Positions 1 through 64,000 are shown, counted from the stretch's first letter. The stretch is DNA of 64,000 nucleotides from Saprospiraceae bacterium (GCA_025056735.1 JANWVR010000119.1:501-64500), one strand, 5' to 3'. Notes: a model not told the origin generated them from the sequence alone. Program-made: numbers and translations.

Positions 1-874
1 CTTCAATTTCGATATCCACCTGAAAATATGCCTCGAATTCGGCCACAACTTCCGACAGCGGCTCTCCGCTAAAGGAGAGACGATGCGTTTGCCAGACGAG
101 CTCGTTCAGGTTTGGCACAGCGTCTTTTTCCAACCGCTGGCCGGCGGCATGCCAGCGGGCTTTTTCTTTTGCCTGCAAGATAGTGCTTTGTTTGCCGTGG
201 CCTTTACCCTGTGGCCAGAAGCGCACTATTCCCTCGCATACCAGCACAGAGGTTTCATTGCCCTGAGTACGCAGGTCGAATTGCGTGCCCAGCACCTCCG
301 CAACAGCATCGGCAGAAGTTTCCACCACAAACGGCTTCTGAGCGTTGTGCTCCACCGTGAACACAGCCTCACCTTCCAATTCAACGCGCCGCTCGTCCCG
401 GTTATAGGTCTCGGCATCGTAGCGCAATTTAGAACCTTGCCGGAGGCTGACGAGCGAACCATCGGGCAAGCGCAGTTCGCGGTGCCCTGTTTGGGCATAC
501 TCTTCGTGCACAGTGGACGCCGACGGGCGGACAAGCCAGAACAGGGCCACGCCTACCATAATCGCTACAGCAGCAGCAGCGGCAGCTTTCCACCAGGCCA
601 GGCGCCATTTGTGGGCTTGAGGTAGTTCAGCAATGAATGCGCTATCGCTCGCAGCTATACGAGCCATTAGCTGCTCAAATTCCCGATCCAAATCCATTTC
701 AATAGCCTTGGTCGGCGGCGGCGTGGCATTCTGCCAGATCTGCCGATAGGCCTCCGCTTCGGCAGCCCATTGGGGCGACTCGCGCAAGCAGGCTTCCAAC
801 CGCTCTAATTCCTCTGGAGCGATTTCATCAGCCCATTGGCGCTGAAGAAGCAGGAGTAGTTCTGCGTGCGACAT
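1..874 (-). CDS. FecR-family anti-sigma factor / transmembrane sensor (partial, 3' end runs off the window)
   Basis: Absent from the ORF track because no stop lies in the window. The reverse-strand ATG at 874-872 opens a frame that I translated without stops to position 2: MSHAELLLLLQRQWADEIAPEELERLEACL...KWRLAWWKAAAAAAVAIMVGVALFW (TM)...HRELRLPDGSLVSLRQGSKLRYD...VELEGEAVFTVEH...LSEVVAEFEAYFQVDIEIE. Short cytoplasmic N-terminus, one TM helix and a FecR-like periplasmic domain. It lies 43 nt downstream of an ECF sigma gene. Confidence 0.8.
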   Translation of the reverse strand, partial: MSHAELLLLLQRQWADEIAPEELERLEACLRESPQWAAEAEAYRQIWQNATPPPTKAIEMDLDREFEQLMARIAASDSAFIAELPQAHKWRLAWWKAAAAAAVAIMVGVALFWLVRPSASTVHEEYAQTGHRELRLPDGSLVSLRQGSKLRYDAETYNRDERRVELEGEAVFTVEHNAQKPFVVETSADAVAEVLGTQFDLRTQGNETSVLVCEGIVRFWPQGKGHGKQSTILQAKEKARWHAAGQRLEKDAVPNLNELVWQTHRLSFSGEPLSEVVAEFEAYFQVDIEIE

Positions 875-916
875 GTTAGCATTTTGTTAAAAGGACAACG
901 GACTAACGGGTTTCCC

Positions 917-1525
917 CTATTGGCCCCACCATCCTTTTATGCACAAAAGGACGATAGAAGACAAATACCGATATTTTTCCAAGGCTAAGCGAAGTAAACG
1001 CATGGCCCGAAGGAGCTGGTTTTCAATCGTTTTTACCGATATGCCGAGCCGTTGGGCGATCTCCCGATGGGGCAGGCGCTCAAAGCGGCTGAGCTGAAAA
1101 ATGATACGGCATTTTTCGGGTAGTTGCTCGATGGCTTCCTGCAGGCGCTCTTCCAGCTCGTCTTGTTGGGCCTTCCAGTCTATGTCGTGTACGGAGGGGT
1201 CGGGCAGGTCGTGCCAGGAGGCGTCGTCCTCTTGCAGTTGGTAGCGTTGTCGGACCTTCAGGTGGTTGAGCGCGCGGTTGATGGCAGCTCGGTGCAGATA
1301 AGCACCCAAGCGCGCAGGGTCAATTATCAGTGACTGGCGGCGCTGCCACAATTCGGCGAAAACTTCCTGAGCGATGTCTTTGCTGGTATCCACGTCGCTC
1401 ACGTAAGCGAACACTGCCGACACCAATCCCGGGTAGTACTGGTCAAACAAGCGCCGAAGCGCCTGCGAACACCCCTGCCGGAGCATCTCCAGATCGTGCG
1501 CATGGTGAGCAGATTTGATGTCCAT
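917..1525 (-). CDS. ECF-type RNA polymerase sigma-70 factor (FecI-like)
   Basis: ORF 917..1573. The 1573 start is TTG; the first ATG (MDIKSAHH...) is at 1525. Region 2 (DIAQEVFAELWQRR) and a region 4 HTH (LPHREIAQRLGISVKTIENQLLRAMRLLR) are present. Followed by a FecR gene. Confidence 0.85.
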   Translation of the reverse strand: MDIKSAHHAHDLEMLRQGCSQALRRLFDQYYPGLVSAVFAYVSDVDTSKDIAQEVFAELWQRRQSLIIDPARLGAYLHRAAINRALNHLKVRQRYQLQEDDASWHDLPDPSVHDIDWKAQQDELEERLQEAIEQLPEKCRIIFQLSRFERLPHREIAQRLGISVKTIENQLLRAMRLLRLALEKYRYLSSIVLLCIKGWWGQ

Positions 1526-1775
1526 ACTGGCGAAGTTTCCCAAGCCATCCGGTTTGCCTCTTTCATCAGACAAGCGCGCGCAGCCGAGGAGTCCAAAGAG
1601 TTAAAAAGTAAAAATCCGGTGCAAAATACTGTTTATCAGCGATGTAGCAGGTATCTGGGCTATAAGGCCTGCAAATTTTTTCCTTTAGAGGATAGGGGAT
1701 TGGAGCGTTCGGGTTGTCTGCTTTATGCAGGCTTTTGCGAAGAAATATCACTACAAAAATACCTGTCCGACGAAT

Positions 1776-2465
1776 ATGAACGCACGTAATTCTGTTTTTC
1801 AGCTGGAGAAGATGCCCCTTTTTGCCGTGTTGAAACCCGAAGAATTGTCTTTTTTGAAGAAATCTGCGCGCATTTTTCGATATAAGCGAAATGCAGAGAT
1901 TTATCTGATTGGGCAGCGTGCGTTAAAGGTTTTCTACGTGCTCAAAGGAGCAGTGAAAATAGGCGTGCAAAATGACAAGAAGGACGTGGTGAAGTACGTA
2001 GTGCAGGCGGGCAATCTTTTTGGGGAGTCGTGTTTGATGGGCGATTGGTACCGACGCGACTATGCAAGCGCTATGCTCAACGATACGGAGGTGTTGGAGT
2101 TTGATGTCAGCGCTTTACTGTACCTGATGCGCCACAATTTTGCCTTTGCCCAATCGCTCCTGCATCTGTTGGGCGAGCGCCTGCGTCAGACGGAAACGCA
2201 ATTGGAAAATGTGGTGCTCAAGGACTCGCGCAGCCGCATCTTGGAGTTTTTGCACCAGATGGGCACGGAGCAGGGTCAGGCTGTGGGCGCCGAAACGCTC
2301 GTCAGGCATAACCTGACGCATCAGGACATTGCCGATATCACAGGTACCAGCCGCCAGATGGTAACGGCGGTGCTCAATCAACTCAAGCGATCGAACGTGC
2401 TGTATTTCAGCCGGAAAAGAATACTTTTTCGCGATTTGGATGCCTTGCCACTGTGTGCGGGGTGA
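1776..2465 (+). CDS. Crp/Fnr-family transcriptional regulator
   Basis: ORF 1725..2465. N-terminal cNMP-binding-like fold (LFAVLKPEELSFL...GNLFGESCL) and C-terminal HTH (LTHQDIADITGTSRQMVTAVLNQLKRSNVLYF). ATGs at 1725, 1776 and 1812 are all possible starts. Confidence 0.8.
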   Translation: MNARNSVFQLEKMPLFAVLKPEELSFLKKSARIFRYKRNAEIYLIGQRALKVFYVLKGAVKIGVQNDKKDVVKYVVQAGNLFGESCLMGDWYRRDYASAMLNDTEVLEFDVSALLYLMRHNFAFAQSLLHLLGERLRQTETQLENVVLKDSRSRILEFLHQMGTEQGQAVGAETLVRHNLTHQDIADITGTSRQMVTAVLNQLKRSNVLYFSRKRILFRDLDALPLCAG

Positions 2466-2469
2466 GTGA

Positions 2470-2563
2470 GCCTGCCAAACAAGTTTGGCCGCTACGGAGA
2501 ACAGCCTGCCAAACAAGTTTGGCGGGCACTGGGCCAAACAAGTTTGGCCGCTACGGGGAACAG
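2470..2563. repeat. Three tandem units of a ~30-bp element with a GCCAAAC-AA-GTTTGGC palindromic core
   Basis: Cores at 2474-2489, 2508-2523 and 2533-2548. Units 1 and 3 continue with CGCTACGG(A/G)GAACA. The array lies between the convergent Crp and nitroreductase genes, upstream of the + strand terminator at 2597. Confidence 0.75.
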
Positions 2564-2596
2564 TTTTGCTTCATACGATAGAATGGGTTTTGTTCG

Positions 2597-2630
2597 GGCG
2601 GTATGCAAAGGCATGCCGCCTATTTTTTTA
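2597..2630 (+). terminator. Intrinsic terminator (10-bp stem, AAAG loop, T-run)
   Basis: GGCGGTATGC-aaag-GCATGCCGCC followed by TATTTTTTTA. The T-run follows the hairpin only on the + strand, so it would end the Crp transcript after the repeat array. Confidence 0.6.
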
Positions 2631-2658
2631 TTCCATCTATCGTTTTGGCGCCTCGGCA

Positions 2659-3225
2659 TTAGTGCCAGACGACTTTTTCCTCGATGGGTCGCCGTTTGCC
2701 CGGCAATTCTGGGGCGTTGTGCCAGCCTAAATAGAAGAAGCCCAGACAGCGCTCGTTGGGTTGCAGGCCGAGGAACTCGCTGGCTTCTAAGGCCGCTTTG
2801 GGCGTGCTCCAGTAACAGCCTAAGCCCATTTCGGCGCAGGTGAGCCACATGTTTTGTACCGCCATGGCTACGGCAGCGATCTCCTCGAATTCCGGCACGC
2901 TTTCTTGTGGGTCGCGGTGCATGACGATAGCGATGACAGCGCCGGCCCGGAGCGGGTTTTCGGCCATTTTGCGCATTTTTTCTTCCGAAAATGCCTCGGG
3001 TGGCGTGTTGCGGCGGTAGTGTTCCGTCAAGTAGTCGGCCAATTGCTGGCGGCTTTCGGGAGAGTGGAAGACGTGGAAGCGCCACGGTTCGGTCAGGCGG
3101 TGCGTAGGCGCCCAGTTGGCGTTTTCGAGCAGTTGTTCTAAAGTTTCGCGCTCGATGGGACGCTCGGGGAGGTAAGATTTAGGGAAAATGGCGCGACGTT
3201 GGTGAATGAGTTCGGATATGTTCAT
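2659..3225 (-). CDS. NAD(P)H nitroreductase family protein
   Basis: 188 aa with an ATG start. MNISELIHQRRAIFPKSYLPERPIERETLEQLLENANWAPTHRLTEPWRFHVF is the typical nitroreductase N-terminus. Confidence 0.85.
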   Translation of the reverse strand: MNISELIHQRRAIFPKSYLPERPIERETLEQLLENANWAPTHRLTEPWRFHVFHSPESRQQLADYLTEHYRRNTPPEAFSEEKMRKMAENPLRAGAVIAIVMHRDPQESVPEFEEIAAVAMAVQNMWLTCAEMGLGCYWSTPKAALEASEFLGLQPNERCLGFFYLGWHNAPELPGKRRPIEEKVVWH

Positions 3226-3255
3226 GGGCTATTCAGAAAAATAAGGGTCGTGAAA

Positions 3256-5925
3256 TTAAAAGCCTTCGTCCACCCGGCGCGTAGAAGGTTTGGCGCGCGT
3301 AGCCTGGGTGGGGTCGAGAGGCAGGTCCTGGTAGCGGTCGGCGCCAAAACCTTCTTCATCGCTAGCGGGGCGGCTTTCTAAGTATTTCGAGCAATCAATC
3401 TCGATTTCGAGGTCACCCGCTGGACGCTTGAAGCGCTTCGTATAGTCGAAGCCCGATGCAGGGTCTTGCTCCAGACGTTTGATAAACGTAGCGAAGATGG
3501 GGCGTGCTAAGCGAGCGCCCTGACCGTCGTTGAGCGAGAGGAAGCGTATCCAGCGGTCTTCGCCGCCCACCCAGGTGCCAACGACAAGGGAGGGCGTGAG
3601 GCCCATAAACCAGGCATCGCTGTAATTATTAGTGGTGCCGGTTTTGCCGCCCACTTCGCTTTTCAGCTCGCGCATGCCCGGGGCGCCGCTAACATTGTAC
3701 TTGAGCATGTCGAGCATGACGTAGTTGACGTTGGCAGGCAGGGCCGGATTTTCTTCCGGGTGATTGCGGTAAATGACGCGCCCGTTGCGGTCTTCAATTT
3801 TCTGGATGACGTAAGGCTGGGCGAACATGCCCTCGTTGGCAAAAGTCGCATAAGCGGCGGTCATTTCCCATACGGTCAGGTCGGCGGCGCCCAGACATAT
3901 GGATGGCTGTCTGGGGATGTAGTATTCACCATCGGGGCGGCGCCTTGAGGAGTCAATGCCCATATGGTGCAGCAGGCCGCGCACCGGCTCCGGGCTGCCC
4001 AGTTGCTTCATCAGGTAGGCGCTCACCGAGTTGACAGAGCCTTTGAGGGCCTCTTTAAGCGTGAGCAGGCTGCCCGAATAGGTACCCGTAGCATTCTTAG
4101 GCGTCCAGTCCACGACGTTGGTAAAGCCCTGATAGCGAGCAGGTATGGTCGTTTCCTCGTCGTACACCTGGAAGCAAGGGCTGACGCCCTGCTGAGCAAT
4201 GGCAGTGGCGTAAACAAAGGGCTTGAACGTAGAGCCCACCTGGCGCATCGTGCGTACGTGGTCGTACTTGAAATACTTGAAGTTGATGCCGCCTACCCAG
4301 GCGCGCACGGCGCCCGTAGTAGGTTCGATGGCCAGCATGCCCACCTGCAGGAACATGCGGTGGTAGCGCAGGCTGTCCATAGGCGACATGACGGTGTCCT
4401 TTTCGTAACGCGGGCTTTTCCAGTCGAACACCTTCATAGGTATCTTTTGAGCGTACTGCTGGCTGACCGTACGCTGCAGCATCTGCCATTGCTTCTTTAA
4501 TTCTGGCCAATGGCGGCTGTTCAGAATCTGGCGGTATTGGGTGGCTTTTTGCGGCGAGAGCCAGCCTTTAGCAATGTGGCTGGCAAAAGTTTTTCCGTCT
4601 TTTTCTTCGGCCAGCATGCGCGTCATGTCGGCGTCCTGGATGTCTAAGCCGTACTCCTTTTGGATGCGATCGGCGATATCGCCCATGTACTTGGGCCACA
4701 GGAGTTGGTAGCGTTCGCTGGCGCGCACAAGCTTGCGCAGCTCTTCCTGGCGCAATTCGATTTCGGCAGGCGTGGTTTCGCGGCTTTTGTAGGTCCAGGG
4801 GTCGCGGCCTTTCCACACCTGGAAGAAGCGCTGCTGGGCCTGGGCCATGTGAGTGGCCATAGCGGCTTCGGCATGGCGCTGATACACAGGGTTGATGGTG
4901 GTGTAAATGCGCAGCCCGTCGCGGTAGATGTTGTACACCGTGCCGTCGGGTTTGCGGGCTTCGGGCGCCTCTAAGATGGCCTGCACGTCTTTTTTCAGTT
5001 CAGCGCATAGGTAGGGCGCAGTGTCGTCGGAGAAAGAGACGCGCTTGAACCGGCTCATATCCAACGGCAGTACTTTGAGGCTATCGTACTGGCGTTCGGT
5101 GAGGTATCCGTTTTGCCACATCTGGAAGAGCACGACCATGCGGCGGCGGATGCAGCGGTCGGGGTAGGTGTTGGGATTGTAGCGCGAGGGGTTTTGCAAC
5201 ATCCCCACCAGCGTGGCCGCCTCTTCTATTTTGAGTTTTTTAGGAGTGGTTCCAAAGTAGATTTCTGCGGCCGCGTGGATGCCGTAGGCGTTATTCACGA
5301 AGTCCACCTGGTTGAGGTACATGGCAATGATTTCCTCTTTAGTATAGCGCTTCTCCAGTTTGACGGCAGTGATCCACTCGCGCACTTTCCGGTAAATGAG
5401 GGCAGCGGCCTTTTCCACCTTGTTCATGCCGGCAAAGTTGCGGTCAGAGTACAGGTTTTTGGCCAATTGTTGGGTGATGGTGGAGCCGCCTCCGGCGCTT
5501 TGGTCGCGCAGGAGCACGGTGCGCACCAGCACGCGGCCCACGGCGCGCGCGTCAATGCCGCTGTGTTCGCGGAAGCGCTCGTCTTCGGTGGCGATGAGCG
5601 CCTGCACTAAGTACGGGCTGAGTTCGTCGTAGGTGACGGGCACGCGGTTTTCCACAAAGTAGCGGCCTAGCACCTCGCCGTTAACGGCCAGCACCTCACT
5701 GGCTAAAGCAGAGCGCGGATTTTCTAATTCCCGAAAAGACGGAATCGCAGTGAGACTGATGATAATGAATGCGAGAATGGCCGCAGCGAAGCTGCCTAAG
5801 GTGAATATCCACAGCCCGCGTATGATCTTGCGATAAATGGGCATACGCTGGTGCTGGAGCGCTGCTTTGAAGGCAATAAGCCGCTGTGGCTCCGGGCTTC
5901 GAGAAGGCAAGTCCCTATTCATCAT
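3256..5925 (-). CDS. mrcA: Penicillin-binding protein 1A (bifunctional transglycosylase/transpeptidase)
   Basis: GT51 motifs (ATEDERFREHSGID, GGSTITQQLAKN); transpeptidase SxxK (GSTFKPF) and KTG (GKTGTTNN). The N-terminal TM helix follows MPIYRKIIRGLW. Start is ambiguous: ATG at 5925 overlaps the ftsH stop by 11 nt; ATG at 5844 is the alternative. The track start at 6003 lies inside ftsH. Confidence 0.9.
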   Translation of the reverse strand: MMNRDLPSRSPEPQRLIAFKAALQHQRMPIYRKIIRGLWIFTLGSFAAAILAFIIISLTAIPSFRELENPRSALASEVLAVNGEVLGRYFVENRVPVTYDELSPYLVQALIATEDERFREHSGIDARAVGRVLVRTVLLRDQSAGGGSTITQQLAKNLYSDRNFAGMNKVEKAAALIYRKVREWITAVKLEKRYTKEEIIAMYLNQVDFVNNAYGIHAAAEIYFGTTPKKLKIEEAATLVGMLQNPSRYNPNTYPDRCIRRRMVVLFQMWQNGYLTERQYDSLKVLPLDMSRFKRVSFSDDTAPYLCAELKKDVQAILEAPEARKPDGTVYNIYRDGLRIYTTINPVYQRHAEAAMATHMAQAQQRFFQVWKGRDPWTYKSRETTPAEIELRQEELRKLVRASERYQLLWPKYMGDIADRIQKEYGLDIQDADMTRMLAEEKDGKTFASHIAKGWLSPQKATQYRQILNSRHWPELKKQWQMLQRTVSQQYAQKIPMKVFDWKSPRYEKDTVMSPMDSLRYHRMFLQVGMLAIEPTTGAVRAWVGGINFKYFKYDHVRTMRQVGSTFKPFVYATAIAQQGVSPCFQVYDEETTIPARYQGFTNVVDWTPKNATGTYSGSLLTLKEALKGSVNSVSAYLMKQLGSPEPVRGLLHHMGIDSSRRRPDGEYYIPRQPSICLGAADLTVWEMTAAYATFANEGMFAQPYVIQKIEDRNGRVIYRNHPEENPALPANVNYVMLDMLKYNVSGAPGMRELKSEVGGKTGTTNNYSDAWFMGLTPSLVVGTWVGGEDRWIRFLSLNDGQGARLARPIFATFIKRLEQDPASGFDYTKRFKRPAGDLEIEIDCSKYLESRPASDEEGFGADRYQDLPLDPTQATRAKPSTRRVDEGF

Positions 5926-7969
5926 CGTCTCGACTGACGGGTGGTACTTCCGGTATGGCGGCACTCTCGCCAGGCGTAGGGTCGGCGAACGGCCGCTTTC
6001 CAATGAGATTTTCCAAATCCGCGCGATGCAGCACCTCTTTTTCCAACAGCGCCCGGGCCACTAAGTCGAGTTCGCGCCGCTTTTCGCGCAGCATACTTTT
6101 GGCCCGTTCGTACTGCTCGTCAATGGTGCGCTTTACTTCCTGATCAATCAGGTAGGCCGTCTGGTCGGAGAAGGGACGCATGAAAGCGTCGTTGAGCATG
6201 GAGGCGTAGGAGACATTTCCTACGCGCTCATTCATGCCGTAGTTGATGATCATTTCATACGCCAGCCGCGTCACGTAGTCTAAATCGCTCTGAGCGCCGG
6301 TGCTGATTTTGCCAAACACAACGGCTTCGGCGGCCCGGCCACCCAGGGTCATGCACATGTCGTCGAGCAGTTTTTCTTTGCGCGTGATGTACTGCTCTTT
6401 GGGCAGGTACTGGGCATAGCCCAACGCTGCCAGGCCGCGCGGCACAATGGTTACCTTCACCAACGGATGCGCGTGCTCTAAGAACCAGCCGCAAATAGCG
6501 TGGCCCGCCTCGTGATAGGCAATGATCTGCTTTTCTTCAGGGCTGATGATCTTGTTTTTCTTCTCTAAGCCGCCAATGACTTTATCTAAGGCGTAGTGGA
6601 AGTCGTCCATGTCCACAGCGCCCTTATTGCGGCGAGCAGCGATGAGGGCGGCCTCGTTGCATACGTTAGCGATGTCGGCGCCTACGAAGCCCGGCGTCAT
6701 TTCGGCCAGCGCTTCGGGCGTTACTTCAGGGGCAATGCGGATGTTTTTCAGGTGTACGCGGAAGATTTGCTCGCGCCCTTTGAGGTCGGGGCGCCCGATG
6801 CCTATCTGGCGGTCGAAGCGACCCGGTCGCAGCAGCGCCTGGTCGAGAATATCGGGGCGGTTGGTAGCGGCCATCAGGATAACGCCCTTGTCCGTAGGGA
6901 AGCCGTCCATTTCCACCAGCAGCTGGTTAAGTGTGTTTTCGCGCTCGTCGTTGCCGCCCTGAATGGCCCCTCGACCGCGCGCGCGGCCAATGGCGTCTAT
7001 TTCATCAATAAAAATGATGCACGGCGCCTTCTCCCGCGCCTGGCGGAACAGGTCGCGCACCCGCGAAGCGCCCACGCCCACGAACATTTCTACAAAGTCG
7101 GAACCGGAAATGGAGAAGAACGGCACACCCGCTTCGCCCGCCACGGCCTTGGCCAGAAGCGTCTTACCCGTGCCCGGAGGACCGACCAGCAGCACGCCCT
7201 TGGGTATTTTGCCGCCCAGCGCCGTGTACTTCTTCGGGTTCTTCAGGAAGTCCACAATCTCCATGACCTCCTCCTTGGCTTCGTCTAAGCCCGCCACATC
7301 GGCAAACGTTACGTCCACGCGCGAGTTGTTGTCGAAAAGCGTCGCCTTCGACTTGCCAATGTTGAAAATCTGCGCTCCAGGCCCGCCAGCGCCACCGCCT
7401 ACGCGCCGCAGGATGAAAATCCACAGCACGACCAACAGCAGCAGCGGCACTAAATAAGGCAAAACAGTGCCCACAAAATCGGACTCCTTCTTGTATTCGA
7501 TGGACATCTTGGGGCGCTTTTCCTTGAGCAGAGCAGCATCCAGCTCTTTGGTGCGCTCTTTCCATATCTCCACCGGGCCAATCTCAAAAGTCATGTACGC
7601 CCGAGTAGGGTCAAAATTCCAGGCGGTCTTGTCTGGTTGGCAGTCGCCGTCTTTGTCTTCGATGCGAAGCCGCTCGAAATGTTTGCACAGACTATCAGGT
7701 TTGATGAAAACCCGGGCAACCGTTTCGTTGACGACTACTACGCGCTCAACATCTCCCTGGAGCGCCATTTGCTCAAAGTCTCTATACGTAATGCCCGGCG
7801 GCGACACAAACATCCGCGACAGCTGTAGCCCCAGCAGGGCTAAGCCAATGAGGATGTAAATCCAGGTGAAACTAAAACGCGGACCTTCGCCTTCGGGCGA
7901 AGCGTCGTTGCGTCGGGGGCGCAACTCCTCCTGAGGGTCGTCGTTGCGCGGGCGCTTATCGTTGCTCAT
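5915..7969 (-). CDS. ftsH: ATP-dependent zinc metalloprotease FtsH
   Basis: Walker A GPPGTGKT, Walker [13 protein letters not shown] and zinc site HEAGHA. First plausible start is [10 protein letters not shown] at 7969. Confidence 0.95.
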
Positions 7970-8009
7970 AAATTTTTTCCTCTTGAATGGTGTTGAAAAA
8001 AGCAGCCGC

Positions 8010-8405
8010 TCACACGTCGGCAAACTCCGTCATCTCGGCATCGCCCCACAGCTGCTCCAGATCGTAAAAATGGCGCGTCTCCGGATAGAAGACGTGCACA
8101 ATGGTGTTGAAATAATCCATCAGCACCCAGCGCGCATTGAGCGAGCCTTCCGTGTGCGAAGGCATCGTCTGCAGCGCATCCTTTACCTTTTTATAGACGC
8201 TATCCGAAATGGCTTTAATGTGCGTACTCGAGTCGCCTTCGCAGATGATGAAAAAATCTGCCGGAGCATCTCCCAGTTTTCGCAGGTCTAATTGGACGAT
8301 ATTTTTGCCTTTTTTATCGCGGATACCCTCGATGATTAGCTCGTTCAGTTGCTCCAAATACGCCTCACGCGCGAGCGGCTGACGGATGGCAGTTGTGCTA
8401 CTCAA
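8010..8405 (-). CDS. rsfS: Ribosomal silencing factor RsfS (iojap-like)
   Basis: 131 aa with LNELIIEGIRDKKGKNIVQLDLRKLGDAPADFFIICEG...VLMDYFNTIVHVF. Conserved rsfS-ftsH order. The only in-frame start near the N-terminus is TTG at 8405. Confidence 0.9.
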   Translation of the reverse strand: MSSTTAIRQPLAREAYLEQLNELIIEGIRDKKGKNIVQLDLRKLGDAPADFFIICEGDSSTHIKAISDSVYKKVKDALQTMPSHTEGSLNARWVLMDYFNTIVHVFYPETRHFYDLEQLWGDAEMTEFADV

Positions 8406-8492
8406 ATTCTAACGCTGTTTGATTTTGAGATAAACGTCTAAAGACGGCCTAAAGTTAAGACGGTTGTTTTTGGCCAGATAAAAAAACGACAA

Positions 8493-8500
8493 TAAGTTTG
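8493..8500 (+). promoter_or_regulatory. Bacteroidota -7 promoter box TAnnTTTG (TAAGTTTG) upstream of birA
   Basis: Exact match to the TAnnTTTG consensus, 30 nt upstream of the birA ATG. Confidence 0.35.
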
Positions 8501-8529
8501 AAGAAAAAAAAGCGAGGTATTCAAAGCGC

Positions 8530-9291
8530 ATGAAAAACACCCTTTTCGTGGGAAAAGTTCGGTATGCCTTCGATACGCTGTCCTCTACAAACGACTATCT
8601 GGCCGAACTGTTGACAAAAAGCAAGCCACCCGAAGGCGCCCTCGTGTCTGCTGACAATCAGACAGCCGGACGCGGCCAATATGGCAGCCGATGGTACAGC
8701 GCGCCAGGCGAGAACCTGCTGATCAGCCTTGTTTTTTACCCCACCTGGCTGGAGGCCGGCGACCAATGGCTCCTCAGCGAAGCCATGGCCGTAGCCGTGC
8801 GCGATGCTGTGGCGGAGGCAACGCAGCTGCCGGCTCGCATCAAATGGCCCAACGACGTCTATTTGGGCGAGCGCAAGACGGCGGGCCTACTCCTCCAGTG
8901 CGCCCTCAGCGGTGCGCATGTGCAGCACGCCGTTGTGGGCATCGGCCTCAACGTCAACCAGACGCGCTTCCCTCCCGAAGCCCCCAATGCCACCTCGCTG
9001 GCCTTAGCCTGTGGGCGCGCCTTCGACCGCCCGACCGTACTGGAGCTGCTGCTCTGGGCCGTCGAGCAGCGATACCTGCAGCTGCGCCAGGGCCAGCAAG
9101 CGCGTATCCGTCAGGACTACCGAACTCATCTGCTCGGGCTGGGCCAGCGCCGACGCTTCGCTCGACCCGACGGCAGCACCTTCGAGGGCACGCCCGAAGA
9201 CGTGCTGCCCGACGGCCGCCTCGCCGTGCGCACCGACCAGGGCAGGGCCGTGTTCGACGTCAAACAACTCACGTGGCTGTTCGCAACGTAG
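8530..9291 (+). CDS. birA: Biotin--[acetyl-CoA-carboxylase] ligase (group I, no N-terminal HTH)
   Basis: GRGQYGSRWYSAPG matches the GRGRxGRxW biotin-binding loop; KWPNDVY motif present; 253 aa. Confidence 0.9.
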   Translation: MKNTLFVGKVRYAFDTLSSTNDYLAELLTKSKPPEGALVSADNQTAGRGQYGSRWYSAPGENLLISLVFYPTWLEAGDQWLLSEAMAVAVRDAVAEATQLPARIKWPNDVYLGERKTAGLLLQCALSGAHVQHAVVGIGLNVNQTRFPPEAPNATSLALACGRAFDRPTVLELLLWAVEQRYLQLRQGQQARIRQDYRTHLLGLGQRRRFARPDGSTFEGTPEDVLPDGRLAVRTDQGRAVFDVKQLTWLFAT

Positions 9292-9356
9292 CTGCAGGAT
9301 GGAATCCTGGGAATAAGGTCTTCGAGTCAGGAGCTTTGAAGGATCTTTGGAAAATT

Positions 9357-9378
9357 GGAGAGTCAACTCTCCGATTTT
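9357..9378 (+). terminator. Terminator-like hairpin after birA
   Basis: GGAGAGT-CA-ACTCTCC followed by GATTTTAT. A second weaker hairpin plus T6 lies at about 9390-9412. Confidence 0.35.
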
Positions 9379-9557
9379 ATAGCAAATTTGGAGAGTGCAT
9401 CCTCTGTTTTTTATCAAAAAGACTTGGAGTCCGGTCTGGGAGGGATGTAGTGGCAAGGCAATGGCCACAAAAAAGCCCGTGAAATGCAACCCTTTACAAA
9501 CGGAGCGACCCTATTTGCTGGCAAAGCCGCTGTGGCGGTTTGAAGTACGGCAGCCGT

Positions 9558-10091
9558 ATGAGTTCCGCTGAGATAGAAGCCTGTTTGCGCGGTAACCGCC
9601 GCGCACAACGCGCCCTGTATGAGCGCTACAAGGGGCGGATGTTCGCTGTGTGCCTGCGCTATGCCGGCTCGCACGCCGAAGCCGAGGACATTTGCCAGGA
9701 AGGCTTCGTCCGCGTCTTTCGCGATCTGGCCCAATACGACGGCCGGGGCCCATTCGAGGGCTGGATGCGCAAGGTGTTCGTCAATGCCGCCCTACAACAT
9801 TTGGAAAAGCAGCGCCGCCGTATTCAGACCGATTGCTTAGACGGCATAGACGTGCCCGACGACGCGGCCGCGCCGCTCTTCGACGATACGCCGCCCGCCG
9901 AACGGCTCATCCATTTGCTGCAGCAACTGCCGCCTGGCTTTCGCACCGTGTTCAACCTGTACGTGCTGGAGGGCTACACCCACCCGGAAATCGCCGAAAT
10001 TTTGGGTATCTCCGTCGGCACGTCGAAATCACAACTCCTTCGAGCCAAGGCGCATTTGCGCCGCCTGCTCGAAAAAAGTCTTATTGAATAA
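9558..10091 (+). CDS. ECF-type RNA polymerase sigma-70 factor
   Basis: ORF 9540..10091; the 9540 start is TTG and the first ATG is at 9558 (MSSAEIEACLRGNRRAQRALYERY...). Region 2 (AEDICQEGFVRVF) and a region 4 HTH (THPEIAEILGISVGTSKSQLLRAKAHLRRLL) are present. Confidence 0.85.
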   Translation: MSSAEIEACLRGNRRAQRALYERYKGRMFAVCLRYAGSHAEAEDICQEGFVRVFRDLAQYDGRGPFEGWMRKVFVNAALQHLEKQRRRIQTDCLDGIDVPDDAAAPLFDDTPPAERLIHLLQQLPPGFRTVFNLYVLEGYTHPEIAEILGISVGTSKSQLLRAKAHLRRLLEKSLIE

Positions 10092-10097
10092 AGCGCC

Positions 10098-11666
10098 ATG
10101 AAGGAGAACCATACGCACGACCCTTTGGAAGAATACTTCCGACGAACGCTCGACAACCACGAGATAACGCCGCCCGATGCGCTGTGGGAGCGGGTAGAAG
10201 CCGACCTGCCGTCGCTTGCCGCGCCGCAGCCCTGGTGGGCGCCTTACCGTTTTTGGCTGCTCGTCGGCTCCATGACGGGCTTGCTTCTGTTGGCCCTGCT
10301 CATTCCCGGCAGCCCGCTGTGTCGCCAGCGCCCGACACCATCGGCGCCGCTCTCCTCAACGAAGCCTGTCTATACCCTGGAACATCCTTTCGCACAACAA
10401 CAACAGCAAACGTCCGATCATCGTCTCCAGGCACGCCCATCCCTTCCGACGCCGTCCGAGCCAAACCGGGCAGGTCAATTATCCATTGAACATGAGACCG
10501 TAAACCTTCAGCGCTCGCCATCGCTGTTCGGTCAGGCCGCCCAGAAGGCAAGAAAAATGCCCTTGTCCTCTGTCGGCCATAAAACGGCGGTTTCGTCCAA
10601 AGCCTTCTCAACATCGCCTGTGTCGGCGGTCGTGGCCGAGCCAGACGCTCAAAAAGCATTTGCCCACAAGGCATTGCCCGACGCGCCCGCCAATGCCCCT
10701 GCCCGCACAGGCGCTGATAGCAAGGCGGTGCCTCTTGCGGCACCTGCGGAAGGGGCGCCCGCATCGGCGCTTTCCTTTCTGCCTGCTGGCCCTGCCGCTG
10801 TCGTTTCTGGCGCTGCGAGCGTTGTGCTTACCTTGCCTTCGCCTTCGCCACATGTTCGCCCGGCGCGCTTGCTAAGTGACTGGAACATAGGGTTTTATGC
10901 TTCCAGCATGTACACGCCAGCCACAGAGGCGCCCGCGACGAGCCGAGGCGGCGGTCTGCAACGCTTAGTTTTTGTCAGCCAGCCTCAGCCTCTACGCCCG
11001 GTATGGGCAGGGGGGCTACGCCTCCAAAAACGCCTGAGCGCCCACTGGGGCGTCGAATTGGGAGCCCTGTATTTCGAGCAAACGCGTGCTACGTCTTACG
11101 CAAGTCGTTTCCGCTTTGGCGATGGGCGACCCATTCCAGGCGGCGGAGGTCCGCACCCACGCCGCGAATATGCGCACTACCTGAACACCCCTGGAGGCTC
11201 TGCAACGGTGGACTTTCGCATGGAGCCCGCCAACGCCTCCGATCCTGTACCGCAGGGAGAGATCATTCGCGTGCAAGCGACCTTTACGGAACATACCTCC
11301 TCACTGAGGCTTCCGATGTTGGCTTCTTATTCCGTCGGCTCCGGGCGCCTACTCGGTGTAGCGCGCGCTGGCTTAGTGGCCGATGTTCTCTTGAAAAGCA
11401 GCCTACAGCTCTCCTCCTTTACTTCGGAAAACACCCGCGTGCGATTGGAGACAGGCATGCGGCCTATCATTCAGTGGACGCCTGCGCGCGACCTGTCTTG
11501 GGGCTACTGGCTCTCGGCTGGCGCCACATACCGCTGGAACCGCCACATCGCCCTATCCGTAGAGCCTACGCTGGCAGGGCGCTTTTCGCATCGGGATGCA
11601 AAAGGACAACCCTTGCCCAATCCGGCGTCGTTTGGCGGGCAGGTAGGGCTTTGGTATGCGTGGTGA
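10098..11666 (+). CDS. Sigma-factor-adjacent membrane protein: short N-terminal domain, one TM helix, Pro/Ala/Ser-rich linker, C-terminal OMP beta-barrel-like domain
   Basis: Starts 7 nt after the ECF sigma stop. N-terminus MKENHTHDPLEEYFRRTLDNHEITPPDALWERVEADL, TM helix FWLLVGSMTGLLLLALLI, about 200 aa of low complexity, then alternating-hydrophobic strands ending in ...FGGQVGLWYAW (aromatic C-terminus). Confidence 0.6.
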   Translation: MKENHTHDPLEEYFRRTLDNHEITPPDALWERVEADLPSLAAPQPWWAPYRFWLLVGSMTGLLLLALLIPGSPLCRQRPTPSAPLSSTKPVYTLEHPFAQQQQQTSDHRLQARPSLPTPSEPNRAGQLSIEHETVNLQRSPSLFGQAAQKARKMPLSSVGHKTAVSSKAFSTSPVSAVVAEPDAQKAFAHKALPDAPANAPARTGADSKAVPLAAPAEGAPASALSFLPAGPAAVVSGAASVVLTLPSPSPHVRPARLLSDWNIGFYASSMYTPATEAPATSRGGGLQRLVFVSQPQPLRPVWAGGLRLQKRLSAHWGVELGALYFEQTRATSYASRFRFGDGRPIPGGGGPHPRREYAHYLNTPGGSATVDFRMEPANASDPVPQGEIIRVQATFTEHTSSLRLPMLASYSVGSGRLLGVARAGLVADVLLKSSLQLSSFTSENTRVRLETGMRPIIQWTPARDLSWGYWLSAGATYRWNRHIALSVEPTLAGRFSHRDAKGQPLPNPASFGGQVGLWYAW

Positions 11667-11855
11667 GCGAAAAGCCCGCAGTTCATTGAGTCAGGCGGCT
11701 CGCTAACGGCTACGCCGCACGGCCTGATCTCATAAAATCGCGCAGGCTTCGGCTGGAATACCGGTTTAAAAAATAACAGACGTTTGATGCTCTGGGCTGC
11801 TGCCCAGCCCGCAAAAAGTCGCACCTTTGCCTGCACGAGACAAAAAGCGGTTGCC

Positions 11856-12548
11856 TTGAAACTCATCATCGCTATAGACGGGCACGCCTCCTGCGGCAAG
11901 AGCACGCTGGCCAAGGCCTTAGCCAAAGCGCTGCACTACGTGTACTTAGACACCGGCGCCATGTACCGCGCTGCCACGCTGTATTTTTTGGAAAACGGGA
12001 TCGGCTACGACGACCCGGCCGCTATTGCAGAGGCCCTGAAGAACATGAAAATACACTTCGAGCGCGTTGAGGGGCAAAACCACATCTTCCTCAATGGGCG
12101 CGATGTGGAGCGCGAAATCCGCGAGCTGCGCGTCAGCGAGCACGTCAGCCAGGTGGCCGCCATTCCAGCCGTGCGGCGCGCAATGGTAGCTCTTCAGCAG
12201 GCGATGGGCAGCCGCCGCGGCATCGTGGCCGACGGGCGCGACATCGGCACTGTGGTGTTCCCCGACGCCGAGGTGAAAATCTTCCTCACTGCCGACTTGG
12301 ACGTGCGCACCAGCCGACGCCATTTAGAGCTGGCCGCCAAAGGCATTGACGCCGACTGGGACGAAATTCGCCGCAACCTGCAAGCCCGAGACCACTTAGA
12401 CTCCACGCGCGAAGACAGCCCGCTGCAGGTGGCGCCGGATGCCGTAGTCATAGACAACACCTTGCTCTCAGAAGAAGAGCAATTGGAAAAAGCCCTCGCC
12501 TTAGTGCGCGCCGCCCAGGAACGCCTCGCTCGACAGACGCCTTCCTGA
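11856..12548 (+). CDS. cmk: Cytidylate kinase
   Basis: P-loop IAIDGHASCGKSTLAKALA and LDTGAMYRA. The family N-terminus (MKLIIAIDG) is reached only from the in-frame TTG at 11856. The track start at 11784 adds 24 non-homologous residues. Confidence 0.9.
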   Translation: MKLIIAIDGHASCGKSTLAKALAKALHYVYLDTGAMYRAATLYFLENGIGYDDPAAIAEALKNMKIHFERVEGQNHIFLNGRDVEREIRELRVSEHVSQVAAIPAVRRAMVALQQAMGSRRGIVADGRDIGTVVFPDAEVKIFLTADLDVRTSRRHLELAAKGIDADWDEIRRNLQARDHLDSTREDSPLQVAPDAVVIDNTLLSEEEQLEKALALVRAAQERLARQTPS

Positions 12549-12658
12549 CGACGCATTTGCCCTATCTTTCGCCCGAAAACACAGCAGCAGGGACTCCTTT
12601 TCGTTCACTCTTTCCTGTCGTTGGCCCCCTCGCCAACGACCCAAAACCTGAGCTGTGT

Positions 12659-13729
12659 ATGAAAAAAACGCCCTACCTGCGCGGGCGTGGCGCGCAAATC
12701 AACCCGCCGTCGCCGTACGAAAAAATGGTGCGCGACGAACAGCCGCTCGATTGGGCGCTGCGCGAAGCCGAATGGGAAACCGACGACCTGCGCACCGAAT
12801 ACTTAGAAACACACCCCAAAACCATTCTGAACGCCGTGGAAAGCCCCGACATTCCGTCGGATTGGAGCTTGAACCCCTACCAGGGCTGCGAACACGGCTG
12901 CGTCTATTGCTACGCGCGCAACACGCATCCTTACTGGGGCTTCAGCGCCGGGCTGGACTTCGAGCGCAAAATCCTCGTCAAGCGCAACGCCGCTGAACTA
13001 CTCGAGGCTACGCTCAAGAAGAAAAGCTGGAAGGCCTCGCCCGTCATGTTTGCGGGCAACACCGACGTCTATCAGCCCGCCGAGCGGCGCTTCCGCATCA
13101 CGCGCGCCTGCCTGGAGGTGTTCTGGCGCTATCGGCATCCGGTGGGCATCATCACCAAAAACAGCCTTATCCTGCGCGACCTCGACCTGCTGGAGGCGCT
13201 GGCCGCCGAACGCCTGGTGCACGTGGCCATTAGCCTGACCACCCTGCAAGAAGAATTGCGCCAATTCTTAGAGCCGCGCACGGCCACCGTAGCGCAACGC
13301 CTGCGCACCATCGAGACCCTCTCCGCGCATGGCATACCGGTGTTCGCCATGCTGGCGCCCATCATCCCAGGCCTCAACGACGCCGAAATCCTGCCCATGG
13401 CCCAGGCAGCTGCCGAACGCGGCGCCCTGGGCTTAGGCTACACCATGGTGCGCCTCAACGGCGATGTGGCCGCTATCTTCGAAGACTGGCTCCGCAAAAA
13501 CCTACCCGACCGCGCCGAAAAAGTGCTCAACGGCATCCGCCAGACGCACGGCGGAAACCTGCACGACCACCGCACCGGCGCCCGCATGCGCGGCGAAGGC
13601 CCTGTGGCCGATATCATCCGAGAACAGTTCCGATTGGCACGGCATCGCTTCTTTGCCTCCCGGCAAATGCCGCCCTATAACTTAGACCTGCACGAACAAT
13701 ATAAAAACCCGCAACTGCGGCTGTTTTAA
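12659..13729 (+). CDS. Radical SAM protein, PA0069 / SplB-like family
   Basis: MKKTPYLRGRGAQINPPSPYE..., the radical SAM cluster motif CEHGCVYCYARNTHPYWGFSAGLDFERKILVK, and TDVYQPAERRF. The ATG at 12659 fits the family N-terminus. Confidence 0.85.
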   Translation: MKKTPYLRGRGAQINPPSPYEKMVRDEQPLDWALREAEWETDDLRTEYLETHPKTILNAVESPDIPSDWSLNPYQGCEHGCVYCYARNTHPYWGFSAGLDFERKILVKRNAAELLEATLKKKSWKASPVMFAGNTDVYQPAERRFRITRACLEVFWRYRHPVGIITKNSLILRDLDLLEALAAERLVHVAISLTTLQEELRQFLEPRTATVAQRLRTIETLSAHGIPVFAMLAPIIPGLNDAEILPMAQAAAERGALGLGYTMVRLNGDVAAIFEDWLRKNLPDRAEKVLNGIRQTHGGNLHDHRTGARMRGEGPVADIIREQFRLARHRFFASRQMPPYNLDLHEQYKNPQLRLF

Positions 13730-13730
13730 A

Positions 13731-13769
13731 CAAAAAAGCCCCACACCGCGAGCCTGACCGGAGGGGGCT
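13731..13769 (-). terminator. Intrinsic terminator oriented for the minus strand
   Basis: The minus strand reads AGCCCC-(loop)-GGGGCT followed by TTTTTTG. On the + strand the same hairpin has only an upstream A-run. It therefore terminates a minus-strand transcript even though it abuts the + strand radical SAM stop. Confidence 0.5.
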
Positions 13770-13980
13770 GACCATGAGATTATAACGGCGCACCGCCGCC
13801 TTGACGCAGGAACTCCACTTGGGGTAAAACCTCGGAGTGGCGAATGCGACCTTGTACGGGTCGTAAGGACGGATTAAAGGCGTAAGAACTGTACTTTGGA
13901 ATCGGAAAACGGCGGTTGGGAAAGAGGGAGGGCAAAAAACCGAAAATGAAGTGGATTAGGAAGAACACAGCTCGAAAGCA
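13770..13980 (-). ncRNA. Candidate small non-coding transcript (no family recognised)
   Basis: Bounded by a minus-strand TACCTTTG box (13986-13993) and the minus-oriented terminator (13731-13769). The only ORFs here are low-complexity and start upstream of the putative promoter. The 5' half is C/U-rich and the 3' half has several short hairpins (CGACC-cguacaa-GGUCG, CGGCG-gug-CGCCG). Confidence 0.25.
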
Positions 13981-13985
13981 CGGCA

Positions 13986-13993
13986 CAAAGGTA
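13986..13993 (-). promoter_or_regulatory. TAnnTTTG -7 box (TACCTTTG) on the minus strand with no downstream CDS
   Basis: Same octamer as upstream of DUF58 (29002), the symporter (39580) and the TPR/SPOR gene (57518). Here it faces a 360-bp gap that lacks a convincing ORF. Confidence 0.3.
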
Positions 13994-14060
13994 CGCGACA
14001 ATTGGACAAAAACAACGGCCTTGGTGAAAAAAAGTGACGGCGGGTTCACTACCACAGGAC

Positions 14061-14090
14061 GCCCAAACGAGTTTGGGCGCTACTGGGGGG
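14061..14090. repeat. Single copy of the palindromic repeat family (GCCCAAAC-GA-GTTTGGGC + GCTACTGGGGGG)
   Basis: Core and tail align with the units at 2470-2563 (GCCAAACAAGTTTGGCCGCTACGGGGAAC). Located immediately 3' of the gamma-CA stop. Confidence 0.55.
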
Positions 14091-14603
14091 CTATTGGAAC
14101 CAGCTGGCGTAGAAAACGTAGTTGTTGGCAATGCGCTGAATCTGGCCTTGAAACAGTTCAGGTGTCAGGTCTTTAACCCGCTTAGCGGGCACACCAGCAT
14201 AGACGCCATTGGCTTGGCAGACGGTGTTTTCCAACACCACCGCGCCGGCGGCGATGAGGCAATTTTCTTCCACGACAGCCTGGTCCATAATGATAGCGCC
14301 CATGCCTACAAGGACGTTGTCGTGCAGGGTGCAGCCGTGCACAATGGCCCGGTGCCCAATGCTGACGTTGTTGCCTATGGTCGTGCCGCACTTCTGGTAG
14401 GTGCCGTGGATGATGGCGCCATCCTGGATGTTAACCTTGTTGCCCATGCGGATGAAATGGACATCGCCGCGCACAACGGCCTGGAACCACACAGAACAAT
14501 CGTCGCCCATGACCACATCGCCAATGATGGTGGCGTTTTCGGCCAGAAAGCAGTTTTGACCAAACTGCGGCTCAAAACCTCGACAGGGAAGGATGAGGGC
14601 CAT
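14091..14603 (-). CDS. Gamma-class carbonic anhydrase family protein (left-handed beta-helix / hexapeptide repeats)
   Basis: MALILPCRGFEPQFGQNCFLAENATIIGDVVMGDDCSVWFQAVVRGDVHFIRMGNKVNIQDGAIIHGT...VGMGAIIMDQAVVEE. The ATG at 14603 fits the family. The track extension to 14738 only translates the heptad repeat (HFSLFTSHFSLFTSHFSLL). Confidence 0.9.
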   Translation of the reverse strand: MALILPCRGFEPQFGQNCFLAENATIIGDVVMGDDCSVWFQAVVRGDVHFIRMGNKVNIQDGAIIHGTYQKCGTTIGNNVSIGHRAIVHGCTLHDNVLVGMGAIIMDQAVVEENCLIAAGAVVLENTVCQANGVYAGVPAKRVKDLTPELFQGQIQRIANNYVFYASWFQ

Positions 14604-14611
14604 GGAGAGGA

Positions 14612-14702
14612 GTGAAAAGTGGGAAGTGAAAAGTGAAAAATGGGAAGTGAAAAGTGAAAAATGAAAGGCGAAGAATGAAAAATGAGGGGGGAACAATGGG
14701 GC
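14612..14702. repeat. Heptanucleotide tandem repeat, 13 units (GTGAAAA / GTGGGAA / ATGGGAA ...), with a 21-bp higher-order period
   Basis: Read in register: GTGAAAA GTGGGAA GTGAAAA GTGAAAA ATGGGAA GTGAAAA GTGAAAA ATGAAAG GCGAAGA ATGAAAA ATGAGGG GGGAACA ATGGGGC. It fills the space between the thiolase hairpin and the gamma-CA start codon. The transcribed (minus) strand reads (TTTTCAC)n. Confidence 0.9.
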
Positions 14703-14736
14703 CGGGTTTTTCCGTTTTTTTTGGGAAAAACCCGGC
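14701..14736 (-). terminator. 13-bp perfect hairpin 3' of the thiolase gene (no canonical U-tail)
   Basis: GCCGGGTTTTTCC-gtttttttt(g)-GGAAAAACCCGGC, 16 nt after the thiolase stop. Confidence 0.4.
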
Positions 14737-14751
14737 ATATTGTGGCGCAGG

Positions 14752-15930
14752 TTATACGCGCTCGATGACGATGGCGGTGGCGCCGCCGCCGCCGTTGCAA
14801 ATGGCGGCTAAGCCTAAGGTGGCGTCTTTTTGGCGCAGGACGTTGTTGAGCGTGGTAACGATGCGCGCGCCGGAAGCGCCTAAGGGATGGCCGAGCGATA
14901 CGGCGCCACCGAAGACGTTTGTTTGGGCGTGTGCGATGTCGAGCAGGCGCTCGAAGGCCAGTGCTACGACGGCGAAGGCTTCGTTGACTTCGAAGAAGTC
15001 AATGTCCGATTTTTCGACGCCAGCCATGCGCATGGCTTTGGGGGCGGCTATGGTGGGCGTGGTGGTGAACCACTCGGGTTCTTGTTCGGCGTCGGCAAAG
15101 CCGCGGATTTTGGCCAGCGGCGTTAGGCCGTACTCGTCCACGGCTTTGGCGCTGGCAAGAATGACGGCAGCAGCGCCGTCGTTGATGGTGCTGGCATTGG
15201 CAGCGGTTACGGTGCCGTCGGGAGTAAAGGCGGGGCGCAGCGTCGGGATTTTATCGAAGCTGACCTTTTTGTACTCCTCGTCTTCGGTAATGAGCAGCGG
15301 GTCGCCTTTGCGCTGGTGTACGGCCACGGGCACGATTTCATCGTGGAAGAAGCCCGCTTCGGCAGCAGCAGCAGCGCGCTTGTAAGAGTCAATGGCAAAG
15401 GCGTCCTGGTCTTCCCGGCTAATGCCGTATTTGGCTGCGGTGGCATCGCCACACACGCCCATGGCCTTTTGGTTATACACGTCGGTGAGGCCGTCTTTGG
15501 CTAAGCCGTCAATGATTTCGCCGTGGCCGTATTTGTAGCCCCAACGGGCGTTGGGGATGTAATAAGGGATTTGGGACATGTTTTCCATGCCTCCGGCTAC
15601 GACGATATCGTTGTGGCCCAGCATGATGGTTTGAGCGCCGAGGGTGATGGCTTTCATGCCGGAAGCACACACCTTATTTATAGTAGTACAAGGGACGTTG
15701 GCGGGAAGACCGGCAAAAACAGCGGCCTGTCGGGCGGGCGCCTGGCCCAGGTTGGCGCTGACGACATTGCCCATGAGCACTTCGCTGACCCATTCGGGAC
15801 GTATGCCCGCTTTCTCTAAGGCGCCTTTGATGGCGGCGGCGCCCAATTGCGTGGCACTGACGCTTGCTAACGAGCCGCCAAAACTACCTATCGGCGTGCG
15901 TACCGCCGCGACGATGAAGACTTCTTTCAT
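14752..15930 (-). CDS. Acetyl-CoA C-acetyltransferase (thiolase II)
   Basis: 392 aa. MKEVFIVAAVRTPIGSFGG, the active-site Cys context INKVCASGMKA, and C-terminal GLAAICNGGGGATAIVIE. Confidence 0.95.
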   Translation of the reverse strand: MKEVFIVAAVRTPIGSFGGSLASVSATQLGAAAIKGALEKAGIRPEWVSEVLMGNVVSANLGQAPARQAAVFAGLPANVPCTTINKVCASGMKAITLGAQTIMLGHNDIVVAGGMENMSQIPYYIPNARWGYKYGHGEIIDGLAKDGLTDVYNQKAMGVCGDATAAKYGISREDQDAFAIDSYKRAAAAAEAGFFHDEIVPVAVHQRKGDPLLITEDEEYKKVSFDKIPTLRPAFTPDGTVTAANASTINDGAAAVILASAKAVDEYGLTPLAKIRGFADAEQEPEWFTTTPTIAAPKAMRMAGVEKSDIDFFEVNEAFAVVALAFERLLDIAHAQTNVFGGAVSLGHPLGASGARIVTTLNNVLRQKDATLGLAAICNGGGGATAIVIERV

Positions 15931-16096
15931 GCTGTAAAGGAAAGGTTTAAATACAGGTTGGAAACGGCGGCGAAGGTACGGTTTGCACTCCTAATGAAGC
16001 GACTTTGAGGAATGTCATTCAGGGCTTTGACGGCAGTCATCCGGTCGCTGTGGCTACTGAGGCGACCTTGCACCCGATTTTGAGAAGTAGATCGCT

Positions 16097-16348
16097 ATGG
16101 AAGTGATTTTTGTCCTCATCCTCATCAGCTTAGCCGTGGCGGCGGGTTTTTTATTGGCTTATTTCTGGGCGATGCGTGCCGGTCAGTACGACGATGATTA
16201 CACGCCCGCCGTGCGCATGCTTTTCGATGATGAGTTGGTGAGGAACGAGGGGGAACCCGTTACCGACTATGCTCCCGGGCCAGAGGCCAGAGAGGCCGAG
16301 GAGGTACGTGAAAAAGACGTAAACGAACATCCGCAACGAATATCTTGA
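16097..16348 (+). CDS. ccoS: cbb3-type cytochrome oxidase maturation protein CcoS/FixS
   Basis: 83 aa. MEVIFVLILISLAVAAGFLLAYFWAMRAGQYDDDYTPAVRMLFDD is the CcoS signature. Directly precedes ccoNO. Confidence 0.85.
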   Translation: MEVIFVLILISLAVAAGFLLAYFWAMRAGQYDDDYTPAVRMLFDDELVRNEGEPVTDYAPGPEAREAEEVREKDVNEHPQRIS

Positions 16349-16353
16349 AGTTT

Positions 16354-18495
16354 ATGAGCCGTATCGAACAATTCCATTACGACAACCGCATCGTGCGTGC
16401 CTTTGGCATCGCGTCGTTTGTCTTCGCACTGGTCGGCATGCTGGTAGGGCTGATTCTGGCCTTTCAGCTCATTTTTCCCGACCTGAACTTGAGCCAGTAT
16501 GGCATTCCGTACACGTCCTTTGGACGCCTACGCCCGTTGCACACGAACGCGGTGATTTTTGCTTTCATCGGCAACGGCATTTTTATGGGCGTCTATTACT
16601 CGCTTCAGCGCCTATTGAAGACCCGAATGTTCAGCGACACCCTGTCGTGGATACATTTCTGGGGCTGGCAGGTGGTCATCTTGCTGGCGGCAGTGTCGTT
16701 GCCGGCGGGCCTGACGACGAGTAGCGAATACGCCGAACTCATATGGCCCATTGACATCCTCATCACGTTAGTTTGGGTGGTGTTCGGCATCAACATGTTT
16801 GGCACCATCCTGAAGCGCCGCGAAAGCCACCTGTACGTAGCCATCTGGTTCTACATCGCCACGTGGGTTACAGTAGCAGTGCTGCACATTGTCCGCAGCT
16901 TCGAGTTGCCTTACTCGCTGTTGGGCAGTTATCCACTGTTCGCAGGCGTGCAGGATGCTTTAGTACAATGGTGGTACGGGCACAACGCCGTAGCGTTCTT
17001 CCTGACCACGCCCTATTTGGGCATCATGTACTATTTCCTGCCGAAGGCGGCTAATCGTCCGGTGTATTCGTATCGGCTCTCGATTATCCACTTCTGGGCG
17101 CTGATTTTCATTTATATCTGGGCGGGTCCGCACCACCTGCTGTATTCGGCGATGCCCGACTGGGTGCAGTCGTTGGGTACAGTGTTCTCCGTGATGCTGA
17201 TTGCGCCGTCGTGGGGCGGCATGCTCAACGGTCTGCTGACGCTGCGCGGCGCCTGGGATCGCGTGCGGCAGGATCCAGTGCTGAAGTTTTTCGTGGTAGC
17301 CGTCACGGCTTACGGCATGGCTACGTTTGAAGGGCCCATGTTGTCGGTCAAGACGGTGAATGCCATCAGCCACTTTACGGATTGGACAATTGCACACGTA
17401 CACGTAGGCGCCCTGGGCTGGAACGGCTTTCTGACCTTTGGAGTTCTTTACTGGCTGTGGCCGCGCATGTATAAAACGCAGCTGTATTCAGTCAAACTGG
17501 CCAATGTTCACTTTTGGATGGGCACGCTGGGTATCGTATTCTATGCCATACCAATGTACTGGTCGGGTTGGACCCAGAGCCTGATGTGGAAAGAATTTAC
17601 GCCATTTGGTACGCTGGCGTGGGGCAACTTCTTGGATACAGTGTTCCAGATCATGCCGATGTATGTCATTCGCGCTTTAGGCGGCACGCTGTTCTTTGTT
17701 AGTGTTTGCGTTGGCGTGTACAACCTCTACAAGACGGCCGCACAGGGCTCTTTTGTAGCCAACGAGGCTGCTGAAGCGCCTGCTCGTCAACCGTTAGTAA
17801 CCGTAGCGGGTCAATATTGGCACAAGTGGGTGGAAGGGCGCCCAATGCAAATGTTGCTTTGGAGCACCATTCTCATCTCTATTGGCGGTATCGTACAGAT
17901 CATTCCGATGGTGTTCATTGAGAGCCAGGTGCCTAAAATCTCTACCGTCAAGCCTTACACGCCATTAGAACTGGAAGGGCGCGATATCTACATCCGCGAG
18001 GGTTGCGTCAGCTGCCATTCGCAGATGATACGCCCCTTCCGCAGCGAAACGGAACGCTACGGCGAATACTCGAAGTCGGGCGAATACATCTACGACCGTC
18101 CCTTCTTGTGGGGAAGCAAGCGCACTGGCCCCGACCTGCACCGCCAGGGCGGTAAATACCCTGACCGCTGGCACTATGACCACATGATTGACCCGCGCAC
18201 CATGTCGCCCGGCTCTATCATGCCCCAATATCCGTTCTTAGCCGATAACGAATTGGATTTGAGCCAACTGCCGGCCAAAATTGCCACGTTGCGCGCTTTA
18301 GGCACGCCGTATCCGAAAGGCTTTGAAAAGCGCGCCATTGCCGATGCCGAGGCGCAAGCCCAACGCATCGCCGCCAAATTGCGCTCCGAAGGCGTCAAAG
18401 AAGAAGGGTTGGAGAAAAAAGAAATCGTGGCCCTCATCGCCTACCTGCAGCGCCTGGGTACAGACATCAAAGTAAAAAATAACGAGGAGCAGTAA
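16354..18495 (+). CDS. ccoN: cbb3-type cytochrome c oxidase, fused subunits I and II (CcoN-CcoO)
   Basis: About 12 TM helices of a haem-copper oxidase subunit I (HFWGWQ, GPHHLLYS, HFTDWTIAHVHVGALGWNG), then a TM helix and a CcoO c-type haem domain (CVSCHSQMIRPF...GPDLHRQGGKYPDRWHYDHM). The first ATG is at 16354; the track start at 16345 is TTG and overlaps the ccoS stop. Confidence 0.95.
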   Translation: MSRIEQFHYDNRIVRAFGIASFVFALVGMLVGLILAFQLIFPDLNLSQYGIPYTSFGRLRPLHTNAVIFAFIGNGIFMGVYYSLQRLLKTRMFSDTLSWIHFWGWQVVILLAAVSLPAGLTTSSEYAELIWPIDILITLVWVVFGINMFGTILKRRESHLYVAIWFYIATWVTVAVLHIVRSFELPYSLLGSYPLFAGVQDALVQWWYGHNAVAFFLTTPYLGIMYYFLPKAANRPVYSYRLSIIHFWALIFIYIWAGPHHLLYSAMPDWVQSLGTVFSVMLIAPSWGGMLNGLLTLRGAWDRVRQDPVLKFFVVAVTAYGMATFEGPMLSVKTVNAISHFTDWTIAHVHVGALGWNGFLTFGVLYWLWPRMYKTQLYSVKLANVHFWMGTLGIVFYAIPMYWSGWTQSLMWKEFTPFGTLAWGNFLDTVFQIMPMYVIRALGGTLFFVSVCVGVYNLYKTAAQGSFVANEAAEAPARQPLVTVAGQYWHKWVEGRPMQMLLWSTILISIGGIVQIIPMVFIESQVPKISTVKPYTPLELEGRDIYIREGCVSCHSQMIRPFRSETERYGEYSKSGEYIYDRPFLWGSKRTGPDLHRQGGKYPDRWHYDHMIDPRTMSPGSIMPQYPFLADNELDLSQLPAKIATLRALGTPYPKGFEKRAIADAEAQAQRIAAKLRSEGVKEEGLEKKEIVALIAYLQRLGTDIKVKNNEEQ

Positions 18496-18578
18496 ACGCA
18501 TAACGACCGGCGGGGTGCGGTTTTCCATCACCCTGCACGGCCCATTTCCACTAACATTCTATTCTTTCGTTGGTCGCC

Positions 18579-18737
18579 ATGTATAAATATCTGCTGCAAT
18601 CGGTCGAGCATATCAACTGGTTTGGCATTACCGCCTTGCTCATCTTCTTCAGCGTTTTTTGCTTCGTTTTGCTCCGCGTGTTTTTCATTAAGAAAAGCAG
18701 CTGGGACGCCAAAGCCCGCATTCCGCTGGAGGATTGA
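18579..18737 (+). CDS. CcoQ/FixQ-like small membrane subunit (52 aa, below the ORF-track length cut-off)
   Basis: My translation is MYKYLLQSVEHINWFGITALLIFFSVFCFVLLRVFFIKKSSWDAKARIPLED*. One TM helix, a basic stretch after it, and a position between ccoNO and ccoP, as in other Bacteroidota cbb3 clusters. Confidence 0.6.
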   Translation: MYKYLLQSVEHINWFGITALLIFFSVFCFVLLRVFFIKKSSWDAKARIPLED

Positions 18738-18771
18738 TTTTTTCAAAAACGATCGCTGACTTTATCACAAA

Positions 18772-19746
18772 ATGTACATCAACATGAAACCCGTTCGCAA
18801 TATCCTACTCCTAATATTGATGGCCATCGGCGAGCACGGCTGGAGCCAGGCCGTTGAAGGTGCTGCCGGCGCGGCAGGGTCGGCGCTGTTTCCCAATATC
18901 ATGACAATGGTGCTGGTATCGGTGGCGGCGATACTCTTTATCGTTGCTATGATTTACGTGGTTCGCGTGAACCAGTTCCTGTACAAGCGCGTGCTGGAAT
19001 TGGAAGCAGCAAAAGCTGGCGTCACCCTGCCTAAAGAGGCCGCCGAAGCCGTTGCTGCTAAGGTGCAGCAAGAGAGCTTCTGGACGCGAATGCGCAAAAA
19101 ATACTGGGAAGACCCCGTACCCATCGAGCGCGAGGCTGAAATCATGTTCCACCATGAATATGACGGCATTCGCGAGCTGGACAACCGCCTGCCGCCGTGG
19201 TGGGTCAATTTGTTTATCCTGACTGTCGTGTGGTCGGCTATTTACATGTTCTACTATCACTGGGGCGGAGGCGGCCCATCCTCCACTGACGAGTACAACC
19301 AGGAAATGGAGCGGGCCAAGAAGGAGATCGCCATTGCCATGGCCGGTGCTGCCAACGCTGTGGATGAGAGCAACGTAGTCGCCCTGAAGGAGAGCGCAGC
19401 TTTGGCAGAGGGCGAGTTGATCTTCAAGAACTTATGCGCTGCCTGCCACGGCCAACTGGGCGAGGGCGGCGTGGGGCCTAACCTCACCGACGATTACTGG
19501 CTGCACGGCGGCGGCATCAAGAACGTCTTTAAGGTCATCAAATACGGCGTACCCGAAAAGGGTATGATCTCATGGCAAAGCCAGCTCACTCCCTCTGATA
19601 TGCAAAAAGTAGCATCGTTTATCCTAACGCTGCATGGAACTAATCCGCCCAACGGAAAAGATCCTCAGGGGGAATTGTGGAAAGAAGAACCGATACCGCA
19701 GGAGGGCTCTGGCCAAACCAGCGAGAGCACAGGGAGCATAAACTAA
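18772..19746 (+). CDS. ccoP: cbb3-type cytochrome c oxidase subunit III (CcoP), single haem c motif seen
   Basis: CcoP N-terminal domain (HEYDGIRELDNRLPPWWVNLFILTVVWSAIY) and one CxxCH (CAACHG...GPNLTDDYWLHGGG). Alternative start ATG at 18784 (MKPVRN). Confidence 0.85.
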   Translation: MYINMKPVRNILLLILMAIGEHGWSQAVEGAAGAAGSALFPNIMTMVLVSVAAILFIVAMIYVVRVNQFLYKRVLELEAAKAGVTLPKEAAEAVAAKVQQESFWTRMRKKYWEDPVPIEREAEIMFHHEYDGIRELDNRLPPWWVNLFILTVVWSAIYMFYYHWGGGGPSSTDEYNQEMERAKKEIAIAMAGAANAVDESNVVALKESAALAEGELIFKNLCAACHGQLGEGGVGPNLTDDYWLHGGGIKNVFKVIKYGVPEKGMISWQSQLTPSDMQKVASFILTLHGTNPPNGKDPQGELWKEEPIPQEGSGQTSESTGSIN

Positions 19747-19819
19747 CTATGGGTGCTCGTAGGCGAGGGAGGGTTGAGCCTGACCTCGCCCACGAGTGCA
19801 CACAATTACATCACATGCC

Positions 19820-21310
19820 ATGGCCGACACAAAAAAACTCCAGCCAGATACGCTTGTAGAGGATACCGAGAGTTTCCGCGATGCCCTTTCAACCGTGGAT
19901 GCACAGGGCAAGCGGATATGGATTTATCCGAAGCAACCTCAGGGCCGTTTCTACACTGCCCGCAAATGGGTGACGGCGGTTTTTGTCGCCCTTTTTTTGG
20001 TGATGCCCTTCATCAAAGTGGGTGGCGAGCAATTTCTACTGCTCAACGTGTTGGAGCGCAAGTTCGTGCTTTTTGGCATGGTATTCAGCCCGCAGGATTT
20101 TCACCTGTTTGTGCTGGTGATGCTCACTTTCCTGGTGTTCATCATCCTGTTCACGGTGGTCTATGGGCGCCTGTTCTGCGGATGGGTATGTCCGCAGACG
20201 GTATTCATGGAAATGATTTTCCGGCGCATCGAGTACTGGATAGAAGGAGATGCTGGCGAGCAGCGCCGCTTAGATAAAGCCCCCTGGACCTCGGAGAAAA
20301 TCCGAAAAAAGGCCCTCAAGCACGGCATTTTCTTCACTATAGCCGTAGTGGTATCCAACTATTTTTTAGCCTACATCATCGGCATGGAGCAGGTGCTGCG
20401 CATTATCAGCGAGCCTATTTCCAAAAACTGGGTTGGCTTTGTGAGCATGCTGGTCTTCTCGGGGGTGTTTTACTTCGTGTTTGCACGCCTGCGCGAACAG
20501 GTATGCACTACCATTTGCCCTTATGGCCGATTGCAAGGTGTTTTACTGGTCAAGGATACCATTGTGGTTGCTTACGACCACATGCGCGGTGAGCCGCGCG
20601 CTAAGTTGCGCAAAAACAAGGACGCTGCTCAACCAAGCCCTGTACAGCGCCTACAAACGGCTGTCAACGGGGGGATGGCACCTGCACGCACCGCCGGCGA
20701 TTGCATTGACTGTAACCTGTGCGTGGCGGTGTGCCCTACCGGCATTGATATCCGAAACGGCACCCAGCTGGAATGCACCAACTGTACCGCCTGCATAGAC
20801 GCCTGCGACCAGGTCATGGATAAAATCGGACGCCCGCGCGGACTCATCCGCTACGACTCCATGACCGGTATCGAAACCGGACACCGCCGCATCTTCACGC
20901 CGCGCGTCATCGGATATACCGCTGTGCTCATTGCCCTCATTGCTTTAGATATCGCTATGCTCACCGGACGTGGAGCCGTAGAAGCCATCATTCTGCGCTC
21001 ACCCGGACAGACCTATCAGGAAAAAGACGCCAACCATCTGACGAACCTATACACCTTCACCCTAATCAATAAAGCCAATAGAGACCTGCCCGTCGAACTT
21101 CGCCTCGCGTCGCCCAAAGGCAGCATCCAGATGGTAGGGCAGCCTATAGGGCAACTGCTCAAGGGCCGCACGCATAAAGGCGCTTTCTTTGTTGAGTTGG
21201 AAAAAACGCAATTACAAGGGCGTAAAACACCCATCATTATTGAAGTCTGGTCGGAAGGCAAAAAAATTGACTACGTAAAAACATCTTTCATGGGGCCCGG
21301 GCGGCGATAA
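19820..21310 (+). CDS. ccoG: Cytochrome c oxidase accessory protein CcoG (4Fe-4S ferredoxin-type membrane protein)
   Basis: CGWVCPQTVFME, a second cluster CIDCNLCVAVCPTGIDIRNG...CTNCTACIDAC, and a C-terminal Ig-like domain. The track start at 19796 is GTG; the first ATG is at 19820 (MADTKKLQPD). Confidence 0.9.
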   Translation: MADTKKLQPDTLVEDTESFRDALSTVDAQGKRIWIYPKQPQGRFYTARKWVTAVFVALFLVMPFIKVGGEQFLLLNVLERKFVLFGMVFSPQDFHLFVLVMLTFLVFIILFTVVYGRLFCGWVCPQTVFMEMIFRRIEYWIEGDAGEQRRLDKAPWTSEKIRKKALKHGIFFTIAVVVSNYFLAYIIGMEQVLRIISEPISKNWVGFVSMLVFSGVFYFVFARLREQVCTTICPYGRLQGVLLVKDTIVVAYDHMRGEPRAKLRKNKDAAQPSPVQRLQTAVNGGMAPARTAGDCIDCNLCVAVCPTGIDIRNGTQLECTNCTACIDACDQVMDKIGRPRGLIRYDSMTGIETGHRRIFTPRVIGYTAVLIALIALDIAMLTGRGAVEAIILRSPGQTYQEKDANHLTNLYTFTLINKANRDLPVELRLASPKGSIQMVGQPIGQLLKGRTHKGAFFVELEKTQLQGRKTPIIIEVWSEGKKIDYVKTSFMGPGRR

Positions 21311-21367
21311 AATTGCCTAAACGGTCTTGACTCTGTCTTAACTGTCCATTTAAAAAAGGGAAGTCCT

Positions 21368-21811
21368 ATGAAGTTTCACTGGGGTATTGGTATTGCGCTG
21401 TTTTACGGCGCTTTTGTGCTGACGATGCTTGCGTTTGTATTCCGCAGCTGTGCTCACGATCCGGGACTTGTTAGCAAGAATTATTACGAGCTTGATCTGA
21501 ACTATCAGGCGCATTTAGAAAAGAAACAAAATGCTGCTGCCTTGCGCACGCCTGTTGTGGCGCGCTACGACGGGCCTAAAGGCGCCTTCGTACTGCTGTT
21601 TCCCGCTCAGGCGGGCAAGCCCACTGGCAAGATAAAGTGCTTCCGCGCTGCCACTACGCGCGACGACCGCTGGCTCGACATCCAGACCAACGAGCAGGGC
21701 GTTATGGAAATTCCGGCAGCCGACTTTGCGCCCGGTCGCTGGCATATCGAGGCCGACTGGACAGGCAACGACGGCAAACCTTACTTCCACGAACTCGTTG
21801 TCGTGCGATGA
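21368..21811 (+). CDS. FixH family protein
   Basis: 147 aa. MKFHWGIGIALFYGAFVLTMLAFVF...LVSKNYYELDLNYQAHLEKKQNA matches the FixH N-terminus. Position after ccoG. Confidence 0.8.
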   Translation: MKFHWGIGIALFYGAFVLTMLAFVFRSCAHDPGLVSKNYYELDLNYQAHLEKKQNAAALRTPVVARYDGPKGAFVLLFPAQAGKPTGKIKCFRAATTRDDRWLDIQTNEQGVMEIPAADFAPGRWHIEADWTGNDGKPYFHELVVVR

Positions 21812-22506
21812 CATTACTGGTCTGGACGGCTTTTGCCTTAGGGCTGGCCGGTAGCATCCACTGCGCCGGGATGTGCGGGCCGCTGATGCTCGCCCTACCG
21901 CTGGCGCACGGCAGCCGTAAAGCCGACTGGTGGACAGCCGCCGCCTATCAGATAGGGCGTGTAAGCGTTTACGCAGCGTTGGGATTGTTCTTTGGCCTGG
22001 TGGGCAAAGGCATTCGCGTCGCCGGTTTCCAACAGGCACTGGCCATCGGCGGTGGGGCCCTCCTCGTGGTGGGCGCGCTCTTCCCTCTTGTGCTTGAACG
22101 CGGCGCCCTACGCCTGCCGGGGCTACACCGCCTAACTACCTGGGTGCAGCAACGCATCAGCGCACTGCTCCAGCGCAATTCCTTATTCGCCACCGCCGCC
22201 ATCGGTGCGCTCAACGGCCTGTTGCCCTGCGGATTGGTATATGCCGCTTTGGCCGGCGCCATCAGCACCGCCGAAGGATGGCAGGGCGCCGTGTTCATGG
22301 CTGCCTTTGGCGCAGGCACTACGCCGCTCCTCTTCCTCCTCATGGGCGGCCGCAGCACCCTCTCGCCTGCCTGGCGACTACGCCTGCGCCGCCTCCAGCC
22401 CATCGCATTAGCAGCCGTCGGCCTGTGGCTCATCTGGCGAGGGCTGCATTTAGACCTCTCCCTCTTCGACTCAGCGGTGCCGAAGGCGCGATTAGAATGC
22501 CATTGA
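21808..22506 (+). CDS. DsbD_2 / TauE-SafE-like membrane protein of the cbb3 cluster
   Basis: The start ATG at 21808 overlaps the fixH stop (ATGA). MTLLVWTAFALGLAGSIHCAGMCGPLMLALP carries the HCxxMCGP motif; about 6 TM helices. The track ORF 21637..22506 has an arginine-rich out-of-family extension that overlaps fixH. Confidence 0.75.
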   Translation: MTLLVWTAFALGLAGSIHCAGMCGPLMLALPLAHGSRKADWWTAAAYQIGRVSVYAALGLFFGLVGKGIRVAGFQQALAIGGGALLVVGALFPLVLERGALRLPGLHRLTTWVQQRISALLQRNSLFATAAIGALNGLLPCGLVYAALAGAISTAEGWQGAVFMAAFGAGTTPLLFLLMGGRSTLSPAWRLRLRRLQPIALAAVGLWLIWRGLHLDLSLFDSAVPKARLECH

Positions 22507-22745
22507 AAGACGGCCCAATCCTTAATTTTGTGGCAAATACAAAATAAGGCATCAAAAGGCCTCTACCCGAAAAGCGCAAAGAGGCGCATAAAAACGCAGA
22601 GAGTTTTTTCTCTCTCGCAATTAAAAATAAAGAAACGCTGCTCAGGCACCTTTCGAGGCGTCGGAGAACAAAGGGTATTGCTGTGGTGGAGGTAAGTCGC
22701 GTAACGCCTGTTGATATTTCGCCTTCAGCCGGCACTGCGACGCGC

Positions 22746-23357
22746 CTAAATCAACCAGTTTGCGGCCAGGAAGAGCACCAGATAAATCCAGAGCAAATCC
22801 AAGAAGTGCCAGTAAATGGTCAGCAGGCGCAGTTTGAGACGCTTTTCGGGGTCCGAGAAGTAGAGCAGCACCGTAATTGGCTCCACCATTTGTTTTCGAG
22901 CAGTGCGGTAGAAGGCCATCAGGAAAGGAAGCCCGGCAACTACGTGAGCAAAGTGGGCAATGGAAAGCACATACAGAAAGCCCGCCGTAGTAGAGCTTTG
23001 CATGCTGATCTGGTTGATGTTGAACAGCCATAACCAGGCAATGCCCTGCATGACCAGAAAGAGAACCGAAAGCCATATGGTGCGCTTGAGCTGTCGCTGA
23101 TAGCCAGCGGTGTCGTCGTTCCGGTATGCCTTTTTAGCCTGCATCAGCGTATAGCTGCTGCCCAGCAAGAGGGTGGTATTTAGGATGAAAAGCCATGGCA
23201 GTCGCACTGGAGGCACGTTCATCGTAACCCGAATGTAAATATAGCTCGCTGTCAGGGCCAGAAACAGAAACGTTAGGCCAAACAGGAGCAAGAACAGCAT
23301 GACGTTGTAGGGATGGAAGGTGAGGTCTTCCTCTAAGGCGCGCGGTTCTTTTTCCAT
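22746..23357 (-). CDS. Haem-copper oxidase subunit III-like protein (orphan)
   Basis: 203 aa from MEKEPRAL (ATG at 23357). Five TM helices and C-terminal LTIYWHFLDLLWIYLVLFL, the YWHFVDVVW-type subunit III signature. Confidence 0.8.
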   Translation of the reverse strand: MEKEPRALEEDLTFHPYNVMLFLLLFGLTFLFLALTASYIYIRVTMNVPPVRLPWLFILNTTLLLGSSYTLMQAKKAYRNDDTAGYQRQLKRTIWLSVLFLVMQGIAWLWLFNINQISMQSSTTAGFLYVLSIAHFAHVVAGLPFLMAFYRTARKQMVEPITVLLYFSDPEKRLKLRLLTIYWHFLDLLWIYLVLFLAANWLI

Positions 23358-23361
23358 GTCG

Positions 23362-24231
23362 TCAAGTAGAAATAAGTGCAATAGCGGCAACGGCAAGGGC
23401 AATTCCCCAACGTTGAAGGCCAGACAAGCGCTCGTCAAACAGCCACACTGCGCCAAAAGTTGTCGTTAGGATGATGCCGATGTTCATCAGCGGAAACGCT
23501 ACCGATGCTTCTAAGCCGCTGTCCAAGGCACGCAGCAAAAACCACATGCTGGCGTAGTTTGGCACGCCCAGTACGAGGCCGCCTACGACATTGCGCCACG
23601 AGAAGCGCAACCGATCCAATGCCAGCCCTACCACAGCCACTGCCAGCCCCAGTAGACCCGCTGTGCCAAAAACAGTGGTGATAAAAATGGGACTATTCGT
23701 GTCTGTAAGACGCTCGTGTTGTACCGTTACCAGCACCATCTCGATAACGCCCGATAGCACCCATGTCAGCAGAGGGATCCACAACAGGCCCATGCCCATG
23801 AGCGCCGAAGTCCGCGCCGGCTCCTTGCGCCAGTTGACTAACACGATGGCCGCCAACGCTAACACAAACCCCATCCATTTCGCCGCGCTTGACGACTCTC
23901 GATAAACCCAGATAGCAAAAGGTACCGTCAGCAAAATGGACATCTTCTGCATCACCTGACTAACCGTTACCCCAAAGTAACGCACCGTCTGTGCCGCCGC
24001 ATTGAAGCCAGAAATGAATACCAAACCCAACATCAGCGCATATGGCATCCATGGTGCCGAACGCTCTGCCGACCCAAACGGCAACACCCCGGCGTGCCAC
24101 CACCCGCACGCCACACAGGTAAAGTAATTGACTACGATGGCCTGAAACGCATGCACCCCATACCGCTCGAACAACTTGAAAATGAAGCCCAGTAGAACGG
24201 AGCAAAGGATGGCTAAAAGCAGACTAACCAC
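23362..24231 (-). CDS. DMT-superfamily (EamA-like) transporter
   Basis: 289 aa, about 10 TM helices in two similar halves, GTG start. Only 4 nt upstream of the CoxIII-like gene. Confidence 0.6.
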   Translation of the reverse strand: MVSLLLAILCSVLLGFIFKLFERYGVHAFQAIVVNYFTCVACGWWHAGVLPFGSAERSAPWMPYALMLGLVFISGFNAAAQTVRYFGVTVSQVMQKMSILLTVPFAIWVYRESSSAAKWMGFVLALAAIVLVNWRKEPARTSALMGMGLLWIPLLTWVLSGVIEMVLVTVQHERLTDTNSPIFITTVFGTAGLLGLAVAVVGLALDRLRFSWRNVVGGLVLGVPNYASMWFLLRALDSGLEASVAFPLMNIGIILTTTFGAVWLFDERLSGLQRWGIALAVAAIALIST

Positions 24232-24288
24232 TCCAGCGCGTTTTTAATCGAAGAGATGTAAACTCAGGTCTATTTAAAAGCATCTGGC

Positions 24289-27045
24289 TCAACTCCGTCC
24301 ACTTTCCATGATCATCTGCCGCAATTCCGCATTGAAGGCGTCGGCTTTTTGCAGCGCCTCTATGGTCAGGTGCATGCGATATCGCCAATAGTGATTGGCA
24401 TTGGCGGGCACATTGATGCGTTCATCGTGTGGGTTTTCGCGTCGGAGGGCACCGTTGATACTCATCAGGTCTTGCAATTGGAAGATGGCCCACATAGCCG
24501 GCGAATGCAGGTGCTGGTTGAGGATAACGCGGCATACCCACGGTTCGCAGAAGTAGGGCGCTGTGCCGGCGTAACCCAGCATTTCGTTGAAGAAGCGCTG
24601 TGAGCGTTCGCGGTCTTCTTCCCACCAGCCGCGTAGGGTGCTCATGTCGTGGGTGGAAGGCGTTACGACCGACAGGTAGGGAGCGTCTTTAGGATTAAAG
24701 AACGCCACGCCGGTTGCCTTGGGCATACGCTGTACCTCTAAGCTCAGGATGCCCACTTCGCGCATGACGTCAGGCACGCAGTTAGGCACCATACCTAAGT
24801 CCTCTCCGCATACGAGCATGCGGGTGGCGCGTTTAAGGGCAGGCAGCTTTTGCATAGCCTCGCGTTGCCATAGCGCGTCCTGACGGCGGTAGAAGTATTC
24901 TATGTAAAGCTGTTTTAGCGGCGCCTTGACGGTGTCGGGCAGTGCTTGGAAGGAGGCGGTTTTCTCCATGTCAATGCGGAAGGCATAGGCTTTTTCCTCA
25001 GCGCCTTCGGGCGTCACATCGAGCAGAATGACGTTAGCGTGCAGTTGGAGCAACCCTTCGCGCACGATAGGCGGCATGGCTGCCGGGTCGGGCATTTTTC
25101 GGCTGACGCGCTTGCCCTTACCCGTTGATGTTGCGCCTAAGGCCCAAAAAGCCTCCACTTTTCGCTGCGTGTCGAAGGCAGGTTTGAAGGCGTATTGTCC
25201 TCCGCCCGACCAATGGCCGGCATCAGGAGTGCGCTCCAAAAAAGTATCGCGCACGGCGTCAGCGTATTCGCCGAAGAAGCGGCGCAGTATGGCATCCGTG
25301 ATATATGGTTTGCACAGACGCTCGTAGTTAAAGCCAATGCCAGCGCGGTGGAATTCGTCTTCGCGGAGCGGCACAGCCGGCACAAAATGGCCCAGAATGC
25401 CCTGGGTGGCCTGGAATGGGATGCTCCAGATGCGGAAGAAGCCCAAGATGTGGTCAATGCGGAAAGCGTCGAAGTATCGGCTCATTTGCTCAAAGCGCTG
25501 GCGCCACCAGGCGTAGCCGTCGGCCTTCATGCGCTCCCAGTTGTAGGTCGGAAAGCCCCAATTTTGGCCGCTAACAGCAAAATCGTCGGGTGGCGCGCCG
25601 GCCTGCATGTCCATATTGTAAAGCTCGGGAGCCATCCAGGCGTCGCAGCTGAAACGATAGATGCCGATAGGGATATCGCCTTTGAGCACCACACCTCGCG
25701 CATGGGCATACTCGACGGCAGTGCGCAGCTGGCGGTGCAAATGCCATTGCACGAAGTAATGTATGGCAATGGCGTCGTAGTGCTTCGCATTGGGCGCTGT
25801 CAGCTTCTCAATAGCCGATGGCCGATACGTGGCGTGTTCCTGCCACCGGCTGAAGTCGCACGTGCCGTATTTGTCGCGCAGGAAGCAGAAGGCGGCGTAA
25901 GGGACCAACCAGTCGCGGTTGTCGGCAAAATAGCGCTTAAAAGCTGGATTTTGCAGGAAATGCTCCTTTTGCGCAGCAAAGAGTTCTTGGATGATAGCCC
26001 ATTTAGTTTGGATAACGGCTTCGTAGTCCACGTTTTCCATGCCGTTAAGGGCAGTTTGCTGCCGGGCATACGGTTTCAGTAGAGCCGCGTGTTCTTCACC
26101 GGCCACTTCGGCCACGTTCAGATAGAGCGGGTGTAGGGCAAAGGCCGATATGGCAGAATAGGGATAGGAGTCGGCCCAAGTGCCGGTGGCAGAAGTGTCG
26201 TTGATGGGGAGTAATTGAATCAGGCGAATACCCACCTGTGCCGCCCAATCCACGAAAGGCAGCAGGTCAGAAAATTCGCCGACGCCGAAGCTGCGCTCGG
26301 TGCGTAGGCTAAAGACCGGGATGGCCACGCCGACGCCGCGCCAGAGTGTGGTAGGGAGTCGAGCGAAGCCATCGTGCAGTACGGTGTAGCGAGTGGTGGG
26401 GTGTGGCTGATGGATAACGCGATTGCTTCCCCGCTCAAAGCCTCGAAAGGTGCGGGTGCGCGTATTCCAGATGCCGTACTTGTAGCCCAGAGGGAAAGCT
26501 TCGTCCGACAGGTCGAGCGCTATTGTCCATTCCTGTTCGTCGGGCTGTAGGAGGAGAGGGGCTCCCGTGTCCCAATTGCGCAGAGCGCGTCCGTGTCCCA
26601 GCAAGCACACGGTTTCATCAGGCGACAGCAGCGGCGCTTTTACGCGAAAGCGATGCGTCCAACGACCGGTGGCGCGTGTGCGTGTCGGCGGCGATGGCTG
26701 TGGCGTCAGCACTCGAAATGCCTGTGTCTCAAACGCATGCTCCACCGCACCCATTGGCTCCCAGTGGTCGTATGCCTCGACATACTCGTCTGCCTCCTCA
26801 ACCATCAGCACTCGATCGCGCCACTCCGTGCGTCGGTTGCCAAACTCGTCGCGCCATTCATAGTGATACTGCAGCACGTCACCCGGCGCTGTGTCAAACG
26901 CCAGCGTTCCATGCCACAGGCTGTCGTTCAGGTAATAAAGTAAATGCTCCTCTTCGCGAATGTTAGCGCCGCGTTGAATGCGGACAATGACATAGAGGTT
27001 CTCGCCGTATTGTGTTGTGTAATAGATATAAAAATGAACATTCAT
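24289..27045 (-). CDS. malQ: 4-alpha-glucanotransferase (GH77 amylomaltase) with N-terminal starch-binding (CBM20-like) region
   Basis: MNVHFYIYYTTQYGENLYVI... (CBM-like), then GH77 blocks (GVGEFSDLLPFVDWA, DSYPYSAISAFALHPLYL, DHILGFFRIWSIP, CGEDLGMVP, TPSTHDMSTLRGWW). The ATG at 27045 fits; the track extension to 27255 is non-homologous. Confidence 0.9.
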   Translation of the reverse strand: MNVHFYIYYTTQYGENLYVIVRIQRGANIREEEHLLYYLNDSLWHGTLAFDTAPGDVLQYHYEWRDEFGNRRTEWRDRVLMVEEADEYVEAYDHWEPMGAVEHAFETQAFRVLTPQPSPPTRTRATGRWTHRFRVKAPLLSPDETVCLLGHGRALRNWDTGAPLLLQPDEQEWTIALDLSDEAFPLGYKYGIWNTRTRTFRGFERGSNRVIHQPHPTTRYTVLHDGFARLPTTLWRGVGVAIPVFSLRTERSFGVGEFSDLLPFVDWAAQVGIRLIQLLPINDTSATGTWADSYPYSAISAFALHPLYLNVAEVAGEEHAALLKPYARQQTALNGMENVDYEAVIQTKWAIIQELFAAQKEHFLQNPAFKRYFADNRDWLVPYAAFCFLRDKYGTCDFSRWQEHATYRPSAIEKLTAPNAKHYDAIAIHYFVQWHLHRQLRTAVEYAHARGVVLKGDIPIGIYRFSCDAWMAPELYNMDMQAGAPPDDFAVSGQNWGFPTYNWERMKADGYAWWRQRFEQMSRYFDAFRIDHILGFFRIWSIPFQATQGILGHFVPAVPLREDEFHRAGIGFNYERLCKPYITDAILRRFFGEYADAVRDTFLERTPDAGHWSGGGQYAFKPAFDTQRKVEAFWALGATSTGKGKRVSRKMPDPAAMPPIVREGLLQLHANVILLDVTPEGAEEKAYAFRIDMEKTASFQALPDTVKAPLKQLYIEYFYRRQDALWQREAMQKLPALKRATRMLVCGEDLGMVPNCVPDVMREVGILSLEVQRMPKATGVAFFNPKDAPYLSVVTPSTHDMSTLRGWWEEDRERSQRFFNEMLGYAGTAPYFCEPWVCRVILNQHLHSPAMWAIFQLQDLMSINGALRRENPHDERINVPANANHYWRYRMHLTIEALQKADAFNAELRQMIMESGRS

Positions 27046-27210
27046 AAAAAGAAAGACCGCCCCATAATGGTCGGCGGCGAAAATAGAGAAAAACATCAGT
27101 TGACCGCTGCTAACAATTCTCCTCGCTGGTCGAAAGCAACTCTGCGATGCGCCCGAACAGCGCTGTTCTGACTCGAAACGGCTGTCAATGTTCTGCGCTA
27201 TGTTTGGAGT

Positions 27211-27218
27211 TATCTTTG
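27211..27218 (+). promoter_or_regulatory. TAnnTTTG -7 box (TATCTTTG; a second, TATGTTTG, at 27199-27206)
   Basis: Two consensus matches in the malQ/cyclase divergent region, about 100 nt upstream of the cyclase ATG. Confidence 0.3.
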
Positions 27219-27317
27219 CTGGGCGAAGTCCTGCTTGCGCGTTCGCCAAAAGCACCCGTACTTTTGCTCGTGCCCTTGCAGCGGAAGGCCGTTAGCAGGG
27301 GGCTGTTGCCGGAGAAC

Positions 27318-28073
27318 ATGCTCGTCCACCTTTCTCGAAACGGCCAGGCCTTTTGCGCCGACCTGACGCGCGGCATTGACTTGTCGCTGTCGCTGCGCAA
27401 TGGCGCTGACAATCCCAACGCCTTTTGGGCGCCGATGCCTTCGTTCAGCCCAGTACGTGCGGGCGATTTTGTGGGTAGCACAGCAGAGGACGGTCCGGTC
27501 AATTTTTTCAACGTTTTTTTTAATCCGCACGGCAACGGCACGCATACGGAATGCGTAGGGCATATTGCTCGCGAGCGCTATGTGTTGCGCGAATGCCTGC
27601 GCGAGTTTCATTGCTGGGCCAAAGTGGTCAGCCTATATCCGCGCCGCCTCGACGATGGTGACCGCGTGCTCATGCGCGACCAAATCGAAGACGTGCTAAC
27701 GCCCGGCGAGGCCGATGCCTTGGTATTGCGTACGCTGCCCAACGACCCGACGAAAAAGACGCGCCAGTACTCTGGCACCAATCCGCCCTATCTGCACGCG
27801 GCGGCGGCAGCTTTTTTAGCCGAGTGCGGCATCCGCCACCTGCTGATTGACCTGCCGTCGGTAGACCGGGAAGAGGACGGCGGAGTGCTGGCCGCACATA
27901 AGGCCTTTTGGCAATATCCGGAGGCTGTGCGCAGCAATTGCACCATCACGGAGCTCGTCTATGTGCCTAATGAGGTTGCCGATGGAATGTACTGGCTAAA
28001 TCTGCAAACCGCCGCGTTTGATTTGGATGTTAGCCCATCTCGACCAGTATTGTTTGCGCTGCAGGCGTGTTAA
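27318..28073 (+). CDS. Putative cyclase family protein (kynurenine formamidase-like fold)
   Basis: HGNGTHTECVGHI resembles the HxGTHxDxPxH metal site, and LLIDLPSVDREEDGGVLAAHKAFW follows. ATG at 27318 (MLVHLSRNG). Confidence 0.7.
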   Translation: MLVHLSRNGQAFCADLTRGIDLSLSLRNGADNPNAFWAPMPSFSPVRAGDFVGSTAEDGPVNFFNVFFNPHGNGTHTECVGHIARERYVLRECLREFHCWAKVVSLYPRRLDDGDRVLMRDQIEDVLTPGEADALVLRTLPNDPTKKTRQYSGTNPPYLHAAAAAFLAECGIRHLLIDLPSVDREEDGGVLAAHKAFWQYPEAVRSNCTITELVYVPNEVADGMYWLNLQTAAFDLDVSPSRPVLFALQAC

Positions 28074-28090
28074 GCTCGAGCACTTGCGCC

Positions 28091-28098
28091 TATCTTTG
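28091..28098 (+). promoter_or_regulatory. TAnnTTTG -7 box (TATCTTTG) upstream of the K+ channel gene
   Basis: 21 nt upstream of the ATG at 28119. Confidence 0.4.
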
Positions 28099-28118
28099 CT
28101 CAAAAAAGAACCACCGGC

Positions 28119-28955
28119 ATGAGCACGAGTAATAGACCCGCTGCCAACGAACGCCTCCGCCGTCGTTTGCATACCATCATCTTCGAAGCAGACACACCGG
28201 CAGGTAAAGCCTTCGATATTGGCTTAATTATAGCTATCCTTGTTAGCCTTCTGGTGGTGATGCTAGAAAGCATAAAGCCTTTGGAGCTTCGTTTCGGAGC
28301 GTGGTTCCGCGGAGTGGAGTGGGTGCTAACCGGCCTGTTTACAGTGGAATACCTTCTGCGGCTCTACTGCGTGCGCAACCCATGGCGATATGCGCGCAGC
28401 TTCTATGGCGTAGTAGATTTGCTTTCGATTTTGCCCACCTATTTGAGCCTGCTGGTGGAGGGTACCCATCTTCTGTTGGCAGTGCGCGTGCTGCGCTTGT
28501 TGCGCCTCTTTCGAGTGTTCAAACTGGCCTCTTTGTTGCGAGAAGCACACCTGCTAATGCGGGCTCTGCGTGCCAGCCGAGGAAAGATCATGGTTTTTTT
28601 AGTTTTTGTTGTCCTCATGGTAATTGTCATTGGCGCCATTATGTACGTGATCGAGGGCGACACCAATCCGGGGTTCCAGAACATACCTGTTAGTATCTAC
28701 TGGGCCGTGGTAACTCTGACAACAGTAGGCTTTGGTGACATCACGCCGCAGACCTATCTGGGGCGCTTCTTCTCGGCCATTGTGATGATCCTGGGCTATG
28801 CCGTCATTGCCGTACCGACGGGTGTGGTTACGATGGAAATCATGCGCCATCAACCTATCAACACCCAGTCTTGTCCCAGTTGCAGCGCCGAGGGGCATGA
28901 TGACGATGCGCGTTATTGCAAATACTGCGGCAGCGCTTTAGAAGAAGAGGGATAG
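28119..28955 (+). CDS. Voltage-gated-type (6-TM) potassium channel with C-terminal zinc-ribbon
   Basis: S4 with Arg/Lys at every third position (AVRVLRLLRLFRVFKLASLLR), the selectivity filter TLTTVGFGDITP, and a C-terminal CPSC...x14...CKYC. Confidence 0.85.
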   Translation: MSTSNRPAANERLRRRLHTIIFEADTPAGKAFDIGLIIAILVSLLVVMLESIKPLELRFGAWFRGVEWVLTGLFTVEYLLRLYCVRNPWRYARSFYGVVDLLSILPTYLSLLVEGTHLLLAVRVLRLLRLFRVFKLASLLREAHLLMRALRASRGKIMVFLVFVVLMVIVIGAIMYVIEGDTNPGFQNIPVSIYWAVVTLTTVGFGDITPQTYLGRFFSAIVMILGYAVIAVPTGVVTMEIMRHQPINTQSCPSCSAEGHDDDARYCKYCGSALEEEG

Positions 28956-29001
28956 GGGCCGGAAGCGCCACTCTTTCGCTTTGCGATGCACGCGTGCTCC
29001 C

Positions 29002-29009
29002 TACCTTTG
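29002..29009 (+). promoter_or_regulatory. TAnnTTTG -7 box (TACCTTTG) upstream of DUF58 gene
   Basis: 22 nt upstream of the ATG at 29031. Confidence 0.4.
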
Positions 29010-29030
29010 CCGGCCTAACACGGGCCTCGC

Positions 29031-29972
29031 ATGGCAAATTTTCTGGAACAACAGCAAGACATCCGCGCCTTGGGCAGCAACCTCGAGCTGCTGGCACGGC
29101 AAGTAGTAGAGGGCTTTATTGTGGGCATGCACCGCAGCCCATTTCACGGTTTTTCGGTCGAATTTGCCGAACACCGCCTCTACAACACGGGCGAAAGCAC
29201 GCGCAACATTGATTGGAAGGTTTATGCCCGCACCGACAAACTCTTCGTCAAACGCTACGAAGAAGAAACCAACCTGCGCTGCCAGATTGTGGTGGACGCT
29301 TCCTCCACCATGTACTACCCTTGGGATGCGCGCAACCCTGATAAGCACAAGTACGAGAATAAGTTCTGCTTTGCCGCTCAATCGGCCGCCGCGCTTATGT
29401 ATGCCCTGAAACGACAGCGCGATGCCTTCGGCCTGACGCTGTTCGACGACACTATCCGCGTGAACACGGCCTGCAAATCCACCACGCAGCACTATCAGCA
29501 GCTGCTAACTTTCTTAGCCGAGCGCATTGAAAAACCACAACTCAACCGCGCCACCGACGTGGCCGGAACGCTGCACCACATTGCCGACAGCATCCACCGC
29601 CGCTCGTTGGTGATTGTCTTTACCGATGTCGTCGAGCGGCCCGAAGAGGCAGCTAAACTCTTCTCGGCGCTTCAGCACCTGAAACACAACAAGCACGAAG
29701 TCATTTTCTTTCACGTCTCCGATAAGCCGCGCGAACTGGACTTTGAGTTTGAAAATCGGCCTTACCTGTTCATAGATATGGAAACGGGCGAGCAAGTGCG
29801 CCTCCAGCCGTCAGAGGTGAAAGAATTTTACACTAAACAGGTAGGGCGCTTCACCGAGCAGCTGCGCCTGAGATGTCTGCAATACCACATTGACTTTGTG
29901 GAGGCCGACATCAACCGCGGTTTTGTGCCCATTCTGCAGACCTGGATGGCCAAGCGGGCGCGCATGCACTGA
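29031..29972 (+). CDS. DUF58 domain protein (VWA-like, MoxR-associated family)
   Basis: LARQVVEGFIVGMHRSPFHGFSVEFAEHRLYNTGESTRNIDWKVYARTDKLFVKRYEEETNL is the DUF58 signature block. Confidence 0.85.
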   Translation: MANFLEQQQDIRALGSNLELLARQVVEGFIVGMHRSPFHGFSVEFAEHRLYNTGESTRNIDWKVYARTDKLFVKRYEEETNLRCQIVVDASSTMYYPWDARNPDKHKYENKFCFAAQSAAALMYALKRQRDAFGLTLFDDTIRVNTACKSTTQHYQQLLTFLAERIEKPQLNRATDVAGTLHHIADSIHRRSLVIVFTDVVERPEEAAKLFSALQHLKHNKHEVIFFHVSDKPRELDFEFENRPYLFIDMETGEQVRLQPSEVKEFYTKQVGRFTEQLRLRCLQYHIDFVEADINRGFVPILQTWMAKRARMH

Positions 29973-29974
29973 TG

Positions 29975-32900
29975 CTATTCGCGTTTAAGGGCCAAAATCT
30001 TGATTTCCACTCGCTGGTTTAGCCTTCGCCCTTCGGGGGTGGCGTTGGTGGCGATGGGCTGGCGTTTACCATAGCCTTTGAAGGTAACCCGGCGTGGGTC
30101 AATGCCTTTCTGGATGAGATAATCGGCTACGGCTTTGGCACGCGCAGTGGAAAGGCGGTCGCAAAATTCGTCGGGCGGTATGTTGTTGGTATGGCCACCG
30201 ATTTCGATGACGACATTGCCGTTTTCTTCCATGAAATCATAGAGCTCGTCCAGCGTGGGCAGGCATTCAGGTGTGAGATTGAAGCTGTCGGCCTCAAAGC
30301 GCAGTTGCTCCATCCGTATGGTCTGGCCGCTGCGCAGCACGTCGGCGTTGAGTTCAGGCAGGATGCGCTTTTTGATTTCCACGGTTTTGGTCAGTTTGCA
30401 GCCGATGGCATCGGTCAGCGTAACGGTATGCGTGCCGAGTTTAAGTTTGGAGGCGGTAGCGGTGTTTTCGCCGCTGTCCCAGGCGATGGTGATAGGCGGT
30501 ATTCCGCCGCTAATTTTGAGGGTGGCCTTGCCGTCGGTGCTCCGCTCGGTGGTGGCACCCACGACGCGCGTTACTTCAGCCGCTAAGGGGGGAGGGCTGC
30601 TGACGATGACGACAGCGGCCTGTGTAGTTCCCTGGGCGTCCGTTACCGTGATAGTGTAAGAGCCAGCAGCAACGTTTTTGATTTCTAAGCTGTTCCAGCT
30701 GCTTTCGCTCCATTTATATTGGTAAGGCGGTTTCCCGCCGGTGATGGTGGCTTTCAGAGTGGCTTTTTGGTCGGCGCACAGGATTCGGCTCGTTTCTTCG
30801 ATGTTTACTGTAAAAGGCAGGATGTTTTCGGGCACCTCGAGAGTGAAGGTGGCGGCGCAGCCGCGTTCGTCGGTGATAGTGACGGTGTGGAGGCCAGGGC
30901 TGAGATTCTCTACGGTGGCAGTCGTTTCGCCGTTGTCCCAGGCGAAGGAGAGTTTGCCGGTACCGCCGCGGCCTTCGGCACGGGCTTTTCCGTCGTTTTT
31001 GCCGGTGCTGGTGGGCGCCAGGAGCACTGCGAAAGGGATGATGGCGGGGGGCTCCTTGACTTCGATAGAAGCAGAGACAGAGCTTCGGCGGGCGTCGGTT
31101 ACGGTTACAATGTGCAGTCCCGGGCCGGCATTATTGGGTTGTTCGCCGCTGAGGTCTTTGGTGCTCCACTTATACACGTAGGGTTTAACCCCACCGCTAG
31201 CATGGACGCGCAGTGTGGCTTTTTGGCCGTGGCAGTTGATGGGCGCGAGTTCAGAGATATTGACGTTCAGAGGAAGCAGTGTTTCGCTTACACTGACAGC
31301 GGCAGCGGTCGTGCAGCCGTTGGCGTCGGTTACGGTGAAGTTGAAGGTGCCAACGCCCAGTCGGTAGGCGTTTTCGCCTACCTCATCGTTTTGCCAGCGG
31401 ATCTGGTAGGGTGGCGTTCCGCCCGAGATGATGGCCTGCGCGTTGCCGTTGTTTTGGTCGGGGTCGGCCGTGCGCATGACCTTGGCCGTCGCCTTCAGGG
31501 TGTCGGGTTCGAGCACCTGGAAAGCGGTGGAGGTGCGCCCGCCGGCGGCATCGGCTACGACGAGCTGGTAAATGCCAGCGCGTACGTTGGTTGGTGTTTG
31601 CCCTTTCATGTTGGGCTGTGCCCAGATAAACTCAAAGGGTGGTTTGCCGCCGCGCACCTCTACGCGCAAGCTGGTTGTTCCGCCTGCACAGGGAATTTTC
31701 CCCATTTCCTCGATGCGGATGGACATTGGCAAAATATTCTCTGTCATGACGAAGTCCACGACGGTTTCGCAGCCGTTGTTGTCAGCTACGGTTACCTGGT
31801 GTGGCCCCGGGTAGAGCCGCCGGGCTTGCTCGGTGTATTCTTCACTGTCCCAGCGGTATTGATACGGGGGGGTACCGCCTTGCGCTTTTACGGTGGCGCG
31901 GCCGTCGGCGCTGGCTAAGCCGGCGGGGGCATCTAACGTTACCGATGCCTTGACAGGCTCAGGCTGGCGCAGAGTGTAGGTAGCGGTAGCTTGGTTGCCT
32001 GCGGCATCTGTGACGGTTACGGTATACGTGCCGGCTGCCACCTCTTCGGGCTGATAGCCAAGCAATTCAGGGCGGTTCCACTTGAACTGGAAGGGGCTTT
32101 TGCCGCCCTGTACCGTTACCTCGAGGTTTGTTTTGCCACCGAAGCAATCAATAGGCTGAGTTTCTTTGATGGTAGCGGATAGCGTTGGGATTTTTTCATC
32201 AATGATAACCCGTGCGGAAAGGGTACAGCCGTTGGCGTCGGTAACCGTTACGCCATGTTCTCCGGCGCTAAGAGCCGCGGCAGTTTGCGTCGTTTCGCCG
32301 TTGTCCCAAGCATACGAATAAGGCGCTGTGCCGCCGCGGGCGGTCGCCTGAGCTTTTCCATCGGCTTTACCCAGTAGGGCGGGTGCTTGTTGGGTGGCTA
32401 CTATGCTCAGGGCTGCGGGTTGCGCCACAGTGATGCTGGTCACGGTACGACCGCCCAGCGCATCTACGACGGTTAGCGTGTAGGTTCCAGCGTAAACACC
32501 GGAGACCTGCGTGCCGCTGAATTTGGGATTGCTCCACTCGTACTGGTACGGCTCTTTGCCCCCTTCGACTTTGACGCCTAGGATAGCGTTGCCGCCGAAG
32601 CACGGGATGGGCGCATTTTCTTCAATGCGGGCTACCAGGGCCTCTATTTTGCGTCCAATGACGACACTGGCTACAGCCGTGCAGCCGCGCTTGTCGGTAA
32701 CCGTTACGGAGCGCGTCCCTTCCGAAAGGCGTACGGCGGGGTTAGTTGTCTCGCCATTGTCCCATTTGTAGCGGAACTCAGGCGTACCGCCGCGGACTTT
32801 CACCTCCGCGCTGCCGTCCTTGGCACCCAGAGCGCTTTCTATCTTGCGTTGCTCGGCAGTGGCACTCAGGCGTTTATCTTCTACAGTAACTTTGCCCAAC

Positions 32901-34021
32901 TTCGACTTGCCCGTTGCATCCGTGACGGTAACGGTGTAGGCGCCAATACTCACATTCTTAGGAGCGGGCCCTTCCATGCGGGCATCTGACCAGGCATAAC
33001 GATAGGGCGGCGTGCCGCCGCTGACGTTTACTCGAAGGGCGGCGTCGTCGCCAGCGCCCGTGCAGGAGACCTCTTGCTCTACAGAACAGTTGACCAATAG
33101 AGCCGAAGTTTTGCTAATAAGGTAAACGCCCTTGTCGTCGGTGCCTATCCAGATAGCGCCTTCACCGTCGGCGGCGATACACAGACCGTATTCGCTGGTG
33201 AAGTATTCGGCTCCACTGAATACCTCAAAGTCGTCGGTCAGCAGACTATATCGAGTGACGATGCGCGACAGGATCCACAGGTTGCCTTCCTGGTCGAGAT
33301 CGAAGTCTTCAGGCTCGCCCTCTAGTGCTTTGTCCTTAATATTGACGGGCTGCCAGCGCTGGCCGTTTTGGGCCAGCCAGAACTCGCCGTCGGCCAGTAC
33401 ATAGATGTCCGTGCCTAACTGGCGTATGCGCTGCACTTCGTAGCCTTCTAATTCCAGTTTCCAGCGGTCGGGTGTGCCCACGAGCATGCCCTCGTCGGAG
33501 CCGATCCAGTAGCGCCCGGAGCGATCGCGGAAGATGGTGGTGATGGTATTAGTCTTCAGCTTAGTGTTGGAAGAAGTGAATTTAGCTATCAATTTCAAGG
33601 CGGGCTTTGTATTCAATTGAAAAAGGCCGTGCTGTTCGGTGCCCAGCCACAGCCAATCACGGTCGCTGTCGTAATAAGCGGCGGTAACTTTGGGCGATAC
33701 GCCCAACACCATTTGCAGCACTTCGGGCGTCCAGCGCACATCGGCATTGCCGCCGGCGAATTGAAAGGCGCTTTGCTCGCCAGCCGTAAGCGCTACGGAT
33801 ACGCCTAAGTCGCAGGCCGATACGCGATACAGACCGGCGCTACTGGAGACCCACTTCGTGTTTTCGCTATCAACAAAAATGTGATTAACCGAAGAGGAGC
33901 GGCTAACGGCGCCGCAGCGCACCACCTGATAGGCCGATTTTTGAGCAAAGAGCGCTGAGGCGCACAAGAGGGAAAGGAGAGGAAAAAAAGGTAGGTTTGG
34001 GCGAGCGAAGGAAAACGTCAT
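29975..34021 (-). CDS. Large cell-surface protein: signal peptide, beta-propeller-like N-terminal region, about 12 SprB-type repeats, C-terminal OmpA-like peptidoglycan-binding domain
   Basis: N-terminus MTFSFARPNLPFFPLLSLLCASALFAQ; propeller-type motifs (LWLGTEQHGLFQL, YWIGSDEGMLVG, IWIGTDDKGVYLI). Twelve GG(T/K)PP(Y/F)xYxW ... TVTDxxGC units. C-terminus GHTNNIPPDEFCDRLSTARAKAVADYLIQKGIDPRRVTFKGYGKRQPIATNATPEGRRLNQRVEIKIL. Confidence 0.85.
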   Translation of the reverse strand: MTFSFARPNLPFFPLLSLLCASALFAQKSAYQVVRCGAVSRSSSVNHIFVDSENTKWVSSSAGLYRVSACDLGVSVALTAGEQSAFQFAGGNADVRWTPEVLQMVLGVSPKVTAAYYDSDRDWLWLGTEQHGLFQLNTKPALKLIAKFTSSNTKLKTNTITTIFRDRSGRYWIGSDEGMLVGTPDRWKLELEGYEVQRIRQLGTDIYVLADGEFWLAQNGQRWQPVNIKDKALEGEPEDFDLDQEGNLWILSRIVTRYSLLTDDFEVFSGAEYFTSEYGLCIAADGEGAIWIGTDDKGVYLISKTSALLVNCSVEQEVSCTGAGDDAALRVNVSGGTPPYRYAWSDARMEGPAPKNVSIGAYTVTVTDATGKSKLGKVTVEDKRLSATAEQRKIESALGAKDGSAEVKVRGGTPEFRYKWDNGETTNPAVRLSEGTRSVTVTDKRGCTAVASVVIGRKIEALVARIEENAPIPCFGGNAILGVKVEGGKEPYQYEWSNPKFSGTQVSGVYAGTYTLTVVDALGGRTVTSITVAQPAALSIVATQQAPALLGKADGKAQATARGGTAPYSYAWDNGETTQTAAALSAGEHGVTVTDANGCTLSARVIIDEKIPTLSATIKETQPIDCFGGKTNLEVTVQGGKSPFQFKWNRPELLGYQPEEVAAGTYTVTVTDAAGNQATATYTLRQPEPVKASVTLDAPAGLASADGRATVKAQGGTPPYQYRWDSEEYTEQARRLYPGPHQVTVADNNGCETVVDFVMTENILPMSIRIEEMGKIPCAGGTTSLRVEVRGGKPPFEFIWAQPNMKGQTPTNVRAGIYQLVVADAAGGRTSTAFQVLEPDTLKATAKVMRTADPDQNNGNAQAIISGGTPPYQIRWQNDEVGENAYRLGVGTFNFTVTDANGCTTAAAVSVSETLLPLNVNISELAPINCHGQKATLRVHASGGVKPYVYKWSTKDLSGEQPNNAGPGLHIVTVTDARRSSVSASIEVKEPPAIIPFAVLLAPTSTGKNDGKARAEGRGGTGKLSFAWDNGETTATVENLSPGLHTVTITDERGCAATFTLEVPENILPFTVNIEETSRILCADQKATLKATITGGKPPYQYKWSESSWNSLEIKNVAAGSYTITVTDAQGTTQAAVVIVSSPPPLAAEVTRVVGATTERSTDGKATLKISGGIPPITIAWDSGENTATASKLKLGTHTVTLTDAIGCKLTKTVEIKKRILPELNADVLRSGQTIRMEQLRFEADSFNLTPECLPTLDELYDFMEENGNVVIEIGGHTNNIPPDEFCDRLSTARAKAVADYLIQKGIDPRRVTFKGYGKRQPIATNATPEGRRLNQRVEIKILALKRE

Positions 34022-34218
34022 GGCAGTTTCGTATGCGTGTGTTAGCGGCGCGTCTGGCGCGCCTTACAAGGTGATTTCGGCGGCCTTAAATTGGGCGCGC
34101 AAAGTTCGCGCAAGGTTGGCCAAATGGCGGCAGATAAACGGATTTTGCCCGTCGGCATTGTAAGCGCTGGCGGGTGGGCGGTTTTGTTTTAAGCAAGTAC
34201 TGCAGGTAGCACTGCGGC

Positions 34219-35445
34219 TCACAATCGCATTTTCACGCGGCGGCCGGGCAGGCGCTCCCAGGTGGGCGAGGCGGCGTCAATGCCGCCGGGGGCGACGACC
34301 CACAGGACGGGCACGCGCGGTCGGATGCGGGGGGCCTCGGCGTAGCCGTCGGTGAAGAAGATCAGGCCATCGGGGCGTTCGGCGTTGGCCAGTTGGAGCG
34401 CATCGTTGAAATCGGTTCCGCCCCGGCCCGCGACGATTTCGGGCGCTCTTCCGCGGTAGAGGTAGCGCCGCTGCACGCGCGCATCCGTTTCGAGGATTTC
34501 TACCGCTGCGCCGGCGCGCCAGAGGTGATAGACCTCGCCAAAGAAGCGCTGGAGTTCTTGCTGGTCAATGCTGCCGGAGGTGTCAATAGCGGCCATCAGG
34601 CGGCGCTTTCGGCTAATTTGGAGGCCAGGTGTGGAGCCGTAACGTTTACTGGGGCGGCGAATGGTGTTTTTCAGGCGCGTTTGCGAGGCGCTGGCTGCGA
34701 ATAATCGCAACACCTGTTGCCAGGGCAAACGGGCGGGCGGATGGGCAGTTACTTCGCTCAGCACTTCGCGCAAGGCGCCGGGCAGCGTGCCCCAGGAGCG
34801 ATCGCCGGTGCGGCGGCAGGCCGACTGGAGCAGGCCTTTCAGGTGTGTTTCGGCTACGGCGCGCTCCAACTCGCTGCGTCCGCGGATGTCGCGCCAGGCT
34901 TTGTGGCGTTCCAGCCCATGCGCGTCGGATGGCAGGTTTTGCGGCAGAGCGCCTTGCTGGCCGTTGGCGCTTTCGCCGCCGGCAGAACGGCGTAACTCTT
35001 CCAACTTTTTATAGTAATAAAACCACGTCTGGCCAGCCTCTAAATGCAACGCGCCAAAGGTGTCCAGAAACAGGCTGTCTTCGGGCAAGAGTTCGCGCTC
35101 GATGTATTGGTTGACCACTAAATCAAAGGCCACATTGAGCAACGTCGGTTCGAGTGCCGGTTCGTTCACAAAAGGATGGCGGAACACTAAGTGCAGCAGC
35201 TCGTGCTTCAGGACGCCGTAGCGGTGCTGCGGCTGGGTGAGCGTTTCATCCCAAAAAGCGGCGTTGACGTAGAGGGTTAGCGAGTCGCGTCCCATACCTA
35301 CGCCCAACGTCTCTACCGGATGGCCAGGGCCGACGACAGCCTTATTGAGGCTACCGAGCAGGTGCGCGTAGAAAGGCTCGCGCAGCAGCAGATCAACGCC
35401 CGTGCGTGCAACTTCATCTAAGATTCGGAAAGTGGTTTGGGCCAT
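34219..35445 (-). CDS. Putative metallopeptidase domain + VWA-like domain protein (DUF2201 family)
   Basis: HELLHLVFRHPF (HExxH) in the N-terminal half. The C-terminal half has a VWA-like MIDAS start (LMAAIDTSGSID) and GGTDFNDAL...LIFFTDGYA. Confidence 0.8.
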   Translation of the reverse strand: MAQTTFRILDEVARTGVDLLLREPFYAHLLGSLNKAVVGPGHPVETLGVGMGRDSLTLYVNAAFWDETLTQPQHRYGVLKHELLHLVFRHPFVNEPALEPTLLNVAFDLVVNQYIERELLPEDSLFLDTFGALHLEAGQTWFYYYKKLEELRRSAGGESANGQQGALPQNLPSDAHGLERHKAWRDIRGRSELERAVAETHLKGLLQSACRRTGDRSWGTLPGALREVLSEVTAHPPARLPWQQVLRLFAASASQTRLKNTIRRPSKRYGSTPGLQISRKRRLMAAIDTSGSIDQQELQRFFGEVYHLWRAGAAVEILETDARVQRRYLYRGRAPEIVAGRGGTDFNDALQLANAERPDGLIFFTDGYAEAPRIRPRVPVLWVVAPGGIDAASPTWERLPGRRVKMRL

Positions 35446-35614
35446 ACGCGAACGGCGGCGACAGAACGCACCAAAGTTATCCTACAACACCGATAGCGCC
35501 GGTGGGTTTAGCCGGAGAGAAGGCTTCCTCTTTCCGCCTTCTTTGATAGAAAACACGCGAGGAACGGAGCAGCGGCTGCCGCTCCATTCCCCGCGGTTGC
35601 GAGCCCTGCGCCGG

Positions 35615-38188
35615 TCAGAACCGGAAATTGAGGCGCGAGAACAGGAATGTCCCGTTGAAGCCCATTTGCACGGCGTCGTATAGGCCGCCGCCCTCGGTTT
35701 CCTGGTCTTGTCGGGTCGGGTAGGCGTTCAGGATGTTGACGCCGCCTAGCGTCCAGCGCATGCGCGGCGAGAGGCGGTACGACAGGCTTAGGTCGAGCGT
35801 TACGCGCGGGTCGTACACGTCTATTTCGCCGATGTAATCCTCCAGTTCGATGCGGGCGAAGTAGTTGACGCGGGCGTTGAGGCCCAGTCGTCGGCCATGC
35901 GTGTCGAACGTCAGGTTGCCTTTCATGGGCGGTGCAGAGGCCAGGATGAAGAGTTTTTCGCGGTTGCTCAGGTAGGAGTCTTCCTTGCCGACGAGTCTTG
36001 GGCTGGTGTTGACCTGGTCAATGGTCATGCGGTTCCAGTTGCTGGCTAAAGTTAGGGTAAAGCGTTGTTCGTCGCCAAGTTTACCGCCGTAAGCGGCCAC
36101 GAGGTCGAGGCCGTTGGTGGTGGTGTTGATGGCGTTGGCGAAGAAGCGGGCGCTGCCCACGTTGAGCGTGCGCAGGATGCCGCCGATCTGGTCATCGTCG
36201 TTGTAGAAGTCGCCCGTTAGCACGATGCGATCTTTGATCTGGATGCGGTAGAAGTCGGCCGATAGCGAGAAGCCCTGACGGCTGTACGTGAGGCCGGCGC
36301 CAAGGTTGACGGAGGTTTCCTCCTTGAGCGGTTCGATGCCTAGGGCGCGCGTGATGGGGCTGTTGTTTTTGGCCAGAAACTTATCTACCGCCACCCCCGA
36401 CTCGAAGTCGGTATAGACGGAATTGAAGTACAGTTGCGCCAACGATGGGGCGCGGAAGCCCGTGCTGGCCGAGCCGCGCAAGGCTAAGCCGTCGGTGAGT
36501 TTGTAGCGGGCGGCCAGTTTGCCGTTGAGGGTGTTGCCGAAGTCGGAATAGTTTTCAAAGCGCACAGCGGCGCCGAGGCTAAAGGAAGTGGACAAGGTGA
36601 ATTCGCCGTCTGCGAAAGCAGCAATATTGGTGCGGCTTTCATTCACTTCGTTTTGCGGCCCAAAGCCGGGGAAGCCCTGCGCGCCGCCGGGGCGGGCGAT
36701 GCTGTCGCCCTCGGGCGTGATGAAATAGACCGGCCCGTAGGTGCGCCACGAGGCTTCTTCGCCAGCGAAAATCTGGTAGTTTTCCAAGCGATGCTCGGCG
36801 CCGAATGCGATGTTGGTTCCCTTGAACCAATCGCGGAAGAAGCGGCTGAAGGTGAGGTTGGTCGTGTTCTGGCGCAGTTGGAAGCCGCCGTCGTCAAATT
36901 CCGTGGGCGAGCGCTCTTCGAGGCTGGCGTTGAGGGTGCCGCGTCCGTAATAGTGGAAGCGGTTCAGTCCTGTGGTGTGGTTCAGGTCGGTATTCCAGTG
37001 ATTGAGTGTGCCGCGCACGCCCACGCTCATGCTGCGGTCAGTGATGTTGGAGGCGATAATGGGGTCGAAGCCGTTGGGATAGATGGCGTCCACGTTGCGC
37101 TCTGTGCCCGGGTCGCGGCTCCAGGCGTAGGCGTTGGTCTGGCGGAAGTTGGAGCCGCCGAAAGCATACAGCGACACCTCTTTGCCCAGCGGCAGGGCAG
37201 CGTTGAAATAGGTGGCTAAGTTTGTCCCCTGCGCGTCGCCAAACTGGCGCCGATACAGCGAGGGGTCGTAGCGGTTCGTGTGCGCACGCGACCAGTAGTC
37301 CACAGTGAAGTTGGCAAAGCCGCCCTCGCCGATGCGGAAGCCGTAGTTGCCGTTGACTTGCAGGTTTTCGCCGTCAAACGTGCTGCGCTCGGGATTATCT
37401 TTGGCCAGATGCGCCCCGCCGTTGACGTTGCCGCTGAATTCGTTGACATTTTCTTTGAGCACGATATTGATTACCCCGGCAATGGCATCAGAGCCGTATT
37501 GGGCGGAGGCGCCATCGCGCAGAATTTCGATGCGCTCAATGGCTGCTGCCGGTATGGCGTTCAGGTCAGTGCCTGTGTTGCCCCGCCCGCGCGTGCCGTA
37601 GATATTGACGAGGCTCGACTGGTGGCGGCGTTTGCCGTTGATGAGCACGAGCGTCTGGTCAGGGCCCAAGCCGCGCAGCGTGGCCGGGTCCACATGGTCA
37701 GCGCCATCGGCGCCCGTCTGCCGATTGGCGTTGAACGATGGCGCGGCGTACTGGAGCATCTGGTTGACATCCAGCTGGCCCTGCGTCGTTATGAGTTGAC
37801 GCACGTCCAGCACATCAATCGGTACCAGTGAGTTGGTTACCGAACGATTGAGCGCGCGCGAACCCACAATGACCACGCCCTCCAGCACTAAACCTTCCCG
37901 CATCTGGACATTGACTTCCGAACGCCCATCCACCGGAACCTCCTGAGTAGCGTAGCCCGTGTAGGAGAACACCAACGTGGCATCCGACCGGCTGACGCGC
38001 AGCGTGTAAGTACCGTCCCAGGCCGAAGTGGCCCCATTTGTAGAGCCGCGCTCGTGAATAGTAATGCCCACCAGCGGGTTGCCAGACTCATCGGTAACCT
38101 TGCCCCGGACAGTCTCCTGAGCATACAGGCTCGCTAACGAAAAAGCCCACAACAGAAGGGGCAGCGCAAATGCGTTCAGTTGCTTCAT
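35615..38188 (-). CDS. TonB-dependent receptor with CarboxypepD_reg-like N-terminal domain
   Basis: Signal peptide MKQLNAFALPLLLWAFSLASLYAQ; VRGKVTDESGNPLVGITIHERGSTNGATSAWDGTYTL; plug (DGADHVDPATLRGLGPDQTLVLINGKR); C-terminal FLFSRLNFRF. Confidence 0.9.
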   Translation of the reverse strand: MKQLNAFALPLLLWAFSLASLYAQETVRGKVTDESGNPLVGITIHERGSTNGATSAWDGTYTLRVSRSDATLVFSYTGYATQEVPVDGRSEVNVQMREGLVLEGVVIVGSRALNRSVTNSLVPIDVLDVRQLITTQGQLDVNQMLQYAAPSFNANRQTGADGADHVDPATLRGLGPDQTLVLINGKRRHQSSLVNIYGTRGRGNTGTDLNAIPAAAIERIEILRDGASAQYGSDAIAGVINIVLKENVNEFSGNVNGGAHLAKDNPERSTFDGENLQVNGNYGFRIGEGGFANFTVDYWSRAHTNRYDPSLYRRQFGDAQGTNLATYFNAALPLGKEVSLYAFGGSNFRQTNAYAWSRDPGTERNVDAIYPNGFDPIIASNITDRSMSVGVRGTLNHWNTDLNHTTGLNRFHYYGRGTLNASLEERSPTEFDDGGFQLRQNTTNLTFSRFFRDWFKGTNIAFGAEHRLENYQIFAGEEASWRTYGPVYFITPEGDSIARPGGAQGFPGFGPQNEVNESRTNIAAFADGEFTLSTSFSLGAAVRFENYSDFGNTLNGKLAARYKLTDGLALRGSASTGFRAPSLAQLYFNSVYTDFESGVAVDKFLAKNNSPITRALGIEPLKEETSVNLGAGLTYSRQGFSLSADFYRIQIKDRIVLTGDFYNDDDQIGGILRTLNVGSARFFANAINTTTNGLDLVAAYGGKLGDEQRFTLTLASNWNRMTIDQVNTSPRLVGKEDSYLSNREKLFILASAPPMKGNLTFDTHGRRLGLNARVNYFARIELEDYIGEIDVYDPRVTLDLSLSYRLSPRMRWTLGGVNILNAYPTRQDQETEGGGLYDAVQMGFNGTFLFSRLNFRF

Positions 38189-38389
38189 AATACAGAACAG
38201 TTTTGTAGTGATGGAATAAAATCAAACGCCTTTTCGTGAAAAGGTCGGGCGAAAGTAGGGCGTTTGCCTTTTCAAGCCAAATGTGGAAAAAATTTCAATG
38301 GCGCCCTTTCAAGTGCATATCAAGAGCATTGTTTGCGCTGGGAATAGGCGAGCCGCTATTTTTGTGCTTAAAAGCACTGGCATCTACAC

Positions 38390-39496
38390 ATGATCTCCAA
38401 TGTCCTTCCGTTTCGCATGCGCAAAGCGCTTGCCCTGGTACTGTCGGTGATCCTGTCGCTGTCGTGCCACCCAAGCAAAGCGCCTGAGCCTGCGCCCGAG
38501 CCGCCTGAAGCAGTTGCTTTTATCGCCGCTGCTGACATCTCCAGCTATCCAGAAATCGAGATGAGTCAGCCTGTTTTTTATGCGGAAGACGGCCGGCAGG
38601 CGCATTTTTTGGACATTCTGAAAGCCGGCGGCGTTAATACTATTCGGCTGCGGTTGTGGGTCAACCCTGGCAGCGCGCACTCTGGCTTAGAGGAGGTCGA
38701 AGCGTTTGCCCGCCGACTGAGGGCCATGGGCTTTCGCCTCTGGCTGGCTTTGCACTACTCCGACACCTGGGCCGACCCAGGCCGGCAGGAGATGCCCGCG
38801 CGCTGGCGGTCACTGGATTTTGCCCGCCTGAAGGACAGCGTGCGCGAGTACACCCGAAATGTGACAGAGCGACTTCGGCCCGAATTTATCCAGATTGGCA
38901 ACGAAATCAACAGCGGCTTCCTGCATCCAGCCGGACACCTGACCCAGAACCCGCAGCAGTTCCGGGCACTGCTCTCTGCAGCGGCCCAGGCCGTCCGGGC
39001 CGCCTCGCCCGGTTCCAAAATCCTGTTGCATTTTGCCGGCCTCGAAAACGCTCCGGCGTTCTTCCAACAACAGGTTGCTGGCGTGGACTACGACATCATT
39101 GCGCTGTCGTATTACCCCATATGGCACGGCAAAGACCTGGCCCTGCTGCAGGCCGTATTGCGCCAGCTGGGCCAACGCAAGCCCGTTGTCATCGCCGAAA
39201 CGGCCTATCCGTTCACGTTGGGCTGGAACGACTGGACGACGAATATCGTAGGGCTGCCGGAACAACTCATCCTGCCCGATTACCCGGCTACGCCGCAGGG
39301 CCAGTGGGATTTTCTGCGACAGATACGGCGTATCGTCCGCGCTACTCCGGGCGGCTTGGGCTTTTGCTACTGGGGCGCTGAGTGGATTGCCTGGAAAGGC
39401 CCCACTGCCACAGACGGGTCGCCGTGGGAAAATCAGGCTCTGTTTGATTTTGACCATCGGGCGCTTCCGGTGCTGCGGGCGTTCCGAGAGGACTGA
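38390..39496 (+). CDS. Arabinogalactan endo-beta-1,4-galactanase (GH53), probable lipoprotein
   Basis: GVNTIRLRLWVNP, the acid/base block FIQIGNEINSG, ALSYYPIWHG, and the nucleophile block VVIAETAYPFT. N-terminus MRKALALVLSVILSLSC. Alternative start ATG at 38417. Confidence 0.85.
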   Translation: MISNVLPFRMRKALALVLSVILSLSCHPSKAPEPAPEPPEAVAFIAAADISSYPEIEMSQPVFYAEDGRQAHFLDILKAGGVNTIRLRLWVNPGSAHSGLEEVEAFARRLRAMGFRLWLALHYSDTWADPGRQEMPARWRSLDFARLKDSVREYTRNVTERLRPEFIQIGNEINSGFLHPAGHLTQNPQQFRALLSAAAQAVRAASPGSKILLHFAGLENAPAFFQQQVAGVDYDIIALSYYPIWHGKDLALLQAVLRQLGQRKPVVIAETAYPFTLGWNDWTTNIVGLPEQLILPDYPATPQGQWDFLRQIRRIVRATPGGLGFCYWGAEWIAWKGPTATDGSPWENQALFDFDHRALPVLRAFRED

Positions 39497-39579
39497 CCTG
39501 CCTCTGTTTTCTGCCGGCAGGCGCAAACCAGAGCGCCAGCCAGTAGGTTTATGGCGGCAACAGATAAGGGCAGAGGCGC

Positions 39580-39587
39580 TACCTTTG
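39580..39587 (+). promoter_or_regulatory. TAnnTTTG -7 box (TACCTTTG) upstream of the symporter gene
   Basis: 32 nt upstream of the ATG at 39619. Confidence 0.4.
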
Positions 39588-39618
39588 TCGCCCTACTCCG
39601 GTCAACATCCGTCGAGAG

Positions 39619-41100
39619 ATGCAAAATCCTGTACTTCTTCTTTTCATTGCGCTATACCTGCTGGGCACTCTGGCCATAGGCTGGTGGGCCGCTCGCCGTG
39701 TGAAGACGACGGCAGATTTTGTGGTGGCAGGCAAAAACCTGCCGATGTTCATTGCAGCTTGTGCGCTGTTTGCCACGTGGTTTGGCTCCGAAACGGTCAT
39801 GGGCGCCTCTTCGGAGTTTATTTCGCACGGCGTGTCGGGCATTATCGAGGACCCTATGGGCGCGGCGTTGTGCCTGTTCCTGTCGGGTTTGCTTATTGCC
39901 CGTCCTCTGTACAAGCGCAACCTCTACACATTCAGCGATTTTTTCCGGCTGCGGTACAACCGGCGCACCGAAGTCGTGTCGGCGGTGTTTATGGTGCCCT
40001 CTTATTTCAGTTGGATTGCGGCGCAATTGATTGCTTTGGCCATCCTGCTGCAAGCCGTTTGCGGCCTGGAGAAAGTGTATGGCGTGCTGATTTGTACGAC
40101 CCTGGTGCTGGCTTACACGTACGTGGGCGGCATGTGGTCTGTAACAGTAACGGAGTTTGTCCAGACGATTGCCATTATTATAGGTTTGACGTTTCTGGCC
40201 GTAAAGTTGGTGCTTCAAGTGGGCGGTTTTGAGGTAATGGCGGAGGCGGCGCCGGTGGATTTTTTTCAGTTTTTTCCGGAGGCCAAACCCGTGCCCATCC
40301 TGCACTGGGTGGCGGCCTGGATGACGATTGGGCTGGGCAGCATTCCGCAGCAGGATGTGTTTCAGCGCGTCATGGCAGCGCGTTCGGAGCGCGCCTCGGT
40401 GAATGCCTGCTACACTTCTTCGCTCATGTACTTGAGCGTGGCGGCCCTGCCGCTTATCATCGCGTACTGCGGGCGCATGCTGTACCCGGAGTTGTCGGAG
40501 GGCGATGAGGCGCAGATGATGATTCCGCATTTGGTGCTGCAGCACACCGGCCTGGGTACGCAGATTTTGTTTTTTGGCGCGCTGCTCTCGGCCATTTTGA
40601 GCACCTGCTCGGGCGCTATGCTGGCGCCAGCCACGGTCATCGGCGAGAATTTGATTAAGCCGATGTACGGAAGTCTGAGCGATACACAACTGCTGCGTAT
40701 CATGCGCCTATCGGTCGTGGGCGTAGCCGTAGTTACCGGCGCTATGGCGCTGATGCGCAACAACATTTACGAGCTGGTGGGAGAGTCTTCGGCTTTTAGC
40801 TTAGTATCGCTGTTCACGCCGCTGCTGGCCGGGCTGTACTGGAAGCGCTCTACGGCGGCAGGGGCTATGGCCGCCATGATAGCAGGCATTTTGGTATGGG
40901 CATTGGCAAGCCAGTGGAGTGCTCGTTATGAAGGCCTGGCCGAGGGAGAGGGTACCCTGTTGGAGCAAATGGCGCAAGCGCCGGCCATGCTTTATGGCTT
41001 TGCGGCCAGTATAGTAGCTATGGTAGTGGTTTCGCTGCTGACGCCGCATCAGCCACAGGAAAATGAATGGCATCGAACGTCCACAGAGGAAGCATCATGA
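39619..41100 (+). CDS. Sodium:solute symporter (SSS) family transporter
   Basis: 493 aa, about 13 TM helices. DFVVAGKNLPMFIAACALFATWFGSETVMGASSEF is the SSS N-terminal signature. Confidence 0.9.
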   Translation: MQNPVLLLFIALYLLGTLAIGWWAARRVKTTADFVVAGKNLPMFIAACALFATWFGSETVMGASSEFISHGVSGIIEDPMGAALCLFLSGLLIARPLYKRNLYTFSDFFRLRYNRRTEVVSAVFMVPSYFSWIAAQLIALAILLQAVCGLEKVYGVLICTTLVLAYTYVGGMWSVTVTEFVQTIAIIIGLTFLAVKLVLQVGGFEVMAEAAPVDFFQFFPEAKPVPILHWVAAWMTIGLGSIPQQDVFQRVMAARSERASVNACYTSSLMYLSVAALPLIIAYCGRMLYPELSEGDEAQMMIPHLVLQHTGLGTQILFFGALLSAILSTCSGAMLAPATVIGENLIKPMYGSLSDTQLLRIMRLSVVGVAVVTGAMALMRNNIYELVGESSAFSLVSLFTPLLAGLYWKRSTAAGAMAAMIAGILVWALASQWSARYEGLAEGEGTLLEQMAQAPAMLYGFAASIVAMVVVSLLTPHQPQENEWHRTSTEEAS

Positions 41101-41567
41101 CGACACAACAGCGCTATATGTTTGGCTTAGAGCTCATCTGGTGGCTCCTGACGGCCATAGTGGCCTGGGCTGTGCTTTGGCCCATACGCGAAGCCATGCA
41201 CGTCTGGCCTTTTGAGCGCTGGAATATTGTTTTCATTGTGGTGCTCATTACGCTGGCGCGCTATACCTTTTTGTTGCGGCATACCTTTATTGCCCGGGCA
41301 CAGGAAGTTAAGGTGGCGCTTTTTCTGCTCATGTTTCCGCTCACTTTTATGCTGGTAGAAGCGGTCAACGGTTTCATGGTGTATATCGAAGAAAACACCT
41401 GGGACCCGCTTACTGGACACCTTCCACTGGAGCGCAAACAGGCCATTGAAGAATACATTTGGGGCGAAATGCTCTTCTTTGGCGTGGGCAGCTTCATTGC
41501 TGCCCCAGTGTTTGCTGTTCGATTGCTCATTTCTGTATGGCGCACGCGCAATCTGGGGACAGTATAG
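41097..41567 (+). CDS. Hypothetical 4-TM membrane protein, translationally coupled to the symporter
   Basis: The ATG at 41097 overlaps the symporter stop (ATGA). MTTQQRYMFGLELIWWLLTAIVAWAVLWP...; no family recognised. Confidence 0.55.
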   Translation: MTTQQRYMFGLELIWWLLTAIVAWAVLWPIREAMHVWPFERWNIVFIVVLITLARYTFLLRHTFIARAQEVKVALFLLMFPLTFMLVEAVNGFMVYIEENTWDPLTGHLPLERKQAIEEYIWGEMLFFGVGSFIAAPVFAVRLLISVWRTRNLGTV

Positions 41568-41608
41568 CCCTGCAGCAGAACGTCTTTGCCAAAACAAGCC
41601 GCCCGCTT

Positions 41609-42058
41609 TTACAGGCGTTTGGCCCGAAAGAAGGCCTTCAGTAGTCGCGTAGCTTCTTCTTCCAGCACGCCCGTCTCTATTTTCGTCTTAGGGTGCAGCA
41701 GGCTTTTTCCGCCGTAGCGCATAAAACCGCGCTTCTCATCAGAGGCGCCATACACCAAACGGCCTAACTGGGCCCAGGCTAAGGCCCCGGCGCACATCAC
41801 ACACGGCTCTAAAGTTACATATAAAGTACAGGTGGGCAAGTACTTGCTTCCCAAGTGGTTCGATGCTGCCGTCAGGGCCAACATTTCAGCGTGGGCTGTG
41901 ACGTCGGTCAGCTGCTCCGTCTGGTTGTGCGCTCGCGCGATGATACGGCCTTCGCTCACCACGACCGCTCCAACTGGTATCTCGCCGTTCTCGTAAGCGC
42001 GCTGTGCCTCGGTCAGCGCTTGCTGCATGAAATAATTGTCGGATTGAACAAAAAGCAT
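41609..42058 (-). CDS. tadA: tRNA-specific adenosine deaminase
   Basis: Zinc motifs HAEMLAL and PCVMCAGA; GEIPVGAVVV; 149 aa. Confidence 0.9.
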   Translation of the reverse strand: MLFVQSDNYFMQQALTEAQRAYENGEIPVGAVVVSEGRIIARAHNQTEQLTDVTAHAEMLALTAASNHLGSKYLPTCTLYVTLEPCVMCAGALAWAQLGRLVYGASDEKRGFMRYGGKSLLHPKTKIETGVLEEEATRLLKAFFRAKRL

Positions 42059-42103
42059 TGTACATCAGCGCAGCCCTGTAAAAGACCAGCCCAGCTAAGG
42101 TAA

Positions 42104-44598
<2,495 letters not shown>

Positions 44599-44610
44599 AT
44601 CGTAACCATA

Positions 44611-44672
44611 AAACTTGTTCGGCCAAGTAACAACCAAGCTTGTTTGGTTGAATACCGCCCAAATTTGTTTGG
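44611..44672. repeat. Three tandem degenerate units of the CCAAAC-AA-GTTTGG family in the oxyR leader
   Basis: The minus strand reads ACCAAACAAATTTGGGCGGTATTCA / ACCAAACAAGCTTGGTTGTTACTTG / GCCGAACAAGTTTTATGGTTACGAT, then the oxyR ATG. Confidence 0.5.
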
Positions 44673-44797
44673 TCATTCCCCTCGCCAAAGCCCACATGAT
44701 TTCGCCCCCTCCCCCATCAACAACTATGCGGCAAATTTATTGATAAAATCTATGGGCCAATAAAAAATATCGGTTTTTTTTATGGAAAGGGTGCTCG

Positions 44798-44805
44798 TAG
44801 CTTTG
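44798..44805 (+). promoter_or_regulatory. TAnnTTTG -7 box (TAGCTTTG) upstream of katG
   Basis: 64 nt upstream of the ATG at 44869. Confidence 0.35.
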
Positions 44806-44868
44806 TGCTGCCTCTAAAAAGTTCATGCAGAAAAAGCATCAGAAACACTATTGCTCGTCACTTTGTAA

Positions 44869-47076
<2,208 letters not shown>

Positions 47077-47161
47077 TGCAACCAGCGCGGCCTTCCGTCG
47101 CCGCCTGATGTTATGCCGCGACACAAGAAGTTCTCGACGACATACGGGAATTTTTCAAACC

Positions 47162-47197
47162 GGGCCTGCCTGACAGAGGGCGGGCCCTTGGTTTTTT
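47162..47197 (+). terminator. Intrinsic terminator of katG
   Basis: 9-bp stem GGGCCTGCC / GGCGGGCCC (one G-T pair), loop TGACAGAG, followed by TTGGTTTTTT. Confidence 0.65.
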
Positions 47198-47376
47198 GAA
47201 GAGGCAGAATGAGATGACCATCTCGATGCGAACGGGGTCAGGCGCTCAGCGCAGGGCAACAACTCCAAAGGAATTTTGGCGAGTCAGGCATTCCGACTCA
47301 AATGACCATAAGGTGCTGCGCGCGGCAGCGACTTCTTCCGACTATGACGGAAATAATTAGGCGTACGTTTACGCGA

Positions 47377-47400
47377 TCATTCATTCATTCATTCATTCAC
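47377..47400. repeat. Tetranucleotide microsatellite (TCAT)5 + TCAC
   Basis: Read directly: tcattcattcattcattcattcac, 28 nt beyond the Uma2 stop. Confidence 0.9.
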
Positions 47401-47427
47401 ACCGCAAGTTCGGCATGCTATCGCCGT

Positions 47428-48111
47428 TCAGTCCACCTCCCGCTTTCCGGCCATCAAATGCTGCAGCGCCTCCTCGCAGGCGGCTTCGTCGAAGAGGGCT
47501 TCTACCGGAATCTCAAACCCTTCGATGACGTGGCTTTTGATGTCCATGCCCAGACGGGCTTTGTGCGGCGGCATGAATTGGGAGTCTTCGCCCACGCGCA
47601 GGTATTGTTCGATGAGCTGTTTGTCGGTGTCCACAATCCAGTACTCCCGTACGCCGTGGGCAGCGTAGTCAATGAGTTTGATTCCCCGGTCATACTTGGC
47701 CGTGGATTTCGACAGAATTTCCACCACAAAATCGGGTGCTGGAAACAGCATCTGGTCGTCGGTAAAGCTGGCTGCTCGCTCGGCAGTAAAGAAGCAGATA
47801 TCGGGTTTGTAGTCGTTTCGGGTGAGGGCAATGAGGGCTTTTTCTGTCAAAACTTCTCCCAGTTTCCTCGACCGCACATAAATTTCCATCAGCAAGGTAA
47901 GGTTGGCCGAAACCTTAAGATGATTTCTTTTCACCGGCGAATGCAACACAGTCTCTCCATTGATGAACTCTGCTTTTTTGCTTTCGTCAAGCCATTCTCG
48001 AAAGACTTGCCGGCGCACTGCCTCGTCGGCTAAATGCCTCTGCAACTTTTCCACCAAAAGCGGCAAATCAGGGTGCCGGAGCAGTTCAGTTGCTCTATCG
48101 GCGACTTTCAT
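47428..48111 (-). CDS. Uma2-family (DUF820) putative endonuclease
   Basis: KAEFINGETVLHSPVKRNH..., DYKPDICFF, DFVVEILSKST and GVREYWIVD give the PD-(D/E)XK-like Uma2 pattern. ATG at 48111. An in-frame TTG at 48207 would overlap the caspase-gene stop by 4 nt (TTGA). Confidence 0.8.
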   Translation of the reverse strand: MKVADRATELLRHPDLPLLVEKLQRHLADEAVRRQVFREWLDESKKAEFINGETVLHSPVKRNHLKVSANLTLLMEIYVRSRKLGEVLTEKALIALTRNDYKPDICFFTAERAASFTDDQMLFPAPDFVVEILSKSTAKYDRGIKLIDYAAHGVREYWIVDTDKQLIEQYLRVGEDSQFMPPHKARLGMDIKSHVIEGFEIPVEALFDEAACEEALQHLMAGKREVD

Positions 48112-48203
48112 AAAGATATTTTTAAGCAAATTTACGTGCCTTTTTTCCTCTTGTACAAACGCGGCAAGAACTACCTCACCAGTATCCTCTGCGAGTGTTC
48201 GAC

Positions 48204-51200
48204 TCAACGCACCACGCCCACCGGGAAGTCATTCCCAAATCCAAAACTGGCCGGATACTGCGGCGTGCCCTTGTAACGGGCTGTTAGTTCGGGAACAATG
48301 GCCTGCAGATAAGCATCTATTTCCTTGACGGTGATGCGCTTATCGCCGTTATCGGCTTTACCCTTGAGGGCTTCCAGTAGGGCATAGGTGAAGGTGCCGT
48401 GGCCCAATTGAGCAAACTCGCTGGCGAATTGTTCGCTGCCCGAAGCCGTTAGCCAGTGGGTGCCTGTGGCGCGGGCTAACTGGCTGATGGCTTTCTCTTC
48501 GGCAGCGCCGCGCACGGCCACCTGTTCCAGAGCGCCGGCTGACTGGCAGGCATCTAAAAGGTAGAGCTGCTTCTGGGCCTTGATGTCTTTGGAGTACTGC
48601 TGCAAGGCGCTGGCACTCAGGCCTTTCGCCTCCAGTGCTTCGTCGTTGCCGTACAGTTGCGTCACGTCGTGCGGCACTAAGTAGAACATCCGCTTCTCAT
48701 TGAGCACGCCATGGCCGGCATAATAGAAGACGAACACGTCCCTGGCTTGAGCAGTGGTTTTTATCTTTTCTAAGGCGGCGGCGATATTGCTCAGCGTGGC
48801 CTGTTCGTCGGCGATGAAGGCCACCTCAATGCCTTTGAAGATGCCTGTGCTGCTCTGTTGCAGTTGCTCGCGGAAGGCAGTGGCGTCGGCCAAAGCATAG
48901 TTGAGGTTGTACTTGGGATTTTTGTATTTGTTGATGCCGACGATAAGGGCATGCAGGGTAATGTCGCCTCCTGAGGGCGCGGGCGTTGGCGTGGTGGGTG
49001 TATATTGGAGCGCCAGTTCGGCCGGGCTGGACTCGGTGCGCTGGGAGTTGAGGGCGATGGCGCGGAAGCGGTTTTCGCCAGGCAGTAGTTCGAGGGTGAA
49101 GGAGCGGGTTTCGCGTTGCTTTTTGTCGTCGTCCACCACTAAGCCACGGACGCTGCCGGCGACAAGTTTGCCGTTGTGGAAGAGGCGTATTTCGTCCACC
49201 ACGTCGTCGGGGGCATAAGCTTCTACCGTGAGCGTAATGGGCGACTGGGCGACAGTGAGCGTGGGCACATCATCATCGTCCACCACTAAGTTGCGCTGTT
49301 TGTCCTGATATTGAATTTTGACTACCGGCGGTCGCTTCAGTTTCTTGATGTCTTCGTCGGGGTTGACGGGCGGCAGCGGCGTTCCGCCCAGCAATTGTGC
49401 CAGCAGGCCCGGGGTGTAGTAGCGTTCGTAGAGTTGTTCGAGCGGGATGATGTCCATGCCTTTGACGTAGTACAGCTTGCGCATGGCGTCGGGCGAGGCA
49501 TCAAAGCGGCCGTCGGGCGTGAGGCACACCCAGTCGTTCGTCTTAGGGAACAGGAAGAGCGTGGCTAAGGCTGCAGCTTCCCGGCTATCCCAGAGCACGA
49601 TTCTGCCGTCGTTGCTGATAGAGAGGGCATAGCGCGGGTTGTGTTTGAAGTAGTCCAGCGTATGGACGTAGTCCGTCAGCGGATTGTAATTAGGCAGGAT
49701 GACTTTTTGGGCTTTCATGTCCCAAAAAGAAATTTTGGAACTGGAGGCGAATAGCACCTGGCTGGCATCGGGCGAGATGGCGGCTCTCATCACCTCAAGG
49801 CCGCTTATCGGCACATTCCATAGATAATGCGTCTTAACAACCTGGCCGTTTTGCGGGCGCAACACCTTAAGGTTTTTCTCTTTTTTGTCAAAGCACAGAA
49901 TACCTTCAGACGTTTCCTGAAAACTGACGTACTCGCCTTTAAGCGTCCAAAGTATTTTTCCTGAGGCCACCTCTACACAGTAGGCCTGTGGCGAGTTGTC
50001 GGGCAAGATGGCAGAGGCGATGATTTTGCGGTCGTTGTCGAAGAAAGTGCCCAGCTTGGGCTCTACGATGATGTAGGTTTGGGGGTTGATGGTTACTTCG
50101 CGCAGTATGGTCATCGTCTGCGCATCGAAGAGGTACATACCGCCGGTATTTATGACGGCGCCGACTTTGCCGTTTTTGCCGACGACGATAGCCGAGCCGT
50201 TACCGTTGAGGCGCGCCGAAGCCTGCAGTTGCGCGTTTTGTTCCTGGCTTCTGAACTTTTCCACCACACCCATCGTGCCCGTGTGTACGCGGTATTTGCC
50301 ATCGGGCGAATAGACGGATATTTCATTTTGGGTGTTCACTTTCAGGAAGTTGACGGTTCGACCCAGCACCACTTCGCAATCTTTACCATACTGGAAGCGG
50401 AAGTCGTCAGGCGCAAGAGTGCTGTAGAAGGGCGATACGATGGCGTCGCCTACTTCGCGGATTTTTTGTCGGGTGATGAGGTCCCACTCTTCCATGCGGT
50501 TTTCTGGGTGGCTGATGGACAGATAGACCGTGCGGACGGAGCCGTTTTCTTTGCGGGCCGGGCAGGTATGGTCTATGGAGTGATAGACGGCGGAGTGATA
50601 CTTGAAGTCAGGGCCAAGTGTGCGCTTGTTGAAATCGGCGATGGTATGTTGCTCGTAATTGTACAGAAACACCCGCCGGTTGTCGAGCCAAAACATATTC
50701 TTGATGGAATACGGCTCCACTTTAGTCGGGCCGGATACGGTAACTTCGGGCGAGAACGTCACCGGGTTCAAAATGGAGAGCGTGCCCTGGCCGTTGGCTA
50801 TAGCTATTTCGAGTAGCTTGTTATCGGGGGTGAAGGCATACAGGTTGCCGGGCGTATCGAAGGTTTTGATGACCTGCTTGCTGGCGTTGTCAATCAGGTA
50901 GGCCGGGCTTTTGTCCACCTGAGCAATGCTATACCTGCCGTCAGAGGTAACGCCGAAACTCTTCAGGGTGGAGATATCGCCGACTGGAAAGACAAAGAGG
51001 GTATCCACGCGCTTCCTGGCTAAATTGATAGCCAACACTACGCCTCTGGTGTTGGAGGTGTAGGCATACACTTGCGAAGGGTCGGGCGACACACCCAACT
51101 GGCGCATACCGAGCACGTACATAGAGTCCATCAGGGCGAAGTTGGCAGTATTTATCATGTAAACCATGGAGCGGCCTGTGAGGAACAGGGTCTTGCCATC

Positions 51201-51446
51201 CTGGGTTTCGACGCCTCTGAAGGCTGTGATTTTGAGCGTCTTGAGCAAGCGACCCGAGCTGCTCTCCCAGATCTGAGTGCTGTTTTCGCCCATGACGAGA
51301 AAATACTTATTGCCCTGCACCGACAGGACGTTGTGCGGCTTGCCCAAGCGGGTCGGGATAATCAATTCGGGTGCCTGGGCGCTGACCATAGCAGCAAGCA
51401 AAAGACATCCCACAATGAAAACAAAGGGTCTGACGCCGATTTTCAT
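48204..51446 (-). CDS. Exported beta-propeller (WD40/YVTN-like) repeat protein with C-terminal caspase (peptidase C14) domain
   Basis: Signal peptide MKIGVRPFVFIVGCLLLAAMVSAQA; about 700 aa of propeller-type repeats (IWESSSGRLLKTLK, ISFWDMKAQKV, IVLWDSREAAALATL); an Ig-like spacer. The caspase domain carries the His and Cys contexts VFVFYYAGHG and LYLLDACQSAG. Confidence 0.85.
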   Translation of the reverse strand: MKIGVRPFVFIVGCLLLAAMVSAQAPELIIPTRLGKPHNVLSVQGNKYFLVMGENSTQIWESSSGRLLKTLKITAFRGVETQDGKTLFLTGRSMVYMINTANFALMDSMYVLGMRQLGVSPDPSQVYAYTSNTRGVVLAINLARKRVDTLFVFPVGDISTLKSFGVTSDGRYSIAQVDKSPAYLIDNASKQVIKTFDTPGNLYAFTPDNKLLEIAIANGQGTLSILNPVTFSPEVTVSGPTKVEPYSIKNMFWLDNRRVFLYNYEQHTIADFNKRTLGPDFKYHSAVYHSIDHTCPARKENGSVRTVYLSISHPENRMEEWDLITRQKIREVGDAIVSPFYSTLAPDDFRFQYGKDCEVVLGRTVNFLKVNTQNEISVYSPDGKYRVHTGTMGVVEKFRSQEQNAQLQASARLNGNGSAIVVGKNGKVGAVINTGGMYLFDAQTMTILREVTINPQTYIIVEPKLGTFFDNDRKIIASAILPDNSPQAYCVEVASGKILWTLKGEYVSFQETSEGILCFDKKEKNLKVLRPQNGQVVKTHYLWNVPISGLEVMRAAISPDASQVLFASSSKISFWDMKAQKVILPNYNPLTDYVHTLDYFKHNPRYALSISNDGRIVLWDSREAAALATLFLFPKTNDWVCLTPDGRFDASPDAMRKLYYVKGMDIIPLEQLYERYYTPGLLAQLLGGTPLPPVNPDEDIKKLKRPPVVKIQYQDKQRNLVVDDDDVPTLTVAQSPITLTVEAYAPDDVVDEIRLFHNGKLVAGSVRGLVVDDDKKQRETRSFTLELLPGENRFRAIALNSQRTESSPAELALQYTPTTPTPAPSGGDITLHALIVGINKYKNPKYNLNYALADATAFREQLQQSSTGIFKGIEVAFIADEQATLSNIAAALEKIKTTAQARDVFVFYYAGHGVLNEKRMFYLVPHDVTQLYGNDEALEAKGLSASALQQYSKDIKAQKQLYLLDACQSAGALEQVAVRGAAEEKAISQLARATGTHWLTASGSEQFASEFAQLGHGTFTYALLEALKGKADNGDKRITVKEIDAYLQAIVPELTARYKGTPQYPASFGFGNDFPVGVVR

Positions 51447-51477
51447 AATTGAGAAAGTTTATGCGCTTGGAAAGATA

Positions 51478-51517
51478 GGGTAGTCATCCGATGACAATGG
51501 GTCATCCGATGACTACC
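51478..51517. repeat. Twin 13-bp perfect palindromes (GTCATC-C-GATGAC x2, 18-bp period) forming a 17-bp-arm hyphenated dyad
   Basis: gggTAGTCATCCGATGACaatggGTCATCCGATGACTAcc. It lies 17 nt after the C1-peptidase stop. It abuts a TATCTTTC box (51470-51477, minus strand) 24 nt upstream of the caspase-gene ATG. Confidence 0.85.
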
Positions 51518-51533
51518 TGAAAATGGCTGCATC

Positions 51534-53090
51534 TTAATTGTGTGTAATCTCCACCATCAGCGGCACCACCTTGCCCTGTACTTTGCCCTCTACGTCGAAG
51601 CCCACCTGGTTGAGGCGGTACTGCACCTGGCTGGGCGGGATGAGCTTGTCGCCTAACGCGGCGCGGATTTTGGCCGACAGGCCGCCCTTTACACCGTTCA
51701 TTTTTTGCAGAATGGCGTTGTGGTCGAGTTTTTCGGCTGAGAACAGGATAAGCATGTAGTCGGTGCCTTTAGTATCGTCCAGGCGCACTACTTTGGTTTC
51801 GGAGGGGAAGGCGATCTGGCTGTTAGGCCCGATGTGGGGCGACATGCCGTCGTCGAAGGGCAACAGTTTGTTCACTTTGCCCGTCAGGTCGGTGGCAAAG
51901 GCGTAGATGTAGCTTTCCGTGTTGGTGGTGATGTAGAACCGGAAGCGCGTGCCGCTGGAGTATTCGCGGTCCATGCGGTAAGCCACTAAGTCCTCCCTGT
52001 AATTTTCTACCGGGACATCGTCCTCGATGATGAGGTTGCGCGTCAGAATTTTACTGACAGGCATAGGGTCGCCTGTATTGAGGCGGAATTCGACGACGCC
52101 CGACAGTTTGGTGGCGACGACGGGCGGCTCGGGTCTGGGTTCGGGGCGCGGTTCGGGCTTGGGCTCCGGTTTGGGTTCGGGTTTTGGAGCGGGTTTTGGC
52201 GGTTCGGGTTCGGGCAGTGGGGCTGGATAGGCCTGCAGGGCGCCGATGGCATAGTTGGCGTAGTCGTCGTAGCGGATCCAGACATAGCCGTTGTCGCACC
52301 ACTTTGGCCCCCAGGAGTTGAGGACGCGGAAGGCGCCGCCGCTCTTGTTGTCGTCGTAGCCCACAACGCACATAGCGTGGCGGCCGTGCGCACCCGAAGG
52401 GCCACCGTCGGTCGAGGCAGGAGTCCACACGGGTGAGGCGGTGTAGAAGCTTTCGGGCACGATGAAACACAGGATGACCGGATAGCCTTCGGCGATGGCT
52501 TTTTTGGTGGTCTGGATTTTCACCTTCGGGTCAGTCTCGTCAGGTAGGAAGAGGATCTGATAGTCGTCCAATCGGAAGTCCAGCGCATTGCGTTTGGCCT
52601 GCTCAGTGATGGGCGCCCCGCACGCATACGGCAACACGGAGAGCGTTGGGCAGCCACCGAGTTTGAGCAGCTCTAAGGCTAAGATAGGGTTGGAGCCGTT
52701 CTGGCAGTCGTGGTCGTCGTCGTCCTTGATATGCTCGTACACCCAGGTAGGCGAGTGCACTAAGCGGTCAATGTCGGCCTTGTTGGAGAGGCCGCGTTGC
52801 CTGGCCGTCAGGATGGTGCGCGTGTGATAGGCCACTGCGAAGGCCACGCATGTGCTGTAACGGCCCTGATCGCCAGGCGTAGGGCAATACTGCTCCAGCG
52901 ACGCCGCTGCCGGCACAGAAGCGTAACTGGCCGCCGTGAGCTTCGCCTTGTAAGGCGTACCGCGATAACTGGGCACGTCGAAAATAAGACCCGTCGGTTT
53001 CTTCTGGGCATGGACGCTGAAAGAGAGCGCAAAAAGCAAGAAAAAAAGACCTGCAGAGCGCTTTGCAAAAAGGGCGATTAGATGTCTCAT
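51534..53090 (-). CDS. Exported papain-like (C1) cysteine peptidase, Pro/Glu/Lys linker, C-terminal DUF4384 domain
   Basis: Signal peptide MRHLIALFAKRSAGLFFLLFALSFSVHAQ. Catalytic Cys context GDQGRYSTCVAFAVAY, His context HAMCVVGYDD, and Asn/Trp context VLNSWGPKWCDNGYVWI. Linker PEPEPPKPAPKPEPKPEPKPEPRPEPRPEPP. DUF4384-like block YIYAFATDLTGKVNKLLPF...GTDYMLILFS. ATG at 53090. Confidence 0.85.
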   Translation of the reverse strand: MRHLIALFAKRSAGLFFLLFALSFSVHAQKKPTGLIFDVPSYRGTPYKAKLTAASYASVPAAASLEQYCPTPGDQGRYSTCVAFAVAYHTRTILTARQRGLSNKADIDRLVHSPTWVYEHIKDDDDHDCQNGSNPILALELLKLGGCPTLSVLPYACGAPITEQAKRNALDFRLDDYQILFLPDETDPKVKIQTTKKAIAEGYPVILCFIVPESFYTASPVWTPASTDGGPSGAHGRHAMCVVGYDDNKSGGAFRVLNSWGPKWCDNGYVWIRYDDYANYAIGALQAYPAPLPEPEPPKPAPKPEPKPEPKPEPRPEPRPEPPVVATKLSGVVEFRLNTGDPMPVSKILTRNLIIEDDVPVENYREDLVAYRMDREYSSGTRFRFYITTNTESYIYAFATDLTGKVNKLLPFDDGMSPHIGPNSQIAFPSETKVVRLDDTKGTDYMLILFSAEKLDHNAILQKMNGVKGGLSAKIRAALGDKLIPPSQVQYRLNQVGFDVEGKVQGKVVPLMVEITHN

Positions 53091-53349
53091 AGTAACTGTG
53101 TATGGGAAAAATGAATGGGAATACACTCGATTTTGCTGCAACTTTCGTACCCAGAACCTGTCAATTTCGGATCTTTTCCGAAATCGGCGGAAAGTTCAGG
53201 TAAACGCTGAAAAAAACGTATAAGGCTTTCTTTTTTTAGCGGCTTGTGTCTGCGGCCCTGGATTTTCCAGTAGCCGAAGCCAATGGCTCGGATGGTTACA
53301 GGAGAGCAGATGAGTTTCTGGGTTGGCGCTTTTGCCCTATGGCATGAGA

Positions 53350-53416
53350 CTTCCTTTGCGGCCCTCTGCGCCCTCGGCGGTTAAAAGATTAAAAACTGGA
53401 GGGCGGTTCACCTGCC
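53350..53416. repeat. Left copy of a ~60-bp imperfect direct repeat bracketing the ATPase-nuclease gene
   Basis: cttCCTTTGcGGCCctctgcgccCTCGGCGGTTAAAAgATtAAAAACtggaGgGCGgTTcACcTGCC. Capitals mark bases shared with 55106-55166. The identical 13-mer TCGGCGGTTAAAA is at 53374-53386. Confidence 0.6.
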
Positions 53417-53468
53417 AATCTGTCTCCCGAGCGCTTGAGCGAGTGGACAAGTTCGGCGGTCATGTGGC

Positions 53469-53476
53469 TATCTTTG
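53469..53476 (+). promoter_or_regulatory. TAnnTTTG -7 box (TATCTTTG) 5 nt upstream of the ATPase ATG
   Basis: If used, this spacing implies a leaderless or near-leaderless mRNA. Confidence 0.3.
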
Positions 53477-53481
53477 CAGCG

Positions 53482-55044
53482 ATGGCTCGCTATTTCAACA
53501 CCACAGGTCTGTGTAACCCGGAGGAGCACTACATGGTGGACCCGCTTCGCGGGAAGTACCCGGATATTCGCCGGCTGATAGAGGCCAAGCAGTATTTTCT
53601 CATCCATGCGCCGCGCCAGACGGGCAAGACGACGCTGCTGCACGCGCTGGCGCGTCGGTTGAATGCGGAGGGAAGGTATATCTCCATCGTAAGTTCTTTA
53701 GAGTCAGCGGGTTTTCAGGATATTAGTGTAGCCGAAGCCAACTGGGCGATGGTCAGTTCTTTGCGCGACAATGCGGAACTTTTCCTCAACGAGGATTTCA
53801 TGCCTCCGACGTTGGAGCAGTATAGCCCGGGAGTTACGCTTTTTCAGCGGTATTTGCAGGATTGGTGTCGAGGTTTGCCAAAACCATTAGTGCTGTTGCT
53901 CGACGAGGTGGACGCGCTGTACGATGACGTGCTGGTGTCGGTGTTGCGGCAGTTGCGCGATGGTTTTCAGCGTCGTCCGCGGTTGTTTCCGCAGTCGGTG
54001 GCGTTGGTGGGCCTGCGCGACATTCGGGAGTACCGTCTCAAGGCGCGCGGCGAAAATCCGTCGCTGGGCGCGGGCTCTCCCTTCAATGTGAAGGCGAAAT
54101 CCATCTTCTTGAAGGTATTCACGCACGAGGAGGCGCTCGGCCTACTGCAACAACACACCGACGAGACCGGGCAGGTATTTACAGAGGAGGCTATTAAAAA
54201 AATCTACGAATACTCCGGTGGTCAGCCCTGGCTGACGAATGCCTTAGCTAACGAAATTGTGGCGGAAATTCTCCAGAACGACTACGCCCGGCCCATTACG
54301 GCAGACATGGTGGAGGAGGCCAAAGAGCGGCTCATTGAACAGCGCCAGACACATTTGGACAGTTTGGTGGACAAGATCAACGAGCCGCGAGTGCGGCCCA
54401 TCGTGATGGCCATCATCAGCGGCGAGAGCATTCACTTCGACGGCTTTGACGACGCCCTGCGCTATTGCCGCGACTTGGGCATCATTACGCAGGACTCGCC
54501 GGTGCGCTTTGCCAATCCGATCTACCGCGAGATCATCACGCGGGTGCTGAACAGCAGTTTTCAGGAAGGGATCAACCCCGACATCGCCCGGATTTCATGG
54601 TATGTTCGGCCGGATGGCTCTTTGGACATGGACAAATTGCTGGATGCATTTGTGGACTTTTACCGCCGGCATTCAGAGTCTTGGTTAGAGCGTTTCGAGT
54701 ACAAGGAGGCAGGCCATCAGTTGTTGTTGATGGCCTTTTTGCAGCGGATTGTCAACGGTGGCGGGCGCATTGAGCGCGAGATGGCGCTGGGTAACGGACG
54801 CACTGATCTGGCAGTGTTATGGAAAGAACAGGTTATTCCTATTGAGTTGAAAATCCGTCACGATAAGTGGTCGGAGTCGGAGGGCATGGAGCAATTGTCG
54901 GGCTACATGGATCGGCTGGGTCAGCGCCGAGGGTATTTGGTGTTGTTTGAGAAGAAGCCTGTATCAGAGTTGCCGTGGGAGGAGCGCATTCGCCGCGAGG
55001 TGCACGAGGTGAACGGCAAGGAGATAGTTTTGCTGCGGATATGA
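53482..55044 (+). CDS. P-loop ATPase (AAA/ORC-like) fused to a C-terminal PD-(D/E)XK nuclease-like domain
   Basis: MARYFNTTGLCNPEEHYMVDP..., Walker A HAPRQTGKTT and Walker B LVLLLDEVDAL. The C-terminus GNGRTDLAVLWKEQVIPIELKI gives the D...E-x-K nuclease core. The track extension 53323-53481 only translates the repeat element. Confidence 0.8.
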   Translation: MARYFNTTGLCNPEEHYMVDPLRGKYPDIRRLIEAKQYFLIHAPRQTGKTTLLHALARRLNAEGRYISIVSSLESAGFQDISVAEANWAMVSSLRDNAELFLNEDFMPPTLEQYSPGVTLFQRYLQDWCRGLPKPLVLLLDEVDALYDDVLVSVLRQLRDGFQRRPRLFPQSVALVGLRDIREYRLKARGENPSLGAGSPFNVKAKSIFLKVFTHEEALGLLQQHTDETGQVFTEEAIKKIYEYSGGQPWLTNALANEIVAEILQNDYARPITADMVEEAKERLIEQRQTHLDSLVDKINEPRVRPIVMAIISGESIHFDGFDDALRYCRDLGIITQDSPVRFANPIYREIITRVLNSSFQEGINPDIARISWYVRPDGSLDMDKLLDAFVDFYRRHSESWLERFEYKEAGHQLLLMAFLQRIVNGGGRIEREMALGNGRTDLAVLWKEQVIPIELKIRHDKWSESEGMEQLSGYMDRLGQRRGYLVLFEKKPVSELPWEERIRREVHEVNGKEIVLLRI

Positions 55045-55054
55045 GCGTATGTAT

Positions 55055-55074
55055 CCGGAAACTCCAGTTTCCGG
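55055..55074 (+). terminator. Terminator-like hairpin after the ATPase gene
   Basis: CCGGAAAC-tcca-GTTTCCGG followed by CTTTGTTCG, 11 nt after the stop. Confidence 0.4.
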
Positions 55075-55105
55075 CTTTGTTCGTCAGGTATCAGGTGTAA
55101 GGCGG

Positions 55106-55166
55106 CTTCTCCCTTTGTGGCCTTCGGCGGTTAAAAAATGAAAAACCGCAGAGCGTTTGACATGCC
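55106..55166. repeat. Right copy of the ~60-bp imperfect direct repeat
   Basis: cttctcCCTTTGtGGCCtTCGGCGGTTAAAAaATgAAAAACcgcaGaGCGtTTgACaTGCC. The 13-mer TCGGCGGTTAAAA is at 55124-55136. Confidence 0.6.
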
Positions 55167-55288
55167 TCGCCTTTGTGCCCGTCAGCGGCTAAGCGCTTCG
55201 GTTTTGGAGTGCTGCCTTGTTGCGTTCGTCCGCAGGTGCTGGGTTCTCTCCTTGCGTCCTACCTTCGCTGTTAGAATGCGCGAGCGTT

Positions 55289-56731
55289 ATGGAGAAATTG
55301 CTCAATTATATCGGCGGCCAATACGTGCCGCCCGTCTCCGGGCAGTACTTAGAAAACATTGCCCCCGCCACGGGCGAGGTCTTCTCACTCGTGCCCGACT
55401 CTGGCCCTGAAGACGTCGAAGCCGCCGTGCAGGCCGCCGAGGCCGCCTTTCCAGCGTGGTCGGCCTTGCCGTTGGAGAAGCGGCACGACCTCCTGCGCGC
55501 CATCAGCGACGGCATTGCGACCAATTTGGAGCGTCTGGCCCAGGCCGAATGCCTTGACTCGGGCAAGACCATCACTGCCGCGCGTACGGTGGATATTCCG
55601 CGGGCGGCTTTGAATTTCAAGTTTTTTGCTACGGCACTGCTGCATTTTGCCTCCGAAAGTTATCACATGCCCGGCGCGCTCAGCTATACCCTGCGCCAGC
55701 CACTGGGCGTGGTGGGCGGCATTTCGCCGTGGAACCTGCCGCTGTATCTGTTCACCTGGAAAATCGCCCCTGCGCTGGCGGCGGGCAATTGCGTGGTGGG
55801 CAAGCCCTCCGAAGTGACGCCATACACGGCCTATTTGCTGGGTGAAATCTGCAACGACGCCGGCCTGCCGCCGGGCGTGCTCAACATCGTGCACGGGCTG
55901 GGGCCAAAAGCCGGTGAGGCCATTGTGCGCCACCCGAAGGTGAAGGCCATCTCTTTCACCGGCAGCACGCGCGCCGGGGCTGAAATTGCCCGCATTGCTG
56001 CGCCTATGTTCAAGAAGCTCTCGCTCGAATTGGGCGGCAAAAACCCCAACCTCATCTTCGCCGATTGCGATTACGAGCACATGCTGGAGACGACCGTGGC
56101 TTCGTCGTTCAACAACCAGGGCCAGATCTGCCTGTGCGGCTCGCGCATCTATGTGGAGCGGCCACTGTACGAGCGCTTTCGGCGCGATTTTGTCGCGCGC
56201 GTCCAGGCCATGCGCGTAGGCGATCCCGCCGACCCGCAGACACGGCTGGGCGCCGTAGTGTCGAAGGCGCATTTTGATAAAATTCTCACTTACATTGAGT
56301 TGGCGCAACGGGAGGGCGGCCGTGTTCTTTGCGGCGGGCATGCCCTTCAACTGCCGGGGCGCCTGGCGGGTGGCTATTACATCGCCCCCACGGTGGTGGA
56401 AGGGCTGCCGTTGGAATGCCGCACGAACCAGGAGGAAATCTTTGGCCCTGTGGTTACCATAGCGCCTTTCGACACCGATGAAGAGGCGCTGGCGCTGGCC
56501 AATGGCGTACCTTACGGCCTGAGCGCCACCCTATGGACCAACAACCTCCGACGAGCGCACCACCTGAGCGCGCACCTGCAGGCCGGCATCGTGTGGGTCA
56601 ATTGCTGGCTATTGCGCGATTTGCGCACGCCTTTTGGCGGCGTCAAGCAGTCCGGCGTCGGGCGCGAAGGCGGCTGGGAAGCGCTGCGTTTTTTTACTGA
56701 AACCAAAAGCGTAACCATCGCTGAACGCTGA
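55289..56731 (+). CDS. NAD(P)-dependent aldehyde dehydrogenase (hydroxy/aminomuconic-semialdehyde dehydrogenase-like)
   Basis: MEKLLNYIGGQYV..., SPWNLPLYLFTWKIAPALAAGNCVVGKPSE, LELGGKNP and the catalytic Cys context NQGQICLCGSRIYV. ATG at 55289. Confidence 0.9.
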   Translation: MEKLLNYIGGQYVPPVSGQYLENIAPATGEVFSLVPDSGPEDVEAAVQAAEAAFPAWSALPLEKRHDLLRAISDGIATNLERLAQAECLDSGKTITAARTVDIPRAALNFKFFATALLHFASESYHMPGALSYTLRQPLGVVGGISPWNLPLYLFTWKIAPALAAGNCVVGKPSEVTPYTAYLLGEICNDAGLPPGVLNIVHGLGPKAGEAIVRHPKVKAISFTGSTRAGAEIARIAAPMFKKLSLELGGKNPNLIFADCDYEHMLETTVASSFNNQGQICLCGSRIYVERPLYERFRRDFVARVQAMRVGDPADPQTRLGAVVSKAHFDKILTYIELAQREGGRVLCGGHALQLPGRLAGGYYIAPTVVEGLPLECRTNQEEIFGPVVTIAPFDTDEEALALANGVPYGLSATLWTNNLRRAHHLSAHLQAGIVWVNCWLLRDLRTPFGGVKQSGVGREGGWEALRFFTETKSVTIAER

Positions 56732-56736
56732 CCTGC

Positions 56737-57417
56737 ATGGACGACATCCCTATCCTGTACGAGGATCGGTACCTGCTGGCGCTCAATAAGCCCGCCGGAC
56801 TTTCCTCCGAAAGCGGCAGCGCTCCTCATCCGTCGGCGGAGGTGTGGGCTTTGGAATACCTGCGCCGCACCACTAAGCGCCAGCAGCCGTACCTGCGCGT
56901 GGCGCATCGGTTGGATCGGGTGAGCAGTGGCGTGCTGCTGTTGGCTAAAACCAAGACAGCCCTTCAGCATCTGATGCAGCAATTTGAGGCGCGTATGGTC
57001 GTCAAGGTGTATGTGGCTCAAGTGGTGGGCGACCTGCCCGCCGAGTCGGGCTTGCTAACGCACTACCTCGGTCGAAGCGCAGATGGGCACAGCGCTGTGC
57101 TGAGCGAGACGCCTTTTGAGGGCGGCCAGCCTGCCGTTTGCCGCTATCGGCTGTTGGAGCGGCTCGAAGGGTTATCTCTGGTCGAGCTGACGCCGAAGAC
57201 TGGTCGCTTTCATCAGTTGCGCGCGCAAATGGCCTTCATCGGCTGCCCTATTGTGGGCGACGAACGCTACGGCGGCCCGCCCTGGCGTCTGCACGCCATT
57301 CGCCTGCACGCGCTGCGCTTGCAGGTACATCACCCGCTTAGCCAGGCGGCGCTTTCCATAGAAGCACCCTTACCGGCGGATTGGACAGCGCTTGAGGGCT
57401 ATCCGCAGCACGGGTAG
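56737..57417 (+). CDS. RluA-family pseudouridine synthase
   Basis: ILYEDRYLLALNKPAGL, the catalytic Asp motif HRLDRVSSGVLLLAKT, and GRFHQLRAQMA. Confidence 0.85.
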   Translation: MDDIPILYEDRYLLALNKPAGLSSESGSAPHPSAEVWALEYLRRTTKRQQPYLRVAHRLDRVSSGVLLLAKTKTALQHLMQQFEARMVVKVYVAQVVGDLPAESGLLTHYLGRSADGHSAVLSETPFEGGQPAVCRYRLLERLEGLSLVELTPKTGRFHQLRAQMAFIGCPIVGDERYGGPPWRLHAIRLHALRLQVHHPLSQAALSIEAPLPADWTALEGYPQHG

Positions 57418-57517
57418 GTGCTCCGAGGGCAGCACAGTACCCTTACAAAAAGAGCCCTGGCGCTCCATTGCGTTGCTTTTCAGGGAAAAACAGGATGTTT
57501 GCTTTGCACTCGTTATC

Positions 57518-57525
57518 GTACCTTT
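57518..57525 (+). promoter_or_regulatory. TAnnTTTG -7 box (TACCTTTG) with TTTG 17 nt upstream
   Basis: About 185 nt upstream of the ATG at 57710, which implies a long leader if used. Confidence 0.3.
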
Positions 57526-57709
57526 GCAATGCCCCGCTGTCAAAAGATGGTCCCTCTGCTATACCAGACAACGCAAACGGTCGTTGTTTGGGCGTTTGTA
57601 TTAGATTGAACGATAGCCTTTTCTGCTCAAAAACATGCGGACCATCCGGTTGCCTCAGCGCGCGAACGACCAATGCGCTTTTTTCACCTTCACCCAAATC
57701 TGTTTTACC

Positions 57710-60700
57710 ATGAACCCGATGCTGCCTAAACTTTTGCAGCTACTGCTGGCGCTTTGTATTGCCAGCGCGGCTGCTGCCCAGAGCAATGTGGAAGAAATCT
57801 TAGCCCGCGCCAATAAGCAATTTGAACTCAATGCCTTTAATCTGGCTTTGCGTACTTATGAGCAAGCCCTGAAAGAGCAGCCCAACAATGCGCAGGCCCT
57901 GGCCCGCAGTGGCGATTGCTATTTCTACCTCAATCGCCCGCAAGACGCGCTGGGCTGGTACGAACGCGCCCTGCAAAGCGACCCGTCGCCCTCGGAGGTG
58001 ATGTTTCGCTACGGGCGCGCGCTCATGCACACGGGCGACTATCTGGGCGCCAAGAAATGGTTCCTGGCTTATGCCGCTCTGAACAGCACTGTGGGCCAGC
58101 ATTACGCCCAGATGTGCGACTTTGCCCTCCAGGCCAGTCGGCGCGAGGGCATCTTCAAGGCGCTGAACGAGCCAATCAGCACAGCCAGTGCCGACTTTGC
58201 GCCTGCCTTCTATGGAGACCAGATCGTGTACAGCTCCTCGCGCAGCGATATCAAACGCCGCACCAGCACCAAATCGAGCAGCGACTGGACGGGCAGCGCC
58301 CACAACCAGCTGTTCGTAACGCGCCGGGGCCCCGACGGGTATTTGCAAAACCCAACCTTCCTGCGCGAAGATCTGGAAAACACCTTCAACGACGGGCCGG
58401 TCAGCTTCTCCGCCAACAAGCGTCGCGTGGCTTATTGCCGCAACTCGTTTATGGACGGTACGCGCCAAATATCGGAAAAGGGCATGAGTCTGAGTCTGTA
58501 CGTGGCCGATGTGGTTGAAGGTAAGTGGGTCAACGAACGTGCCTTCCCTTACAATGGCTCCGACTATGCCACAGGATTTCCCTATCTGAGCGCCGACGGC
58601 AACACGCTCTATTTCGCCTCTGACCGCCCGGGCGGTATGGGCGGATGGGACCTGTATGTGTCCACCTGGAACGGCAGCGCGTGGTCTGTGCCCAAAAACC
58701 TCGGTGCGCCCATCAACACGCCAGGCAACGAAATCACGCCTTTTGTGGAAGACGATATCCTCTATTTCGCTTCCGATTGGCACCCGGGTCTGGGTGGCTT
58801 CGACGTGTTTCGCATAGAACTGAGCGACTTCGGCACGCCGCAGGTGTTTCATCTGGGCACGGGCATCAACTCCTCGCGCGACGACTACGGCTTCATCTTC
58901 GACGCCCGCAGCGGCTATGGCTACCTGACCAGCAACCGCCCTGGCGGACGCGGCCACGAAGACCTCTGGCAGGTGCGCAAGCAGGTAGATGAATTCACTA
59001 TCGAAGTCGTAGATGCCCAGCAGCGCCCTATTTCTTACGCCGAGATTGACTTTTCGGCCTGCAGCAGCGCCGCCGGCATCCGCCAAACCGACGCCGCCGG
59101 CCGCTACACCTTCCAGACGCCCGCTGGTCGGGCCAACTGCCAGGCTACCGTGCGCAAAGACGGATACCAGCCTGCGACAGTGTCTATTCGCACCGCTGGC
59201 GATAAAAGCCTGAAGGTCGTCCTGGCCAACGACGGCGCCGCTGCCCGCTCAACAACCTCACCCTTCTCGGCAACTGCCCCTGTTACTTACAGCACTACGC
59301 CCGACAACGACGACATTCCTGTGCGCATGGGCAACATCGAGCGCTTCACTGTAACCGTTACTGACCCAAATGGGCGCCCTATGCCCGGTGCTGAAATCAA
59401 CCTGACGGCCTGCGATCTGGGCATCCAGCGCACCGATGAAAACGGCCAGGCGGCGTTTTACTATCCAGCCAACAGCGAATGCAACCTTATCGTGCGTAAA
59501 AGCGGCCACGAAGACGTCTTCATCGCCCTGCACCAACAGGCCGGGCGCGACCTGGCCGTCCGCCTGAAGCCGTCGAACCGCATGCGCTACGGCGGCATCG
59601 TGCGCGACATGAACACGGGGCGCCCTCTGGCCGACGTGCAGGTAACAGCGCGCGCCGAAAGCGAAAATCACGAGACCGTCGCTATCAGCGATGCCGCCGG
59701 CAAGTACAACCTGTCGCTCAAGCCCAACTTGAACTACAAGGTCATCTATGAAAAGGAAGGCTATCTGAAAGGCGTCGCCAGTGTGTACAGCATTGCGCAC
59801 GAAGACAATGCGAATTACCCCATGATGCCTGACCCGGCCGCCAAACCAGTGCAATATTCGACGGTAACTCCGGGCAGTAGCCCGGGTATGATTTCCATAG
59901 ACGAACTCGATGCCTCCAAACCCTCGAGTACGGCCAAACCGCGGAAGCCTTCGTCGCCTGCGACTAAAGGAGAGGCTTTTGCCATTCAATTAGCCGCCAA
60001 TCCAGAAGACTTCTCGGCCAGCCGCCTGCGCCGTTACAGTGAATACACCTCTCTGGGCAACCTGTACACCGTACGCGAAGGCAACTTGTACAAACTGCGG
60101 CTGGGCGCCTACCCCTCGCGCGAGCAGGCCGACGCTGCGCTGGCGCAAATAGCGCCTACCATCACAGATGCTTTTGTCGTGCGCGAGACGCAGGTTAATC
60201 CTGAACTGCTGGTCAGCAGCACGCCATCGGCTTCTGTGCAGTCGGTCAAAAGCCCGATGACATACTCGACCCCTACAGCGCCTGCCCAGCGGTATGCTGT
60301 TCAGGTGGCCTCATCGCCCGCCGATAAGCCGCTGCAACTGAACGACTACGCCCGCCTGAGTAACCTTGGTACAGCGTACATCCGCACAGAAAACAACGTC
60401 ATGCACGTTCGTTTGGGCCCGTGGGATACCCCGGCCCAGGCCGAAGCCGCCCGCGCTGAAGCGGCCCGACAGGGCTTCCCAGGCGCCGTGGTGGTAGTGG
60501 AAAGATCTGCAAACCCGTCTGGCACATCTGCCGAACCGCGATCAGGTTCCTTTACCTCAATGAGCGTATCGGCCATGCCTACGACGCCAAATACTTACTC
60601 AGCGCCCTCGACAACAACACCCTCCGCAGCAGCGCCGCTCAAAGAGTATTACATTCGCCTGAGCGCTATGGAAAACCCCGACAACTTCAACCCTCGCCAG

Positions 60701-60889
60701 GTGGAAGGCGTCGGCGGACGTTTGGAAAAATGGCCCTTGCCCGACGGCAAAATGACAGCCATCATGCTGACGGGTTTCACGGATCTGGAAGAAGCCAAAC
60801 GAGCCACTGATCGCCTGCGCGCCGGCGCTTTCCCAGATGCCTATATCATTCAGAATGAGCAAGGTAAGATGAGCCGCAACCGCTATTAA
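57710..60889 (+). CDS. Exported envelope protein: TPR repeats, PD40/TolB-like beta-propeller, CarboxypepD_reg-like Ig domains, three C-terminal SPOR domains
   Basis: Signal peptide MNPMLPKLLQLLLALCIASAAAAQ; TPR (ALRTYEQALKEQPNNAQALARSGDCYFYLNRPQDALGWYERAL); PD40-type motifs (YLSADGNTLYFASDRPGGMGGWDLY, ILYFASDWHPGLGGFDVF). Three SPOR-like units (FAIQLAAN...YKLRLGAYPSREQADAAL; YAVQVASS...VRLGPWDTPAQAEAA; YYIRLSAM...TGFTDLEEAKRATDRL). Confidence 0.8.
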   Translation: MNPMLPKLLQLLLALCIASAAAAQSNVEEILARANKQFELNAFNLALRTYEQALKEQPNNAQALARSGDCYFYLNRPQDALGWYERALQSDPSPSEVMFRYGRALMHTGDYLGAKKWFLAYAALNSTVGQHYAQMCDFALQASRREGIFKALNEPISTASADFAPAFYGDQIVYSSSRSDIKRRTSTKSSSDWTGSAHNQLFVTRRGPDGYLQNPTFLREDLENTFNDGPVSFSANKRRVAYCRNSFMDGTRQISEKGMSLSLYVADVVEGKWVNERAFPYNGSDYATGFPYLSADGNTLYFASDRPGGMGGWDLYVSTWNGSAWSVPKNLGAPINTPGNEITPFVEDDILYFASDWHPGLGGFDVFRIELSDFGTPQVFHLGTGINSSRDDYGFIFDARSGYGYLTSNRPGGRGHEDLWQVRKQVDEFTIEVVDAQQRPISYAEIDFSACSSAAGIRQTDAAGRYTFQTPAGRANCQATVRKDGYQPATVSIRTAGDKSLKVVLANDGAAARSTTSPFSATAPVTYSTTPDNDDIPVRMGNIERFTVTVTDPNGRPMPGAEINLTACDLGIQRTDENGQAAFYYPANSECNLIVRKSGHEDVFIALHQQAGRDLAVRLKPSNRMRYGGIVRDMNTGRPLADVQVTARAESENHETVAISDAAGKYNLSLKPNLNYKVIYEKEGYLKGVASVYSIAHEDNANYPMMPDPAAKPVQYSTVTPGSSPGMISIDELDASKPSSTAKPRKPSSPATKGEAFAIQLAANPEDFSASRLRRYSEYTSLGNLYTVREGNLYKLRLGAYPSREQADAALAQIAPTITDAFVVRETQVNPELLVSSTPSASVQSVKSPMTYSTPTAPAQRYAVQVASSPADKPLQLNDYARLSNLGTAYIRTENNVMHVRLGPWDTPAQAEAARAEAARQGFPGAVVVVERSANPSGTSAEPRSGSFTSMSVSAMPTTPNTYSAPSTTTPSAAAPLKEYYIRLSAMENPDNFNPRQVEGVGGRLEKWPLPDGKMTAIMLTGFTDLEEAKRATDRLRAGAFPDAYIIQNEQGKMSRNRY

Positions 60890-61048
60890 CGTCGTCGGTG
60901 TGTCGCCCGCTTCGAGGTGCAGACCGGCAAAAAAGGATATCGCCTTTTGGCGCTTTGTATCTCCGGCAACAGATGCAGCGCCACAGCAAACGCAGGGCAG
61001 CACGATTGAGGCTTTTACATGCTGGCAAGCATTTTGCCCGATTTATTC

Positions 61049-61056
61049 TACTTTTG
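61049..61056 (+). promoter_or_regulatory. TAnnTTTG -7 box (TACTTTTG) upstream of parA
   Basis: 48 nt upstream of the ATG at 61104. Confidence 0.3.
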
Positions 61057-61103
61057 TTGCTCGAAAAGCGTTCTGCTTCAGGCGAAAGCACAAACCGAAC
61101 ATT

Positions 61104-61895
61104 ATGGGCTTTATCGTTTCATTACTTAACCACAAAGGTGGCGTCGGGAAAACCACCAGCGCCATCAATATCGGCGCAGGCTTAGTGGAGCTGGGCAAGA
61201 AGGTACTGTTAGTGGACTTAGACCCTCAGGCCAATTTGACCATCTCGTTGGGCATCCCGCGCCAGCGCTACACTATCTACGAAGCCCTGCGCGGCGAAGG
61301 CGAGCTGACGCCCGTTACCTACAAACCCAATTTAGACGTCATCACGTCGTCGCTCGACCTCTCTGGCGCTGAGATGGAGCTGATCAATGAGGCCGGTCGA
61401 GAGTTTATTTTGCGCGAGCTGTTGACGCAGGTAGAAGCCGATTACGACTACATCCTCATTGACTGCCCGCCTTCGCTGGGACTGCTTACGCTGAACGCCC
61501 TGACGAGCAGCCGCTATGTGCTCATCCCGCTACAGACAGAGTTCCTGGCCGTGCAGGGATTGGCCAAAATCAAACAAGTGATTGACAAGGTGCGCATGCG
61601 CCTCAATACACAGCTGGAAATGGCCGGCGTCATTGCCACCATGTACGACAGCCGCCGCGTGCTCAACCGAGACGTGGTGGACATCATTCACAAGTACTTC
61701 GGCGATAAGGTGTTCAGCACCTATATCCGCGACAATATCGCCTTAGCCGAAGCCCCCGCGCAACGCAAAGACATTTTTGAATACAGCCCAAAATCCACCG
61801 GCGCGCACGATTACTTGGAACTGGCCCGCGAGTTTCTGGCCCGCGTAGAAAACACCACCTTCGTGCCCGCCCTTCAACAAGAGCAAACCGCCTGA
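61104..61895 (+). CDS. parA: ParA/Soj-family partition ATPase
   Basis: MGFIVSLLNHKGGVGKTTSAINIGAGL (deviant Walker A), LLVDLDPQANLT and YDYILIDCPPSLG. ATG at 61104. Confidence 0.9.
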   Translation: MGFIVSLLNHKGGVGKTTSAINIGAGLVELGKKVLLVDLDPQANLTISLGIPRQRYTIYEALRGEGELTPVTYKPNLDVITSSLDLSGAEMELINEAGREFILRELLTQVEADYDYILIDCPPSLGLLTLNALTSSRYVLIPLQTEFLAVQGLAKIKQVIDKVRMRLNTQLEMAGVIATMYDSRRVLNRDVVDIIHKYFGDKVFSTYIRDNIALAEAPAQRKDIFEYSPKSTGAHDYLELAREFLARVENTTFVPALQQEQTA

Positions 61896-61899
61896 ACGC

Positions 61900-62367
61900 A
61901 TGAGCAAGAAACGTTTTTCGGAAGGGCTCGACGAACTGCTCCAATCTTCGGGCGACACCACTACCGCTGCCCTCCCCCAGGCAGAAAATGCCGTGCGCGA
62001 ACGCCGCGCCAGCACCTCCAAAAATTTTGTACGCGATTTAGAGGCGCTCTTCGAGGAAGCCTTAGCAGACAACCTCGACGACATTCCTGAGGGCGAGGCC
62101 AATACGCCCACCAGCACCGCCCAAATGCCTGCCCACGTGCGAAACGCGGGCTTAGACGCCCTCATACGACCCACCAGCGCCTATGCCGCCGAAACCGCTG
62201 ATGTCGGCGCCAGTCTTAAGCGCCTGACCGTAACGGTAGAGCGCGCTAAATTGGAAAAATTGCGCCTGCTGGCGCGCACTGAAAACCTTTACCTCAAAGA
62301 CCTCCTCCAGCGCGCTATTGATGAGTTTTTGAAAAAATACGAGCCAGACGCCAGCAACGCGCTCTGA
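61900..62367 (+). CDS. Small acidic protein with predicted C-terminal ribbon-helix-helix fold (possible ParG/CopG-like partner of ParA)
   Basis: Starts 5 nt after the parA stop. The N-terminal ~100 aa look disordered. The C-terminus KRLTVTVERAKLEKLRLLARTENLYLKDLLQRAIDEFLKKY has a beta-strand, helix, helix pattern. The fold call comes from the sequence pattern only. Confidence 0.5.
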   Translation: MSKKRFSEGLDELLQSSGDTTTAALPQAENAVRERRASTSKNFVRDLEALFEEALADNLDDIPEGEANTPTSTAQMPAHVRNAGLDALIRPTSAYAAETADVGASLKRLTVTVERAKLEKLRLLARTENLYLKDLLQRAIDEFLKKYEPDASNAL

Positions 62368-62395
62368 TACGTCCGGCGATCCCTCCTGCGCGCGT

Positions 62396-63334
62396 ATGCA
62401 GCCCTTTCACGACTTTCGGGTTTTCTACAATCAGAATATCTTCCCGGAGTTGGTCAATTTAGAGCGCCGGCGGCGGCGGCTCATTCGGCTGTTGAGCATT
62501 TCTGTTCTCTTGCTGACAGGCATTGGCGCCATACAGATTTATCTGAACATCTTTCTCGTTACGCTAATGCTGTTCATCCCTGTGGGGCTGTGGACAAGCT
62601 ACTTAGTTCACCAGATTCAGGTGTACTATCAGGAGTTCAAGCCGCGCATTGTGGGGTTGGTGCTTGATTTTATTGACAACGATGTCAACTACCGCGAGCT
62701 GCGCTATCAGGAGAAAGGCAAAATACCGAAGGAGAAGTTTCTGGCCAGCAAAATTTTCACCCGAGCCGATGTGTATCACGGCGAAGACCTGATTACGGGC
62801 TGGGTGCGCGAGTTACCTTTTGAGATGTGCGAGCTGAATGTGCTGCAGGTGTCTTCGGTGCGCGACCAGTTAGAGCCCGTTTTTCGCGGCATATTTGTAT
62901 GCGGCGATTTCTATCGGGCCGACATGCTGGGCAGTGTGCTCATCCTGCCCGACGCCTATCGAAAGTACCTGAGCCATAGCGAAAGGGCCTTTCATCGCGC
63001 CGGTGGCCGGAGAGTCAAAAAACAATTGCTCGACGAGTTTGAGGCCGTTTTTGATACTTATGCCACCCCGCAGGTGCGCGTTGCTGAGGTCATCTCGACA
63101 GACTTGCAGCGGGCTATTCTGCGCTTTCGAGAGCGTTTTTTACAGACCAACCAGCAAAAGGATATTTATCTGTCTATCATCGAGGACAACGTCTATGTGG
63201 CGCTTTCGCACCCAAAGAACCTGCTGGAGCCGTCGCTCTTCCGCAACACAGTGAGCTTCGAGGTCGTCCAGGAGTTCTACGACGATATTCACTTGCTGCT
63301 CGAAATCTTAAGCGAATTAGACGTGCTTAACTGA
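62396..63334 (+). CDS. DUF3137-like membrane protein
   Basis: [29 protein letters not shown], then two TM helices and a soluble C-terminal domain. The architecture matches DUF3137 as I remember it. Confidence 0.6.
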
Positions 63335-64000
63335 CCGCCATTGCCGGCTGCTTTTTGAATTTAACGCCGCTGCGCTGCAACTCTTCGCGCAAGAATTGGC
63401 TCGTCCAGCCTTTCTGGCTTTGCGCCACCTCTTCGGGCGTTCCGCAGCACACGATGGTTCCGCCTCGGGCGCCGCCTTCGGGGCCAATGTCCACGATATA
63501 GTCGGCCGTTTTGATGACGTCTAAGTTGTGTTCAATGACGACGACGGTATTGCCCTTGTCGGTCAGTTTGTTCAGTACGGCCAACAGGTGTTGGATGTCT
63601 TCAAAGTGCAGACCAGTGGTGGGTTCGTCTAAGATGTACAGGGTGCGGCCGGTGTCTCGCTTGCTGAGTTCTTCGGCGAGTTTGACGCGCTGCGCTTCGC
63701 CGCCGCTCAGGGTAGTGGCGGGTTGGCCTAAGGTGATGTAGCCCAGCCCGACGTCTTGCAGGGTTTTCAATTTTCGATGGATGTTCGGAATGGGCTGAAA
63801 GAAGGCTACGGCTTCGTCAATGGTCATGTTGAGCACGTCGCTGATGCTCTTGCCTTTGTACAGGATTTCGAGGGTTTCGCGGTTGTAGCGCCGGCCCATG
63901 CAGCGCTCGCAGGGCACCGAGACGTCGGGCAGGAAGTTCATCTCGATGACGCGCATGCCTGCGCCTTCGCACACCTCGCAGCGGCCGCCTTTGACATTGA
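63327..64000 (-). CDS. uvrA: Excinuclease ABC subunit A, C-terminal part (5' end off window)
   Basis: The frame is open to the window edge. [27 protein letters not shown], the ABC signature [12 protein letters not shown], Walker [13 protein letters not shown] and [24 protein letters not shown]. The 3' end overlaps the DUF3137 gene by 8 nt. Confidence 0.9.

Follow-up and report, generated by a model that had tools for sequence, protein, structure and literature searches.

The interval between katG and an aldehyde dehydrogenase gene in a 64,000-nt stretch of Saprospiraceae DNA (the window) carries four open reading frames, encoding two exported cysteine proteases, a Uma2 nuclease, and a divergent ATPase-nuclease, and raises the question of whether these genes form one accessory system, as a first-pass annotation had proposed. 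All four ORFs were found to be real, as were their annotated coordinates, domains, gaps, and signal peptides, and profile searches gave Pfam matches above the gathering score for all four proteins. The proposed co-occurrence of the four genes was not borne out by a comparison of gene neighborhoods; only two gene families were common across 83 non-redundant loci, C1-DUF4384 (83 loci) and propeller-caspase (73 loci). The clustering thus holds for the two proteases and fails for the Uma2 and ATPase-nuclease genes, and the interval is probably a composite of three parts, i.e., a core two-protease operon, a Uma2 gene, and an AAA+-PD-(D/E)XK gene. On the left, the interval is bounded, as annotated, by the katG intrinsic terminator (47162..47187, plus strand), which is followed by a T-run, and by a (TCAT)n microsatellite downstream of the Uma2 gene (47377..47400, read from the sequence). 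No integrase or transposase was found, in agreement with the annotation, nor was any tRNA or Rfam family.

The conserved unit is a two-gene operon (53090 to 48204, minus strand) that travels together across Bacteroidota. The caspase gene accompanied C1-DUF4384 in 58 of the 59 reference-genome loci with at least 7 kb of downstream sequence, mostly at a spacing of 0–100 bp; one locus with ample flank (L066) contains C1-DUF4384 and no caspase gene. Within a set of 81 loci, which still included four duplicates, the caspase was the very next downstream gene in 57, in the same orientation and often at a distance of 0–40 bp, and 10 of these 57 carried two or three tandem caspase copies; the tandem paralogues differ at p-distances of 0.43–0.69, indicating that they are old. 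Divergences of the two proteins co-vary (Mantel r = 0.84; 0 of 999 permutations as high), and of four C1-DUF4384 representatives that are more distantly related, three share their operon with a gene for a TPR-Ig-C14, Ig-C14, or bare C14 protein, all with signal-peptide-like N-termini. The block was described as accessory, which does not hold for the pair in the sense of an island; the pair is anchored beside the same aldehyde dehydrogenase gene in close relatives and is syntenic inside one Flavobacteriaceae clade. Flanking synteny with the window was found in the two closest relatives only, in line with independent relocation of the pair, and the neighbors are lineage-specific housekeeping genes. 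Throughout Bacteroidota, the C1 and caspase genes have shared a single history of descent, relocation, and divergence. One relative has an LRR-Roc-COR-TIR gene lodged between the two protease genes, and a sensor kinase and response regulator are encoded close to some loci. In the window, the two genes are separated by 87 nt that contain a strong hairpin with 17-nt arms (51479..51517, minus strand; ΔG = −29.3 kcal/mol, z = −5.65); this hairpin is kept, with a compensatory change, in one of the two closest relatives (L004) and is possibly an attenuator or RNA-processing element.

The first gene of the pair (51534..53090, minus strand) encodes a 518-aa exported protein with a papain-like C1 cysteine peptidase (Peptidase_C1, 39.6 bits; Pfam cut-off 20.7), a Pro-rich PEPK linker, and a DUF4384 beta-sandwich (35.3 bits; cut-off 27); a longer TTG-initiated ORF starting at 53141 exists, and NCBI and relatives use the 518-aa form. 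The catalytic residues Q75, C81, H238, and N258 are invariant in an 18-sequence alignment (A2). A structural model (AF2; pLDDT 84.5) predicts a papain fold for the N-terminal half, with xylellain (3OIS) as the best match (E = 3e-16), and an Ig-like sandwich for the C-terminal half; the DUF4384 half gave no significant match to PDB structures. In one locus (L006), a Peptidase_S9 gene is located directly upstream of C1-DUF4384.

The second gene (48204..51446, minus strand) encodes a 1080-aa exported protein composed of a beta-propeller, a conserved middle region, and a C14 caspase-like peptidase (Peptidase_C14, 63 bits, cut-off 21.4, residues 832–1064); Pfam matches in the propeller were weak. 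The catalytic dyad is intact, with His912 present in all 78 caspases and Cys967 in 76 of them. While the C-terminal 440 aa are 40–76% identical within the family, the propeller is 15–20% identical (p-distance of 0.82 for the propeller vs. 0.47 for the catalytic part). Sec/SPI-type signal peptides end at ...VHA|QKKP in C1-DUF4384 and at ...VSA|QAPE in the propeller-caspase, cleavage sites that conform to the Bacteroidetes Q-rule (PMC5837995), and signal-peptide-like N-termini were found in 81 of 83 C1 proteins and 70 of 78 caspases; neither a T9SS C-terminal domain nor a lipobox is conserved in either protease. Both protease genes are under purifying selection (ω from 0.03 to 0.14), with ω of 0.03–0.04 for C1-DUF4384 (0.05 for the adjoining aldehyde dehydrogenase) and 0.07–0.14 for the caspase, including 0.12–0.14 for the propeller alone; the highest value in any 60-codon window of these genes was 0.28.

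The two proteases also share a motif, (T)RNLxVEDD. Using hhalign, we identified it in C1-DUF4384 as RNLIIEDD (residues 351–358; 52017..52040, minus strand), followed by a variable loop modeled with low confidence (pLDDT below 50 for residues 351–364), and twice in the caspase, as RNLVVDDD (residues 718–725; 49272..49295, minus strand) and RGLVVDDD (residues 767–774; 49125..49148, minus strand), for which the family consensus is tRNLxVEDD. Conservation is high in C1-DUF4384 (R351 and N352 in 80 of 83 sequences each, L353 in 82) and in the first caspase copy (R718 in 77, N719 in 75, and L720 in 73 of 78), as well as in the second (R767 in 76 and L769 in 74 of 78), where N768 is found in 58 sequences and Gly in 18. 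A regular expression for the motif matched 73 of 83 C1 proteins and 78 of 89 caspases, 50 of the latter with two copies; the 801 other neighboring genes (269,362 aa) yielded two matches, both in accessory DUF4384 proteins encoded by these operons, and the motif does not occur in the C1-DUF4384 family at large. Rather than serving for cleavage or docking, the motif could have a structural role, e.g., as the end of a strand bearing an acidic cluster that binds metal.

The Uma2 gene (47428..48111, minus strand, or from a TTG start at 48207) lies 92 nt beyond the caspase stop codon with the ATG start, or overlaps it by 4 nt with the TTG start. It encodes a Uma2-family PD-(D/E)XK nuclease with a full-length match (109.5 bits; Pfam cut-off 27), matches the PADLOC candidate PDC-S03 (E = 2.7e-32), and is the only Uma2 gene in the window. 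Eight distinct Uma2 ORFs were identified, one in the window and seven, from four other Saprospiraceae genomes, in approximately 1.4 Mb of fetched loci; seven of the eight, including that of the window, lie no more than 316 bp from a C1 or caspase gene, an adjacency that is clearly non-random; the paralogues present approximately 70% nucleotide identity, confined to the coding region, suggesting that they are long-standing residents. These observations would fit a functional tie to the pair in Saprospiraceae, with Uma2 as a true third component, for instance as a regulator or as a partner in addiction or immunity. We regard this as quite improbable; the location of the gene (before C1, between the pair, or after the caspase gene) and its orientation differ among loci, the protein lacks a signal peptide and would therefore belong to a compartment other than that of the proteases, and the five Uma2-bearing genomes are phylogenetically related, so that the counts are not independent. 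The gene is, moreover, absent from the two closest relatives (L003 and L004; proteins 85–93% identical) and from all non-Saprospiraceae loci, which speaks against its annotated membership in the unit. Uma2 is probably an optional cytoplasmic neighbor, seen in some Saprospiraceae only.

The divergent gene (53482..55044, plus strand) encodes a stand-alone AAA+ (AAA_35) ATPase of 520 aa fused to a PD-(D/E)XK nuclease; AAA_35 scored 31.6 bits (Pfam cut-off 27) and the nuclease part had no Pfam match, while the D442...E455-x-K457 triad and Walker A and B are invariant in the family, which numbers over 7,800 proteins. It was annotated as part of the unit; in the loci analyzed from 82 other genomes it never adjoins the pair, and elsewhere it occurs alone among housekeeping genes, in multiple copies, with another copy in this genome that is 89% identical at the amino acid level, a tandem pair in L089, and one copy per replicon on cyanobacterial plasmids. 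The segment 53197..55249 has no equivalent in either of the two closest relatives (local-alignment breakpoints, 53196 and 55250); there, the promoter regions of the aldehyde dehydrogenase and C1 genes are connected by approximately 75 bp and the ATPase-nuclease is absent, a difference that may reflect insertion in this genome or loss in the relatives. The two copies in this genome differ at a dS of 0.67, as compared to 0.46–0.96 (mostly 0.7–0.9) for the orthologous genes of the window. A short dispersed repeat (~50–60 nt; core GGCGGTTAAAAGATTAAAAAC) occurs upstream (53358..53416, plus strand), with another copy (L088, 7762–7818) adjoining the second ATPase gene, and downstream (55120..55166, plus strand; also matching L088, 5134–5165); this repeat had been taken as the right-hand boundary of the block, and its two copies flank the ATPase-nuclease gene alone. 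Just 3′ of the stop codon is a terminator-like, dispersed REP-like palindrome (CCGGAAACTCCAGTTTCCGG; 55055..55074, plus strand), of which more copies flank the paralogue in L088. This gene is likely unrelated to the proteases; only in this genome does it fill the spacer that separates the operon from the aldehyde dehydrogenase gene.

Caspase-like proteases, NTPases, and PD-(D/E)XK nucleases are recurrent in conflict systems, and the four genes could be read as one anti-phage or abortive-infection system in which the nucleases sense or degrade DNA and the proteases are the effectors, a reading to which the PDC-S03 match, the presence of Uma2 beside the pair in several Saprospiraceae, and the LRR-Roc-COR-TIR gene between the proteases in one relative would lend support. 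This four-gene system is strongly disfavored for lack of co-occurrence, the ATPase-nuclease adjoining the pair in 0 of 82 other genomes and being solitary elsewhere, and Uma2 missing from the closest relatives and other families, and we consider it very improbable. PADLOC and NCBIfam matched no complete known system, consistent with the annotation of the combination as not previously described, and for the ATPase-nuclease PADLOC gave only marginal partial matches (LmuA, E = 0.001; PDC-S01, E = 6e-4). A defense or abortive-infection role is unlikely because both proteases are exported (the nucleases being cytoplasmic), because selection is purifying and ω nowhere exceeds 0.28, because the neighbors are lineage-specific housekeeping genes, and because searches of viral contigs with the ATPase-nuclease and with the DUF4384 half of the C1 protein yielded no relatives. 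Of the roles that the annotation had offered, an envelope-proteolysis module fits.

Saprospiraceae are protein degraders, and the proteases may instead be ordinary enzymes secreted to digest scavenged protein, co-transcribed without any specific partnership; both have signal peptides, a Peptidase_S9 gene precedes C1-DUF4384 in L006, and metabolic genes are typically under purifying selection. However, this is difficult to reconcile with near-obligate adjacency across families and caspase architectures, with the private motif common to both proteins, and with the sensor kinase and response regulator near some loci; caspase-fold enzymes are mostly site-specific processors, and a T9SS secretion domain for crossing the outer membrane is absent, so that we find scavenging rather unlikely. 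We are similarly doubtful of an extracytoplasmic conflict or death module, in which the divergent propeller would detect, at the envelope, a signal of foreign origin or of damage and the caspase would fire and activate the papain-like enzyme, resulting in cell lysis or in attack on a competitor or predator. The much greater divergence of the propeller than of the catalytic part, the tandem caspase copies, the conflict-type genes sometimes found at the locus, and the metacaspase expansions of Saprospiraceae with proposed extracellular roles (PMC3501461) point in this direction; diversifying selection was not seen among close orthologues, even in the propeller, the pair is stably syntenic in the Flavobacteriaceae clade, and the tandem paralogues are old.

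On balance, we favor an uncharacterized extracytoplasmic two-protease module, with Uma2 as an optional neighbor and the ATPase-nuclease as an unrelated gene. Judging from sequence, the two Sec-exported cysteine proteases may cooperate in limited proteolysis as an extracytoplasmic module, located either in the periplasm or on the cell surface. One protease would process or dock onto the other, as well as accessory DUF4384 proteins, at (T)RNLxVEDD, which appears to adjoin flexible linkers, and the propeller or TPR part may select targets or partners.

Parts of the locus resemble known systems. The Uma2 (DUF820) nuclease matches PDC-S03, an untested single-gene candidate whose description does not include adjacency to an exported protease operon. 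The ATPase-nuclease has the architecture of stand-alone AAA_35 genes with a C-terminal DUF8371, which are multi-copy, solitary, and of unknown function, and to which the AAA-ATPase_like and PDDEXK_9 proteins of Bacteroides are analogous; the window gene has no demonstrated link to defense, mobility, or the protease pair. Among bacterial papain-family C1 peptidases, xylellain (PDB 3OIS) is the best match to the C1 protein in sequence (E = 8e-16) and in fold (TM 0.74), with the same Gln/Cys/His/Asn catalytic set and a short N-terminal extension in place of a long propeptide, whereas the window protein has an additional signal peptide, Pro-rich linker, and 190-aa DUF4384 half and is operon-linked to a caspase. 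Bacterial orthocaspases and metacaspases (C14) share with the window caspase the caspase fold, the intact His-Cys dyad, the D-x-C active-site motif, and fusion to repeat domains (e.g., WD40/propeller or TPR), and surveys have already recorded hydrophobic N-terminal stretches, interpreted as signal peptides, in caspase homologues, as well as multi-caspase operons in Bacteroidetes (PMC3501461); those studied are cytoplasmic cyanobacterial enzymes, whereas the window caspase, which scored 104.5 against the NCBIfam model caspase_w_EACC1 (cut-off 140), is obligately paired with an exported C1-DUF4384 protein with which it shares a private motif. Gingipains are likewise exported cysteine proteases of Bacteroidota with a caspase-like fold and Ig-like accessory domains, but belong to family C25 and carry a T9SS C-terminal domain, which was not detected in the window proteases. 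In the type III-E CRISPR Craspase, the clan-CD caspase-like protease Csx29 cleaves its partner Csx30, some variants of which carry DUF4384 as a C-terminal domain connected via a flexible linker (bioRxiv 10.1101/2022.08.17.504292). However, Craspase is cytoplasmic and RNA-guided, with a protease of the TPR-CHAT type, while the window locus has no cas genes and encodes two exported proteases, one of which is the DUF4384 protein itself.

An ORF listing bore out all four genes that the first-pass annotation had joined into one cluster, namely those encoding the C1-DUF4384 protein (51534–53090, minus strand, 518 aa), the propeller-caspase (48204–51446, minus strand, 1080 aa), a Uma2 protein (47428–48111, minus strand), and an ATPase-nuclease (53482–55044, plus strand, 520 aa), as well as the 87-nt spacer between the first two; the caspase and Uma2 genes lie 92 nt apart or overlap by 4 nt, depending on which of two possible Uma2 starts is used (227 or 259 aa). 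Profile searches placed all four proteins in Pfam families above the curated cut-offs. On the left, both the katG terminator (47162–47187) and a (TCAT)n microsatellite (47377–47400) are present; the repeated element taken as the right boundary of the block did not hold up, as its copies (53358–53416 and 55120–55166) bracket the ATPase gene alone and are dispersed and REP-like rather than att-like ends of a four-gene block. No sign of a genomic island or mobile element around the four genes was found: there was no integrase or transposase among the listed ORFs, as the annotation had reported, and no tRNA in a scan of the window, the GC content of which is not clearly deviant. An Rfam scan of the window matched no family and found no CRISPR-related RNA anywhere. 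Long antisense shadow ORFs (160–430 aa) lie over katG, the aldehyde dehydrogenase gene, and others (44869–47124 and 55385–56350 among them); these are a by-product of high G+C and not genes. Just past a pseudouridine synthase gene, 57635–60889 encodes a 1084-aa exported protein with TPR, PD40, CarboxypepD_reg, and SPOR domains, which is unrelated to the protease finding.

The two protease genes form a widespread pair. A scan of 185,579 species-representative genomes identified 194 loci with a C1-DUF4384 relative, the best 80 of which were fetched; these came from Saprospiraceae, Chitinophagaceae, Flavobacteriaceae, Spirosomataceae, Pedobacter, Bacteroidales, and Lentimicrobium, and cultured carriers include Aequorivita, Dokdonia, Arcicella, Flectobacillus, and Pedobacter sp. 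Hv1. Clustering of the ORFs of 83 non-redundant loci yielded just two common families, C1-DUF4384 (83 loci) and the propeller-caspase (73 loci, 89 genes); the next clusters occurred in at most 19 loci and represent synteny within a Flavobacteriaceae clade. A caspase gene was present in 58 of the 59 loci whose downstream flank reached 7 kb or more. In a count made prior to the removal of four duplicate fetches, it lay directly downstream and on the same strand in 57/81 loci, often 0–40 bp away, with two or three tandem copies in 10 of these 57. Genes flanking the pair are unrelated between lineages, and pairwise divergence of the C1 protein closely tracks that of the C-terminal 440 aa of the caspase (Mantel r = 0.84; 0/999 permutations). 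Among three close orthologues, all parts of the pair are under purifying selection (ω of 0.03–0.04 for C1-DUF4384, 0.07 for the caspase domain, and 0.12–0.14 for the propeller; 0.05 for the neighbouring aldehyde dehydrogenase).

In the two closest relatives (loci L003 and L004; proteins 85–93% identical), the aldehyde dehydrogenase gene directly adjoins the C1-DUF4384 gene. Three tandem propeller-caspase genes follow C1 in L004, without Uma2. L003 has two genes inserted between C1-DUF4384 and the caspase (4780–9804), one for a ROCO-type LRR-Roc-COR-TIR protein of 920 aa and one for a cellulase with a T9SS tail. Tandem arrays of two or three propeller-caspase genes after a single C1-DUF4384 gene were seen at L004 10001–20025 and at three further fetched loci (L006 5716–15024, L007 2463–12456, and L080 11607–21232); the paralogues are old (p-distance 0.43–0.69), and the window's genome retains one copy. 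The 87-nt spacer contains a near-perfect 17-nt inverted repeat (51479–51517, minus strand; ΔG −29.3 kcal/mol, z −5.65) that is kept in L004 with a compensatory change; this hairpin could control the balance between the two proteases, as an attenuator or through RNA processing. In several Saprospiraceae, genes for a TPR sensor histidine kinase with a signal peptide (HisKA_3/HATPase_c) and a LuxR-type response regulator are found in or beside the operon (L018 11449–13242; L043 13356–14000; L023 7236–9023 and 19512–20165; L025 4956–6716 and 19020–19673), and these are possible regulators of the protease module.

The C1-DUF4384 protein matched Peptidase_C1 (PF00112; 39.6 bits, cut-off 20.7) and, also above its curated Pfam cut-off, DUF4384. 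A PDB profile search matched 129 papain-family chains (best E = 8.2e-16), and the catalytic residues Q75, C81, H238, and N258 were invariant in an alignment of 18 sequences. In the AF2 model (pLDDT 84.5, pTM 0.80), the N-terminal half adopts a papain fold, nearest to xylellain 3OIS (Foldseek E = 3e-16; target-normalised TM 0.74). A separate model of the C-terminal half (pLDDT 83.9) predicts an Ig-like β-sandwich with two helices; no significant PDB match was found for this DUF4384 half, the best being RhoGDI-like (E = 5.6e-3, TM < 0.5). A Pro-rich PEPK linker is encoded by a degenerate 12-nt tandem repeat (52126–52197), and its length differs widely among orthologues. The annotation had assigned Sec signal peptides to both proteases, and SPI-type N-termini were indeed read in both, ending VHA|QKKP in the C1-DUF4384 protein and VSA|QAPE in the propeller-caspase; both cleavage sites match the Bacteroidetes "Q-rule" (PMC5837995). 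A lipoprotein reading of the caspase N-terminus (IVGC) was rejected, as the Cys is not kept in an 86%-identical orthologue (VVGG). Neither protease carries a Por_Secre_tail (PF18962 or TIGR04183) that would mark Type IX cargo in Pfam and NCBIfam searches, which do find that domain in neighbouring proteins of the relatives.

Residues 832–1064 of the propeller-caspase matched Peptidase_C14 (PF00656; 63 bits, cut-off 21.4), and its His-Cys dyad is conserved, H912 in all 78 family members and C967 in 76 of them; the D965-A-C967 motif is suggestive of a metacaspase type. The protein scored 104.5 bits against the model for EACC1-associated caspases (NCBIfam NF047832), below the cut-off of 140. Its β-propeller matches are weak and below Pfam cut-offs, and propeller identity across families is 15–20%. 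Diversifying selection on the propeller was rejected (ω ≤ 0.28 in every 60-codon window), so propeller divergence across families reflects weaker constraint and not an arms race.

The two proteases share a short motif. Run on profiles of the caspase middle region and the C-terminal half of the C1 protein, hhalign gave a single match of 14 columns, (T)RNLxVEDD, and homology of the caspase middle region to DUF4384 was rejected because the match is confined to this motif. In the C1 family, R351 and N352 are each conserved in 80/83 and L353 in 82/83 sequences, followed by V-E-D-D and a gap-rich loop that is disordered in the AF2 model. Caspases carry two copies (R718 in 77/78, N719 in 75/78, and L720 in 73/78; R767 in 76/78, N768 in 58/78, and L769 in 74/78). 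A regular expression for the motif matched 73/83 C1 proteins and 78/89 caspases. Among 801 other genes, which together encode 269,362 residues, it matched just two; their products are secreted accessory DUF4384 proteins from operons of the pair, with the motif right before a Pro-rich linker. In an exhaustive search with the C-terminal half of C1-DUF4384, 506 representative clusters were found and 85 scanned; the C1-plus-DUF4384 architecture was present in 78 of these 85 and the motif in the two closest representatives only, so the motif is particular to the clade whose partner propeller-caspases bear it too.

The location of (T)RNLxVEDD beside flexible segments favours it as a candidate processing or docking site. 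Orthocaspases cleave after Arg/Lys and caspases after Asp, and the motif may be read in three ways: as a papain-type site with Leu at P2 and a variable P1, as an orthocaspase site after the Arg, or as an Asp-type site (VEDD|); each of these is possible. So is a structural, metal-binding role.

More distant C1-DUF4384 representatives lacking the motif were also found with caspase genes: three of four share an operon with a C14 gene, and the fourth is on contigs of at most 4.4 kb. One partner is a TPR-Glucodextran_B-C14 protein encoded immediately 5′ of C1-DUF4384, another a Glucodextran_B-C14 protein encoded immediately 3′ with stop and start overlapping, and the third a bare C14 protein encoded three genes 5′. 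All distant C1-DUF4384 proteins looked up, and their operon mates, have signal-peptide-like N-termini. The C1-DUF4384/caspase partnership, as judged from these gene orders, thus predates the motif-bearing clade. In two distant caspases (L110 4691–6892 and L114 8374–10371), the β-propeller is replaced by an Ig-like domain of the Glucodextran_B type, which may be accompanied by TPR repeats.

The Uma2 protein matched PF05685 at 109.5 bits (cut-off 27) over profile positions 4–171 of 172. An iterated HMM search found eight distinct Uma2 ORFs: a single one in the 64-kb window (47428–48111) and, in the fetched loci totalling about 1.4 Mb, seven more (L020 7046–7669 and 10335–10958; L023 9014–9649 and 11574–12152; L025 6723–7304 and 10194–10757; L082 3498–4124). 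All are in Saprospiraceae (five genomes). For seven of these eight ORFs, a C1 or caspase gene is no more than 316 bp away; the adjacency to the pair is real and appears non-random. Position and orientation vary among loci, and flanks are not shared; recent mobility was rejected, as the paralogues are about 70% nucleotide-identical within the coding region alone. Among the fetched loci, Uma2 is absent from the closest relatives and from every non-Saprospiraceae family, so it is at most a lineage-specific add-on.

The ATPase-nuclease matched AAA_35 (PF14516) at 31.6 bits (cut-off 27), with AAA_16 and AAA_22 also above their cut-offs; P44-T51 and D141-E142 (P-loop/Walker B) and the nuclease triad D442, E455, and K457 show no variation across 13 sequences. 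The nuclease part had no profile match in the local Pfam copy, so its assignment to the PD-(D/E)XK fold rests on the motif. Local alignment with L003 and L004 showed that homology breaks at 53196 and 55250, where about 2.05 kb with the ATPase-nuclease gene replaces about 75 bp; the gene is missing from both of these loci and, among all loci of the protease pair analysed, is confined to the genome of the window. Its family comprises over 7,800 proteins, the best-scoring 120 of which are 489–564 aa (most 503 or 520) and 65–89% identical to the window protein. A second copy (89% amino acid identity) lies amid housekeeping genes on another contig of the same genome (L088), and another genome carries a tandem pair (L089); cyanobacterial plasmids encode full-length relatives (about 42% identity), one strain having copies on several of its replicons, and none was found on viral contigs. 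The two copies in the window's genome are alike solely from 35 nt 5′ of the ATG to about 31 nt beyond the stop codon, with ω of 0.09 (purifying selection) and dS of 0.67, as compared to 0.46–0.96 (mostly 0.7–0.9) for the window's orthologous genes, values compatible with either a gain here or a loss in the relatives. Nothing ties this gene to the proteases, and it is a bystander.

Both copies sit in arrays of short dispersed repeats (window 53358–53416, 55050–55076, and 55120–55166; L088 5134–5905 and 7580–7823), including the R element, GGCGGTTAAAAGATTAAAAAC, and a companion palindrome, CCGGAAACTCCAGTTTCCGG; in L088, the adjacent families D1 and D2 (100 and 72 nt, about 170 nt jointly) have copies on each side of the ATPase gene. 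None of these elements was found elsewhere in the 64-kb window, and they may be a REP-like system tied to this gene family. A duplicated target site from the ancestral spacer was rejected as the origin of the 50–60-nt direct repeat because both copies lie within the segment missing from the relatives, because the R element and palindrome also flank the paralogue on the other contig and resemble dispersed REP-like repeats, and because the L089 tandem pair has no flanking repeats.

The suggestion of a four-gene defence or abortive-infection module is not supported, as across loci the ATPase-nuclease accompanies the pair nowhere else and Uma2 does so in some Saprospiraceae only; an envelope-proteolysis module is supported for the two protease genes and not for all four. 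This removes a false lead, since the ATPase-nuclease and, largely, Uma2 are not parts of a four-gene "defence system". No described system of PADLOC-DB v2 was present with all components, in line with the expectation that no known system would be hit; the matches were limited to a caspase model of generic type, PDC-S03 (Uma2), which is a single-gene candidate and untested, and, for the ATPase, marginal hits over part of the protein. Lamassu was not recognised, as the LmuA match (E = 0.001) covered residues 427–520 only of the ATPase-nuclease and there was no SMC-like (LmuB) neighbour, and neither Cas7-11 nor the TPR-CHAT protein Csx29 of Type III-E Craspase was among the ORFs listed for 43–59 kb. 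On viral contigs, C1 matches covered the protease domain alone (25–36% identity over most of the domain; ≤50% over short fragments).

The pair fits within what is already known of bacterial caspase homologues and, on comparative sequence evidence, is a previously uncharacterised, widespread, predicted-exported papain-caspase partnership with a candidate processing motif. A more specific reading, which we put forward tentatively and regard as rather unlikely, is a widespread, undescribed extracytoplasmic two-tier cysteine-protease cascade in Bacteroidota, with mutual processing at (T)RNLxVEDD, that controls an envelope, surface, or lysis process. In such a cascade, an exported caspase-like enzyme would be targeted by its β-propeller or TPR module, the caspase-like and papain-like enzymes would activate or process each other at the private motif beside DUF4384, and the output would be a remodelled envelope, the maturation of surface proteins, or regulated lysis. 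To our knowledge, bacterial caspase homologues are numerous, above all in Saprospiraceae, yet for hardly any of them has a partner, substrate, or compartment been established; the pair gives them a concrete, testable context, with an obligate predicted-exported papain-like partner and a shared candidate processing motif.

A survey of prokaryotic caspase homologues (PMC3501461) reported probable signal peptides, multi-caspase operons in Bacteroidetes, and 28 copies in Haliscomenobacter; the C1-DUF4384/caspase pair is not described there or in the literature found on DUF4384, xylellain, exported bacterial caspases, or C1 with C14. DUF4384 has been found with cyanobacterial orthocaspases and as one C-terminal domain organisation in a Ser/Thr kinase family. 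The orphan domain thereby gains a recurring association with caspase-fold proteases: DUF4384 is found in the CRISPR-linked Csx30 of Craspase, and it recurs with these proteases in operons. If the cascade reading is true, DUF4384 might be a general caspase-recognition or substrate module, as Csx30 in Craspase hints by analogy.

Follow-up and report, generated by a model that had tools for sequence, protein, structure and literature searches.

Two adjacent genes encoding exported cysteine proteases of different types, a xylellain-type papain-like enzyme with a DUF4384 domain and an orthocaspase-like enzyme carrying a tandem propeller, form a conserved two-gene operon of Bacteroidota and are not an oddity of one Saprospiraceae MAG. 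Sequence comparisons identify as new the conserved gene pairing, the fast evolution of the propeller and a near-exclusive motif, TRNL-V-EDD, common to both proteins, while exported WD40-metacaspases themselves have already been noted in earlier genome papers. The first-pass annotation of this DNA had allowed for the pair belonging to a common family characterised before; the family is indeed common, though uncharacterised, and in the literature we found no paper describing a papain–orthocaspase system.

In the window, a stretch of 64,000 nucleotides analysed as a whole, the pair occupies positions 48204-53090 as initially annotated, on the minus strand like all features located below, and both open reading frames agree with public gene calls of 518 and 1080 aa (GCA_033579295.1 contig JAVQVY010000006.1, Saprospiraceae MAG). 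Gene 1 (51534..53090) encodes the papain-like protease with DUF4384, and gene 2 (48204..51446) encodes the protein composed of a tandem WD40 propeller, a beta-sandwich and a C14 orthocaspase-like protease; both assignments draw on the ORF, the public gene call, Pfam and AF2, and that of gene 1 also on the match to 3OIS. The 87-nt spacer (51447..51533) contains two copies of GTCATCGGATGAC, at 51501-51513 and 51483-51495, and no terminator-like site was found in it. The window flanks of the pair encode a Uma2-type nuclease and an AAA ATPase, each with a weak defence-library match.

The gene 1 protein comprises a signal peptide, a xylellain-type C1 protease, a Pro-rich linker and DUF4384, and its AF2 model has a pLDDT of 90.9 and a pTM of 0.85. 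Pfam locates Peptidase_C1 (PF00112) at residues 126-284 (E 7.5e-10) and DUF4384 (PF14326) at residues 377-453 (E 1.2e-8, 35.3 bits vs a cutoff of 27), and both families are present in 120/120 homologues among the matches listed. Xylellain (3OIS) is the top PDB match both by sequence profile (E 5e-17) and by fold (Foldseek E 1.5e-15, TM 0.75). All catalytic motifs quoted in the first-pass annotation were found in the translations, namely STCVAF, HAMCVVGY and NSWG in gene 1 (C81, H238 and N258) and YYAGHG and DACQSAG in gene 2 (H912 and C967). Five residues of the papain-like domain, Q75, C81, H238, N258 and W260, are invariant among 74 C1-DUF4384 homologues, and by its predicted papain fold and its Gln-Cys-His-Asn residues the gene 1 protein is a Peptidase C1A of the xylellain type, the 'short bacterial xylellain-type' C1A peptidases being a known class (PMC10380794). 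The catalytic domain (aa 63-289, 52224..52904), delimited by Pfam, conservation and fold, also contains a Cys pair, C129/C157, which is invariant and speaks further for export. It is preceded by a conserved extension (aa 29-62, 52905..53006), in which K48 is invariant and P46 and Y47 are conserved in at least 90% of homologues, and which is confidently modelled (pLDDT 88-96) and aligns to the N-terminal segment of 3OIS. Downstream lie a Pro/Glu/Lys-rich linker (aa 290-326, 52113..52223, PEPEPPKPAPKPEPKPEPKPEPRPEPRPEPP), devoid of secondary structure in the AF2 model, and the DUF4384 beta-sandwich with conserved C-terminal helices and strands (aa 327-518, 51537..52112; PF14326, AF2 strands 329-451 and 496-517). 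DUF4384 had been regarded at first as usually fused to caspases, a view not supported in that form, as its fusions to various protease domains besides caspases are known (bioRxiv 10.1101/2022.08.17.504292; PMC6426788).

The gene 2 protein (AF2 pLDDT 89.3, pTM 0.86) begins with a signal peptide followed by a tandem WD40 beta-propeller (aa 24-650, 49497..51377), which is all-beta in the model, gives weak beta-propeller matches in Pfam and a profile match to 2YMU, and has double WD40 propellers (Utp/Pwp2, Gemin5 and Apaf-1) as its top Foldseek matches. A conserved linker of short strands and helices containing W..TPDGRFDAS (aa 651-707, 49326..49496; conservation, AF2) leads to a beta-sandwich 'mid' domain (aa 708-815, 49002..49325; AF2, conservation 0.45) and then to the C14 caspase-fold domain (aa 830-1080, 48207..48959), modelled by AF2 as an alpha/beta domain and matched by Peptidase_C14 (PF00656) at residues 832-1064 (E 4.5e-17, 63 bits vs a cutoff of 21.4). 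The family profile and the predicted His-Cys dyad, H912/C967, make it a member of Peptidase C14, and H912, G913, C967, D854 and D965 are invariant among 96 propeller-caspase homologues. Its closest solved structures are the metacaspases MCA2, Yca1, AtMC9 and AtMC4 (weak matches, E about 0.002). Since D854 aligns, in a single weak alignment (E 0.002), with the Asp of the MCA2 'CCND' motif in the S1 pocket, and D965, two residues before C967, is what we take to be the second S1-pocket Asp, the putative P1 specificity should be Arg/Lys. The propeller evolves fast, with a median pairwise identity of 0.16 vs 0.58 for the caspase domain, and for P0202 of 0.18-0.19 vs 0.78 for the protease part. NCBIfam NF047832 (EACC1-associated caspase) was considered for gene 2 and rejected, as the match is below cutoff (104.5 vs 140 bits) and no EACC1 partner is conserved in the loci; PADLOC returned no system-specific defence model, only a generic 'caspase' for gene 2 and nothing for gene 1.

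Both N-termini exhibit on inspection the n-, h- and c-regions of a signal peptide, a pattern conserved across orthologues, with predicted cleavage between VHA and QKKP in gene 1 (aa 1-28, 53007..53090) and between VSA and QAPE in gene 2 (aa 1-23, 51378..51446). The residue after the cleavage site is Gln in 88/96 propeller-caspases and 63/74 C1-DUF4384 homologues, with Ala at -1 in 74/96 and 52/74, respectively, and Gln at +1 is the Bacteroidetes Q-rule of signal peptidase I substrates (PMC5837995). Export of both proteins by classic Sec signal peptides, as originally annotated, is thus borne out by a Q-rule signature kept in both families, but the gene 2 cleavage site proposed then, between AQA and P, is probably the one given above instead. 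To judge from their sequences, export and catalytic competence are very probable for both proteins. A lipobox Cys at +1 is absent from both and from most orthologues, neither protein matched an NCBIfam family of the T9SS C-terminal domain type (TIGR04183/TIGR04131), and in the AF2 model the C-terminus of gene 2 falls within the caspase domain. Because there is neither a lipobox nor a T9SS domain match, the default location would be the periplasm or the cell envelope, and surface or vesicle transport may also occur.

The pairing was surveyed in 83 non-redundant loci, 79 of them informative. A C1-DUF4384 gene is accompanied by one to three propeller-caspase genes in 76 of the 79, from many Bacteroidota families, with a caspase gene directly downstream in 65 loci and elsewhere within the locus in 11 more. 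Across Bacteroidota the two genes are on the same strand and tightly spaced, with gaps often of 0-40 nt, and for a 33%-identical representative the pairing also holds in the reverse direction. The caspase genes come as 1-3 tandem paralogues, whose differences lie mostly in the propeller. In Flavobacteriaceae the locus shows stable vertical inheritance and synteny, and in the surveyed loci none of the other neighbouring genes is conserved throughout. Dokdonia sinensis, Arcicella rosea, Flectobacillus roseus and Pedobacter sp. Hv1 are among the cultured carriers. Such conserved, tightly spaced, same-strand pairing supports a functional link between the two products.

The order of domains in gene 2, described at first as unusual, is standard in a large family. 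Propeller first and caspase last is its norm, because no fewer than 150 cluster representatives (50% identity), and probably many more, share the architecture; the best 150 all reach E<1e-126, with lengths mostly of about 1,050-1,170 aa and a C-terminal conserved block. The accompanying premise that bacterial orthocaspases are cytoplasmic and carry the caspase domain N-terminally was likewise too narrow, as prokaryotic metacaspases with an N-terminal signal peptide or TM helix, and their localisation outside the cell, have been discussed before, with WD40 as their commonest accessory domain (PMC3501461), and signal-peptide-bearing WD40-metacaspases have been flagged in Psychroflexus torquis (PMC3914696).

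The two proteins are further connected by the near-invariant motif [T/Q]-R-[N/G]-L-x-V-[E/D]-D-[D/E], which occurs once in gene 1 (TRNLIIEDD, aa 350-358, 52017..52043) and twice in gene 2 (QRNLVVDDD, aa 717-725, 49272..49298, and VRGLVVDDD, aa 766-774, 49125..49151). In the AF2 models the gene 1 copy forms the least confident loop (pLDDT about 50 at 351-360 and <50 at 356-360), the first copy of gene 2 has a pLDDT of 69-72 and no secondary structure at 714-728, and the second lies in a low-confidence loop (pLDDT <50 at 767-769); the motif loops are probably flexible, since they are the lowest-confidence coil in otherwise confident models. A count over 85 loci gave 87 occurrences in C1-DUF4384 proteins, 147 in propeller-caspases and only 3 in the 269,186 other residues, two of these three being in DUF4384-like ORFs between the two genes. 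The same near-exclusivity is seen in a six-frame translation of the window, whose three occurrences all fall in the products of genes 1 and 2, and in a metagenome collection, where 21/24 exact matches belong to the C1-DUF4384 or propeller-caspase families; a few C1-DUF4384 homologues lack the motif though their partner keeps it (L030). Profile-profile comparison of the two families aligns the 10 motif residues only, and TRNL-V-EDD is therefore a shared linear motif, not a shared domain. It may link both proteins in one proteolytic pathway, or it could be a binding or sorting element instead.

The best explanation, which we advance tentatively and at somewhat less than even confidence, is an envelope-located cascade in which the caspase processes the papain-like protease. 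The variable propeller would recruit a ligand or target protein, and the C14 domain would subject itself and its C1-DUF4384 partner to limited proteolysis, with the motif-loop Arg, which is invariant, as the P1 residue; in the partner, K48, likewise invariant and located in the N-terminal segment, may serve as a further P1 residue. The papain-like enzyme, latent until then, would thereby become active or be released. Latency would be in line with the alignment of the K48-containing extension with the N-terminus of xylellain, which reportedly blocks the active site of that enzyme.

It is possible, if rather unlikely, that the two enzymes are instead co-expressed, independent degradative proteases for nutrients, with the propeller and DUF4384 binding the substrate or serving as anchors, a structural or anchoring role of the motif, and no mutual activation. 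Many proteases are exported by Bacteroidota, stable within-family synteny is expected of a metabolic accessory function, and a CarboxypepD_reg/OM beta-barrel gene found directly upstream on the same strand in Flavobacteriaceae and some other lineages would fit peptide uptake. This neighbour is, however, lineage-restricted and not present in the window, and the proteins have neither a T9SS C-terminal domain nor a lipobox, the usual routes to the Bacteroidota surface. Moreover, strict phylum-wide pairing of two cysteine protease types and a near-invariant 9-residue motif confined to the paired proteins are both unexpected of digestive enzymes. A sorting function appears least probable, a remote prospect in our estimate: a clan CD enzyme, like PorU, legumain or GPI8, would cut the TRNL-V-EDD loops and ligate the products to an envelope component, with the motif as a sorting signal. 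Clan CD does include transpeptidases, in Bacteroidota PorU acts together with PorZ, a double-propeller protein, and the motif, which lies internally and is probably flexible, is restricted to proteins of its own system. Sorting signals are normally terminal, however, the gene 2 domain is nearest to metacaspases, which are hydrolases, and exhibits no sequence relation to C25/PorU, and no acceptor-synthesis genes are conserved nearby.

The rapid divergence of the propeller relative to the protease part, and the tandem paralogues differing mainly in this region, would also be compatible with envelope surveillance or cell death, where a ligand in the periplasm, foreign or associated with damage, is sensed by the hypervariable WD40 propeller, which then unleashes both proteases on envelope proteins of the cell itself or of an invader, in immunity, fratricide or programmed death. 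Apaf-1 and NLR proteins likewise use a sensor domain, the caspase domain resembles, though below threshold, the 'EACC1-associated caspase' known from conflict systems, and the flanking genes in the window have the weak defence-library matches mentioned above. Yet those flanking genes are not conserved, the Flavobacteriaceae locus is stably inherited and not in variable islands, PADLOC gives a generic caspase match only, the loci lack a conserved NTPase or other partner typical of conflict systems, and quick WD40 divergence often arises without positive selection; we consider this function unlikely. A little less likely still is an extracytoplasmic, apoptosome-like pathway of sensing and execution, in which the rapidly diversifying propeller would detect a non-self or damage signal in the envelope and activate the orthocaspase fused to it, and the orthocaspase would cut the TRNL-V-EDD loops between TR and NL, freeing an active papain-like effector. 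If true, a bacterial orthocaspase would for the first time have a defined substrate motif and a physiological role, and this outside the cytoplasm.

With the caspase-to-papain cascade as the preferred reading, the pair can be compared with several known systems. Gene 1 resembles xylellain in having a short extension at the N-terminus instead of an I29 prodomain and an intact Gln-Cys-His-Asn set, but it adds a signal peptide, a Pro-rich linker and a C-terminal DUF4384 with the motif loop, and its family is accompanied by an orthocaspase gene (76/79 informative loci). Fragipain activates the B. fragilis toxin and Arg-gingipain processes pro-Kgp and fimbrilins; like them, gene 2 is proposed to be an Arg-specific clan CD cysteine protease that acts outside the cytoplasm and activates another exported protein by limited proteolysis, whereas they belong to C11 and C25 and not C14, are exported as a lipoprotein or by T9SS, and have no propeller and no conserved papain-like operon. 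With orthocaspases and metacaspases (MEROPS C14B: Microcystis MaOC1, T. brucei MCA2, yeast Yca1) gene 2 shares the caspase-haemoglobinase fold, the His-Cys dyad and putatively the acidic S1-pocket residues (D854 by weak alignment, D965 presumably), but its protease is C-terminal to a ~630-aa tandem propeller and a beta-sandwich, and it is Sec-exported, adjoined by a papain-like partner and equipped with two TRNL-V-EDD loops. The Psychroflexus torquis cluster (PMC3914696) is similar by description, with large Flavobacteriaceae WD40-repeat metacaspases, several with signal peptides, and a regulator nearby; it differs in having been described only as a feature of a genomic island, linked speculatively to cell death and algal interaction, and no papain/DUF4384 partner or motif is reported for it. 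Gene 2 also recalls the Apaf-1/caspase-9 apoptosome in combining a tandem WD40 propeller, for which Apaf-1 is among the fold matches, with caspase-family proteolysis, but here propeller and protease are in one extracytoplasmic polypeptide without an NB-ARC ATPase or a CARD, and the resemblance is architectural only. Finally, in type III-E CRISPR the caspase-like Csx29 cleaves Csx30, one group of whose C-terminal domains is DUF4384 (bioRxiv 10.1101/2022.08.17.504292). This Craspase is cytoplasmic and RNA-guided, with a CHAT-type protease and with neither a C1 protease nor signal peptides, but Csx29 cuts the product of a neighbouring gene in a flexible linker, which constitutes a precedent for the proposed cascade.

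The tandem protease genes proposed in the first-pass annotation are real, and genes 1 and 2 form a conserved operon and belong together. Both open reading frames (ORFs) and their Pfam domains were confirmed; they are consecutive on the minus strand of the window, with gene 1 at 51534-53090 (518 aa from its ATG) and gene 2 at 48204-51446 (1080 aa), separated by a spacer of 87 nt, and identical gene calls are present in the public record of a Saprospiraceae MAG (GCA_033579295.1, contig JAVQVY010000006.1). No terminator-like site was found between the two genes in the window. The spacer contains a near-palindromic 13-mer, GTCATCGGATGAC, twice (51483-51513, minus strand, copies 5 nt apart), and this repeat could be a candidate operator or RNA hairpin. 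To follow the pair across genomes, 80 loci were collected from species-representative genomes with an alignment of C1-DUF4384 homologues (relatives of protein 1), and their ORFs were searched with the domains of the window. The sources are Saprospiraceae, Chitinophagaceae (Paraflavitalea, Ferruginibacter), Flavobacteriaceae (Dokdonia, Aequorivita, Jejudonia, Patiriisocius, Altibacter), Spirosomataceae (Arcicella, Flectobacillus), Pedobacter, Bacteroidales and Lentimicrobiaceae, and, in a few cases, MAGs that carry the label of another phylum. In 65 of the 83 non-redundant loci the propeller-caspase gene (the counterpart of gene 2) immediately follows the C1-DUF4384 gene on the same strand, often after a gap of 0-40 nt, and in a further 11 it is found elsewhere within the locus; it is missing from only 3, the other 4 being too short to judge. 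One full-length copy is found in 53 loci, two in 8 and three in 3. The association is reciprocal: a caspase-family representative with 33% identity has a C1-DUF4384 gene immediately upstream; none lies immediately upstream of a distant deltaproteobacterial WD40 protein. All-against-all clustering of the locus ORFs revealed no further gene that stays with the pair, apart from lineage-specific synteny.

The order of domains in protein 2 had been described as unusual, a premise that turned out to be wrong, because a large Bacteroidota family, as yet uncharacterised, normally has this order. A search of 1.84 billion cluster representatives with the propeller-caspase gave 3,456 matches at E<=1e-30, and among the best 150 of them (E<1e-126), nearly all 1,050-1,170 aa long with the conserved block at the C-terminus, a caspase following the propeller is the norm. 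A word-indexed search with 24 aligned propeller-caspases returned mostly generic WD40 proteins and gained few orthologues. The word-indexed search for C1-DUF4384 proteins yielded at least 499 homologues, with both Pfam domains in every one among the matches listed. In the databases these proteins are called "caspase family protein" on the one side, and "DUF4384 domain-containing protein" or "C1 family peptidase" on the other, and none of the NCBIfam models reaches its cutoff against either protein of the pair.

In protein 1, Pfam assigns Peptidase_C1 to residues 126-284 and DUF4384 to residues 377-453, and the AlphaFold2 model (74 homologues; pLDDT 90.9, pTM 0.85) places a Pro-rich linker (residues 290-326) between the C1 domain and the DUF4384 β-sandwich. 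The nearest relative of the catalytic domain is xylellain of Xylella fastidiosa (PDB 3OIS; profile E 5e-17; fold E 1.5e-15, TM 0.75). The profile alignment to it starts within a segment of ~35 residues ahead of the catalytic domain, which is itself conserved in the family, with K48 invariant and P46, Y47 and L51 nearly so. Leite et al. reportedly found in 2013 that the corresponding N-terminal sequence of xylellain blocks the active site of that enzyme. Residues Q75, C81, H238 and N258 are invariant in the 74 homologues.

In protein 2, Pfam detects Peptidase_C14 at residues 832-1064 together with weak β-propeller matches. The AlphaFold2 model (96 homologues; pLDDT 89.3, pTM 0.86) comprises an N-terminal signal helix, a propeller of ~630 residues made of β-strands, a conserved linker of short strands and helices (residues 651-707), a β-sandwich "mid" domain (708-815) and an α/β caspase-fold domain (830-1080). 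Foldseek relates the propeller to the tandem WD40 propellers of Utp/Pwp2, Gemin5 and Apaf-1, and a profile search matched it to 2YMU; with the whole model as query Foldseek found WD40 propellers only, and nothing for the mid or the caspase domain. A single-sequence search of the PDB with the C-terminal 376 aa gave no match, and the profile of the caspase domain has as its nearest solved structures the metacaspases MCA2, Yca1, AtMC9 and AtMC4 (E about 0.002-0.03). Residues H912, C967, D854 and D965 are invariant in the 96 homologues, and in the same weak profile match D854 is aligned with the Asp of the MCA2 "CCND" motif, which we take to be a residue of the S1 pocket; from this alignment a preference for Arg/Lys at P1 would be expected. 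Residues 969-975, immediately after the catalytic Cys (nt about 48522-48542), are the part of the caspase domain modelled with the lowest confidence and are followed by a conserved RGAAEEK (R979, K985); in position, this loop corresponds to the linker between the subunits, the site of autoprocessing in caspases and orthocaspases. The regions of the protein evolve at uneven rates, with median pairwise identities of 0.16 in the propeller, 0.40 in the linker, 0.45 in the mid domain and 0.58 in the caspase domain, and in a tandem paralogue (P0007) the caspase domain is still 80% identical, the propeller only 40-44%.

Both proteins open with a basic n-region and a hydrophobic core, then a small-x-small site with Gln behind it, and 70-odd orthologous propeller-caspases from the fetched loci begin in the same manner. 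In the alignments, Gln occupies position +1 in 88 of 96 propeller-caspases and 63 of 74 C1-DUF4384 proteins, and Ala position -1 in 74 and 52 of them, respectively. This pattern is the signature of substrates of Bacteroidetes signal peptidase I, the so-called Q-rule (PMC5837995, PMC10653852). The signal peptides predicted in the first-pass annotation are supported for both proteins, with the n/h/c pattern and the Q-rule residues kept across both families; in the caspase protein the cleavage site proposed there, AQA|P, gives way to VSA|Q, which is more likely because it places Gln at +1. Neither protein has a lipobox Cys, and the NCBIfam search of both gave no match to the type IX C-terminal domain family, so that the periplasm or envelope would be their default destination. 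The C1 domain contains an invariant Cys pair (C129/C157, 74 homologues aligned), which fits an oxidising compartment. The sequence motifs quoted earlier are all present. The pair is, as judged from the sequences, one of conserved, predicted-exported and catalytically intact proteases.

Both proteins share a short motif with the consensus [T/Q]-R-[N/G]-L-x-V-[E/D]-D-[D/E], which occurs once in protein 1 (TRNLIIEDD, residues 350-358) and twice in protein 2 (QRNLVVDDD, 717-725, and VRGLVVDDD, 766-774), its R, L and V being 92-95% conserved. The motif is private to the pair and common to both its members: a loose regular expression gave 87 matches among the C1-DUF4384 proteins and 147 among the propeller-caspases of 85 loci, and only 3 in the remaining 269,186 residues of these loci. 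Two of these three matches are in signal-peptide proteins of ~355 aa encoded between the genes of the pair (L022:6174-7262, L029:3031-4086), in which the signal peptide is followed by an N-terminal domain, then by TRNLIVEDD/E, a Pro-rich linker and a C-terminal half that by eye resembles DUF4384. In a metagenome collection, T[R/S]NLVVEDD was found 24 times, in 12 C1-DUF4384 proteins, 9 propeller-caspases and 3 times elsewhere. The mid β-sandwich was considered as a homologue of DUF4384 and rejected, as hhalign, comparing the profiles of the two regions, aligned the ten motif residues alone; therefore we regard the motif as a linear one, common to unrelated domains. Its copies are located in the lowest-confidence coil segments of both models (pLDDT in protein 1 about 50 at 351-360; in protein 2 between 69 and 72 at 711-730 and less than 50 at 767-769). 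A C1 protein truly devoid of the motif is found in a few loci only, e.g. in a Planctomycetota-labelled MAG, where the adjacent caspase lacks both copies. In two loci labelled as non-Bacteroidota, from this MAG (L064) and a Nibricoccus-labelled one (L037), the C1 protein has no motif and the caspase proteins carry 0-1 copies, which reflects either horizontal transfer with motif loss or mis-binning.

Other genes surround the pair. In the window it is flanked by a gene for a Uma2-family putative endonuclease (47428-48207, minus strand, with PADLOC PDC-S03 matches) and by a divergently transcribed AAA_35/AAA_16 ATPase gene (53323-55044, plus strand); both were rejected as members of the system because neither is conserved beside the pair in other loci, and the PADLOC defence library gave a generic caspase match only for the pair itself. 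In about 10 loci of several families (L015, L016, L021, L023, L029, L040, L055, L059, L072, L081) the pair has a two-component system no more than 3.5 kb away, by eye a histidine kinase with signal peptide, TPR and TM segments plus a LuxR-type response regulator, which may regulate the operon; a TPR sensor kinase with a LuxR regulator was searched for in the window and is absent. In Flavobacteriaceae (L033, L036, L038, L039, L043, L044, L050, L051, L053, L060, L065, L068 and others), one or two GLPGLI-like proteins and an outer-membrane β-barrel of roughly 900 aa, recognized by eye, are encoded upstream on the same strand, and in L086 Pfam annotates a CarboxypepD_reg/Plug/TonB-dependent-receptor gene there. 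Within 43651-47076 of the window, a gene for a divergent regulator of the LysR type adjoins one that is catalase-peroxidase-like (731-735 aa, Pfam "peroxidase"), and the two may form an OxyR-like pair; at 57635-60889 (plus strand) there is a gene for a large protein of 1,059-1,084 aa with envelope-type domains and no caspase (precomputed TPR, PD40, CarboxypepD_reg and weak SPOR matches).

The leading invariant Arg of the motif agrees with the Arg/Lys specificity expected of the C14 domain, the predicted flexible loops around it would be suited to limited proteolysis, and its xylellain-type N-terminal segment makes it plausible that the papain-like enzyme is latent. For these reasons we prefer, tentatively and at somewhat below even chances, a reading in which the orthocaspase would cut the motif loops in itself and in its C1-DUF4384 partner, perhaps also at K48 of the latter, and this processing would activate or release the papain-like enzyme, with the variable propeller selecting the ligand or target. 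It is rather unlikely that the two act as independent digestive enzymes; should they be ordinary enzymes of this type, the result would be a useful annotation and no surprise. An envelope surveillance or death device would fit the fast evolution of the propeller and the arrays of paralogues, though we consider it improbable, and we give very little credence to a PorU-like sorting or transpeptidase role.

To our knowledge, the role of bacterial orthocaspases is a long-standing question, and nearly all its discussion has concerned cytoplasmic enzymes and cyanobacterial cell death. The family described here is large and Bacteroidota-wide; it has a fixed papain-like partner, is probably located outside the cytoplasm, and carries a motif that is a candidate site of cleavage or recognition and offers a concrete, testable handle on the pair. 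Hosts that are cultured and tractable also have the pair (Dokdonia, Aequorivita, Arcicella, Flectobacillus, Pedobacter, Paraflavitalea). Together, these points make substrate specificity, cross-activation and physiological role directly testable. For DUF4384, the pair would provide a functional context for the first time.

Searches of the literature on DUF4384 and on orthocaspases or metacaspases with signal peptides, Bacteroidetes, WD40, and periplasmic or secreted proteins returned no description of the pair, and in full text seven papers mention DUF4384, none of them dealing with the C1-DUF4384/propeller-caspase pair. Previous reports place DUF4384 with kinases (bioRxiv 10.1101/2025.01.12.632604) as well as with trypsin-like plus pseudo-orthocaspase proteins (PMC6426788). 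For prokaryotic metacaspases, signal peptides or TM helices at the N-terminus have already been discussed, as has an extracellular localisation, with 28 metacaspases counted in Haliscomenobacter, a member of the Saprospiraceae (PMC3501461), and WD40-metacaspases with signal peptides were noted in an island of Psychroflexus torquis (PMC3914696). The pair belongs to known kinds of enzymes, orthocaspases and papain-type proteases, and what is new here is the uneven evolution of the regions of protein 2 and the short motif common to both proteins.
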